A stretch of 64,000 nt of DNA from Bugula neritina (taxonomy: Eukaryota > Animalia > Bryozoa), in contig OZ037773.1 of the NCBI GenBank assembly GCA_964035545.1, positions 6,787,751 to 6,851,750 on the forward strand, read 5' to 3'. Both the position numbers and the translations under genes were made by a program. Below the pieces are notes generated by a model that was not told the DNA's origin, did no database searches, and saw only the letters and a list, made by a program, of their open reading frames with translations. Every line of letters begins with the position of its first letter. Position 1 is the first letter of the stretch. This document shows positions 1 through 64,000 of this stretch, in pieces.

Positions 1-977
1 AACTTTTTAAAATAAATTTTACAAAATTTAATTGAGACTTTTCATCTTTTGATATCATTTTTGCTGGTTTCCTTTGAAACTTATATTGCACCCAAGTCTT
101 TCAGCTAGTTGAATCAAATCAATAATTTACATGTCTTAAAATCGTACCACATAGCTAAGTTGCAACTTGATAGAATGATAGACTCAAGATGATTTGAACA
201 GTTTGTTGCTAAATACTACAGCAGCTTGAGGGAGATTAGACTGTGTGCCAGGGTTTGTACGAGTATATAAGCATGAACCTCGGTAAGTAGGTGTAGGTTT
301 TCAAAGGAGTTCTGCCTATTCTTACTTTATTGCTTTCGACAGTTCTTAGGTGAAATAATTTAAATGAAAGTCATATGAAAAGGAAACCAGCTATACATCG
401 CGAGGACACTCAAATAGAGCAGTTGTTGAATAAACACAGAACACAGGTTTGTTACTGTACATGCACAATGCACATGCATGATATTGTGGAGATGTATGCC
501 GTTTTATTATAGGTATAAAGCCAAGGCATGCATTGGAACTGGAAATTAAAGACAGAAAACATGAAGATAGATGAGAAAATAAATATCATTCATTAAATTC
601 GAAGGTGCAAATAAATAAAACCCTGCAATCTGCATAAATTGCAAACTAAAATGGACAATTGACTAAATCAGGATCATTCAAAGTAGAATATGCTACTAGT
701 ACTTGGACTCCATGAATAAGTTCTGAATAGAATCTGTACATCTATAAGATGCAACGCAAATATCTATCAGAAGAATAAAAATGGAGCCAAATCGATTGCA
801 CGCGCGTTATGTAATAGCATAAGGTCAGTTCTGTACAAGATATATGTACAATAAACTCAAAAACTTAGCGCTTAGGCAGCATATGCATTAAATACTAAGT
901 TATTCAACTACAATACAAGTCTCAAGCTGACTCAGGCTAATCTCAAAACAGATCCTATAAGGAAGAAGATAGACCAA

Positions 978-3900
978 TCACGGAACTGGTCTCATAAGTT
1001 TCGCTTTTCCTGTCGCGGTATCATATCGGACATTGGAGTAGAAGTCATGTGACAGGTCGTCTTGACTGTGGCTCTTCACTAACGCGGCTGGGTACCTAAA
1101 GACAACATTTCATAGAGCTAATTGGCTGACAACAGCAGTGGTAAATATATGTAATATAAACATAGTTCTCAACAACAGAGTCTTTAACCCAACAGCCACC
1201 TAGTCAACTTTAAAAATTATCAAGTATTTAATTAACAATTTGATTAACTGTTTTACAGCAGTATATTTTTATTAGTTTATTTTTTTCGAGTGAATCATAT
1301 AATGCTAAAAACCTGCAAATTTCTATCTTGTATACAAATATTTGATGCAACATACATATAGACCCAGTATAATATCCTTCTGTAAGTAAACTGTAGTTGG
1401 AATAACATAATCAACTTTCAGTTATAGATGAAACAGAAAATCTTAGCTCAACTATAATAAGGATGTAGGAAATCCGATTATTCAAGAAAGAATGTGAGAC
1501 ATGTGCTTTGAAAGAGAAATGCGTAGTGAATGAAAGACATATAACCCTTGATAACTTCCAGGAAAATAATTTTGTTACTTTTCCCACATAAATTTGCCTA
1601 GTCTTACTAAAATTGAACTCTCGGTTGAGGCAGAGTGACTGTGCATATTGTAGTCTACGTGAACCACTTCAACCGGCACTAGGAAAGAAACGTGGAACTT
1701 TGGCTGAATTATTTCCTATCAGTTATTATTCTACAGAATATGTACAGCTTCATACACCTAAATAAACGACGGACACAGCCTAACTTTGCAGTCAGAAATA
1801 TGCTAGATTTTTAGGTTATTAAAACAGGATGCAGCTAAAGATAGTGGAAATAAACTGTGACCGTAATCACTTACAATGATAAAGCAACTAGTTTGACTGA
1901 GTAATGGTCCGTTAGGACATCAACAGATGCAAAAACTCAAAACATTTGAAAATAGAAAATTGTGTGAAGATTGAGGAAATGTGCCAGCAAAGTCTGCAGT
2001 GCTTTGTTGCTAGGCAACCTGTCTAGAGCATCACCCAGAGTGCAGTAAATGATAAGCACGGAGCCATATATTCACCAAGTTGGTACGAAACGCTTTCCAG
2101 TTGTCTTCCCTTTCACAAAGGCTCTGGTAATTTGTTTAACGGACTTTCCATTCTGTACAGATGTCTTTGGAAGTTCATCATCATGTTTTGGAGGAGAAGA
2201 ATTTTCAGATAATTTGCATTTTGGAACTTCTTTTACATGTTGGGAAAGTTTGATGAGTGACTTGCTAAGATTACGAGAACGAAGCAAAGCACGGCCAGCG
2301 GCGTTCTTCTTATTAACAGACGTGTTTGAGCAGCTGGAGTTGTCTGACTTTTTATAACAAGTCTCAGGAGGCGGTGCTTCATGTTCTACTTTAAAATTAT
2401 TTTCAGCGGATGGAATTGTAACCTCCAGTTCAGTCTTATTGTTTGATTTATTGACTCCAGTGTTTGCCTTACTAAGTGTATTGTATCTAATGTCATGCGT
2501 GTTGTGAGTTGTCTTCTCCCTTAGATGTTGCAAGTGCATTACTTTGTTGCTTAGCAACTGGACAGAATCTGAGTGAGTAAGGGGCGTGGCTACAGCTTCT
2601 GTGAATAGAGCTGTAGTTGAGGGCGGTGCTTTAGTGCATGTGGGCGGATCTTCAGTACATGGAGGCGGTTCTTTAGTACTTGCTACCTTCAATTGCTGAC
2701 TATTAACAAAATTAGTAAAGACTTTCTTGTATCTTGCTGTAATACAATTTTCAGCTCTGCTCATTTAATATAATGTCACAGCTGCATTCATTTCAATAAT
2801 GGGACACAATATTAACTGGTAACTTTCATCTTTCACTCACTGTATGTCATATTTTGAGCACAAAGCAAAACAAAATGAACAAAAGTTTTTTCAAGCCACT
2901 ATTATTTTTATTAGCAAGAAATGTCGTTAATTGTTTACTATCAACTGCGGAACTCTGAATTACTATTCGCTTGTGATACCAAACCATTACGCATATGAAA
3001 ACTAAGAAGCATTGTGGTGAATAAATGAAGCAAATCTAGAATTGAGAGAAAAAAGCCATGCTGATGTCATTAAATTACAAATAGTGAGGTGGAGATAGAA
3101 GAGAATGAAGGCTGTGAAATATGTTTCATTAGCAGAGACTGACTGACTGACTGACTGACTGACTGACTGGTAGACATGGTAAACAACCTAACTCCAACAA
3201 CAACGTCAGGTAACTAAACTTTTTACTGTAGATGGTGCTTGGACTTTTGAAGGTAAAAATCAATGACTGAGATGCAGCTGATAAAAAACCTTAAAGTATA
3301 ATAAAACATCTTTATGACTTTTGAGATATACAAAAAATATCTAAACACATTCTTTTAAATTTTTAAAAGTATTAAAGCAAAACTCATGCCAAGGAATGCA
3401 AAGTTAATCTATTTTCAACCTGCATAGTCTGCTATGACAGACATAAACACAGAGTAGCTGCTACATACTAGAACTGTTGACAAACCTTGAAATGTTTCTG
3501 TGTGGATGAGCCGTAGCTGGTTTAGTTGGAGGTGAGCGGGGAGGTCGGGGCGCGTATGACACGCTCCCACCCTCGTAGTCTTGAACTCGCTTTGTAGCAG
3601 CATGAGCCTGAGCTACCATGGCCTGGTGTTTAGCTTTACTGGCTTCAAGTAGAGCTGTGAATATACAATTCTAAGTGAGTAAACCGACCACCAAAACTGC
3701 ATGCCTGTCAAACCAGACATGAGTTATGCAAAATGTGACAGAAGTAACAGGTGCTATATTTGAATTCACTGACACTTTATGACAAGTGGTGTTCATAACT
3801 TTATTGTTTAAAAATTGTTAGAAGCCTGAAATGTAATAATACTAAACTTAAGCACACTTGAAAGATTAGAATGTATAAACATAAATACAAAACAATTTTT

Positions 3901-6900
3901 TATTCAGTTTAAAATAGACCAGAGTTACTATCTTATTTTTACATCCGTTTTGTTCAACATGTCAAACAATGTTTTAAGCTTGACTATTTTAAATAGAATA
4001 AACAAAATTAAAATAAAATAACAATTAGCATCTATCTGAATGATATAATTTTTTATATAAAAATAGCAAAGTTAGATTATTTTGCCTTCATGCGAATAAA
4101 GATACAATTTAATTGAAAACATTCAATGATATAGTCAGATTTTATGCTACTAAGTAATATAAAAGCAGTTCTCGTTACCAGTTAGATTATTAAACAGTTT
4201 GTGAGAAAGATTGATAATTATCACACATATAGTATAAACTCCGCCCACCTTTACTCTGCTGCATCAGCTGCTCTTGTTTATCAAATTCACTCTGCTTGAG
4301 CATCGCAAACTGTGCGCTCTGACGACTAGGCTTAAATTGGCCACTAGGAGTCACTCCTGTAACTCTAGAGTAAGCGTCAGCAGCCAAGTCACTGCTATAG
4401 GGGGAGGTAGTGCTGTCACCAGTACCATTTACTGAGGCTGTAGGATCCCCGGCAGAGCCTCTCCTTGTTCGTCTGCATAACAGACTAGAAGTTAGTTGCA
4501 AGCAAAGTTTGCAAATTATGAAGGTCCTTCTCACTCTGAGTGAGTGTTGCATAGAAATTGCTAATTAAGCAGCACCAAAGGGAATATTCATTTGACGTTA
4601 TGTATAAATTAAATTTTCACATAAAGAAGTACACAGTAGCCTAACCTCATAAAAAAAATGCAAAACATGGTTGATAGAGTTGAAAATAAAGTTTTGCAAA
4701 AACATAGTGCATTTGAAACTGAAAACAACTATTTTTTATAAATGATCATTTTACATTAGACAATAAAATTAGACAACCATCTTCAGATTATTTTAGGAGA
4801 CGGAAAAGAAAACCCCAAAGATTTTATTGAATGATAAGATAAAGAACTAACAGTCTGCTTTGCTCTTCCAATTCAGCAACTCGGTTTCTAGCAGAAGCAT
4901 GTCGGCTGCGCTTAGAACTTTCTGGATCTGGGAAAAATTAAAATAGATAAAACTAAAATGAGTGTTACAACGACTTATTGTATAAGGATTGAGTAGTAAG
5001 TGACTGAGTGAGTGAGTGAGTGTGTGAGTGAGTGAGTGAGTGAGTGAGTGAATGTGTGAGTAAGTGAGTGAGTGAGTGAGTGACAGAGAGAGTGAGTGAA
5101 TGTGTGAGTGAGTGAGTAAGTGAGTCATTAGAATGAGTGAGTTGGGCAAGATTTGAATACTTAGTAGCGAGTTACATTGAACAGGCAGTAAGTGAATCAT
5201 ATTGAATTAATCACACAAACTTTGCTATAAAATACCTAATTTGAAATTCTCACTTTTAAAATTGACATTCATAAGCAATTATTCAAAAAATTAGATCGGC
5301 AATTTCAATTAAATGATATCATATTTATATAAGGTCCTGTGGTGTGTCTTTAAGCTAATGCAATGAAAATAAAACAAATTTTAATAATTATTTTTTCTGT
5401 AAATAAAGTGTGACGTATTGCATACAAATAACTCTACAATCAATATCAGAAGATATGATACCATACAAAGTTGAAGGCATACCATTGACTGAGGTTTGTT
5501 TTGCCTTGTCTGAGGGATATATCTTGCCAGTCCTAGGAACATTAGACGTGTAGTAATTTCTCTCCTGCTGGCGAGTGGTCAACTCTTGAAGGGCTTGGTT
5601 CACATCTTCCATGCTGTCTTCAAATGCTACAACTCATACAGGAGTAGGAATATCATCAGAGAGTTCAGGAAACCAGCGGCAGCAATAGAAGCAGCAGCAG
5701 TACAAGTTTCATCAGAACTTTCACACCTCTACTATAATTCACTATAGTCACATAGTTTTAGTTACAGTAGACATGCATTTTATATTAGCGTTTCACTATA
5801 AGCAGATATTATAATTATGGGCTGAAATGCTATAAAATTTTATCTTTCTATAGAGTTTGATTCTTCAGTGGCAACTCATAATTAAAAAACCAAAATTAAT
5901 TTAATTGCCAAATATGATCCAATAATTTGTCTGATGAAGTTAGCGAGGAGAAGGTTGTGCAATTCCATGGAAATAATTAAAAATGTTCATATTTTGGCAC
6001 TATAATACACGATCTCAAGCTGTTTTATTTTCATAGACATTATAACTAAAAATACATGACTTCCAAGAGTTATATAATAATAATGTTTTGCTAAAACGAC
6101 TGACATAAAATTACTGTTGCATCCGTAGAACATAATCAAGAGAGTGGTAAAGGATTTGCACAACAATGATACATAAAAAGAAGATAAGTTCTCACCAGAT
6201 TTGACAACATTCTCTGGCATTTGTTGAGGACGGTTTAGACTTGCGGAAGAAGGTCTGTTCCTTAGAGACGTGGTGCTGGCTGTAATATATGGTAGTATTA
6301 CATAGATATACTACAGACTGTAATATATGGTAGTATTACATAGATATACTACAGGCTGTAATATATGGTAGTATTACATAGATAGGCTACAGGCTGTAAT
6401 GTAGTAGACTATAATATTGTAACTTTTTAAATGTAAAACTTTAGTTTATGAGAAAATTGTTTATTCAAACCAGTTGTTTTTAAGATAAAAATTAGAAATC
6501 TGCCATCTTCTTATTGATATTATTGTATTCGTTACAATTAATTAAATTACAATATTTTTATATATATTGTATTAAATTTTGACATATGGAGTTAGCAAAC
6601 ACAATCAACTCATTCAATTGCAATATTTAATAGTATATAATTTTATACATTATACTAAATATAGCATTCCATAATAACACAGTTATATTGTTGGAAAATA
6701 CAGATTTTGTAGCGCAGGTTGTAAGACAATTTTAGACTTATTATTTGACAACTATAAACTATAACTGAATGTGAAGAACTTTAGGAGTTGCACCCACCTG
6801 TTCTGCTAGCTGAGAGTGCAGAAGATGGCCGTTGCCTTGGCTGGGTGCTGGACATCTTCCCTGAGTAAATGTACACAGCATTCTGAAAGCTAGACTTAGC

Positions 6901-9900
6901 TACTGCTGATGTAGACGGGTCCCTGCTCTTTAAACCAATATCACCTCCCATATCACTATGTGTTGATACACTTGAAGATTTTGGACTATTAGTGATATCG
7001 TCTCTCCACGTTCCTGTACCTACATCATAGCAAACTTATTTATAAAACTTGATAATATCAAACAACCTATAAATTAAGAATTAAAGTTACTATACAATCC
7101 TAAACCTATGGCGTGAATGATAAACAATCTCCTTTTAGTGAAAGACAACTCCTAACATGGTTCAGTTTAATGATTCAAATGAAAACATATATTTGTGAGT
7201 AGATAAGTTAATTAAATAGTCTGATAATTGAGCAAGGCTTACAGTTTAAACATAAATTATATAATTAATAAATTAACAGGAATAAGAGCTCAGCAAGCAG
7301 TGGGTTGGAATGATGAGTCATGTCTGTCCAAACAATTGAGGGAATTCAGTGCTGTACAGAAGTTATATAACCTCGTAGACCACACACATTGATTAGGGTG
7401 TGGCTTCAAAGGGATAATGACGGTGACATGCTTATTAGTGTACACGGGCACCGGTATATATTACAGAAACATGTCAACATGCTGATAACAGAACTATTGA
7501 ATAAAAAAGTATGCACATTAAAAGTTGTCTCCCCATTGCTCCCGAACTAGGTGAATTAAAATTAGGAAAAACCAGAAAAAAACCAACAGCATAGAATTTT
7601 TAAATTCTTTTGAATGCCCTGAAAAAATACTTTGCTTGTTTTAATAACTTAGTTTTTTTCAGCCAATAGGAAATTGTTTACTATCAAGTTTTGACTAAAT
7701 TACCTACCGTTGGCAATTCAAACAAAACATATACCACAACATTTATCATGCAGTGACTGTAATAGTTACATATTTAAAAACTCTTTAAAATGATGACTGC
7801 CATTACCAACAAAGTTTTGGTAGACAAATTAAAACTTTTTTATTGATAAAATTTTAACATGACTTCAATTATCAACACCCAATGAATTTTGGGTTTATGT
7901 CCCCATTCTGCTAAAATACATGTTTTTTAGAGCAGCTTATTGCAATTTCTATAAGTCAAAGCAAACTTAAGATGTTAGTAAAGCATTGTGTTAACGACTA
8001 ACATGAAATTACCCCTGCTTGTTTTACAAATACTGGGTATTACAACCTTGCCGTTAAAAACACTGGGTGCATACACCCTTCGGATTTGTGCTCTCCTTTC
8101 TGAAAGGAAATATTCTTGTTTTAGCCAATAAATTGCAGCCTCCAACAAATCAAAGACTCTTATTTTTTAAAAGGAGTAGAATGTTAAGCGGCTAAGAGCT
8201 AATTATCTGTTAGCAAACACAAAGTATTCGTAAATATTCAGTTCGTTAGAAAAAAAGTGTAGGTGTTTTAAAAAAGTACACAGTATTGAGTTACATGATT
8301 TGTAGAAGGTTATCAGAATAACAGACTTAAAAATTCTAACAATTTCAAAACTAGAAAAGCTCTAGAATAAGTATAGACAGCCGAGGTGTAGAAAATATGT
8401 ATATAAAAACAAAACACTCGCAGGAGCTACAAAAATATTCTACTTACAATGATACGTATTGGCTTTCAAAGAGAGAGGATATGTAACAGCTTGTATGAAA
8501 TAAGCAACATGCTTAGACTTATGACATTTGGTTTAACTTATTTTAGAACTAAATGCTAATTACGAATACTCATTTATATATATCTACATAACAGAGTATA
8601 TAGGCAGCTGGAAGACTGTATACAACTATTACATAGTCCTTACCCTGTAATAATACTTGTAAAAGGAAAAAGAAACAGGAGATTGACAGAATTTTGGTAG
8701 CATGAATACATTTGCATTAGAAAAATAAGTTTCTTAAGAGAAAAATAAAATTTTTCTATAACTAATGCATCAAAGTTAAAGGATCTCTCCTTAATAAATT
8801 TTGACAAGATTTCAATGTTTTTTTCAATTCCAAGACATTTGCAAAAATTATATATTTTAAATTATATTATATACATAATTAGAATTAGTAATATGAAAAG
8901 GGTTGCTTTTTGGTATAACTTCAGTCTAAAATTGGTTTTAAAAAGATATTTTCTGTTTCAAAAAGATAAACTCTAATTCAAGTTTAGCTATAGAAATGAA
9001 CACATAATGTGCAGCAGAATAATTGTGAGCTCCATTACTTATGCTTTATTGGTGCCTGTAGCTGTAACTGAGCTAGAGTCGTCAGAAACAATGAAAATAG
9101 AACAGAAAATGCAAAATCAACCACCTTACAAACACCAAACAACTTTTCACCCAATGAACACCTCTGTTACTAGAAGCTTACCTTCTGCTCCATTAACAAT
9201 GACACCGTGCATGTTATTCGCCTGCTTTTGACTTGTGACTGGTCGACCTTGACCCGTGGAAGTGTTTGAATTTGTACTCTCAGTTTTCTTACTGCCGAGA
9301 AATATCGACGCTGATTTGTTAATCTTGGTGTAGGTGGTGAGGACTTGCTCAAGTTCTATTTCACTAGTAATATCGTAGACATCAAAGGTATGATAGAAAT
9401 ATAGTAGACATCAAAGGTATGATAGAAATAGTAACAAAACAAGTACAGTTAGTATCACACATACTGTGATGAATACCATATGCACATATACTATATAATG
9501 TATACTATATAGTATATACTAAATGTTTTGGACATTTTTAGATATAGGTTTTGTTGAATTGATAAGAAAATTAAGTACATCATTGTTGATCCGCACTGAA
9601 AAGATAACTTCATAACAATACTCTTTAAACTACCAATTGCAACCACACAACGTTGAATTTTCCTACCTCCTGACACACAAGGAAGAGTAGCTGAGTGTAA
9701 AATTTTTTTCATCTTTTTTTCAATCTCTTTTATAAGCACCAATAAGCCATATTAAAATCCGAAATAGTTTTAAATTTAAAAAATAATAACTTTAGCAATA
9801 AGTTTAAAAATATTTCACACTTGATCACACATATATTTATCTGTACAACACTGAGAGTTGTGCTCTATCAAGGAGCAGCAGAAGGAATCCCACTTACGAG

Positions 9901-12900
9901 GCAGAGCTTACAAACTCCTCTGTTTGACTCTGACCAATTCTTCTGTCATTGGCTATTGCTAGGAAGTCCCGCCTACTACTTGCAGTGTGCAGATTGTCTG
10001 TCTCTTTACTGTATATGTGTACAAAGTCGCCCAGCTAAAACATTAAATTAAGTCAGCACCAACAATGCATTCGTAGCTGTAACTTCTAATAAAGCAGACG
10101 ATATAGCGTTCAGCTCAATTATTCTATTAGAGATTATTTACACACCAAGTAATACCTTGTATATGTAATAGTTGACTCTAAGACATTATTTAAAAGGGAA
10201 CAAGGAAAAATATGACCAATTTTTGCAGTTTCTATGCTTTATTTACTAAATTGTTGCATTAAAGCAATTTTTATGAAAAAGAACTGCACAGAAAGTGTTG
10301 ATAGAGTTCTCTCCATATACTGACGTTATTAGTATAGAGCACATGCTCTGCTTTGCTAGAATAAGTAGAGAACACCTGCTCTGCTTTGCTAGAATAAGTA
10401 GAGAACACCTGCTCTGCTTTGCTAAAATTAGTAAAGAGCACCTGCTCTGCTAAAATTAGTAAAGAGCACCTGCTCTGCTAGAATTAATATGGAGCACCTG
10501 CTTTGCTAGAATTCTTCTCCTGTCATTGAGAGGAAGGCGTCGGGCTGGAACAACTACTTTAAATGGTTGCGTCAGATTCACTGCGGCCCTCTTCAGAAAC
10601 CTGAGCACCAAGTCCTGAAAAAGTAGTGAGACACAATATTAATTATTATTCTATATAACAGTTGAGTTTATGAACCCTAAAATATGCTGAAACTAGCAAG
10701 CTCAAGTTTCACCAAGAAAATTTGTCTCCCCAATATTTGTCTCTTGATTTATTTCCAACCAATGGGAAAACATTTCTTCATCAAATGTGTAATACACTAC
10801 ATTTTAATAAGGCAGCAGGTTAGACACAAAAGAGAAAGCAACTCTAATGAATGTCAAATCACGAATATTCGTCAATCTAATGACTGCAATATTTGTGTTT
10901 CGCTTAATCTCTGTCCAATTAAATTGCATGATTTTAAAATAATATTTTCAATAATAGAAATAAAATCTGACCACCAAATACTTAATATCTTGGCCAATAG
11001 GAACACAGATCCACAAGTGATTTCATTGCTTGTATTTTACAGCAAATTTTTTGTCATTTAGAAAGTCTACTAGATCATTCTAGAACCAAACAAGAAACAA
11101 ACCATTTGGTCATTGGCTATTTCCAGATCTTCTTCTCCCATATTCTTAGATGTCTCGGACATGAGTCTATACTGTACTCTGGTCAGGTAAGTAGCAAAGA
11201 TAAGTCTGGCTTGAGCTTTGCTACAACCATATACATAAAGCCTTTATTCAAAACAATGGTTGAGATAAAACTGTCAGAGTTTATATAGACAGAAGCTTTG
11301 AGCTGTTGGGAGCAACTAAAAATTTTAGCAGGTCTTTGAGACAATGAGAGAAAATGCATGTGTGCACCAGTGTGTGTGAAAGTGTGCGTGAAAGTGTGTG
11401 TGGAAGTGTGAGTGGAAGTGTGTGTGGAAGTGTGTGTGGAAGTGTGTGTGAGTGAGTGTGTGAGTGAGTGAGTGAGTGAGTGAGTGAGTGTGTGAGTGAG
11501 TGAGTGAGTGAGTGAGTGAGTGAGTGAGTGAGTGAGTGAGTGAGTGAGTGAGTGAGTGAGTGAGTGAGTGAGTGAGTGAGTGAGGGAGTGAGTGAGTAAA
11601 AGAGGAGAGAATTAAAGAGAGAGGTGAGAAAGAAAGAAAAGAACTGTTATAGAATAGCAGACTCACGTGAGAAGGCAGCCCCGTTTCAACTCCTTGACTA
11701 AGTCCAGTTTCACCTTGACCTTCTTGTCCTTTTGTTCAGAATTCTTGAGGTCAGCAGTACTACTGCTGCTGTCAGCGGGTTCCTGACGCTGCTGAACTGG
11801 TTCAACCATGGCTATGGGTCTATTATCAGATGTCATACTACTCTGTTGAATATCGTGCTGAGGAGGGAGATTGGAGGCGGGGTTGGAGGCGGTACCCTGG
11901 TGATCTTCTGCTACACCTTGACGTAATGCTCCAGAGATTTTGATCTCCTTCTCACTATCTGAGTCTATTATGAACAGAAAAATTTGCGTATCTCCATATT
12001 TAGAAACATATGTTAGAAAAAGAATTTATAATTATTTGTGGTTAATGTTATACAAGTGAATTTCAGATTTGCAACACCAAATATATCATAGTTACTTCCA
12101 GCTTAAACAGAATTTCAACCAGAAATTAAAATTGCTAAACCGAATATTTTATAACAAATAACATCTAGTGATGAAAGTTATTAGGTTAAGATAATCTAAG
12201 CTACGCACCACTGAGATCTAATAAATGTTTACAATAAACATAATGCATGAACAAAAAAGGCATATACCAGAGTTGTCTTCTGCTTTGGGGGCTTTGGAAG
12301 GAGAATGTTTTCGCCGTCTGAGTGACACCGCATGACCTAGTTTCCTTTCATAGAACATTGACCTTTGTATGCCTCCAGTAAGGAACCTCTCCATCTAGTG
12401 GACAGGAAATAGAATCTTACTACAGTTGCTAAGCAGCAACAAACATTCGATGGAGTGACATAAATAGTTCGATAGACAGAAAGGGCTGTAAAATTGTATT
12501 TATCAGGTAATGATATTATGGTATAGTAATTCTACCCCTTAGCTAGATTCTACAGCAAAACATAAGCTAGCAATTACAACCTCATCAGCTAAATAGTACA
12601 TGCTTTGATCACAATACTATAAATGGGCTATTATTAGTCTATAACATTTTTTCCAAATGTTATAGACTAATAATGCTAACACCTTCATCCTTCAAATACT
12701 TAGGACTAAAAAATATTTCTATCAATTTTTAAATTCACAATTAGAATTATTTTAAATCTAATGAAATCCAACTAACATTTGCCGAAGAGATCAAACTTAG
12801 GTGCTGTTAGCCAATGTTTCAAATTATAACTAAATGGAAGTAAAAACACCAAACAACTTCAACACAAAAGCGGAGCATTACATACTGTATTTTCACGTGA

Positions 12901-15900
12901 ACAGTAACAAAACAACATCTCGGAGAATATTAACAGAGAAGAGAGGTAGAGCTGAAAGCTAACAAGTAGGTCAAAGGGAAGTTGCCGGCAGAAGATCGAT
13001 AAACAGGGTGGAGCAAGATTGGATAACCTTGCTAATAGTTAATAGCAGGGGGTAGGGCATATGAAAATAATAGTCTTCTACTGGGACTGGGTTCAGAAAA
13101 CTAAATAATTAGCCTATCAATTACAATATAAGCTGAAGTATACAATATATTTTAGAGTTTGGAATACTTTTTAGTAGCACAGAGTAAAACTAGTAAAAGC
13201 AATAAAATAAAATATTTTTCGAAAAGACTGAACTTCTAGTCATTAACTAAAATGACTGTTTTTAGGACAAATTTTAATAAGAGTTTCTTAGATGGAACAG
13301 AACCTAACTGACTAGTAACTAGCTGACTAGTAATAACATAATTTCCAGTCTGATGCATATCCGTAGCATTTTAATGACAAAACAAGCAGCATACAAAGCA
13401 ATCTGGAAATAAGTAACTCGTGACAACAGAGATGAGATACAGACGTGTTTTGGAAAGACTATACAAAAAACCATGCAAGTAACAACATTTGGTATATGAG
13501 AGAGAGGGAGAGGCACTTGTGAAGAAAAGAGGCAACATTAAGAACTTAAAACATTAGGAGACCAAACATTGCAATACAGATGCTCAAACCTTTCTGCCAT
13601 GTCCCATCAATGTAGAATCAGTCATTTTTCCCTGCATCAGATACTCATAATGCTTTACCAGTGAAAAATTAACTGTATACTATACAACATACAGTTAATT
13701 GTGAAAACTGGTGGAAGATAGGAATGGTGCAACTTTAATCAATTTATTTATAAAACACAGTCAAGAAACTAGTGCTGCGTATTATACTTCAGATATACTT
13801 ACCTCCAACGATCCATTAGACACGAAGGCATGACTCGGCATTGTATGTATATTCAACCTGGAAAATGTGTCAAATCAACTGAATCAAAGAGTAAACAGAT
13901 TTTATTCCCAGCAGATGAGTAAATTGTTTTCACAAATAAAATTAAAACGATTTATGTTTAAAAATATATAAGCAGCATGGCATACTACAAATGCAGAAGT
14001 ACAAATGATACAAACATAAAACAATATTAGCTAAATATACAATTATTTCAACGTATTAACATGTTCATTTATGATACTAAATATTTTCAACTCATGTATA
14101 ATAAGAAATGTTTACAACTAGCTGTAACATATAATAGACAGTTGACCTACCTGAGTTTATTGGCAGTGGACGGGTTGGAGGTGGGAGCCCCCCTACTGTT
14201 TGTATATTGCGTGTATCTGTCAGGGAAGAGCCTCTGGTGTAGTATCTGGTTGTTTGCTGATGGATATTGCAGAAATTGACTAAACAAAAAATAACAAGAA
14301 ATAAAAACATAAGATATTTTTCATCAGCTTCAACTGTTGCAAAACACACCCAAATATAAAAACCACATGGTGGAAGGGCTTAAACTATTCTGTTATTTAA
14401 CATCACAGTGCATGTCTTCTACCAATTTCTAGCTTGATTATGTGGCTGCAATAGCCCAACTATAAACAAAGCAGATCTACTCTAAACTGGAACCTCAAAT
14501 AAACACACCCAACATAGTCTTTGCCAACAACAGCAGTGAATGATGTTAACTCAAGGTTGGTAAAAATAAAAGAACTGCTACTACATATTACATTCAACTT
14601 GGAAAACAGTTATATAATGATTTTATAATTTAATATTCGTTAAATTAGCGGGGTCATACTAATTATACCTGTATGTAAGTATACCTGTATGTAAGTATAC
14701 CTGTATGTAAGTATACCTGTATGTAAGTATACCTGTATAAGTCCCAGGACTCTGCCGTAGGGAAGATCCTCACCCAGCCTCCCCGTCTAACGTACTCTTC
14801 CTTCACTCGACGTACCATCCTCGCCTCCTCCTGAGAGAGAGGGACAACTCCGTCTGCTGCTGAAGTCCTGCCAGACGCAGCTCCTCGGAGCCTTCCGGAA
14901 CCCGGTCGAATCTGCTTCTAAACAATCCAACAGAAAACTTTCGTCTTAACTTACAAAACTTATAATTGCAAGTTTAAAAGAAAATTTCAAACAAAAAACC
15001 TACTCAATATTCAATCTCAGTAAACATGGGAGATCAGATCAGATCAGATACTTCAACAAATTTTTCAATTATATAAATATACTATTTTGTGACGCAATCA
15101 TTTTGTTGGTAAAATAATATAACTGGGTTTTGGTTTAAAATATAACAATGCAAACAATACAATATAGCTCGAGCGCTATATAAATAGTTACAACTAGATC
15201 CACGTAGGATCTTAAATAATTGTCCGAGTTCCGACAACTTTCAACATATAAGAAATGGAAGTAGTATTTGCAGCAGGTCAAGGTCACTAGAATTCAAACA
15301 AACATGCAGTCACTGTACAAGCATTTCATAATTAGACCATACAATCTAAGTTTTATAGACCTTCTTGTAGCCTAAGAACTAAGTTCTTGTAGCCTAAGTA
15401 CTAAGTTCTTGTAGCCTAAGTGGTAACTAAGTCTGGTAAAATTTGCTTGGCAGTCTTTTATTTAAAATTAATACAGTGATTTAAAACTGAAAACATTTAT
15501 TTTTTACTCCCTCCCTAAAAAATGAGAGTTGCTTTTAATCTAAAAAGCCAAATATTCATCTTTTCATGGAGAAGTTTTGGAAAGAAAGTTTAAAATTTGG
15601 AAGTAAAAAGTGAGGCAGGAGCTGAAATTTTGTATTAAGTGAATGTTGATTGTGTCTGTTAATTGAACAATCAAAATTTGAGCTAGACATATTTTTCATT
15701 TCAAATAACAAATTAGTTTCAAAATTGGAGTTTTCCTCTCGCAAAAATTGGGAAAGCTGTGACTTGCTAAAAGAATAAATGATTGAAAAGGTCTAAAAAA
15801 CCCACTCAAGTGCCAAACCATGAAAACATATAAAAGGCATGAAATTTCACACAGAAGGCAGCTAGTAGAAGTGAGATAGACAACAAAGTAACTAATAAAG

Positions 15901-18900
15901 ATTTCTTGCCTCTAAGTAATTTTTAGCATTTACCAAAGCATCAACCACCTTGATAACATAAGAGACAATACAGTGTAAACAAGAGTAAATTCTTAAAACC
16001 ACCACCTCATACAAATTGGTAAAAGCATAAAAAAATAGTTTTTACTCAATTAACAACCAAATGCTCATTCAGTGAGGTAGTACAACAGAATCTCCAACAA
16101 CAAAACCAAAAAATCTAGCTCACAGATAAGATTTACAAATGCTACTTTCAATTCTCAAAATTTAGCATATTCACTCTTTATAAAAGAATATTAAAAAATT
16201 AGCAATTCATATGGCTTAGTTACTAAAAATAGAATGTTATAAAACCTAACTTCTCTATAAGATAATATTGAAAGGTTTCGTGCAACCAAGAGCTTAAGAT
16301 GCACCAGGAGAAGGGGATAGCAGATACATGAACTAATAAGGAGGTGGGAAAGTCAGAAGAAAGTACACTGTTGGTCAGCTTTATGGTCCAAAAAAATTAA
16401 TAAAGTTTAATGACCCATAAAAATGAATTTAATTGGCTAAGATTTCTATAATAGGCGAATCACAAATGAAACATCTTTCAATATCACACAAGAAGTTACT
16501 AGCATGAAAGCAATCTAAATTGCCCATGTAGAAAAATCGTGAAAAAATTACCAACGGTTTGTTAATATTCTTCACCAGCAAAACTACTGCTTAATTTTTT
16601 ATTTATAAAAGCGTAAGCCTGTATTACTTATATATTGTCAGCATATTACATTTCAGCATAAGTTACAAGTAAGTTTACACATGTGTCAGCAAGTGTTGAA
16701 ACTTACTTTAATTAAGCAATACCAAACGAAGCTATTTCTGGTAAATACACCTTTTTTAAAGAAAATTCAAACACAAGATTTTTCTTTCAAACCAACAAAA
16801 ATGCCTGGTGTTGGGCAGTTAGATGGCACCCACAGCACCCACCCGCAACCGAGTTGAAGATTGATTCTAAAGCTACAAGCTGGTGAATGTTACACACATA
16901 ACTGTGACACACTTTATCTTACCTTGGAACCGGCAGATTGGGCACGGGCCACAAAAGACATGCCCGTACTGCCTGCTCTGCTAAATGAAGCAGAACCTGG
17001 TCTAATTCTCTATTAGAAATACAAATACAGGAAAAAGTGCACAGACAGACATTGAGAATATACAAATGATGGGGGGATGTCAAACTGACATCACTCTAGT
17101 CAGCTTGCGACATCATTCTAATCAAGTGTTTTTGGAACTACTCTGTCAAACCAACTTTAGTCTATGACGATTTCTACAGTGACACTTTTCGTAAAGACGT
17201 CTGCAACTACAGGATGTCAATTATTCAGCCCCCCCTAATTATCTTTCTATATTAACACAAATCTAAGGCATATAAATAGTTATTCTCTTTACATTTAATA
17301 TCAATATTCCTGAAAGTTAGTAACAAGCGAAATTAGTGTTACATACGAGTACAAAATGTGCTGTAAAGTATGAAGCTTAAGAAACTAACAACTTTGAAAG
17401 CACGGCAAATATAATGAGAAAATATACCAGATTACTGGAGTAGCAAGAATTCTTTTTGATAAAAGATGAAAATGCGGTGTGGGAAGAAGAGAAAGAGTGG
17501 CATCGAGCAAAGAAGACATGAGTATGCATACACTAGGGCCAATAATTTTATTTGTAACACTGAAATGTCACAAATTCAAATTGAGAAAACATGATAGTTT
17601 AATTTGATGGTAATGATAAATCTTTCAACAGCAAAAGTCTATAGCATTACCTTAACAGTAGGTTCAGCTTGTGCCGGAACTGGAATTATTGGTTTTACTT
17701 GGTTTTTTACAACTGGTTTACTTTTATCAAACATTTTCGCCAGTCTAAACTGAGCCTCTGAGACGGCAATGGTTTTATCAAGTTGACCTTTTGAACCAGA
17801 GCTGTTACTCAAAGAACGCTTGGGCCTTCGTGTTTGTATTTTGTGATTAGAGCATTGACTAGGTGACTGGGAGAAGAGCTGTGTTATTTGTAGACCATTA
17901 GCCTGGGTTCTAGAGCTTTTAGCACTACCTATTTTGATGAGAGGAGGTTGAATTAAGTCGGGAAATGAGGGAGAGACATCAGTGTTGAGTTTAGAAGAGT
18001 CTAGAAGCTGTTGAGGAGTGCCAGCAGGTGTGTGTGAAGTGCTAGTAGATGGTAGAGAGATGCCAGGAGATGACTGAACAGTGCTAGCAGGTGGTTGACA
18101 GTTGACATGAGGCAATTGGCAAGTAGTAACAAGTGGCTTAGCTGAGCTGGAAGATGGTTGGGTAGAATTTGTGGAAGTATGTTTTGATGATGGCTCAGAA
18201 TTATTTATTGTGCTACCATTGACTGCCTCCGAACGCTGTGCAAAGATGACAGTCTATATAAATTTACATAGCATCTATATCTATATACATATATATCTAT
18301 TACTATATCTATCTACAGTCTATGTATTTGATAGTGTACTCTACAACACAACACAAACCTGCTGCCTGATTGGATTTTTCGCTGCCAGATCTTGATTGCG
18401 TTTTGATTGGGTTCTGAGCATTGGGTCGTGCAGCACAAAACCTACAAATACGATTAAATAGTTACCAGTAACGACTAACTAGTAATTATTAACTAATTAC
18501 TAGTAACTAATAACTAGTAACGACTAACTAGTAATTATTAACTAATTACTAGTAACTAATAACTGGAAATTATTAACTAGTCGTTAGTAACTAATTACTA
18601 GTAACTAATTACTAGTGAATAATCACCAGTAACTAATTCTTAGAATGTAAATAGATATCTAACATCCTTAAATATTTTGCGCTGATATCAAACTTGTGAT
18701 AAGACAGTAGTCACACAGAAGTACATATGAATATCACAGAATATTAGACTGTGAGTATTGAGTACCACAGGCTAATAGACTGATTCTTACCAGTTAGACT
18801 GAAGAGGTCAGCTACAAGATGGGATTTGATCTTCAGGTCAATTGGAGAATCACAGGCTAATGAGGGGGACAGGTTGACCTCAAGGACCCAAGGCCGCAAG

Positions 18901-21900
18901 GCTGAATCTATGAGGACGTCAAATCCGTACAGCTCTAAGAGAAAAGCAGAGAACATTAAAGGTATTATATAATAATATTATGATTTACATAACTGTATAT
19001 ATAATATTTTGTTATGGAGGTTATTACAAAGCAGTTTCAAAGTCAACCCATGACATAGCATAATAAGCAATAAAATATGATGAAGGAAAATACAGTTTAC
19101 ACTGTCAGCAACACTTTATGGTGCAGATAACTTCTAATTTCATTCCTATTTTAACACGCAAAATAAAAAGTTCAAAAGTAGAAGTTTATAAAAGTAATTA
19201 GATCTATCAAGATTTTATATTAATATGTTACATAGCAGGTTTAGATTAACTAGGCCATATAATCAAGTTCCCATTAAAACTTACCAAAACAATTCCCTTT
19301 ATGAGGCATAAACATCTTGCATGCCGTAGCAATTGGCGTTTCCACTGATATTAGAGTTTTGATGATGGCATCTTCAATTCTCATCATTATTGCTGTAAGT
19401 AGTAAAACCAACATTCTAGTAGTAGCATTGTAAAACGTGACAAAAATGTGTTTCTGTACCATTAATTATGCAACATTCCAGCAATTTCTACTAACTTAAA
19501 GGTGTTAAATTCCTGTTTATATTATGGGCAGTCTATTTTAATTTATTTTCATGTTTTTAAACACCTAACTGACATGATATGAAATGAAAAAAACATGTTT
19601 CGTTGAAAAAGAATAATGAAATGCCAAGTTTAGTATTTTATTAGATTGAATGTGTCTAACATTACATCCTAATGTTATGCCAAAGTAGGAACACAACTAT
19701 AGCCACAAATCCTATAAAATAATCTCACCTGTGGAGTCGTGGCCCTCGGCTCTGAGACAACGGAGTAAAGCACCTAACGACCACTTGTTCCCATAATCCT
19801 CTACTTCCGGGTCCTCATTCCTGCAGAGTAATTCAGAGCATAAACATAATACACATGACAACGTTCTACCCTATAGAGCTCGGTATCTAAACAGATAGAT
19901 GAGCTCTAAACACAACAAATAGATTGGGGAAAAAAGCAAACCTACTAATTATGAACAATGTAATACACAATACAATATTTATTACACACTTTTTATTACG
20001 CATCCACTGAATGACTACAAAATGATTATGCACTATAACAGAATTTCCATAATACTGAATACGAATAATCAGAGAGGTATAATTTTTACACTGTAGTTTT
20101 GAAATTCCCCAATGGTTAGCACGCTAGCTTGCAAGCCAGAGGTCTGCGTTTCGAATCCCAGTGAGGGCAATTTTTTTTTTACTATTATATCTTCACTATG
20201 TATTTGGTTATATAAATACTAACTGCACAAAGTCGCCACTCTTCTTATTTACGCTGTAGTTGGTGAGGTGCATGCAGTGGTTCTTTATATTCTTAGTGAC
20301 TTTCTGGTCGTATCTGACGGTGGCGAATCTAGAGAGTCCCTCCTCGTACAAGTAGATGACAAGGGGGTCGTATGAGGTCACTGCGACGTACAGACGAAGG
20401 TCAAACTTGAAACCTGCAATATAGTCTTATGCTAATCAACGACTGAATACTGGCTGCTATTTAGGTGCGATGATAAAAATTGCAATATAGTCTAAGCTCT
20501 TTAGCTTTCTTCATGAAGTTTAGTTGGAAACTGCAGTTGAGAATCTTTTTTGCTACATTTACATCTAGAACACAGACTTATAAATCCCAATTTTTCCTTT
20601 ACGGTTTTTTAAAGTTCAAAGCAAACAAATAACAGCCCTAACATACATACAGTCTTCCTCTAACCCTTCACACAGCAAAGCACAAATTTGCATCCTATGA
20701 TTTTGCAGTATAAAACTTGTTTGAGGGCAAATGAATTGCTGCTTATATTAAAAAATTGTCTCAAAACAATAGCTATAATATTAATTTGCAAATATGAAAG
20801 CAAAGAAAGCAATTCAGAAGTTGAATTGAGGTTAAAAAAGATGTAATAAAAGTTAGACTGATATACTTACCATCTACTAGGAGAGGTTTAGGAATGTATC
20901 TGCATACAATGTACGTCTCGTCTAAGGGAACACCGTCAGGCTAAAAGTTAGAATGCAAAACTCAGTTTAGACATTTCCTGTGATGTGCAAACACTGCAGA
21001 CAGGAATTACATTGATTGGAGAAGACACCTTAATTGACCAAAAAAAATGATTACAATAGAAATTACATATATCATAATGTTGAGATAACAACTCCGAGTT
21101 GTAATATTCGCAGCACAAAGTATCTTGTATAAGACAGCAACATTAACTGCACCATGAATTACTCTTACATATAATTAAAAGCAGCATTCCAGAGTAGAAA
21201 CTAAAAGCTTTAACAAATATATTCTATAACTGCAATTACTACCAAAAATGTTGACTGAAAAAGCAATTAGTAAAATTCTACATCAACTGGTTTTCAATTG
21301 TGACTCAGTAATTTACATTGGTTATTTATTTCACATATTTTTATCACATTTAAGTTCAAGGGTCTAAGTTGAAGCTGACCCTCTCTAACACTCTAAACTC
21401 TAGAAAGCTCAAATTTCAACTTAAATTCAGAAATGACATTCAACTTTAAACTTGTACTAGCAATTTTCCTAATTTTAGATAGGAAGAAAACAGTAATTTG
21501 ATATACTAGAACTCCTATCTAGGTATAATCTTACATGATTGACAAGGAAGATGCCACGCCCCCTAGACGACGCGACAGGCTTTACAATCCACGTCCCCTT
21601 CTCTCTCAGATAGGCACCTGGTGAAACAGCACGAATGTGGTACATGCTAGAAACTTCTAAAAGTTATATTCACAATAATTTCAAGAGTTTTAATTAGTAA
21701 AATTAGATGTTACGACATTTTTATTTAAACTTCACTTATATCTTAGATGTAGAGATAACTCCCACTTACTGCAGAAATCCTGGAATTCCCCAGGACAGAC
21801 AAAGCTGAGTGGTACAAAGTCAAAGTGTTTAAATCCCTACAAACAGCAGTTTCAGCACATCAATAGTAATGTCCTTTGTACAGCTACAGTCAACTGAATA

Positions 21901-24900
21901 TAGTAAAGCCAAAGTATGATGTAAATAAATATTACAATACATATCTTAGTTTGTAATGTTATGAAACTCAATTAATTACAGGTGTTCACTGTAGACAATA
22001 AAAAAATTAAATGATACTACTGACTACATCAACTGTTTAGTTAAAACTTAATATAGAGGGAAAATAAAATTTTTCTTATTTCAAGATTTTATTCTTGTTC
22101 TTTACACGAAGACTAAAAAGGATGTCTCTTGTTTTCGCAGCTTTATTAAAGTCCACAAGCGGAACATGAGATAAACAAGTACTAATGACATCAGCTGACT
22201 TACATTCCTGAGTGTTACCGGATAGTGTTTACATCTAGGTCAATACCTTTATTTGCTGCATTCGCTGGACGTTTCTATAGAGTCTATCCTTCCTGGTAAT
22301 CTCGTAGGACCTGGGGAAGTGATTAACTTTCTGGAACTCAGTTAAACCTCTGAGTACGTAAGGCTTAAGGTGTGACCCTGTCCACAGCAGGTTGAACTCA
22401 TTGCTGTTAGGGTGCGCCTGCAGAATACACCTTGGAGTCAATATACAGGTTAGTAAAGAGAGCATCTGCAGAATACACTTTAGAGTTAATAATGTACGTG
22501 TAGGAGTAAAATGCGGCTGCAGAATGCACCTGAGCTAGGTGACACGTACCTCATGGAAACCGTGACAGGTCAAAGTGTTCCTCACCAACTTGCACTCAGT
22601 TTTGTAAATCTTAAATGACATGTGGTATTTGTCTAAAAACAGATACAGAGAGCTGACGAGTGTAAAAGGCAACAACCACAGCTTAAATGATTTTCCTTTA
22701 TGGCTATTACCAACAACATATATATCAAACTGCCAAGAAAATGTAATACTAAAATAGATTAAATGCAGCAGCAGTGCAGAATTCATATAAAATAGAAGTA
22801 TACCGAAATTCTTGTCATCTTAATTTATTGCAAGTTGTTATTTTTCAGTAAATTGCTTCACATGTCAAGAAAAAGAGGATGCACCAATAAGTCAATTTGG
22901 TGAACCTTGCGAAATTTCAGCTGCCATATAGTATATAAAGGTGAACATATACCAGTTAAACATGGCTAGTAACATAAAGCAGGCTGGCATAGACTAAATG
23001 GTGAATTTTATTGACGATACAGCCAATTAGACTACACCAATGACCTCACAGAGCTGCACTACCTAGTCATTTTACATCCAATCTAGATGTTACAGTCAAC
23101 ATAAGAACTGTGCAGTATATTCACTGCCATCCTTTCTATAAATTTTTTTTAATATTTTAATTTCCTAACACAACATACTACTGATAGCAGAAAACTCCAT
23201 AAATTCAAGTTGAAGGAAATACTCTCACCTCCTAGTGCTCTGTGTTCACTGGACTTTTTTATTATTGCATCTGATTTGAACAGTAGTATAGCCTGTCTTT
23301 TGTTATATCCAGACCACTGCACCATCTTATTGATCTTACCTTTGGCCACATCCTGCTGTTACATAGCGTCAATAAATAACATAATGGTACGACACTTTAT
23401 ATAAAGGTTGAATTGAGCATTTAACTACATTGAAATAAAACATTGCGAATTCCTAGGCTTTTCCTATCTATTTCTACTAGTATAAGCGAGCTTCTGTACA
23501 AGCATTCAATATGTGTACCCTTAATGCATTGCTGACTTATAATTCTAATCAATACAAATTAACTTTTTACCATAATAATTATTATCAAAATATGCAAAAT
23601 GCTAACTTGAGTGCAAACATGATAAATATATAAAGTATTACATGCTCTATTTTTATTGACAATCCAAAAAAACTCAATTAAGGTTGATGTTCTCTTTAGT
23701 TTCACTGTATAAAAGCATGCCTAACCTTGTAAAACCTATATGACTGTTGAAACATAAAATTATGACCAGTCTGGTTAAAGATACCATTGCCAAGTTAAAA
23801 GTTACAACTTAGAGTTTGCAGACATAGACCTGAGTGTAGAACACCCCAATAGGGTTCGAATTTAGCTCCTCTCAGTAGGGTCATAATAAATACAATATTC
23901 CTAAATAAGCAGAAATCATCTATAAGCAGCTCCAGGTTGGGGGTGGCTAAGTGCAGCAAGTTGGGGTTTCAAAATCCAACCTAAATATCCAACTCCAAAC
24001 TGAGAATCCCAAACTACTACACCCAGTCACCTCCAACTCGGAGCTGCTTATAGAACGACTCAAATTAGCAAGTAATAGACCGAGAACTTTACACTACTAT
24101 TGAAATCAATAAAAACAACTCTTTGTGTAGTATTGCAATGGTAACTATAATATCCCAATCAAAGGGCAGCATGATAAATAATTCTATAATAGATAGTAGC
24201 GTAGCCTAGGGTTATTCCAAACTGTACCATTCAGAGATATCGTATATAGGTGACATAATTAAATAAAAAGTTCTTATTGATTAGTATAGCCAACAACATA
24301 GACTGATAAACTTGCAGCCACACATTGTGCAGTGAAGTTGCCTAAGAAATTAGGTGGTAACTAAGTATTATCTGTAAGTTGCAGTATAAACTCGTAGAAC
24401 TGAAAGTTACAAAATGTTGAGCTATTTTTTCCCCTCTAATAGGCCTATAAATTTATATAGAAACAGCTTTTATACAATGCTCTAACCTTAATTTTGTTTT
24501 TTAAGAAAGCTTTTTTTGTAAGCTAAAAATTTAAAATATATTAGCGTTTTATAAAAATTAAAGTATAGCTCAATTTCACAGTTTTACTGTGGTGATCAAA
24601 CCAGCTATTTTGTAAATTTCCAAATACATTTTATAGTCATACATATATCTAAATTCAAGTTAATATCAATTTAATCAGTTGTTATTTAGAAACATGTGTT
24701 AGTGTAAACAAGTACTCATTCAGCCAATCAAGAGACAAAAGACATCTTAATTGAATTATTAGCTAATTAATGAAACACAATAATTACACTTACAGACTAC
24801 AAATTTAAAAGAAACTGGGGAATACATGTTAATAAGTTTACATCTGGACATTAAAAGCCTAAAATTCACAAGCTAGAATAGCCTAAAATCCTGAACAGTG

Positions 24901-25333
24901 TATGGATATATTATAGGCAAGAAACGTGTAAAATGAACCTTAGATTTCTGATCTACAGTGTCAGCTGTTGAAACTGATTCTAAATCATCATGCTCTTCAG
25001 ATTGTGAGTCACTATCACTACCACTACTAGATGAGTCATCATCTGAGATCACTTCCTTTCTAGCCGAGGTCGTGGCTTCATCGTCATTAGCCTACAAAAT
25101 TTAAGCAACATTTAATCAATGTAAAACATTGAGAGAGTCTCAATGTTATCATATTACTCTAGTTTCAACAATAATGCAGTAGTTGAATCAATTAAATTAT
25201 TTTTTATCATAAATAATACATAGCCAACTTATTTTGTAATGTGCTAAAGTGCAACTCTTGCTATAATGACTATTTAAGTTGCCAGGCTTAAACTGATGGA
25301 TTTATTGATAAAAATGTTTACCGCAGAGTCCAT
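978..25333 (-). CDS. TTLL5: Tubulin polyglutamylase TTLL5-like, multi-exon. Coding exons 5'->3': 25333-25322, 25091-24939, 23352-23229, 22632-22550, 22417-22247, 21836-21770, 21617-21535, 20940-20871, 20413-20224, 19820-19729, 19392-19285, 18934-18791, 18441-18359, 18235-17651, 17009-16923, 14917-14733, 14279-14151, 13857-13803, (13631-13590 possible), 12394-12268, 11964-11667, 11220-11103, 10614-10498, 10034-9898, 9363-9182, 7019-6798, 6279-6196, 5626-5483, 4927-4852, 4472-4249, 3654-3486, 2699-2076, 1095-978
   Basis: Spliced frame contains TTL-domain motifs [87 protein letters not shown]5-type C-terminal motifs follow: [70 protein letters not shown]. All introns are GT-AG with matching phases; stop TGA at 980-978. 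Exons in low-complexity parts are less certain. Confidence 0.95.
3137..3168. repeat. (GACT)8 microsatellite
   Basis: Visible. Confidence 0.9.
4990..5142. repeat. (TGAG)n microsatellite
   Basis: Visible; gives the spurious HSLT ORF. Confidence 0.95.
6278..6400 (-). repeat. 38-bp tandem repeat (~3.3 copies) reiterating the TTLL5 acceptor ATATTACAG
   Basis: CTGTAATATATGGTAGTATTACATAGATATACTACAGG repeated immediately at the exon start 6279. Confidence 0.9.
10330..10513 (-). repeat. 28/33-bp tandem repeat reiterating the TTLL5 exon end and donor (TAGCAAAGCAG|GTG)
   Basis: About six units, starting within the exon 10614-10498 end. Confidence 0.9.
11370..11597. repeat. Compound (GTGTGTGGAAGT)n + (TGAG)n satellite
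   Basis: Visible. Confidence 0.95.
14666..14738 (-). repeat. 16-bp tandem repeat giving five copies of the TTLL5 donor TACAG|GTATA
   Basis: TACCTG at 14666, 14682, 14698, 14714 and 14730. Confidence 0.9.
15362..15432. repeat. 22-bp tandem repeat (~3 copies, TTCTTGTAGCCTAAG..CTAAG)
   Basis: Visible. Confidence 0.8.
17071..17235. mobile_element. Degenerate MITE-like element with G6/C6-ended inverted termini
   Basis: GGGGGGATG..AACTGACATC at the left end versus GATGTCAATTATTCAGCCCCCC at the right end. Confidence 0.5.
18466..18640. repeat. Degenerate TAACTAGTAATTA-type satellite
   Basis: Visible, just intronic of the acceptor at 18442. Confidence 0.8.
18791..22632 (-). other. TTLL5: Exons encoding the TTL/ATP-grasp catalytic core of TTLL5
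   Basis: ORF-track fragments 22535-22786, 22235-22465, 19274-19462 and 18744-18956, plus hand-read exons, reconstruct the catalytic domain including the E-V-N motif. Confidence 0.95.
20106..20180 (+). mobile_element. tRNA-derived SINE head / tRNA pseudogene fragment
   Basis: A-box-like CAATGGTTAGC, B-box-like TTCGAATCCC, then a T-run; no intact acceptor stem. Degenerate relatives at ~55271-55337 and ~59740-59800. Confidence 0.6.
23912..24061. mobile_element. Fold-back/MITE-like element in TTLL5 intron 2
   Basis: Perfect 15-bp inverted repeat TCTATAAGCAGCTCC (23919-23933) / GGAGCTGCTTATAGA (24040-24054), extending imperfectly on both sides. Confidence 0.65.
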
Positions 25334-26239
25334 TTTCTATATCTTCTTAGTCCATGCAAATAGTTGCAATGTAGATATACCTAAAAATAAGAACATCACA
25401 CTTATAATTAAAAAACACAGAATAGGTTTACAAAAATAAATTCTTAAAATACAAAGTTACAGTTTTATTTCCTATTGCAATCATCAGTATACCAAGTGTG
25501 ATGAAAACAAGCAAACTCAAAGTCAAAAGTGATAGACGTTATCACTTTATGATTATGGTTACAACAATAAATTTATTAGTACTACTCCTACTACAACTAC
25601 TAGTACTAGCTTTATTATCAACACTTACACTACCACTCTGACTGTGCTAATACTAATAGTAATAGTAATGGCTAATACTGGTACTATGTTACAAATACAA
25701 CTACATTCAATTTTAGTTTGACTCTCTACTAGTACTAGTGTTAGTAATACTAGTACTAATACTAGACTAGTACTAGTAATAGTAAGTAGTATACTAGTCC
25801 TAAACCTAGTACCTGCACCTTAGAGTGTAGAGTTAAAATGACAGTGTAGATGTAATACCAAGAGTAACAGTAACACTAACTGTAAATGTAAGTCAAAGTG
25901 CAAGTACTCTCATGTACTCGTAGTAGTTGTACTACTACTACTAGTAGTAGACCTAATAGTAGTAGTACTAGTACTACTATTAGTAGTAGTACTAGTAGTA
26001 AGCCAAAGTGTAACACTAACACTAACAGTAAGTGTAACTGTAACTCAAACTGTAAGTGTAAGTGTAAGTCAAAGTCAAAGTGTAACTAGTAGTACTGAAG
26101 AGACTAATAAATTTAGAAACAAATAAAAAAAGAGTATATATTAAAAATAACTCATGGTATTCAACACTACTTAAAACAAAATTCAAACTATGTTCAAAGT
26201 TCATTCAAATTAAAAAATTACAAAATAGTGTAATCATTT

Positions 26240-26400
26240 TCTGACATTTCGCGGAAAAATTAATTTTATTGTTTCCATGGGTTTAGTTTGTATCCTGCGC
26301 GCTTGCGTATTTGCATTCTTGGGTACACTAGATGCTCTACAGCCTACGCCATTGAGAGCAATGAGTTAATTATTGAGCAATGAGTTAATATAATTGTCGC
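26240..26400. promoter_or_regulatory. Probable core of the bidirectional TTLL5/INTS7 promoter
   Basis: Local CpG patch (CCTGCGCGCTTGCGTATTTGCATTCTTGGGTA) midway between divergent start codons. Both ATG exons have upstream acceptors (25381, ~27275), implying non-coding first exons here. Confidence 0.5.
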
Positions 26401-27323
26401 AATAAATAATGATTGCAAATATATTGTTTTTTTTAACTTTTTGCTAATTGCTGTCAAAAAATTTTGCGACCTTGATTGAAGTAGGATTTTTGTGCTCATT
26501 TTCATAAGATTATTGTTGTCGCTGGACGTAATTTAATGCATTTGCCCACATCCAATTTCATACATTCTTCTTGCGATGAATTCACTTACTTACTGTATTG
26601 TAATATAAAAAACATGTAAACTGATATCTTTCTAAGTACTAGAATAATAGCATAAAACTAAAATGGTTCAGTAAATGATAGCTGTCAATGTGAGCGGCAC
26701 TCTAATTATTATTGCCAACATTTCAACAAACTCTTCTGAACCATTTTTATTTAACTTTTACTTTTAGTTTAAGTTTTTAGTCTTGCTCTTAGTCTTAGTC
26801 TTAGTCTTCGATTTTAGTTTTTACTCGTAGTCAATCTCAAAGTTATTGTCATTGTCTGATTGCCATTCTGTTGTAAACTTCAATGTGTGCTACTAATGCA
26901 GTAATACTAATAGTAATCAGTAAATCAAAATGTGATGATAATCAATCCAATGTCGAGTTATAAATTGAATTTAATGTCAAACTCAATGATCATGGTAATG
27001 CCAATGGTATGGAAAATCGAAATCTAAAAGTAAATTTGACACTAACAGTAGCTCTAGTCTAAGACTAAGAGTAACTGTAAGTTGTATCAGCATGAGTATC
27101 AGATTTAGAGACAATCGGAATTGTAGTCTGAGTCACTGAAATTGAAAGTGAATCAAAATGGAAATGGTTTTCATTTTTGGATGCAACTAGCTGTGAAATC
27201 TAATGATTATAAAATTAAATTCAATAAACAGTCATGTATATTTATCACCAATATACAATTATATAGAAATTGTAGATAAAGCAGGAAGTGATACAGTGAC
27301 CTGTACTGTACATTGCTCACACT

Positions 27324-30300
27324 ATGTCTGATGACAATGACCGTGATGCTAACCAAGCTTTGGTTGAACTTGATAAAGGTATTTCTTGCTAATTGTACTT
27401 TCTGCTGCTTTTTTCACTATTGCTTTGAAAAGTTTTTTCAAACTATCAGGTGATATTGGTATGATCTGAAGCTTTATAGCAATTGTCTTTTTACCGCTCT
27501 TGAAATATAATTTTAAAATTTCTCGGAAAGGAAATCATACCTTTATGTTTTGAGCATATTATTGTATTTATCCATAGCTCTGTGGCGTTTACTGCAGGTT
27601 TAAGGAGTGGTGGCAAAGGAGAAGGTGATCAAGTGGAGTGTGTCATTTCATTGTCGAAAGTGTTTGATAAACATCCCTTCCCAATCTTTATTAACTCCGC
27701 CTGTTTGAAACTTTCCGACTGTTTCAATGTCAGGTTAGCTCTACATTATTTCTCGAGTGTTTTATTTTATTTTATTCTACACTGAACTAGCAATTTATTC
27801 ACTACATTTGCAAAGTTCGTACTGTACGCCATACCTAAGGTTTATAGCAGTTTTTCAATTGTGGTAGCTGTACCTTATAATAAATGCACTTTTTCCTATA
27901 ATATATGTATCCATTGTGTTTTATGGTAACATATGCACTTCATCTTATAATGTATGCACTTGGTCCTATAATATAAATACTTTATTTTATGATACATGCC
28001 TTTTTCTATATTATATATGTTATCCTATATTATATATGTTATCCTATAATATATGCATTTTGTCCTATAATATATGCACTTCACCTTATAATATATGCAC
28101 TTTGTCCTATAACATATGCACTTTATCCTATAATATATGCACTTTGTCCTATAATATATGCAATTTATCCTATAATATATGTACTTCGCCTTATAATATA
28201 GGCATTTTGTCTTATAATATATGCACTTTGTCCTATAATATATGCACTTTATTTGTAGCAACAACTTTGTTCGTCTCTGTATAGTCAGAGTTCTAGAAGA
28301 AAGTCAGAAGCATTTGGATAAAATACACAACGTTGATGAGTTTATAGCAAGGATATTCCAAGTAGTTCATAGTAATGACCCTGTGGCCAGAGCTGTCACT
28401 ATTAGGTAACATCTTATCTTGTCTTTTCTTATTTCAATACCAGAGTAAGAAATTGAGTTGTGAATGTAATCAGTAAAGCTTGTGTTCAGTATGTGTTAGT
28501 AGGCTGATATTTTTGCTACCATGAGCTAACATACACATTAACTTCGAGTCAGAAAGTGTAATACTGTCCTGCTCATTATGTTTTAGCATGTTTCAGTTTA
28601 TTTTATAATGTTTTTATGAGTTTGACTGCATTTTAATTTTTATTTGCAAAATAATGAAACTTTTTGTTTGAGAAGCGCATATATTTTTCAAAGTTTTTAC
28701 CATATTTATGTGTAAATTAAATATCCCTAACTTGAATTTGCCTGCATAATAAATCTAGAAGTTTACACTATCGAGTGTTGTATTTGCTATTGAAAGTAAA
28801 GTTAAAGGGTGATAATTTTGCTGGAAATTTCACTTTAATCGGTGCATATATTCACAGATGTCTCGCGGCCTGTGCTCCTATACTGGCTAAGCGTAAGAAT
28901 GTACATCACGCCGTGCTGGAGGCCCTCAACTCTAATGATGAGATTGAGGTCCAGGCGTCTATACACGCTGTGCTAGAGTTTTCTAAAGTCTCCCAGACCT
29001 TCAACAAGGGGTCCTTAGATGCCATAGCTCATAAGATCCAGGTGAATCATGCAGTATCACATGTGCATTACTTGCTATGGGAAGAAAGATTTCTTGAGTT
29101 GCAATTTAAAAAGTAATCGTTAGTTATTTTATTTTTATTGTGCTAAAATTATATTCTTTCACTAAGATTTTAATAATTAGTCTGTGAAATAAGGAAAAAT
29201 TTGGCCCGAGATGTGTTGAACATTGTATATTCACTCATCTACTTGAAGTTTTCTCTATTGCATGTATGTCTACTATTTCTATTCACCACTTTTTGTTGCT
29301 GATAAAAAAGTTTACAAAATATTTCACAATTTTGAATCAAAAAAATCTGTGTTGTGTGTATAGATAGCCTCAGTGCCAATGAAGTTGCAGCTAATTCCTA
29401 CCCTTCAGTACATGGATGCATCACAGGCAATGACCTTGAAAGCTAAGGCTATATGCGAGAATCTTCTTGACAACTACGTAGCGCATGACGTGGTTATAAC
29501 ATCTCTCACTACGCTGACTAGACTCTGCTGTAGGTCTCTCAGTGGCATTCCTCAGCAGGTGAGTGACATCACGCTATGCAGAGCGACACTGTACATGATA
29601 GTAGCCAGTTATCAACAGCTTCTGCCCTGAGTCTGGTCTTTAATTTCAACTGCTGCATGTGTTTCAGTGAGAAAAACATTGTATATGAAGTTTTTCTGTT
29701 TCAGTGAATTCTGAATGTTGATTATTTCTTAGAGTATATAAGCTTGCCTTGTTGAAATACCCAAATCATATTTGCCAACATTATGTTGATGTTGTGTAGT
29801 TAGAACAGTTGTTCTCCTGGCTGAATGGAGACCACAGGCTATCTGTTCAGCTGTGTGCTCTTGAGAATTTGAGGCTACTAGTTAGAACCTCCCCTCATCA
29901 ACTCACATCAGATCATATTCAGGTGAGTTCATTTTATATTTTGTTTAAAATCATGTTTCTGTATTCACTAGCATTTGGGGTGAGCATTTGTTTTACCGTA
30001 TCTCTAAATAAAAATAAATATTCCATATTATAGTCCTGTAGTTTGCCTGCATAATAAGTATAGCAGTTTGGAATAAAGAGTGGTTCACCATATTTAGTGA
30101 GAGAAAACATGCAGTTAGTTGCTCAACGCTGCTCACAAACTTCTGAACTCTTGTTTCTCATACTCTGGTTCTTGCGTATAAATGTTTTGTTGCAATCCAA
30201 ATCAATGTAAGTACTTGCATTAAATATATTTGTCTTATGCTAGCAGTAAGTGAAGTTGGTTTACGATGTTTTGCAGCTGATGTTGAGATATGCTAGCAAT

Positions 30301-33300
30301 ACCTGTGATGTAAAGTGTAAGCTGGAGGTATTTCGTATACTGGTGGCTGCAGTTGGTCCAGTCACCTTTCACTGCTTCATCCCTGACGGTGACTACTCAG
30401 TGCTGGCATCTCTTATCGACCTGTATTGCTTTGACCTTGACTTGGAGGTGAAGATGATTATTGTATATTTGTTATATCAGCTATCTGTTTGGTTTTCTTT
30501 CCGGTGTTCATACATACTTTTTGTTTTTTTTTCAGGGTGTGCGGGCGTTATGAAAAAAATCATCACACCCGCACACCTATATTACTAATTAAATAGGGAA
30601 AAACATAGAAAATCAAACGAAATTTGAAAAAAAAACCTTGCTTATTCAGTTGTATTTGGCAATATTTTATCAGTTTAATTCAAGAAACTATATATACATT
30701 AGCAGCTAAACTGTGAAAAATAGCTAAAAACTAGATATATATAGTATGTGCTAACTTGAGTAAAATGACTCAAGTAGAGTTTCTATATAACAGCTGCAAG
30801 ACTTTTGACATTCAAGTTTCTCTACTTTAGGTGTCCGGATGCTGCCTGCTGCTCTGCTCAAAGCTGCTGCTGAATCTTCCAGCTGCCGAGGAGTTTGCCA
30901 AGTGGAGTGAGCCGGTAGTGACTGCCGTTCAGTCTCTCGTGCTCACTGCTGCGTCTCAGTCACTCCTTAAGCCACTCAAGGTGAGTCATTCACTTCTCTC
31001 AGTCATTCACTCACTTCTCTTCCACTCAGCTAGTCACTAGTCACTCTCTCAGTCACTCCCTCGTTCACTCTCAGTCATTCTTTCAGTCACTCAGTCACTC
31101 ACTCAGTCATTCTCTCAGTCACTCTCTCAGTCATTCACTCTCTCAGTCACTCTCTCAGTCATTCACTCTCTCAGTCACTCTCTATGTCACTCACTGAAAG
31201 TGTATTAATGACTCACTTACTGTGCACTGATGACTCATGAATTAACATCCAGGTGTCCACTCACAGCTATCCTTCACTTTATGTAGCTTTCAATGACTAG
31301 GAGAGAGGGCTGTGCTTCCTATTACAGCTGCTGGTTGCTAGGATACCATTATGCATTCTAATATGGGAGTACCTTATTACTTGTAGTTTAGTGAATGATT
31401 TGTTAACATTGCGTATTGAACTCATTTGTTAGGACTCTTTAATCTGCATGAAGTTACTAGCTGATAGAGTAGACAACACACACTTTCTTGATGTTCTCCT
31501 CACCATACTCTCTTCTACTGCAGACAGTAAGTTTGACCTTTGACCTTTCCTTCTTTTATTGTATGAACGGAAACACCATTGTTCTATTTATACTGTATTT
31601 AGGGCTTCGAGGCTGATTCTTAAAGATATTTAAAAAGTTTGAATTCTTTATAGTTGTTTTGAAAAAATTTCATGAGATTGCAATATTTTATAGAAAATCT
31701 CATTAACTGCAATAGCTTGCAGGAATAACCATTGCGGAGTATGTTAGCAATAGTAAAATGAGAGCAGTAGAGTACAAAGTAATATCACCTTCACAACTGA
31801 ATTTGACACATATTCCTCAAACTCATTGTAATCATTATCCTCACTGCATATGCAGTTATAGTCAAAGTAGCCTTGCCTACTATGTTCATTGGAATAAGCA
31901 TGTTAGTCATGTCTGTTACATATTTCTATCACCATGTTGATATTACTGTGATTGAGGTGAGATCATTTCTTCTATGAAACTGTAACATTCACTGCGTCAA
32001 TGGACCAATACTGTCTTACAGGTTGAATAGATGTTATGCTAAATGCTGCAGCAATTGTAGCTACTCCATCGTTTTGCTGTTTTATTAACATACAACTTAC
32101 TCCACTCCACAATGCGTTTAAAACATAACCTGTATTTACTCTACCGCATGTTTTGTAGACGAATGCTGCATGGCTATATGTGAAGCCTTCATGGTGCTGG
32201 AGTTACCTCCCCATATAGTTTTCCACGATCTTATCAACGTGCTGAAAGAATGGCATGGAAAGGGCAGCAGTCAGTTAGTGGTGAGTCATAGCACATGCTG
32301 CCAGCTGTCATCATCATCTGTGTTCACATGCTGCCAGCTGTCATCATCAGCTGTCTTCACGTGTTCCTTGTTCCATTATTTGTTCTTCAGTGAAAATTTA
32401 AGTGCACCAATATTACAAAATTTAAAGCATCATTTATGCACATGTATAGTTAAGAAATCAAATGTACATTGTCGTGTACTGTAGGTATACTACTCTATAC
32501 TGTAGGTAATACTATTCTATACTGTAGGTATACTACTCTATACTGTAGGTAATGCTACTCTATACTGTAGGTATACTACTCTATACTGTAGGTATACTAC
32601 TCTATACTGTAGGTATACTACTCTATACTGTAGGTATACTACTCTATACTGTAGGTATACTACTCTATACTGTAGGTATACTACTCTATGCTGTAGGTAA
32701 TACTACTCTATGCTGTAGGTATACTACTCTATACTGTAGGTATACTACTCTGTACTGTAGGTATACTACCCTATACTGTAGGTATACTACTCTATACTGT
32801 AAGTATACTACTCTATACTGTAGGTAATACTACTCTATACTGTAGGTATACTACTCTATACTGTAGGTATACTACTCTGTACTGTAGGTATACTACTCTG
32901 TACTGTAGGTATACTACTCTATACTGTAGGTATACTACTCTATACTGTAAGTAATACTACTCTATGCTGTAGGTATACTACTCTATACTGTAGGTATACT
33001 ACTCTATGCTGTAGGTAATACTACTCTATCCTGTAGGTATACTACTCTATACTGTAGGTATACTACTCTATACTGTAGGTATACTACTCTGTACTGTAGG
33101 TATACTACCCTATACTGTAGGTAATACTACTCTATACTGTAGGTATACTACTCTGTACTGTAGGTAATACTTCTCTATACTGTAGGTAATACTACTCTAT
33201 ACTGTAGGTAATACTACTCTATACTGTAGGTATACTTCTCTATACTGTAGGTATACTACTCTGTACTGTAGGTAATACTACTCTGTACTGTAGGTAATAC

Positions 33301-36300
33301 TACTCTATATTGTAGGTAATGCTCTGCTCTGTGATTCTTCACACCTCTATGTCAGAAGTCAGCATGGGGGAGAGTACACTATCCACACTGTATCAAGTGT
33401 GTCAGAACCAAGACTATTGGTGCATGTTTAGGGTGGCCAGGCAGGCCCTGCGCTATGGTCAGTATCAACTGGCACTCAAACTATTGGAAACACTGAACCA
33501 CCAGGTTAGTGTGAACTTTAATCTTGGCTAAATATTGCCAGTTGGTTTTTTAAGATGATATTTCAGACCCGGCAGTTTCACTCCTTTTAAGTATGTCCTA
33601 TGCTTTATGTAATGAATGTGAAAATCCAAGTTTCTCTGCAGTAATGGCGTGAATTAATAATTTATAAAAATATTATAATGTTTTTTTTTGTTTGAAATAA
33701 ACTTTATGCGAGAACAACGCTTGTTTACAATGGTTTGCAGCAGTATCAATATTAATTCTACCAGGTTACTTCTAGCGGCGCCATGTACTTCATATCCTGT
33801 TTGAAGTGGTTTGTCTCTGGCCAGATATCCTTGCAATCTCCGTCTGACGAGTCGGGGGAGCTCAGCATCTCCGAGTTAGACAGCGCTATTCTCTCTCTGA
33901 CCAAGGCTATCAGATCTATTGAGGTTTGTCCCCCCCTTCTTGGGTCTCCTTGTTACAATCAATTAATATCACACATGACTGATAAAGTCAATAGCAGTGG
34001 TTTTCTTTGCAGGCGGCTAGCAAGTTCAGCTCACAGTTCAATTTTCATTCAACTTATTTAAATCTTCTCTTATCTGATTTGGAAACTCACCGAAGAGCTC
34101 AGTGTGTGTGCAATATGTACTGGAGTTGCCCACCTCCTGCTATCGGGAAAATAGAAGGTGCTAGAACAGGAGATGATCTCATTAGGTATTGCACTTATGT
34201 TTGGTTGTAAATAGTGCTAATATATATTTATACACACGACACACACACACACACACCACGACACACACACCACGACACACACACCACAACACACACGCGC
34301 ACAGCTAATCATCCTTCTGTTTAATTCCTATTCCTTAGGTATGGAAGGTTAACTGAGGAGCTCAGAAAATGTTCGGCAGATTTCCATCTTCTCTATAGTC
34401 GGTATTCTAGTCTGCAGGAAACACTCTTAGACGCCGATACCGAAACACATAGACATGTGAAAATGTAAATACTATAAAAAATATAATTTGAGAAAAACTT
34501 TGAGATTATTTCTTGTTCTGCTTTGGTTTGGTGCTATGAAGGCTTATCAGCGTATGGTATCATCTAATTGGAAATAGCTCGACCATTAATTTAGTTCTTA
34601 TAAATATTCCATTCTACCTGAGCGTGTATTGTAAATATTCTGCTACTGAGTATTACTATGAATATTCGTCAACTTGATATAATATTTGTATATTATTTTA
34701 CTTTCTATCGTTATATTCTAAGAGACATTCGAGTGTTTGTCGCAGGTTGATGGAGCGTATATTCCTTATGACTCAGTTAGTGGATAGCCTGCTTAGCGGG
34801 GAGAAACAGTTTTCTGACTCCATCACCCAAGAGGCAGATGAAAACTCTGCTTTTCTTAACTCCATCAAAAGAGAGTGGCCAAGCGTCACGAGTTTTTCAG
34901 ACTCACACGAGGTTGTGGTTTCATTGCAGGTTTGTACGTTCTTAACATCGCCGGGTTTGCTTAGCAGTTCTATAAGGATTTGATTTGGTGGATTTTTGCT
35001 AGTCAACATTTTAAAAGACAGGGGATTAGAGCTTTCCGTTTTTGATCAGCTGATTATTAAACTTAGAGTATAGGAAAGATGAATATTTTATTTTTGAGTT
35101 TATTTCTTAAAACTTTATTAGTTTTAGGCAAAAGAAAAGTTTACTAGCAAATAGAATATTTTTTTAATTAACAGCAATGAAGATTTTGGTGTATTAGATA
35201 AATTTAGGTGACCAGTATAGGTTTTGCCATTCTTCTACATTTAAATCAACAAGTATATATTGAAGTATAGTGTTTGCCTTTTCATATTGAAATTAACCAG
35301 CATATTCAAGTATAGATTTAGTCACGCTTCGTTCCACTCAACAAGTTTTGTATATTCTGGCAGCAAATTAGAGCTTTGAAGGCAGCTTCTTATCGCCTGC
35401 TGACTGAACAGAGACTTCCACTTCCCCGATACTTCTTCCAGAAATTACAAACAACAACAGCCACTGTGAGTTGTCTTCTCTCTTCATGCACTTTCATGTT
35501 GATGTATACACTGTCAGTTACTAGTAGTTGTCTTCCCTCTGTATACACGGTCTGGATTTTGTCTCTGCAGACTGCAGAAATTTATCAGGCAGTGAAATAC
35601 ATGGAATAAAATTAATATTTTTTTCATGAATTTCTACGTGAATCATGGGAGTACAACTCCAACCACTATATCAACGGTCTCTTTACTCAGAGTCTATAAA
35701 TTGAGATAGCTGGTTATCCTAGCCCTCTGTCTTTTAGATAAACGTACGACCACACCAAAAGCCTGGTGAGTCTGTCCTGGTACACGCCCAGTCTTACCTC
35801 ACGCTGACAGTTGAAGGAATCATAAGCTATTCTAGTTCTGACCATCAGAAGAAAGTGAACAAAGTCAGCGTCGAGTTGCAAAGTAAAGTTCAACAGAGTG
35901 GCAGCTCTTCTCATGGGGCAGCAGATGTACTGGGAAAGGTGAGAATACTTTACTTTCCTTTGAATAGTTTCCTTAAAAAATAGAATTGCTTCCTTTTCTA
36001 CTCTGGCAAGATTTGCTAAAACTTATCTGAAATAATTTTTCTGAAAAACCTTGCTGATTTTGGAAATGCTTGAAAAAGTTTTCCCTGCACCAAGTTATAT
36101 TAAACATAGTTTCACCTGCTGGTATTAGTTTGTTATGATCGTACTGTATAGGATGAATATAGTTGTTTCAACTCGTATTGTGCCCCATCCTGTAGAGTGG
36201 CAGATGTTATTTCTTTCCGTAAACAACCAATAATAATAGTCTGTTTTCTGTAAACTCAGAGAGAATCTATTTATCACATTGCTTACTCTTCATGGTTATT

Positions 36301-36759
36301 TATAGACTGAACAAAAAAACTCTCTTTGATTTGGTTTTGAGTTTGTAATCCGTTTTATTATTGGTAATCGGAAACATGATAGTTTTATTCTCTGCCCATT
36401 CTATAATCATTAATTTTCTTTCAGCTCAGTTTCTGGTATCATTTTATATGTTAGCATCATAAAATCACCAGATCCTTTAGAACTATATAAAAGAATTTGT
36501 TGATGTAAAACTAATTCCTGTTGTATAGGAGAGTCGAAAGACGGAGATGAACTTACAGAGTACAGTGAAAGTTGTTAATGAATACTTCTGTACGGACTTC
36601 TTGCTTGCTTTTCCCCTCCCTGGTATACATTCAGTGAAGATTGCTTGTAAAGTCATCGACTGTAATGACATACATTGGGACATCGGATGTACGGCAGACA
36701 TTACAGTCAAATCATACAAAGAGAAGAAACACACATCTCTCATGAAATCTTCCACTTAG
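27324..36759 (+). CDS. INTS7: Integrator complex subunit 7. Exons: 27324-27378, 27598-27733, 28259-28405, 28858-29041, 29364-29558, 29800-29922, 30277-30447, 30831-30980, 31433-31526, 32159-32280, 33316-33504, 33765-33923, 34013-34185, 34339-34464, 34746-34929, 35364-35465, 35738-35938, 36529-36759
   Basis: DANQALVELDKGLRSG, HPFPIFINSACLKLSD, NNFVRLC, HSNDPVARAVT, RKNVHHA, FRVARQALRYG, CPPPAI, LPRYFFQKLQ, LTLTVEGII and FLLAFPLPGIH match the INTS7 family as recalled. GT-AG boundaries with consistent phases. Confidence 0.95.
27872..28250 (+). repeat. 21-bp minisatellite (CCTATAATATATGCACTTTGT-like) running up to the INTS7 exon 3 acceptor
   Basis: Visible; source of the spurious SYNICTL ORFs. 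Confidence 0.9.
30535..30772. mobile_element. Degenerate copy of the same MITE family, in INTS7 intron 7
   Basis: Hairpin GGTGTGCGGGCGT..ACACCCGCACACC, then sequence collinear with 47436-47663 (TGTGAAAAATAGCTAAAAACT; AGTAAAATGAC). Confidence 0.65.
30981..31195 (+). repeat. (TCAGTCA[C/T]TC)-type degenerate satellite starting at the INTS7 exon 8 donor
   Basis: Begins GTGAGTCATTCAC and repeats CAGTCAYTC. Confidence 0.8.
32477..33318 (+). repeat. Minisatellite of 21/22-bp units (CTGTAGGTA[A]TACTACTCTATA), ~39 copies, ending at the INTS7 exon 11 acceptor
   Basis: Directly visible; the final unit supplies the real TTGTAG|GTAATG junction. Confidence 0.95.
34232..34302. repeat. Interrupted (CA)n microsatellite
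   Basis: Visible in INTS7 intron 13. Confidence 0.85.
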
Positions 36760-38459
36760 CCAAACTTTTGGAGTTATCTTCTCGAAGGCATTGTTTCTAT
36801 AATGGCGCATCTTTGAACTGAACATCTGAGAGTTTAGATATCAGTTCATGGATTTTATTAAATGCAGATCTATGTGTTCCAAACAAATTGTTTTACCTTG
36901 CCAAGTGGTATGGTCATGTATTCAACTTCCCATAAGACGTTACATTCTATAATGGCAATATTTACGTATGTATGGACTGTTATGATTTTACAGTTATGAC
37001 AGAAATACAGATTTGGTGCCACTGTTTCCCTTAATCATACCCTATGCGTTGAAAACTGTAAATGTATACGCGTTACTGAATAACTGTCCACATTCAAATA
37101 CATTAGTTTACAAGTTGCAAAATAATACATCAAAGTGTACAAAGTATATTCATTGGCTTTAGAATATATAAATTGCACTATTATGAATGCTAATAGTGCT
37201 GTGAAGCTATCTGAATTTGGCTATGCAAAAATAGCAATTGTAATAAATTATAGCCGCTGTCTGTACCTATATTTATGTAAGATGACTGCATTTATTGGTA
37301 CTTATATGTATTCTTTATTTATAGTTGGAAAGTGCGACAATTTTCACGTTTCAGGCCATTTATCCACCTACGAGTTTGCAGATGTTTGTCACAGCTTATC
37401 ACAATACTGTAATGTCAGAGACACATATCCTTATAGGTTGAGTCAGTTGTTAATTTAATATCTGTACCCACTTCAGTGACTTACTTCATTAAACCTAATC
37501 CAATAATCTACAGTACCTCTTTTGTAAAACCTAATCTATAAATCTACTGTTTCCTTCATAAACTATTAGTTTTGATTCACTTTGGCTGCAAAATCAGCTA
37601 TGCATTATGATGCCCACTTTGGTGCAACATTGCGTCTGCAAAATATTCAAATCAAGTTTTAGTCGCATGTTTAACTCCTGTATCTCATCATAGCCCTGTT
37701 TCCATGCTGGTAACATTATGTTCCAATTGTTATTTTTAAAAGTGAAATTTATCTGTTTCAAGATAAGGGCATATGCAATGGGCACAATCAACAAATAGTA
37801 ATGCTTTAATTTTTAGTTTTTTCAACAGTAGCATAGTGCGACAATTATAAAAATGCAAGTAACAATAATAACTACTAACTTGTTAATTTTGTTAACAAGG
37901 AATTTATGAGTTATGCTTGACAATAATAAAACAATGAAAAAGACATTGTGTAATGACTCTGTGTAGTTTGATTCGCTCTGCCTCAGAATACGGATGCTTT
38001 TATCTCTTATTCTGTAAACTATAGAATCGGTGTTCAAAGTAATTACTTATCTCAGTATCATACTTTGTGCTTTATTATATTTCTGTGACCTAACTATTGT
38101 AAAGCCAGTGTTCTGCTTTACATTGTACTCGAATTCTCTCGTCTTGCAACATACTTCTTCAAATCATCAGGTTAGTCTAATCGGTATTCAATCAATTATC
38201 TTGTTATTAGTTTGTGTTGCTTATGTACTATAATATATCTCTCTCAATTAACACTTCATATCAAATATGTTTCGAATATATGTTCCTCAACGTTTCACTG
38301 CCTTGTTTTACACATTTTACTTGGCTTGTAAAATTCAAAACTGCTACGTATATCTGATTTGTTTGTAATGTTTTTGCATATGACTTTATACTATAACTTT
38401 GTTTAAAAAAGAGTTTGCTTTCTATTTGTATTCATATATCAGTGTTTATTTTTTCAGCC

Positions 38460-41400
38460 ATGAGTTTCTTTAGAAGACTATTCTCTAGAAGAAGTTCTGA
38501 AGCTGCTCCTGGTGAAAGTGCCAGCGCAACTATTGAAAAGTTTGTTTTAATTTCATATTAAATAAAACTTTGTATTATTTTATATACAAAAATACTCATA
38601 TATCTTATAGTTAACTCTAGATTCTGTTGCACAGTAGTGCAGTTTGAATTGAATCCTAGCAATAATTCAAGCAATCTGTTTATTCAGAAGAATGCTTGAG
38701 AATTATTGGCAATAAAATTGTAATATATGGCGTAGTAGAAGTAAAATAAACAAACATTTCAGAAAGCACACATGCAGAATAATGAACTTTATTTAGGATC
38801 GGTACTTAACATCTTATCACGTAGAACTGTCTTGCAAAATGTGTAGTATTTGTGATTTACAATTACAGCTTTAAAAATAAAATAATAAAAAGCTAATAGC
38901 CCTCTACTTTAAAAGTTGTCTACTCTTAACTGAAGCCTATGTAAACCAAGGAATTTTCGCAACTACATGTCAATGATGATCGTTATGCTCAACATTTTTT
39001 CCTATAATTTGCTATTACTATGTATACTTATGATGCATGCTTATGATGTACACTCAATGTGTTTCAGACTGACGTTTGGAGTTCCAGTTAAACGAGCTTT
39101 TAGGAATAATGAGATTCCAGTAATGCTTCTGGTATGTTATCTGCTCCTGTAAATTGATAAATAACATGGGACATAATCTTAATCTGTAGTCCAATAGATA
39201 TACTTACTATAAAGTGACACACTTGTCTGTTTAGCTTCTTTAAGTTTACCATTTCAAATTATTTTGTAGAATATCTTTATGCACATCGCAGCAGTTGGTA
39301 TTTCCCAAACCGGGGTTTTCCGGCAACCAGGTAGTGCTGGGGAAGTACGCAAGATGTCAGAATTGTTGTCTACAGGAAAAGAAGTTGATCTCCACAGCGT
39401 GTCCATTCACGCATTATGTTCAGTTGTCAAGGTAACTGATTAATTCCAAATTTCTGATTTTATAACTTCTTATTTTACTTCAGATGGTTTGAAAAATGAG
39501 TACAAAAGTTACACCTTTAAATTTAATTATTTAAATTAAACGAAACTAATAATATTTTGGCACAAATTATAAACTTGAATAAATATGATTCATGCAATTT
39601 ATCAGCTTATGTATGGGCGCTTTCGGATTCCCTACGCGTAGGGAATCCGAAAGCGCCCATATATTAATTACCATCAAGTAATAAAAGCATCCATCTGCTA
39701 TATACAGTTACGTGTCATTGCAGAAATACTTAACATCTAACTACTTCTTTAAAATTTCTTCTCTATTTCTTGCTGTTGAGTATGTATTCTATACATTCCA
39801 GAAGTTTCTCCTTGCTATACCAAATGGCCTCCTCGGGAAACAAACAGAGAAAAAATTTCTAAAAGTGGTGAAAATTCAAGGAGTAGCTGAAAAGAAGAAA
39901 ATGATTACCAAGTGAGTAAATTATGGGTTATTGTAGCAAATCTGAGAGTTGGCTTTAGTGTTGAGTGAAAGTTTCATTCAGTTAGAAGCTTTTTTACATA
40001 AATTCGCATAATAAATAATTTGATATAATATCCTATTATGTTAGTATATTGTTTTAAACATATTGGTATTTACACGAGAATATTTTTTTCAAAAAATTAC
40101 TTTTAAATTATTAATCTTATGTTGTTGTTCTTTCCATTCTCACAGACTTCTCTCGTCTCTCTCCAAGCCGGTCAGACAACTCCTGACACTGATGGTCGGA
40201 CTCGCATATCTTGTATGTGAACGTCAAAACCTGCCATTTGAAAGTTTGGCCAAGTCTATTTCGGGCTCTATCTTTGTGTAAGTGGCTGTTTCTTTAATCT
40301 AATAGTCTTTAATTATTTGTAAGTTAGTTTTTACTTATTCCTACTTTAGGCAAAGTAATTAGTAATATATAAAAATTTGTTAATGCATTTGGCTGCAACA
40401 AATATTCAAAATTATAGCTTGTTGTACTTGTATAGTACTAATTCAAACTTACAGCTATCTGTTACACTAAATCTTATAGCATTTCTAGAATAGAGTTAGC
40501 ATAATGCCAAGTTGTTTTATGTATATATATTTTGGATTTATATGGATTTAATGCATTCTTCAACAGAAACAGCAACAATGACCCCCATAAGATAAAGAAA
40601 GCTGTTGAAGTAATGGAGATTCTAATCTCCTTCTTTCCACTGTCCTCGGTGTTTGGGCTAAGTCACCATAACCAGTTTGCTGAGATAACAAAGACAGGAT
40701 CTGTGAAAGATAACGTCTATCAGATTAGTGCCTCGCGTAAGTAGAATTTAAAGTGTCTTCCAACATATTTAGCACTTGTATGATTATATTTGTATGCCAA
40801 GTTAAATTCTGCAGTCACTTTGAACATATGTAACAAGTGTATGGTTATATTTCCATGACAATTTACATTTTGAATTTTGCACAACCTTTTTGGGGTGTAT
40901 TGCTTGAAACTCAAATACTTTTTGCATAACTCATGTAATAATCAACATTTTGTTGAATCATATGAGTTGATGCTGACTTTGATATTTCTCCTAGTCTTTG
41001 GTCCCATAACCCAGATTCACATCTCATATGGTATATCTTCTTCTACAAGTACCAGTTACTCTGAATTACTTAAAACTGTTTTATAGAAAGAATTAAAATA
41101 GTATCTGTATTTTGGACATTGTTTATTACAGCTTGTGGTGATGGAATTGAGAAGCCCACTAAGGTAAGAAAATATTGTATTCGAAGTTTCTTTTGTGATC
41201 ATAATTTTCCACATATAGTTTGTTTATAATATAATCCAAATTTAATTTTGTCTGTAAAAAGATGAACTGCTTTTTGGCTTTCAATGGTACATTCTGTTTT
41301 AGTACTAGTTTGCTAATTTCAATCAGCCAGAACGGCTATTAAGTTATTTTGATGGAAATTATTTAGCCTCCTATTTCTTTGTGTGTTACAGTGTTTTGAT

Positions 41401-42260
41401 TTACTAAATATTTGTTATATTAAAATAATACTTATATTGGCTGCAGCATTTGCAAAGGCTTGAATACTATTCTATTTTGCTATATTCTAATGCATTTCAT
41501 TAACAATACTTTGTCTTTTTAATGTTTAAATTTTCACTTTATTTGAGAATCAAAATTTAAGTGCATGAAATTGAAGTTAAATAATCCCAAATGCATTTTT
41601 TACACAGCCTACACTACCATTTCCTGAGTTTATAAAGTTGTACAATGAGGAGGCGGAGAAATTAATGATGCGAAGTTTAGAGCGACTGAGAAAAGTATGT
41701 TATGTGTCTATGAATGAGTCTCTGTTCAGCTTTCTGGTGTCATAACTATTGTATATGTCTTGTTTTTTATATTTCTTTCTTTTTTTTAAAGTTTATGTTT
41801 AAATATAGCTTTTAGCTTTACTTATATAACAGAATTATATTTTAGTTCTGCCTTTTTCTATCTTTCTTCATTATTATGTCAGCTGTAACCTTATCTTCTT
41901 GCATAACTCTAGACTCCAACTTCTGCTTACTTTTCCACTCTATTCTATGTTCTACTCTGTTTCTTCATGTTATTCTAGAGATCCGAATGGTTCCTCGATC
42001 CCACTGATAAATTTTCTTTGCTATATCAGCAAATAGTAATAAAAGTAACCACCAGCTCTGATATTCTACCATGCGATCCTCCTAAACCAACCACCATCTC
42101 TGCCTCATCTTTTCTCTTAGAGAAATATCCACCACCTCCGTATCCATTTGCTCTTACCACAACCAACTCTGAACCTGTACTTCCTTCCTATTTACAATTC
42201 ACATTTCCTGCTGATTTCCATGGTCCAACTAGAACTACTTCTGCACCAAGCTGCTTCTGA
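38460..42260 (+). CDS. Small Rho GTPase-activating protein (~372 aa, ARHGAP20/TAGAP-like GAP domain). Exons: 38460-38539, 39068-39131, 39270-39431, 39802-39911, 40146-40277, 40567-40736, 41132-41163, 41608-41694, 41979-42260
   Basis: LTFGVPV...IPVMLL, GVFRQPG (arginine finger), SIHALCSVVKKFLLAIPNGLL, LLSSLSKPVRQLL, LAKSISGSIF. The frame continues via a GTAAGT donor at 40737 into three more in-phase exons ending in ORF 42018-42260. Confidence 0.85.
39612..39661. repeat. Perfect 50-bp GC-rich palindrome in RhoGAP intron 3
   Basis: TATGGGCGCTTTCGGATTCCCTACG|CGTAGGGAATCCGAAAGCGCCCATA; the arms are exact reverse complements with no spacer. Confidence 0.95.
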
Positions 42261-44552
42261 CATTCTCTCTCTCATTATTGTGCTCTGTGCATTCTGTTTA
42301 ATAAGGCATCAAAACGTATAATTACCTTAAATTTCTTTCTGATATTTAAGTTATAGTTTAGCTAAAGCAACACCAATTGACATTCTTTAGTTATAATGAT
42401 TGTCATGTTCTCTAAACATAATCTTTTTGTCCTGTCACTTTATAACCTCAGTTCTTATTCCTTAATTGTTTAGAAACTTAATTTCTTTTTAGACTAGAAT
42501 ATTTTATGACTTTGTTCTATCACAAAGTTGGTATATAATTATAATCTTCTTAATTTTTAGCGTCATACTATTATAGCTAAAGCTGATAAATTTATTTATT
42601 ACTTATTAAATTTTATTTGTGTATGTTATATTTCATCACACAAAAGTTATATCACTACTTCAATAAATATTTTGTTCGTTAAAATACACTTTACATGGCT
42701 ATTTTTAACTTGCTATTCACAACATTAAAAATGTGATCATTTTATTGCAGATTGATTTAATTTATTCTAGGCTTTATATATCAATAATCCACAATTTAAA
42801 CAGCAACTCAATGTCCATGCAACCTTTACTACATTTCTCTGTTTTACATGAACATTTGGGGAACCTTTGATAATTCAAATAGTGTCAGAAAGCAACTAAA
42901 CTTTCATTGGTTTTTAAGTTGTGTTTCCTTTAAATTCAGTTTCAAATAGTCGCAGCTCTCTTCATTGTGGCCCAGCTTCTTGTGTTATAATTGCAGAGGC
43001 GTTGCTTCATCTTGATTACATTTGCACGCCTTAAATATAAATATTAATGGTACTCTAACATATAAGTGAAATACAATAATGAAACTTGATCAGTTTTGGA
43101 GTTGTGTTGCCTTCCTAAAGCTAATGATCAACAGTTATTTATTTAATTCTACCATGAGTTATTGTTCTAAAATCTAAAATGCCACTTTATTTTCAATTAT
43201 ATACAAGATATTTTTGTAATGATAGAGGGGTAAACTGCAATGCAAAACTCCACTTCCCTGTGTATAATTCTTCAATTTAAATAAAAGACTATCTAAATAC
43301 CTCTGTATACTGGCTTATAAAGGTAACATCGTAGCTAACATTTTTATATGAATGAAACGCTCAATAGCACATATAGAAGCAAATGCGTCAGGGTAGCCAA
43401 ATTGATTCATGGGCACTCATGGAAAGGGCATGTCACTACGGTTTTTAAAAGCCATCAAAAGTTTATCACGATCACAGTTGGAAAGCAATTAATATTCTTT
43501 TTCACAGTTGCAAACACCAGAAAAGGAAATTCTATCGATATTTACTTCAATTGATTTTTCAAAGTCATCTTGGCTTTAAAAAAGTCTTTTTAATTCTATA
43601 TAATGTATTATTTTAAGTTTCATAGGTACACATTTACATAGTGTAAATAAATTTCAAATACTTTGTTTACCATGATCATATTTCTTTTAATCTGAAACAT
43701 TCATCGATAAAGATTTGTAGTTGATTGTCTTTACATCAAATAGAACTGCTTGGAAATTGTGGCAAAATATCTGGTAGCCAAATCTATTACATGCAAATTT
43801 TGCATCATTTGTGATAAACTCTACTTTGCAGTTGCATGTGCAGTTGCCACCCCTCTTTGAACACGGCTGTATAAGAGACAACAATTCCAGAAGGGCTGCT
43901 GCAAAATAATGAAGGCTGTGTCATTGTCTTTTGATGGAGGAAACTGTTTGAATAGTTGCTATTAATTTTTGTGAAAAGCACTAGATGGAAAGGGCTTTTT
44001 ATAGCAGGCTAACAGTTTATTCTAATGTGGCACAGAAGCAATTATAACTGGATGCTCTTCCGGGCATCACCAATGGTGTTTGGGCTTAAACTACTGACCT
44101 TGTGTTTACTAGGTCAGCTTTCTATAACTACTACACCATGACTGCTCACCAGCTCTTTACAAGAATCATAATATTGCAATACTGTTTAAGATCAGGCCAA
44201 TCCAGATTGAAAAGCTTTCATTCTAGTTTTCTTTATAATATAATTACACCTCCTCACTTAGCTTTAAGTAATGTAATATATTTCTGTTTGCAGCAGCTGC
44301 CACAGAAAATTTGTATTGTCAAACTATTTCACTGGAAGGGAGAAAAAAAAATCTAGCAAGTTTTAGCATAATTAATATAGCATTAATTTTGTGCAATGTT
44401 AATCAACAAAGCTTCACACGTTCCTTGTCACTTTTGAGTTTAGGAAGTAAACAGCTATTCATCATTTTCCCACTAGGAAAAACTGAACCGGAACTTCAAG
44501 AAAAAACTCCACCTATAAAATTTACATACATAACATTAGCTAGATAGAGCAG

Positions 44553-44559
44553 TATATAA
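44553..44559 (+). promoter_or_regulatory. TATA box of copy A1
   Basis: TATATAA 80 nt upstream of the ATG, conserved in A2. Confidence 0.55.
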
Positions 44560-44632
44560 TTCAGAGTACGCAGGTCTTGCAAGTGAGACTGATAGGTGAA
44601 GGAGAAAAAGAGGGTGATCACCATACACCACC

Positions 44633-45905
44633 ATGCGTCAGCTAGTTGTATTTTCCATACTAGTCTTACTCACTATTTTCTTTAGTGAGAGTAAATCTTC
44701 TAGCGCCAACTTGAACCTGCAGGTAAGTTTTTTAGATTGATTGTATGTTTTAAAAATTAGCTTCATTTTCACACGGATAAATTCACCAAATAAGTAAAAT
44801 ATAGCTATTAAAATTGTGTCAATCTTTAGTAATTAATACAGGCTTGAATAAAATATAAGCATTTGCCTACTACAACCTTTGAAACCTTCTTGATTGCATT
44901 TTTTACTGATTGAGTTGTGACTACAGATTAAAGTAAGTGGTCATAGCAATCGGTATCTTTAGAATCGACAAACTTTGAGGTCTGCGAGATCTTGGAGGAG
45001 ACCTACCAGATGTAGATACACCAGGTATGGACCAAGCAGCTGTAGGCCAGCACAACCTTGGGGACCAAGGCCACACCAGCCAGCACCAACTATGGGCCCT
45101 GTTGTTGGCCCACCTTTAGAACCAGCTCCAGGTCCAGATCCAACGGCAGCTCCTGGCTTAGAAAATGGGATCATTAGAGAGGTATCTTATCCTTTTATAT
45201 TTTGAATAAGATTAATAAAAAGGTGATCAAAACTGATTTAGGTTCATAGAGGTGTAGCTCCAACAGACATGTTGTTGGTAAGTTTCTATCTTCTTGAAAA
45301 GTTTTATTTAATGTCATTTAACTTTCATAGCTTAAATCTATTTTCAGGTTTCCACAGTGCAATGCGTTGATACAACTCCTCAAGGTCCTACTGCTGGCGC
45401 ACCTGGAGGAAGTTCGTGCAGATACGTCTTTCGAGTAGTCTGCAGCGGAAGGAGGAAAAAAAGATCTGCAGTACACCACCGCAGTTCTCATAATAGTTAC
45501 AGGGGAGTAACTGGTCCAGATGGGCTATCTTTTAGCCCAGGAGCACCAAGGCATCCAGGTACTCCGCTAGCACCAGGAGCACCAAGACATCCAGGTACTC
45601 CGCTAGCACCAGGAACACCAAGACCACCGGGCACTCCGATAGCACCAGGAACACCAAGACCACCGGGCACCACGATAGCACCAGGAACACCAAGACCACC
45701 AGGAACACCAAAACCTCCACCTGGATCTTCTGGTAACAGATTTCCAAGTTTACCAGATAACTTTGTGTGTGATACAGCTGGTCTACCTTTGCCTGATCAA
45801 ACAGAGCCTCCTGCTCCATCCCCACCTCCTACTCAACCACCTGGAGGTGGAGAGCCTGGAGTACCTGGGGGTAGATGTCCAGTTGTACCAGATGTAATTT
45901 GTTGA
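44633..45905 (+). CDS. Secreted Pro/Gly-rich, Cys-framed protein, family copy A1 (~288 aa). Exons 44633-44722, 44963-45181, 45348-45905
   Basis: Kozak-like CACCATG; signal-peptide-like [22 protein letters not shown]; furin site RRKKR; 36-nt (PGTPRxPGTPLA-type) repeats; C-terminus CPVVPDVIC*; TATA upstream and AATAAA at ~46019. Exon-2 start is ambiguous (see findings). Confidence 0.85.
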
Positions 45906-47416
45906 GACTTATTCTCCATATCGCTTGTTTCACAAGACTGAAGTGATCATTGTAAAAGTATGTTTTTAAATCAAATATTATTACAATCTTTCTACTAATC
46001 AAGACTGCAACATACAAGAATAAAATTACCAAAATTTTAATTATTTTCGTGTACTTTTAAAACATTGTATTGAGAGACAAGCAAATAATGTATAAAAAAT
46101 TCAATTTGGTGAATGCATATATAAATATAAAAATTGAATAAATAAATCCCATAAAAATTGGACAGTTTTAACATTATTTAAATCTTCTTATTTGGACAGA
46201 TAGATAAATTATAATTATATAGTAATAATTTTTTGGATATTTAAAAAATACAAGCGCAGGTTTTTCTACTATTTAACTACATAACAAATCCATTGTTTCT
46301 TGCAATGCAAATCTCTTGCTTTTAGTTTCAGCTTAATTTGTACCAACTCACTTGCAACTTGAAACCGTGAATAAAGGAAGGCGTGCAGCTGTGAACTATA
46401 GTTCACAATCTAGTCACTCTAGTCAATAACAAAAAGCTTTGGTAAAAACAGCCATTGCTTTGTACATATAAGTAAAGCACATTAATCATATTATAAAGTC
46501 TATTTCTAGCTGACACTATTTAAATTTTGTGGCTTCGCATTTAGCAACACCCACATTTAATTTTACATCAAACATGACTCACTTCCACAAGTATGGTAAG
46601 TTTTCGCTTTAAAGACAAAAATATAGCATAGAAGATATTATTTCAAGCTGTAGGTATATTTCTTTATAAATCTCTTTATATTCATCTAAATTAATTAGGC
46701 AAAGCCGTGCAATATGCATCCAAAGACATACTACAGTTTATATCATATTTCAGTGTAAAAAATATGCCTGCTTTCTTTCTTTGTGGCTAGGACTTTTGAA
46801 TGTCTTTGAGTAGTTCTATACAGAGCAAATAAAATAGCGCAGTGAATCAGAATTTTGTTTTAAAGTGTTTGACTGTAGCATATTATAATTTAGTTGCTGA
46901 GAATTACAATCTAGCATATTTGATGACCGACTTGGCATTATTTACATTTTTAATTTTGCATAACCTTTTTGGAGTGTATTGCTTGAAACTCAAATACTTT
47001 TTGCATAACTCATGTAATAATTAAGATTTTGTTGAATCATATGAGTTGATGCTGACTCTAATATTTCTCATAATCTTTGGCCCCATAACCTAGCTTCACA
47101 TCTCATACAGTATAAGTTTAGAAGAAATGAAAATAATATCTGGAATTTGAACATTTTTATTACAGCTTGTGGTGATGAAATTGATAAACCCACTAAGGTA
47201 AGGAAATATTGTATTCAAAGTTTTTCTTGTTTGTAATTATAAATGTCAACATATAGTATGTTCACAATATAATCCAAATTTAACTTTTACTTTAAAAAAA
47301 GAAATTATTTTAGTCTTTCAACAGTGCAATTCATTTTCTAGAGTGATAAAAAATTGTGCATTGCACTCAGCTGAAATTGTGTTATTGAGATAATTATGAT
47401 GATGTAAATTATGTGT

Positions 47417-47663
47417 GGGTCATTCAGCTACCTTATGGTTGTGGACCGTTACGGTTTTTTCATGACGGTCCGCACTCCTAATAAGCTAAATAAATAAAAA
47501 AACATGGGAAATCAAGCAAAATTAAAAAGAACCTTAATTATTTCGTGTATTTATTGGTGTTTTACTAGCTTTGGGCAAAAAGCCATGTTCATTACCATTT
47601 AAATTGTGAAAAATAGCTAAAAACTGGAGATTTCAGTGTGTACTAAATTAAGTAAAATGACCC
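47417..47663. mobile_element. MITE-like non-autonomous element
   Basis: Termini GGGTCATT...AATGACCC flanked by GTGT direct repeats; subterminal hairpin GTGGACCGT..ACGGTCCGC; related copy at ~30535-30772. Confidence 0.7.
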
Positions 47664-48390
47664 GTGTGCTTTTTAATTGATTGGCTTTTGTGCTCTTTTA
47701 GCTTATCAATTATGTTTTATATGGAATTATCACTTCATGGTTTACAAACTTACGAATTGGTTGCCGTTGGTAAAAACCTAGACATTATCTTATTTGTGGA
47801 TTTACTGTCTAGCATACAATAGATATGACAATAAAACACAGTACTTGGAGCAGTTGATATGATCATGCGTACTTCATTAAAAGAAGGTGTATCTTTATTA
47901 ATGTTTAACTTTTCACATTATTTGAACATCAAACTCTGTTTAATACATGCAATTTTGTTGTTTAATAATCTGAAGGCATTCTTTACACAGCCTACACTAC
48001 CATTTCCTGAGTTTATAAAGCTGTACAATAAGGCTAGGCGGAGAAATTGATGATGCGAAGTTTAGATCGACTGAGAAAAGTATGTTATGTGTCTATGAAT
48101 GAGTCTCTATTCAGCTTTCTAGTGTCATAACTATTGTATATGTCTTGTTTTTGTTTTGTTATATTATCTTTGTTCTTTTCTTTTAAAACTAACTTTTAAA
48201 CTTGTTTAAAATTTATGTTTTTATGTAGCTTTTAGCTTCGTTTATCTAACAGAATTTTATTTAATAATAGATTTTACTGCTGCCTTTTTCTATATTTATT
48301 ATATGTAACCTTGTCTTCTCGTGTAACTCTATAGTTTTACTTCTGTTTACTCTTCTAGTCTGTTCTATGTTGTACTCTGTTTCTTCATAT

Positions 48391-48844
48391 TGTTGTAGTT
48401 TTGTGGACTACTACCAGTGCGGTTTATTGTGTGCTGAACTACTGAATCATAACCTAATTACGAGGTTAGCGAAGAGAATAGTTGCGTCATAATAGTAACT
48501 ATATTTCGAATCTAATTATACAAGGAAAAATACAAACAGTAGTAAAAGAGTGCACACATAGAGAATCAGTTATACAAGCGACTAGTTTATCATATACATG
48601 TAGCTATCATGAGACTGAGGCTGGGCGCCGGCAGGCGCTACTTATAAATGGAGGGTTTAATCTGATTGGCCGGTGGGGTTCCGGCGGTGGTGACCGTAAT
48701 GAGTAGTGCGGTACCGCATATCCATGCCGCAGAAGTGCGGAATTTTAGAATGTTAGACTGAGCATAGCATGTAGAGTTATCGTACCTTAAAAATATAACA
48801 TAATACAACGGTCGGGGGAAATAATACTTCTCACAGTCATTACA
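48391..48844 (-). mobile_element. Solo LTR (454 bp), Gypsy-like by its 4-bp TSD
   Basis: TGT...ACA termini with ATAT target-site duplication (48387-48390 / 48845-48848). Absent at the paralogous site ~41967-41970. Minus strand shows CCAAT, then TTATAA, then AATAAA ~30 nt from the end. Confidence 0.85.
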
Positions 48845-51603
48845 ATATTCTTCTAGAGATCCGAATGGTTCCTTGATCCGACTGATAAATTTTCATCAAT
48901 TTATCAGCAAATAGTAGTAAAAGTGACCACCAGTTTTGATATTTTACCATAAAATCCTCCTAAACCAGCCACCATCTCTGCCTCATTTCCTCTCTTAAAG
49001 AAATATTTACCTTCTCCGTATCCATTTGCTCTTACCACAACCAACTCTGAACCTGTACTTCCTTTGTATCTACAATTTACATTTCCTGCTGATTTCCATG
49101 ATCTAACCAGAGCTACTTTTGCACCAAGCTGCTTCTAACATTCTCTCTCATTTCTGTGCTCTGTGCATACTATTTAGTGTTCATATTATAACATCTAATT
49201 GACTTAATTATTTTCCGATTTTCAAGTTATAGTTGAGCCAAAATAGTGCCAATGGACATTCTTTAGTTATAATGATCACCATATTCTACAAAGACGGCTA
49301 TTTTGTTGTGTCATTTTATAACCTCAGTTCTTATTACATAGTTGCTTTGAAACTTAATTTCTTTTTAGACTAAAATATTTCATGTTTCTGTGTATCACAA
49401 AGTTAGTCTGAATTATTAGCGTCATGCTAGTATAGCTAAAGATGATTTATTTATTTACTATATATTTTACTTTATGTATGTGATGATAGTTCATCCCATA
49501 CAACTTATATCCCTATCTCAATAAACTTATTTATTCATTATAATACATAATAGATGGTTATTTGAACTTTATTCACTAAATTACTAATATGATCATCTCA
49601 ATGCAGATTGATTTGATCTAGTTCAAATGCCATATAGCAACAATCGGCAATTTAATATCTCCGTCAATATAGCTTTTACTGTGTGTTTATGCTTTAAGTG
49701 AAAACTTGGGAATTTTTGATAATTCAATTAAAGTTATATAAAGCAACTAAATTGTTTTTGTTTTGAAAGTTGTGTCCACTTTGATATCCAGCCTCCAACA
49801 ACCGCAGCTCTCTCTATTGTGGTCCAGTTTCTGGTGTTGTTATAACTGCAGGGGCGTTGCTTTATCTTGATTACATTTGCATGTCTTAAATATAAATATT
49901 AATGATGCTCTAACATATGAGTGAAATAAAATAATGAACCTTGACCAGTTTTGGAGTTGTATTGTCTTCCTAAAGCTAATGATTAACAGCTATTTATTCA
50001 ATTTCACCATGAGTTATTGTTCTAAAATCTAAATTTACTAAAATGTTGTTGTAACTGCAGCGGCTTAGCTTGTTTTGAATTTGATTACTAGGATAAAATT
50101 AACATGAGGATGAAATACAATGGAAAACTTGATCGATTTTGGAGTTGTGTTTACTTGCAAAAGCTAATGATTATACACAGTTATTTAATTTTACCATGCT
50201 GCATTGTTAGAAATGTGCTAAAATGCTTTTTTATTTTTTATCATATGCAAAATAATGACAAAATTAAAAAAATTCTTTAGCTCCACTTCTCTGTGTATAT
50301 ATAGGCTTCAATGCTTCAATTTAGATAAAAGACTACCTAAGTCCTAAAGGCTTGTATAAACTGTCATACGGCACATCATAGCCAACATTTTCATATCAAC
50401 AAAATACCGAATAGCACACCTAGAAAACATATGTGACAGCAGTAGCCTTATTGGGTTGTTGCAGGTCATGAAAAATTCATGCTTTTACTCTTCGTAAAAG
50501 CTATCAAAAGTTGGTCATCGAAGTGGAAAAGCAATTAGTTTCCTTATTCCCAGATGCAAACAGTAGAAAGAAAACCCTATAAAAATGTATGTTTATTAAT
50601 TTTTAAAAGTCATCTCTACTTATCAAAACTCCTTTAATTCTATATAATGTGTTATCTTCAGTGTCATTAGTATACTTTTACAACACTTTGTTTGTCATGA
50701 TCATAATATTTCTTTTAATCTGAAATATTCATCAATAGTGATTTGTAGTTGATTGTCTTTACATCATATAGAACTGCTTGGATGCAGCAAAATATTTAGT
50801 AGCAAAATTTGCAGCCCTATGTGAAGTTGTCATCCCTCTTGGAATACAGCTCTAAGGGACAAAATTTTAAAAACGCTGCTCCAACATACTGAGAGCTCTA
50901 TTGGTTTTTCTTAGTTGGCATTCACAAGCCAAACATTGCAATTACCATTATCTTTTGAGACACGAGAATGTTCAAATACTTGAGTTTTTACCAGCGCTAT
51001 ACTGGTGATTTTGTAGTTGCTATTCCTGTGAGAAACCCTGGAGAGAAGATTTTTTTTCTAGCAGGTTAAGTATTTTTTAAATCGGGCTAAGGATTTATTT
51101 AGATGTGGCGTAGGAGAAATTATGACTGGGTGCTCTTGCTAACATCACCGCCGATGTTTGGATTTGTGTTTACTAAAACACTTCACCACGGCTACTCACC
51201 AGTTTCTTGCAATAATTATAATATTGGAATAGCTGTTTGAGTTTATGTCAATCCAAGTTGAGGAGCATTCAATTTTATTTTTTTTGTATAATTACACTTC
51301 CTCACTTTGCTATAATTATTGCAATATATTTTTGATTAAAGCAGCTACTACAGAAAATTGATATTGTCAAACTATTTCACTAGAAGGGAGAATAAAAAAG
51401 TTGATATGTTTTAGCATAATTAATATAGCATTAATATTGTGCAATATCAATCAGCAAAACTTCACACGTTCCTTGTCACTTTTGAGTTTAGGAAGTAAAC
51501 AGCTATTCATCATTTTCCTACTAGAAAAAACTACTGAATCGGAACTTCAAGAAAAAAATTCCCTCATAAAATTTACATACATAACATTAGATAGATAGAG
51601 CAG

Positions 51604-51610
51604 TATATAA
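51604..51610 (+). promoter_or_regulatory. TATA box of copy A2
   Basis: TATATAA 80 nt upstream of the ATG. Confidence 0.55.
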
Positions 51611-51683
51611 TTCAGAGTAAGCAGGTCTTGTAAGTGAGACTGATAGGTGAAGGAGAGAAAGAAGGTGATCATCATACACCACC

Positions 51684-53021
51684 ATGCGTCAGCTAGTTGT
51701 ATTTTCGATACTAGTTTTACTCACTATTTTCATCCGTGAGAGTAAATCTTCTAGCGCCAACTTGAACCTGCAGGTAAGTTTTTTAGATTGATTGTATGTT
51801 TTAAAAATTAGCTTCATTTCACACGGATAAATTCACTAAATTAGTACAATCTAGCCATTAAAATTGTGTAAATCTTTAGTATTTAATACAGACTTGAATA
51901 AAATATAAGCATTTGCCTACTACAACCTTTGAAACCTTCTTGATTGCATTTTTTACTGATTGAGTTGTGACTACAGATTAAAGTAAGTGGTCATAGCAAT
52001 TGGTATCTTTAGAATCGACAACCTTTGAGGTCTGCAAGATCTTGGAGGAGACCTACCAGATGTAGATACACCAGGTATGGACCAAGCAGCTGTAGACCAG
52101 CACAACCTTGGGGACCAAGGCCACACCAGCCAGCACCAACTACTGGCCCTGTTGTTGGACCACCTTTAGGACCAGGTTCAAGTCCGACAGCAGCTCCTGC
52201 TTTGGAAAATGGGATCATTAGAGAGGTACCCTATTTCTTTCCATGTTAAAGGAGGCTATCAAAATTGATTTATTGAACTAAATCAAAGTTGATATCTATA
52301 AAAGCTATAATAATGGTATTGTTGGCAAGTTTTCATCTTTTGAATAGTTTTATTTATTGTCATTTAACTTTTATGGCTTTTCTATTTTCAGGTTTCCACA
52401 GTGCAATGCCGTGATACAACTCCAAGGGGTCCAACTGAGGGCAGACCTGGAGGGTTTTCGTGCAGATATGTCTTTCGAGTAGACTGCAGCGGCAGGAGGA
52501 AAAAAAGATCTGCAGTACACCACCGCAGTTCTCATAATACTTACAGGGGAGTAACTGGTCCAGGTGGGCTATCTTTTAGTCCAGGAGCACCAAGGCATCC
52601 AGGTACTCCGCTAGCACCAGGAACACCAAGACAGCCTGGTACTCCACTAGCACCAGGAACACCAAGACAACCTGGTACTCCACTAACACCAGGAACACCA
52701 AGACAGCCAGGTTCTCCGCTAGCACCAGGAACACCAAGACAGCCAGGTTCTCCGCTAGCACCAGGAACACCAAGACAGCCAGGTTCTCTGATAGCGCCAG
52801 GAACCCCAAGACCACCAACAGCACCAAGATCTCCACCTGGATCTCCTGGTAACAGATTTCCAAGTTTGCCAGATAACTTTGCGTGTGATACAGCTGGTCT
52901 ACCTTTGCCTGATCAAACAGAGATTCCTGCTCCACCTCCACCTCCGGTTCAAACACCTGGAGGTGGACAACCTGGAATACCAGGGGGTGGTTGTCCAGTT
53001 GTACCAGATATAATCTGTTAA
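51684..53021 (+). CDS. Secreted Pro/Gly-rich protein, copy A2 (~310 aa). Exons 51684-51773, 52013-52225, 52392-53021
   Basis: Close paralog of A1 with the same exon structure, intact frame and more repeat units; ends CPVVPDIIC*. Confidence 0.85.
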
Positions 53022-54837
53022 GATGTTTTCTCTATTGTTTTTCTCACAGGACTGAAATTATTACTGTAAAGGTATATTATTGAATCAAATACTATTACAC
53101 TGTTTCTACTAGTCAAGACTATAACATACAAGGATAAAACCACCAAAATTTGAATTAGTTTTGTGTATTTTTAAAACATTTTATTGAAACACAATCAATT
53201 ATAATGTACAAAAAATTCAATATGGCACATGTATATATAACTATCTAATAAACCAACCTCATAAAAATTGGACAGTGGTAAAACATGTTATTTGGACAGA
53301 TAATAGATAAACTATAGTTATATAGTAATAATTTCTATACAGCCAGATATAATGCTTTGTGACTGTTTATTTAAATAATTAAAAAGAATACAAGCCTACA
53401 TGTGTCTACTATTGAATAATTTAACTATAATATAACTTAAATTCATTGTTTCTTGCAATGCAAATCTCTTGCTTTTAGTTTCAGCTTAATTTTTACCAAC
53501 TCACTTGCAACCTAAAACAGTAAATAAAGGAAGGCGAGTAGCTGTGAGTCATCCTGCTCAATAACAGAAAGCTTTGGTGGAAACAGCCATTGGTTTGGTA
53601 TAAATAGCCATTGGTTTGTACATCTAAGTAAAGCACATTAATCATAATATTAGCAAGTCTATTTCCAGTTGACACCATTTACATTTTGTGGTTTCTCGTA
53701 TAGTAACACCCACATTTATTTTTACATCAAACATGACTCACTTCCACAAGTATGGTAAGGTTTTGCTTTAAAAATGAAAATATACCATAGTAAATATTAT
53801 TTCAAGCAGTGTGTATATTTTTTTATAAATCTTTTTATATACATCTAAATTGATTAGACAAAGCTGTGCAATATGTATCCAAAAACATGTGTCGTTTATA
53901 TCATATTTCAATGTAAAAAAATATGTCTGCTTTCATTCTTTGTGGCTGTCTTTTGAAGTAGTTCTACACAGCAAATAGAGTAGCCCAGTAAACCAGAATT
54001 TTGTTTAAAAAAGTTTGACTGTAGCATATCATAATTTAGTTGCTGAGAATTATAATTTAGCATATTTGATGGCTCACTTGGCATTATACTTGACAGCTAC
54101 AAGCAAAATGTGGTCAAGAGTTCACATCTGGAGAGAAAATTTCTCAGAATTTATTGTTGTTTATGCAGCTATTTTAGCTTCCATGTTTTAAAACAATTCA
54201 GGAGAATTTGATAAAATCTCTAATAACTGACTAAGCAAGACAATTGGCAACAAGCCAAACATTGCCTACCAGATCTATAATAGATGCTGTAAATAATTAA
54301 CTTCTCTATCTTAATCCTTTCAAACATTAAAACATACTGACCCAATCACAGTGCCTGAGCATAATCCGTGGCCATAAGCCACCAGTCAAAAGTTCAAATA
54401 TTTAATCTCTTAATATAAGAGCTTTAGAAATAAATACAATATTTTCACATGGCTCAAGTTTTAAATGCAAATATTTGTCACTAAAAATTAGAATATTCTC
54501 AGCTAATAGAAAAAAATTTAAAGTATTTTATAATGTAATAGCTCTATATTGATTCTGAATCATTTTATTGCACCTACGCAAATATAACATTCACTAGTCC
54601 AAAGCTATTAAACGAATCATGCATTACATACCAGTTTTACGACACACCATGGGCAAAACAAATTAAATTAGGATGAAATAAACTTGATGTAACTTAAAGA
54701 AGCGTTACGAACTAGTCATTAGGTCACCGTAGCTCAATACTAAAACACGTCTGCTAGTGCCAGTGGCACTAAAGAATAGACGACACAGCTAGAACACCTG
54801 TATCATTACTCAGAAAGAAGAGCATCATCTAAAGGAA

Positions 54838-56469
54838 ATGAGAGCTAGCCTTGTTTTTCTCACATCTGTACTTTTATCCACCTTTCTAAGTGAAGTCACC
54901 TCAAGTGATAATGACCAGGTAAGCTATAAAATCATATGTAGGTGCAAAGACCTGTAATTTGTTTTATGTCTTTTTCATGGTCAACATAGTTGACTACTTT
55001 TGCTAACATTATTTATAATTCATTTGTCTGTAATTCTTAACATCTCTATAATTTGAATAATTTTAAATACTACAGATTTTAGACTTCAACTCAGTGAAAA
55101 CATTCCATCATCCTAAAGGACCTCCGAGAGCTAGGAGAAAAAGATCTGCCTCAGTGCAGTCCTGCTCAACTTTGCCCAACAGCGCTCCTGGGTGTAGATA
55201 CAACGTAAGAGTAAACATTGAAGAGGTAAATATTGTATTTCCGAGCATAAACATTTGCTGTGTTAGGAGCAGCTGTGGTTTGGGGTTAAATCCTGGCTTA
55301 GTAAGCCTAAAGTCAGGGTTCTATACCTAGTAAAGCTTATAGGTGCATGATGTTAGGGAGGGCGTTCAGTCATATATTAAATGTAATGTTACTAGCCCAT
55401 TTAAAAAATCTGTTTTATCAAGGGTTCTCACAGGGATAGCGACTATAAACCCACATCATTGTTATAGCTTAAAATTGCTGAGTTAGACAAATTTACAAAT
55501 ATCGCAATATTGGAAAAATTCTCTCCAAGCTAATTGCGGCAGTTTCACAAGTTTCTTGAAGACATGTTTGTAACAAAAGTGTGACTTAGGCTATTATATA
55601 CATTAAACAAAATTTGTTTTAATATAATTGTAATAAAACTTGTTCCAATCATAAAAGGTCCTTTTTTGACATCCTTTACAACTTTAATTCATCAGTCTAT
55701 CACATTTGTAATGTACACACCAAAAATAGTTTTTCAGTTATATTGGATAAAATTCGTTAATCATTAATGCACATATTGTGTTTTTAATTTACGAATAAGA
55801 ATGTAAAATATATTGGTTATAGTTAATAGAATTTCTATTGCCTAGTATTAATTATTTTAGAATGGATCGCTAACCTGTGAAGACACAAGGTCATCAACTA
55901 GAGGGTCTCATACCACTGGGCAAAACCAACATAACCCTTCTTCACCTCTTAATCAACCAGGTAGAGTACCAGGCAGGCGGGCTAAAAGGACATTGCGCAA
56001 TGTTCCAGAAAGTTTTATTCAAAAAGAACGAAGCGTCTCAACACCATTAAAGAGAGTCAGCAAATCACTGCGTTCCGTACATTGCAGAAAAGTGACATAT
56101 GTAGTCTGTCTGGAGGGAAGGCCACCATCTTCTAGAGCAAAACGCAGTGAATCAAGACCAAGCTCATCAACAGGTGTGCCTTGTCAGGCAGGTGTGCCCG
56201 GTCAGGCAGGTGTACCTGGTCAAGCAGGTGTACCTGGTCAGGTAGGTGTACCTGGTCAAGCAGGTGTACCTGGTCAGGTAGGTGTACCTGGTCAAGCAGG
56301 TGTACCTTGTCAAGCAGGTCAGCAAACAGGATCACAGTCAATTATAGCAGTTCCAGCAAGTCCGTTTTCTAGCATACCTGATGGTGTAAATTGTGAGACG
56401 CCCCCAGTTAGTGCTCCAGGTCCTGGCGGTGTGGATAATTGTAAAAGAGTGCCGGATATTATTTGCTGA
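54838..56469 (+). CDS. Secreted Cys-framed protein with short Gly-X-Y tract, copy B1 (~279 aa). Exons 54838-54918, 55076-55225, 55861-56469
   Basis: Signal-peptide-like MRASLVFLTSVLLSTFLSEVTS; furin sites RRKR, RRAKR, RAKR; (GVPGQA/V)n; ends CKRVPDIIC*; phase-0 introns as in A1/A2. Confidence 0.85.
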
Positions 56470-59305
56470 GGGCTTCTATTGATATAATAAAACATAGCTG
56501 TGATCACTGCTTACAATATCAGGACTTGGGAATAAGCTTTTTCTATTATCATTAGTTTTAAGGCTTAGAAAATAACTGCTATTTGATTGAGTGAAATCTT
56601 AAAGTTGATTATATAACCATTATTATACTTTTTTATAAAATAATGATGTGTATTATTCTATATTAGCATAACAATTTTTATTTACATTAAAAATGATTTG
56701 CAACTTTGATATTTGCTTCTTAGTTAGTAAACGTTTATTAAATTAAATTATACATAAGAATGATGACTTGTTAGCTATATTTTATGGCTATTGTTATGTA
56801 AGATCACTAACTGGTTACATAATCATATAAAAAACATAACATTACAAATATAAACTTTCCATTGTTATTCAAATAAATCTCTGATAAAATAATAAAACAT
56901 TTAACATCAGTATAGTTGATACAATAGTGAATGCAATCATATTTTCTATAATGTTCTATAATGTCACCGGTCAGTTAAAAATAGTTTTACATTTCCATAC
57001 AGAGAGTACTATTCTATATTGAAGCAATAGCAAGATTTCAAATAATTATTTAGATTGATTACTGCTTACTTAATGATGGCAGGTAACACAGAAATGTAAT
57101 TACTAAAAAATTAAAAATAATGTTTCAAGTTTTGATAAATTTTTAACAGATGAATTTGACTGGCTAGTTAATGGCATATAAACAGTGTGACAACATGCAG
57201 CTGTGTACAGGTTTTGGTAATAAAAATAGAATCATAAATTATAATAAATGTTGTTCACTTGTAGAAAAACAGGATATAAACTAAAATAAAATCTTGGGGT
57301 TCTAAAATCTAGTAATAGCGGTAATGAGAAAAAATTTAGTAAACAAAGGTAAAAAAAGGAAAAATGCAAACATACTAGCTTACGCAAGACGTAGACTAAA
57401 ATGTAAAAGCTTTAAAATAAATAAATTAGTAATATTATAAGATATCATATAAAAAATAATATGAATGAAACCTTTCACTATTCTTTGCATATTATATGGT
57501 TACACACCATGCATGTAGGAAGTTTATACATATATAAGAAGATAAGTTCAATACAAACATTATATGTATTATAAGATTATGAATGTAGTACAAATATTTA
57601 GACATTTCATATTTTTTCATATTGTAAATTATCAAAAGCAGATTTTTGCTTCTAAAACTATAACAAGTTCCCATACAAGGATGTTCACATAAATATTGGG
57701 TTCTTATAAATACCCCCTCACCCAACGTTGATCTAATCAGTGCACCAGAACTATTATGAGGCTGCATGTTCCAGTTTATAGCTGTTACTAAAATTATCTC
57801 AAGTAATTACATCTTACAAGATTAGTTTTATAGGCGTAACTTATTTTTGTTGTTTAAAATCTAGCAGAAACTGGTTATGCATGAAAAAATAACAGAATAA
57901 TGATTAATTCAATTTGGTCAAGATAATATAGAGTCAGGTTGAGTCAGTTACTATAGTACGGGAATTCTAAGGCTTTATTGAAGAAAATTCTTATCCCATA
58001 TGGGTATGCATGGATAAAATATTTTTATAATAATATGTGCAATTACCCTAAGAACATTTTCGGTTAACAGCAAGCTTTAAAATTGATACTAATTACATAG
58101 ACCACTGATAATTTATATTTACATTTTACAGGAATGACTGAAATTGGGCGAAACTTGCAGATCTAAACTAATTTAGTTAACTTGAAACTTGAAATTCTCA
58201 AAAAAATTTCCTGATAGACTTTTAAACCAAAAGGGAGTGAGTAGTTGAACTGTCACTTATCCAGTCACCTGTCACCAGCTCAGATGGGGGAGGGGGGGGG
58301 AATTTGTCTTTGCTGTTGATTAATTTAATTCTAAATCAACAAATCACAGTGAGTGATGGGTGATTTATACCCAGTCATATGTCCACCCAATTTATTAGTA
58401 GAAAGGTCTACTGTTTTGCGTTAGAAACCAGGAAATTGAGTAATTCAATTAACTATTATTGTTGGCAGACATTTTAGTTGAGCCAGTGGCATTTGTGTGC
58501 ATATATCAAAACCTATAGATGTATGGGTACATATATAAATTGGTCAAGAGTTTGCATCTATAATAGAAAAAATTTCTCAGAATTTCATTGTTGTTTATGC
58601 AGAACTTTATTTTATTTTCCATGTTTTAAAAAATATTCAGGAGAACTTCATAAAATCTCAAATAATTTGCTAAGCAAGACATTTAGATGCTGTAAATATT
58701 TACCTGTTCTGCTTTAATCCTTTCAAACATTAAAACATACTAACCTAATCACAGCTGCAAATATTCCAATACCAGAAAACGGTTGGTGAGCATAATCCGT
58801 GGTTATCAGCCATCAGTCAAAAGTTGAAATATTTAGCCTTCCAATAACTGTGATTTGGATATAAATATAATATTTTTACATGGCTCAACTTTTATGCAAT
58901 CCTTTTTATTTACTAAAAATTAAAATAATAAATTTCTAGCTAATAGATAAAAATTTAAAATATTTTATAATGCAATAGCTCTTAGCCTTGGATCATTCTA
59001 TTGCGCCTACACAAATATAAGATTAGCCAGTCCAAGGCTATAAAACAAATCATGCATTACATACCACTCTTACGACACACTCCGCAAAACAAATTGAATT
59101 AGGATGAAATAAATTTGATGATAAATTATACATGTATGTGTTTAAAGGAGAAACTTTTTTAAGTGAAGAGTTACAGACTAGAGTCAATAGGTTGCCGTAG
59201 CTCAATACTAAAACTTGTCTGCTAGTACCAGTGGCACTAAAGAATAGACGACACAGCTAGAACACCTGTATCATTGCCCAGAAAGAAGAACATCATCTGA
59301 AGGAA

Positions 59306-60838
59306 ATGAGAGCTAGCCTTGCTTTTCTCACATCTGTACTTTTATCCACCTTTCTAAGTGAAGTCACCTCAAGTGGTAATGACCAGGTAAGCTATAAAAT
59401 CATATGTAGATGCAAAGACCTGAATCTGTTTTATGTCTTTTTCATGGTCAACATAGTTGACTATTTTTGCTAACATTATTTATTAATTTGTCTCTAACCC
59501 TTAATATCTTTATAGTTTTCAATATTGCACTACAGATTTTAGACTTCAACTCCATGAAGACATTCCATCATCCTAAAGAACCTCCAAGAGGTAGAAGGAA
59601 GAGATCTGTGTCATTGCCCTCTTTTGCCCGTGTGCCTGACAGTGTTCTTCGGTGAAGATACAACCGAGTAGTAACAATTGAAGAGGTAGATGTCATATTA
59701 TATACAAACATAAAATTTTTTCATGTAAGACATGCAGCCGATTTTAGGATTAAATTGCTGGCTTAGTAAACATGCTGTCAGTGGGCAATACTTAGTAAAG
59801 GTAGTTTTAGGAAGAGTATTTAGTCATAATTGCTTCTGTGCCACAATACAAATCAAGTCATTAGCTCAATTGAAAATCCGTACATAGGTTCTCACAGGGA
59901 TGGTAACTATATAAACTCATGTCACTGTTAGGTACAGCCTAAAATTGCTGAGTTAAGGTAAATTTACAAAATATCTAAATATTGAAAAATTTCTTTACAA
60001 GTGATTTGTGGCAGCTTCAAAAATTTCCGTAAGATACACTTGTAGTAACACAAGTCCAACACCAGCGTGACCTATGTACATTAATCAAAATTGTTTTTTA
60101 ATATACTAACTATAAGGAAGTTTGTTAGAATTAAAGTAGGCCCTTTCTGACACTCATTGTAACTTCAACTCACCAGCCTACCAAATTTGTGATTTGCGAA
60201 TCAAGAATAATTCTTTCAACTAAAACAAATAAAATTGGTTTATAATTGTGCATAGCCTACTATATTTATAAACAGAAAGGAATGTAAAAGAAGTAGCCTA
60301 TATTTATAGCCAATATTGCAGCATTTCTAGTTTTTATTTTTATTTTTTACTTTAGTATGGATCTGTAACCTGTGAAGACACAAGGTCATCAACTAGAGGG
60401 TCCAATGCTGCTGGGCAAAACCAACATAACCCTTCTTCACCTTTTACTCAACCGGGGAGAGCACCAGGCAGACGGGCTAAAAGAACATTGCGCAATGTTG
60501 CAGAAAGTTTTATTCAAAAAGAACGAAGCATCTCAACATCTTTAAGGAGGGCCAGGAAATCACTGCGTTCTATAACATGCAGAGAAGTAGCTTATTTAGT
60601 CTGTATTAGGCTAATATTTTCCAGAACAAGATCACGACAACCAACAGGTATGCCTCATCAGGCAGGTGTGCCTACCAGCTCACAGTCAATTATAGCAGTT
60701 CCAGATAGTCCTTATTCTAGCATACCAGATGGCGTGAACTGTGAAAAGCATGCAGGGAGAAGATCAGGTCCTCATGAGAGTAGACCAGTCCCTGGTGGTT
60801 TGAATAATTGTCATAGCGTGCCGGATATTATTTGTTGA
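59306..60838 (+). pseudogene. Copy B2, with an in-frame TGA at 59653-59655 (probable pseudogene/null allele; recoding not excluded). Exons 59306-59386, 59536-59685, 60356-60838
   Basis: Collinear with B1 (exons 1 and 2 same length). TGA replaces B1 TGT(Cys). Splice sites and exon-3 frame intact to CHSVPDIIC*. Confidence 0.7.
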
Positions 60839-63800
60839 CTGCTTCTACCAATATAATAAAACATAGCCGTGATCACAGCTTACAACAGCAGGACTTGTGA
60901 ATAAGCTACTTTTATTACCATTAGTTTTCAAGGCTTCTAAAATAACTGCTATTTGATTGAGTGAAATCTTAAAGTTGATTATATAACCAATATATACTTT
61001 TTTATATAAGAATGATATGTATTATTCTATATTAGCATAACAATTTTTATTCACATTAAAACTGTTTTTTAATTATTACATTTAAATATATTAAAATATA
61101 TTGCAGGAATAAATAAACTAGCAACACCAAATGTACATTATTCAAGGTCTTATTGAAAAAATACCAACTCTTGTTTTTTAGACGTAATCAAACAAATTTT
61201 TATGAAAGCTGCCTACTTAAATTTCGTTTTTTAATGAAATGTGCTAAATAGCTATGCTATGAATCAACCCAAGTAGGTTTTAAATAGTTTCCCAGATAAT
61301 ATGAACTATTGATTATTCGTAAGACCGTCAGCTATATGTTATGCTATTGTTATGTAAGATCACTAACTGATTACATAATCATATAAAAACAACATATAAA
61401 CTATCAATGGTTATTTAAATTAACATCTATTAAAATAATAATTTCTTTAACATTGATGTGGTTGATTTAATCTAATACAATCATATTTTTTACTTTAAGT
61501 GACTAACCTTATTTATTTTTTGCATAATGAGCTCAGAGGTATGTTCTAAAATGTCATCTTTCATTATAAATTAGTTTTACATTTACTTCAATATTATATA
61601 GAGAATACTATTCTATTATGAAGCAATAGCAGGATTTCAAATAATCATGCAGAATAATTGCTGTTTACTGGTGATGGTAGGTAACACAGAAATGTAATCT
61701 ACTGGAAAATAATGTTTCAAGTTTTGATAAAATTTCAATAGATGAATTTGACTGGCTATTTAATGGCCTATAAATAGTGTGGCAACATGCAGCTGTGTAC
61801 AGGTTTTGGTAATAAAAGTAGAATCATAAATTATAATAAATGTTGTTTACATGTAGAAAAACAAGATATAAACTAAACTAAAATCTTGGGATTCCAAAAA
61901 AATCTAATAATAGCAGTAATGAAAACAACTTTAGTAAGTAAAGGAAAAAAATGCACACATTAAACTAGCTTACGAAAGACATAGACTGAAATGCAAGAGC
62001 TTTAAAATAAATAAATTGGTAATATGAGCTTCATATAAAAAATAATAGGAATGAAACTTTTCACTATTCTTTGCATATTATACGATTACACACCGTGCAT
62101 GTAGGAAGATAAGTTCAATACAAACATATGTATTATGAGATTATGACTGTATTACAAATATTTAAACATTTTATATTTTTTCATATTGTGAATTATTAAA
62201 AGCCAATTAACATTTTAATGCTTCTAAAACTAACATGTTGACATATAATGATGTTCACATATAAATACTGGATTGTTATAAATACCCTCATTAACCACAA
62301 TTTGACTGTGCACCAAAACTTTTATGAGGCTGCATGTTCCAGTTTTTAGCTGTTCTTAAAATTATCTCAAGTTATTATATCTTATAAGATTAGTTTTATA
62401 GGCGTAGCTTATTTTTGTTTACAAACTAGCAGAAACTGGTTATGCATGAAAACAATAACTGATGTGTCACCATGATTAAATCAATTAGCATGGAGTCATA
62501 TAGAGCCAAGTTGAGTCATTCAAAAATATGGGAATTCAAAAGATTTATTGAAGAAAATTCTGTATATAACGGTATGGGTAACATATTGGTATAATAATAA
62601 TTATATGCAATTAGCCTAAGAACATTTGCAGTCAACAACAAGCTCTAATATTGATACTAATTACATAGACCACTGATAATTTATATTTACATTTTACAGG
62701 AATGGCTGAAATTGGGTGAAGTTTGCAGATCGAAACTGTCAAATTGATTTAATTTAATTCACTCTTTACTCTGCGTGATTGAAGGTTGAAATTCCCCTAA
62801 ACATTTCCTGATAGACTTTTAAACTAGAAGGAAGTGAGAAATTGAACTGTCACTCGCCCAGCCACCTGCTAGCTAAGATGAAGAAAATTTGCCTCTACTG
62901 TTGATTGATTTGATTTTAAATCAACAAATCACAGTGAGTAATGGGTGATTTATATTCATTTATATGTCCACCCTATTCAATTAGTAGACAGGTCTACTGT
63001 CTCACGTTAGAAACCAGGAAATTGAGTAATTCAATTAATCATTGTGGACAGAAATTTCAGTTGAAGCAATGGCATTCGCGTGCATATATCAAAAGCTAAG
63101 TGTACGTGTACACTATTCAAGTATAGAGCTCGGAAATAAGGAAGCAGGAATAACGGGTCATGCTAATACGGCTACCTAAACTGTAATAAATAAATACCAG
63201 AGCGTACAACCAATTATATTGTGTGGAGCAAAGACTCACATTGACTCAACAAAACTGCAACTGGTTGCAAAATAATTCAATCCATATAAATGAGGGTTGT
63301 ACAGAGTAGGATAAAATTACTTTTTTAGTATTTATACTAAATAAAACTACAATATCAAAAATATATTGCTGCATACAATTAGCATTTCAGAAAACAAAGC
63401 CACACTAGTGACAGCAACTCTAAGATGAAAAGAAGACTCTTAAAGAAAAGAAGCATTGGTTCCAAATTTTGTTGTTATATAGAATACTAGTTTTATAAAA
63501 TTTATTGTTTATTATAATATTATTCAGTCTGTCTACATGTTATGTGATTGGATTTCTAACTCGAATCATGGGAACATATTATAGTGAATGAAACATCAAA
63601 CCAGCAATACATTAAATTTATTGTTGGTAACAGCTTGAGAATATGTTTTATAAGGATACGTAAATAACTCATAGCACCCTGGCTATAGTAAACACTGTGC
63701 TACTGTTCTTTCAAGAAGAGCTTTTGTGCCAGGGGCACACCATGATAAGCAATGTTGGACAACGAAAATGCACGATTGAATTCAAAATGTATTTGGAAAG

Positions 63801-64000
63801 CGCTTATTTTTATCCTTGGTTTTATAGCTGTACTTTAGTAAGTATAACTATAAAATACAAAGTCATCAATAGTTTAAACTAAGAAACATTTAATATTGTT
63901 TTAGTCTGAGAAATACGTCAGAAGGGTAGTTTTTGTCGTAGATAAAGTGAATGTTATTTATTCAAATTCCAAGGAAGATATTTTGCACGCAGATGTTTAT

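Follow-up and report, generated by a model that had tools for sequence, protein, structure and literature searches.

The minicollagens of cnidarians are small secreted proteins with a pro-region, taxon-restricted and encoded by multiple genes, in which a collagen run of ~12-16 triplets lies between Cys terminal domains able to form inter-molecular disulfides, with the pattern C-x3-C-x3-C-x3-C-x3-C-C on both sides of the collagen. Nematode cuticle collagens, of ~300 residues and arranged in tandem families, are recognized by a Col_cuticle_N domain together with interrupted Gly-X-Y blocks; they carry Cys clusters flanking the Gly-X-Y and a furin-type R-x-x-R for maturation. The crustacean penaeidins, arasin and hyastatin are cationic secreted precursors from fast-evolving multi-gene families, combining a Pro-rich stretch N-terminal to the Cys frame with a disulfide-stabilized domain. 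To our knowledge, the cuticle, adhesive and surface-defence molecules of bryozoans are almost uncharacterized. Among these animals, Bugula is a major fouling organism.

The bugulid genes described here share some features with each of these systems and differ in others. Unlike the minicollagens, they carry C-x7-C modules, have Gly-X-Y in one gene only (B1), place a convertase site inside the Cys frame, belong to another phylum and gave no sequence similarity in our searches. Unlike the nematode cuticle collagens, they gave no Col_cuticle_N match and possess a single 13-triplet run in B1, a non-collagen rod in the A-type genes and no rod at all in the compact paralogs. Compared with the penaeidins, arasin and hyastatin, they place the Pro-rich tract within the Cys frame and have a lower Arg density and an unrelated Cys spacing, and no homology was detected. 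The insulin superfamily serves as an analogy of mechanism only: here, too, a convertase cut in the loop between Cys segments would leave disulfide-joined chains, but the insert is flanked by a single site, no connecting peptide would be excised, and Cys pattern and size are unrelated.

Results

Four gene models at the locus

The window, the whole 64,000-nucleotide stretch that was analysed, contains at 44633-60838 four 3-exon genes, designated A1, A2, B1 and B2, with GT-AG introns and phase 0 at every exon, so the gene models of the earlier note hold as placed. In all four genes exon 1 is a hydrophobic leader with a terminal Q and exon 2 terminates in E, as had been described. Three of these neighbors (A1, A2 and B1) appear intact and one (B2) broken, and the encoded proteins are putatively secreted. 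Their features are as follows.

44633..44722, + strand: A1 exon 1, start codon and hydrophobic leader, ending ...NLQ, phase 0
44963..45181, + strand: A1 exon 2, basic stretch with R-S-A-R, C1-x9-C2, Pro-rich tract, ending ...IRE
45348..45905, + strand: A1 exon 3, module 1 (C3, C4-x7-C5), convertase site, repeat, module 2 (C6, C7-x7-C8), stop
45453..45464, + strand: A1 R-K-K-R convertase-type site, directly 3' of C5, invariant in 5/5 A-type sequences
45533..45719, + strand: A1 repeat, 36 nt x 4.8, 12-residue P-G-T-P-x-x units with Gly every 6th residue
51684..51773, + strand: A2 exon 1 (leader)
52013..52225, + strand: A2 exon 2
52392..53021, + strand: A2 exon 3
52497..52508, + strand: A2 R-K-K-R site
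52581..52812, + strand: A2 repeat, 36 nt x 6.4
54838..54918, + strand: B1 exon 1 (leader), ending ...NDQ
55076..55225, + strand: B1 exon 2, pro-region, R-R-K-R (55133-55144), C1-x9-C2, ending ...IEE
55861..56469, + strand: B1 exon 3, C3, C4-x7-C5, collagen tract, module 2, stop
55978-55989, + strand: R-A-K-R within the basic insert of B1 exon 3 (~68 residues, after C3)
56134-56145, + strand: third RxKR of B1, R-A-K-R, after C5 and before the collagen tract
56167..56319, + strand: B1 collagen tract, 18 nt x 8.6, 13 unbroken Gly-X-Y triplets, Cys at the bracketing Gly positions
59306..59386, + strand: B2 exon 1 (leader)
59536..59685, + strand: B2 exon 2, broken
59653..59655, + strand: B2 in-frame TGA, a Cys codon (C2) in B1
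60356..60838, + strand: B2 exon 3, six Cys retained, collagen repeat collapsed, third RxKR gone

The cluster displays canonical splice sites, TATA, Kozak and poly(A) signals; on the promoter side of A1, TATATAA lies at -80 and the start context is ACCACCATG. Across the genes the Cys spacing runs C-x9-C, C-x17/68-C-x7-C and C-x15/35-C-x7-C.

Likeness between the A and B genes

The A and B pairs had been described as dissimilar at the DNA level, and indeed no blastn match joins them (word 7, E<=1e-3), with DNA identity of 83.5% between A1 and A2 and 75-80% between B1 and B2. Their proteins are alike above chance in the leader (z=6.1) and in the C-terminal segment (z=5.9; each 0/2000 shuffles), and the C-x7-C plus RxKR segment reached z=2.2 in the shuffle test. 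Most of the shared motifs proposed earlier could be located, namely C-x-D-T, C-R-x-V-x4-C, R-x-K-R and the terminal C-x2-V-P-D-[IV]-I-C; [FY]-x-S-[LI]-P-D-x3-C-[DE] is present as well, its P-D varying to P-N and S-N in relatives. C-R-Y has to be dropped as a conserved motif, as the B. neritina copies read C-T-Y, and the Cys equated in the earlier note are, judged by spacing (C-x9-C in A and B), probably non-homologous.

Repeats and basic sites

The variable tandem repeats are real, but their description as elastomeric Pro/Gly tracts is not supported in that form. The tract of B1 is a true collagen Gly-X-Y tract, (Gly-X-Y)13, restricted to B1 among the four genes; PF01391 matched residues 105-154 of its exon 3 with 31 bits vs. 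the Pfam gathering cut-off of 27.2, and had no match in A1, A2 or B2. The A repeat has Gly at every sixth residue and is therefore neither collagen nor elastin-like. We also considered the G-V-P-G-Q-A repeat of B1 as an inverted A repeat, given an antisense tblastn match, and rejected it: a match of 21/36 also arises in 15% of randomly drawn synonymous recodings and thus follows from Gly/Pro codon complementarity.

The consensus R-x-[KR]-R occurs as R-K-K-R in A1 and A2 and as R-R-K-R plus two R-A-K-R in B1, with R-[KR]-K-[KR]-R|S invariant across all five A-type sequences. At the motif level, the family members are predicted to be secreted and cleaved by a convertase.

Decay of B2

The earlier note had recorded loss of the basic R-x-K-R site in B2; the third RxKR is indeed absent, while the in-frame TGA and the loss of the exon-2 Cys had been overlooked. 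In exon 2 the first Cys is replaced by Phe and the second Cys codon by TGA, so that C1 and C2, which occur as a pair in A and B, disappear as a pair in B2. Among public sequencing runs, one alone, a DNA run, was found to cover the locus, and contigs built from its reads carry the identical TGA with no variant across it; these contigs also show some heterozygous sites. Given the TGA, the change of C1 to Phe and the missing repeat and third RxKR, B2 is probably a decayed copy, i.e. a pseudogene.

Relatives in Bugula neritina and selective constraint

A profile of the C-terminal module, searched against 1.84 billion representative proteins, returned two bugulid hypothetical proteins and nothing else: Bugula neritina EB796_015614 (P0002) and an ORF from a JGI metagenome (P0001), both A-type and uncharacterized, with raw matches to A1 exon 3 of 63% and 71%, respectively. 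The gene of P0002 has the same exons as A1, including the acceptor of exon 2 used in its annotation. The deposited model reads the repeat in the wrong frame owing to a 1-nt deletion at that point of the assembly; in the correct frame 245/281 residues match A1 (87% protein identity). In B. neritina, to which the host is closely related, two A-type genes likewise lie downstream of INTS7, with colinear DNA identity of 85-88%. No B-type orthologue was found; the B. neritina contig ends 4.5 kb past the retrieved locus. When exon pieces were aligned to P0002 with MAFFT they were misplaced, and these alignments were excluded from the results.

Purifying selection of moderate strength acts on the A-type coding sequence (dN/dS 0.27-0.55, Fisher p 1e-4 to 0.05). 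None of the eight Cys is lost in the five A-type sequences, which come from at least two bugulid sources, and the RxKR site is retained throughout; long stretches without Cys also stay unchanged, vs. a neutral DNA divergence of 13-25%.

A three-Cys module and further paralogs

At the sequence level, the Cys frame reads as two copies of one 3-Cys module, which is new here. We define the module as C-x-[DE]-[TS] ... P-G-G-x(1-3)-C-x2-V-x4-C, occurring once or twice at the C-terminal end of a precursor that carries a leader. The family is not confined to the four genes of the earlier note: besides A1, A2, B1 and B2, the definition holds for at least four further members of the genome, M, D1, D2 and E1 (the last with Ile replacing Val), whose models were drawn from sequence alone. 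This brings the family to a minimum of eight loci, of which six look intact.

M is a one-module mini gene 4.7 kb beyond the window, with a single module plus exactly one extra Cys and a predicted mature product of 38 residues with a charge of +6.5. It aligns over its full length with module 1 of A (z=9.6), module 2 of A (z=7.9) and module 2 of B (z=10.4), each with 0/5000 shuffles. Compact two-module genes lie both on chromosome 4, where exon 3 of D1 (75 residues) occupies C4:22508428-22508655 on the minus strand, and at a distance of 0.8 Mb. In D1 and E1 the same six Cys-bearing segments are contiguous within 75-84 residues, with no intervening repeat, and resemble both halves of A and B (z=4.4-11.1); both genes have the 3-exon phase-0 layout of A and B, with exon 3 beginning five residues upstream of C3. 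Intron phases are conserved over four subfamilies. D2 is a broken copy with a frameshift, taken as a pseudogene. The pattern C-x2-V-P-x-[IV]-[IV]-C-stop occurs 5 times in the 216 Mb genome, all within this 23-kb cluster. Weak genome matches at C2:26519277 and C1:29837741 were discarded on inspection by eye.

It had been proposed that a small disulfide-bonded fold is split by long inserted loops. The contiguous Cys segments of the compact genes lend support to a small fold, with predicted disulfides, that is interrupted by a loop insertion. Disulfide topology is a guess because AlphaFold2 gave no confident fold, either for P0002 as a single sequence (mean pLDDT 46, with the leader helix alone confident) or for A1 exon 3 with a 6-row alignment (mean pLDDT 41.5). 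A trimer prediction with three copies of the B1 C-chain scored 0.00, which weighs neither way.

Database searches

The earlier note had called the family unrecognized, and our searches, run separately exon by exon, agree. Pfam had no match on the Cys segments, and the scan of all exons (E<=1) gave nothing beyond PF01391 on B1; PDB sequence and profile searches gave no match, and the ESM Atlas no usable one. Neither the C-module profile in the 1.84 billion representatives nor word-based searches gave a non-bugulid match, metagenome scans with the C-module alignment and D1 exon 3, in a collection that may withhold records near to this genome, yielded no confirmed relative, and literature searches found no publication on the family. 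So far, the family appears to be undescribed and, in the sequences searched, limited to bugulid bryozoans.

Discussion

Our tentative reading, taken as a whole, places A1, A2 and B1 as derived members in a family of pre-pro-proteins restricted to bugulids, with matrix-associated products. The mature part would be the C-terminal six-Cys domain of ~75 residues, comprising two tandem 3-Cys modules, each with C-x-[DE]-[TS] first, then a Pro/Gly stretch closing in P-G-G, then C-x2-V-x4-C. The compact D1 and E1 have the modules back to back, and M a single one with its additional Cys. In the A and B branches, we surmise that the inter-module loop was enlarged by a cassette consisting of a convertase site right after C5 and a fast-evolving extended rod, which in A is a 12-residue Pro/Gly/Thr repeat, polyproline-II or mucin-like, and in B1 a (Gly-X-Y)13 collagen with Cys caps; both branches likely acquired the exon-2 C-x9-C pair in addition. 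Once the leader is removed, a furin-type enzyme would cut after R-x-K-R. Such a cut would leave an N-chain with 5 Cys and a C-chain with 3, and at least one inter-chain (or inter-molecular) disulfide would therefore have to join them, with the rod ending up as a long tail or spacer of the C-chain. We postulate an extracellular, matrix-associated role, in cuticle, adhesive or surface coat, in which the Cys domain would act as a cross-linking or binding head.

The sequences hint only weakly at this matrix role. The family proteins are not rich in Tyr/DOPA and lack chitin-binding or other known matrix domains; a basic site ahead of a C-terminal Cys domain, seen in every member, would equally suit a secreted bioactive peptide, and the compact and mini paralogs seem to resemble pro-peptide precursors as much as matrix proteins. 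It is possible, if somewhat unlikely, that the gene products are precursors of soluble bioactive molecules (host-defence/antimicrobial peptides, toxins or hormones), from which a convertase frees cationic Cys-stabilized peptides, the Pro/Gly tract being a pro-region or a Pro-rich effector part with no function as a structural rod. All members have the leader, pro-region, basic site and C-terminal Cys domain expected of such precursors, B1 has three RxKR sites, and the predicted charges are high (+10 to +13 for the A N-chains, +9.5 for the middle piece of B1, in addition to that of mature M); tandem birth-and-death with pseudogenes B2 and D2 and moderate constraint also resembles many immune-effector clusters. 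Several features fit this poorly, however: 1) the Cys-capped 13-triplet collagen tract of B1 is unusual for peptide effectors; 2) the A repeat, in which a single Arg occurs per 12 residues and frequently precedes Pro, is neither a multi-copy precursor nor a typical Pro/Arg antimicrobial; 3) the insert is flanked by one site only, hence nothing would be excised; 4) no similarity to known peptide families was found in Pfam, PDB or the ESM Atlas.

An origin of the genes within a known collagen-type structural family, as diverged minicollagens of the cnidarian kind or cuticle collagens of the nematode kind, is largely refuted and in our view very improbable. B1 does exceed the Pfam threshold for the collagen repeat, and small proteins, a furin-type site, Cys beside the tract and tandem genes would all agree with such an origin; yet Gly-X-Y is confined to B1, with A1 and A2 having Gly at every sixth residue, neither Col_cuticle_N nor another domain was detected, the C-x7-C modules depart from the minicollagen C-x3-C series, database collagen matches span the repeat only, and the compact paralogs lack any repeat. 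Equally far-fetched is a non-functional locus of chance ORFs or a decaying lineage-specific duplication, since the broken B2 and D2, the orphan status of the family and the low structure-prediction confidence stand against dN/dS significantly <1 in most comparisons, eight Cys, RxKR and long non-Cys stretches held invariant in A-type copies despite neutral divergence, canonical splice sites with TATA, Kozak and poly(A) signals, independent annotation of one copy in B. neritina and intron phases kept in four subfamilies.

Returning to the matrix-associated reading, one may speculate, with considerable doubt, that the two modules together form a new disulfide-rich fold, that the loop between them tolerates inserts of >100 residues, and that this loop was made into a convertase site plus a polyproline or collagen rod in one bryozoan lineage. 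If so, a small secreted mini-protein would have become a two-chain, rod-bearing building block of cuticle or adhesive, or a tethered defence molecule, and the family would be a traceable and recent case of a lineage-specific matrix component arising from a peptide-like ancestor. In either event, the family offers a small, well-defined set of candidate genes, and its one-module, compact two-module and rod-bearing two-module forms constitute a built-in evolutionary series, allowing a direct test of how taxon-restricted secreted proteins arise and diversify and of whether a domain may be split into disulfide-linked chains via an inserted convertase site.

Gene structure and reality of the family

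The four neighbouring genes A1, A2, B1 and B2, which an earlier note had joined into one secreted, furin-processed, Cys-framed family, run from the ATG of A1 (44633) to the stop of B2 (60838), and their models held up, with GT-AG introns throughout and every exon in phase 0. Spliceosomal introns are present in the genes of this AT-rich window (G000:C9:6787751-6851750; GC 31-40%) of the 216-Mb host assembly. A1 and A2 carry a TATATAA box at -80 and a ACCACCATG start context, and B1 and B2 an AATAAA 17 nt past the stop codon. DNA identity is 83.5% for A1/A2 and 75-80% for B1/B2, with zero DNA similarity shared between A and B, as had been claimed; in shuffle tests, the A and B proteins are significantly alike at the leader (z=6.1) and in their C-terminal segment (z=5.9), and more weakly in the segment comprising C-x7-C and the R-x-K-R convertase site (z=2.2). 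The observed A/B family is real and exceeds chance.

Some of its motifs need correction. C-R-Y reads C-T-Y in both copies of B. neritina assembly GCA_010799875.2, and in [FY]-x-S-[LI]-P-D the P-D part fails, being P-N or S-N in relatives. Exon 2 of both subfamilies harbors C-x9-C, so the Cys equivalence first drawn for this exon is probably shifted. At window 44921-44965 and 51971-52012, and at 10281-10324 of contig L041 (VXIV02002355.1) of GCA_010799875.2, there is an alternative exon-2 entrance with an upstream AG, ATTAAA, GTAAGT and an in-frame TAG; GTAAGT is GTAGGT in both B. neritina copies, so this "perfect donor" is not conserved, and the acceptor in the B. neritina annotation is the downstream one.

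Internal duplication and compact paralogs

Exon 3 comprises two copies of a module (framework cysteines C3-C5 and C6-C8), each with C-x-[DE]-[TS], a variable Pro/Gly stretch to P-G-G, 1-3 residues and C-x2-V-x4-C. Within A or within B, direct comparison of modules 1 and 2 shows only weak likeness (z=2.7-3.3). Further members emerged when the host genome was searched with a module profile and in follow-up searches; thus, of the claim that four genes define the family, the models stand and the limit to four does not.

Additional family members in the host assembly (G000; C9 is OZ037773.1)
G000:C9:6856446-6857023 (L048 4696-5273), minus strand: M, a one-module mini gene of two phase-0 exons, 4.7 kb past the window
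G000:C4:22508428-22508655, minus strand: exon 3 of D1, a compact two-module gene of three phase-0 exons
G000:C4:22508428-22512521 (L062, L065), minus strand: D1 and D2, a 3.9-kb tandem duplication with D1 intact
G000:C9:7652098-7652352, within 7652098-7653062 (L069 1501-2465+), minus strand: E1, compact, both modules in exon 3

M lies 9.4 kb after B2 in inverted orientation, and its predicted product bridges the two exon-3 copies: its module can be aligned over the full length of A module 1 (z=9.6) and matches both A module 2 (z=7.9) and B module 2 (z=10.4), with 0/5000 shuffles in each case. This product consists of a leader, a pro-region to K-R and a peptide of 38 residues (charge +6.5) in which one extra Cys accompanies one module (C-x7-C, 19 residues, C-x7-C-stop). 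Genome-wide, there are five occurrences of the pattern C-x2-V-P-x-[IV]-[IV]-C-stop, all inside the 23-kb cluster (two of the reversed control pattern), and the stricter V-P-D terminus is found only in A1, A2, B1 and B2.

Exon 2 of D1 encodes a pro-region that lacks Cys, has an R-Y-R-R site and ends ...IVEE at the exon boundary; exon 3 begins five residues ahead of C3, like A and B, and the modules are 14 residues apart, with no RxKR and no repeat between. D2, 3.9 kb away, is frame-shifted by a 1-nt deletion. Each duplication unit also has a separate Cys-rich ORF of >220 residues. E1 has a C5-C6 gap of 32 residues, an exon 3 ending in I-P-D-I-I-C-stop and an exon 2 with R-S-K-R and one Cys; its putative exon 1 resembles a signal anchor more than a cleavable leader, suggesting that the precursor may be tethered to the membrane and shed by cleavage. 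Significant similarity (z=4.4-11.1) links D1 and E1 to both halves of A and of B. In A and B, the convertase site and the repeat form a cassette located precisely between C5 and the F-P-S-L motif. D1 and E1 are natural unsplit forms and so support the proposal that an inserted loop has split a small fold.

Relatives, constraint and decay

The top database match of A1 exon 3 was "hypothetical protein EB796_015614 [Bugula neritina]" (P0002), encoded on L041, which is colinear with window 34888-47135 (DNA identity 85-88%; non-coding divergence roughly 13%) and carries INTS7 upstream, then two A-type genes. This divergence suggests that the host is a bugulid closely related to, yet distinct from, the B. 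neritina of that assembly. Flanking matches point to three or more A copies in B. neritina; A copy number is unequal in the two bugulids. EB796_015614 (L041 10712-11283) has a 1-nt deletion in its repeat (…CAGCCGGTACT… vs …CAGCCAGGTACT…), which leaves about 45 residues of the deposited model in the wrong frame; the deletion is a true frameshift or else an error of the assembly.

Across the five A-type sequences (A1, A2, the two B. neritina genes and JGI metagenome contig L047, ORF P0001), all Cys are invariant, as are the R-[KR]-K-[KR]-R site preceding S and long non-Cys stretches, and pairwise dN/dS is 0.27-0.55 at dS 0.1-0.25 (Fisher p 1e-4 to 0.05), which indicates moderate purifying selection. 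No segment was strongly distinct in a regional dN/dS comparison. Repeat units differ among copies, from about 4 to 8.

B2 is probably a pseudogene, judging from an in-frame TGA (59653-59655) at the codon for a Cys in B1, replacement of the other exon-2 Cys by Phe, a collapsed repeat and a missing third RxKR. No variant at the TGA was seen in read-based contigs of the sole public (DNA) run. The B1/B2 dN/dS of 0.51 overall and 1.2 across the repeat segment fits what is expected if B2 is decaying. A second haplotype-like contig from the public run has seven differences and one inserted T at 59276-59426, in the region of exon 1 and intron 1 of B2.

The description of the family as unrecognised was borne out. 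Pfam gave only the collagen repeat PF01391 on B1 (31 bits; cut-off 27.2), PDB sequence and profile searches matched the repeat or nothing, and ESM Atlas gave no usable match. Word-based searches of 5.8 billion clusters returned P0001 and P0002 alone for A and collagen-repeat matches alone for B; a profile of the A and B C-terminal module, run without word filter against 1.84 billion representatives, found just P0001 and P0002. Metagenome scans found no relatives, and the literature no description. In these searches the family is an orphan, apparently restricted to bugulids.

The rods

Tandem Repeats Finder reported arrays of 36 nt x 4.8 (A1), 36 nt x 6.4 (A2) and 18 nt x 8.6 (B1). The elastomeric Pro/Gly tracts first proposed find no support as such: the B1 rod is a genuine (Gly-X-Y)13 collagen repeat, with Pro at Y in every second triplet and Cys for Gly at each end, and the A rod has Gly at every sixth residue only, with abundant Thr-Pro and X-Pro-Gly motifs. 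The A composition, we presume, suits an extended polyproline-II spacer, possibly hydroxylated and O-glycosylated, and neither collagen nor elastin.

On the minus strand at 52547-52816, the A repeat reads as an uninterrupted Gly-X-Y frame, and the B1 repeat (56167-56319) in antisense gives P-G-T-P with stops, because Pro and Gly codons are complementary; an inversion origin linking both repeats was rejected (p about 0.15). At G000:C4:17048000-17078700 (L036, L037) lie giant uninterrupted collagen-type frames of 3466 and 2994 codons with G-A-P-G-Q-A-like triplets, matching B1 in the repeat only. A single-exon collagen that long is unusual in animals.

Proposed maturation and role

From the sequences, a plausible maturation would begin with removal of the leader, followed by cleavage after R-x-K-R by a furin-type convertase, yielding a predicted N-chain with five Cys and a C-chain with three; these numbers, if all are oxidised, require at least one bond across chains or molecules. 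As C1 and C2 (spacing x9) are gained or lost jointly across members, they are probably paired to each other, and the lone module of M, with exactly one extra Cys, suggests that each module forms one bond internally and one externally. An antiparallel two-strand ladder would likewise agree with the identical x7 spacing in both C-x7-C units of all members; weak strands were placed on these segments by AlphaFold2, but at pLDDT about 50 or less, too low to count as evidence.

The role is the weakest part of our account. Given the rods, Cys caps and odd Cys counts, we tentatively favor an extracellular, cross-linkable, matrix-associated molecule; the rod-bearing A and B proteins resemble minicollagens and cuticle collagens in design but not by homology. 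A role as secreted defence or signalling peptides is in our view somewhat less likely, though several features are just as typical of these: every member has the order leader, pro-region, basic site, C-terminal Cys domain; predicted products are strongly cationic; the product of M is tiny; and the gene copies show birth-and-death dynamics. Returning to the family itself, it is larger than first described, and the duplicated module together with the mini and compact paralogs makes it more informative.
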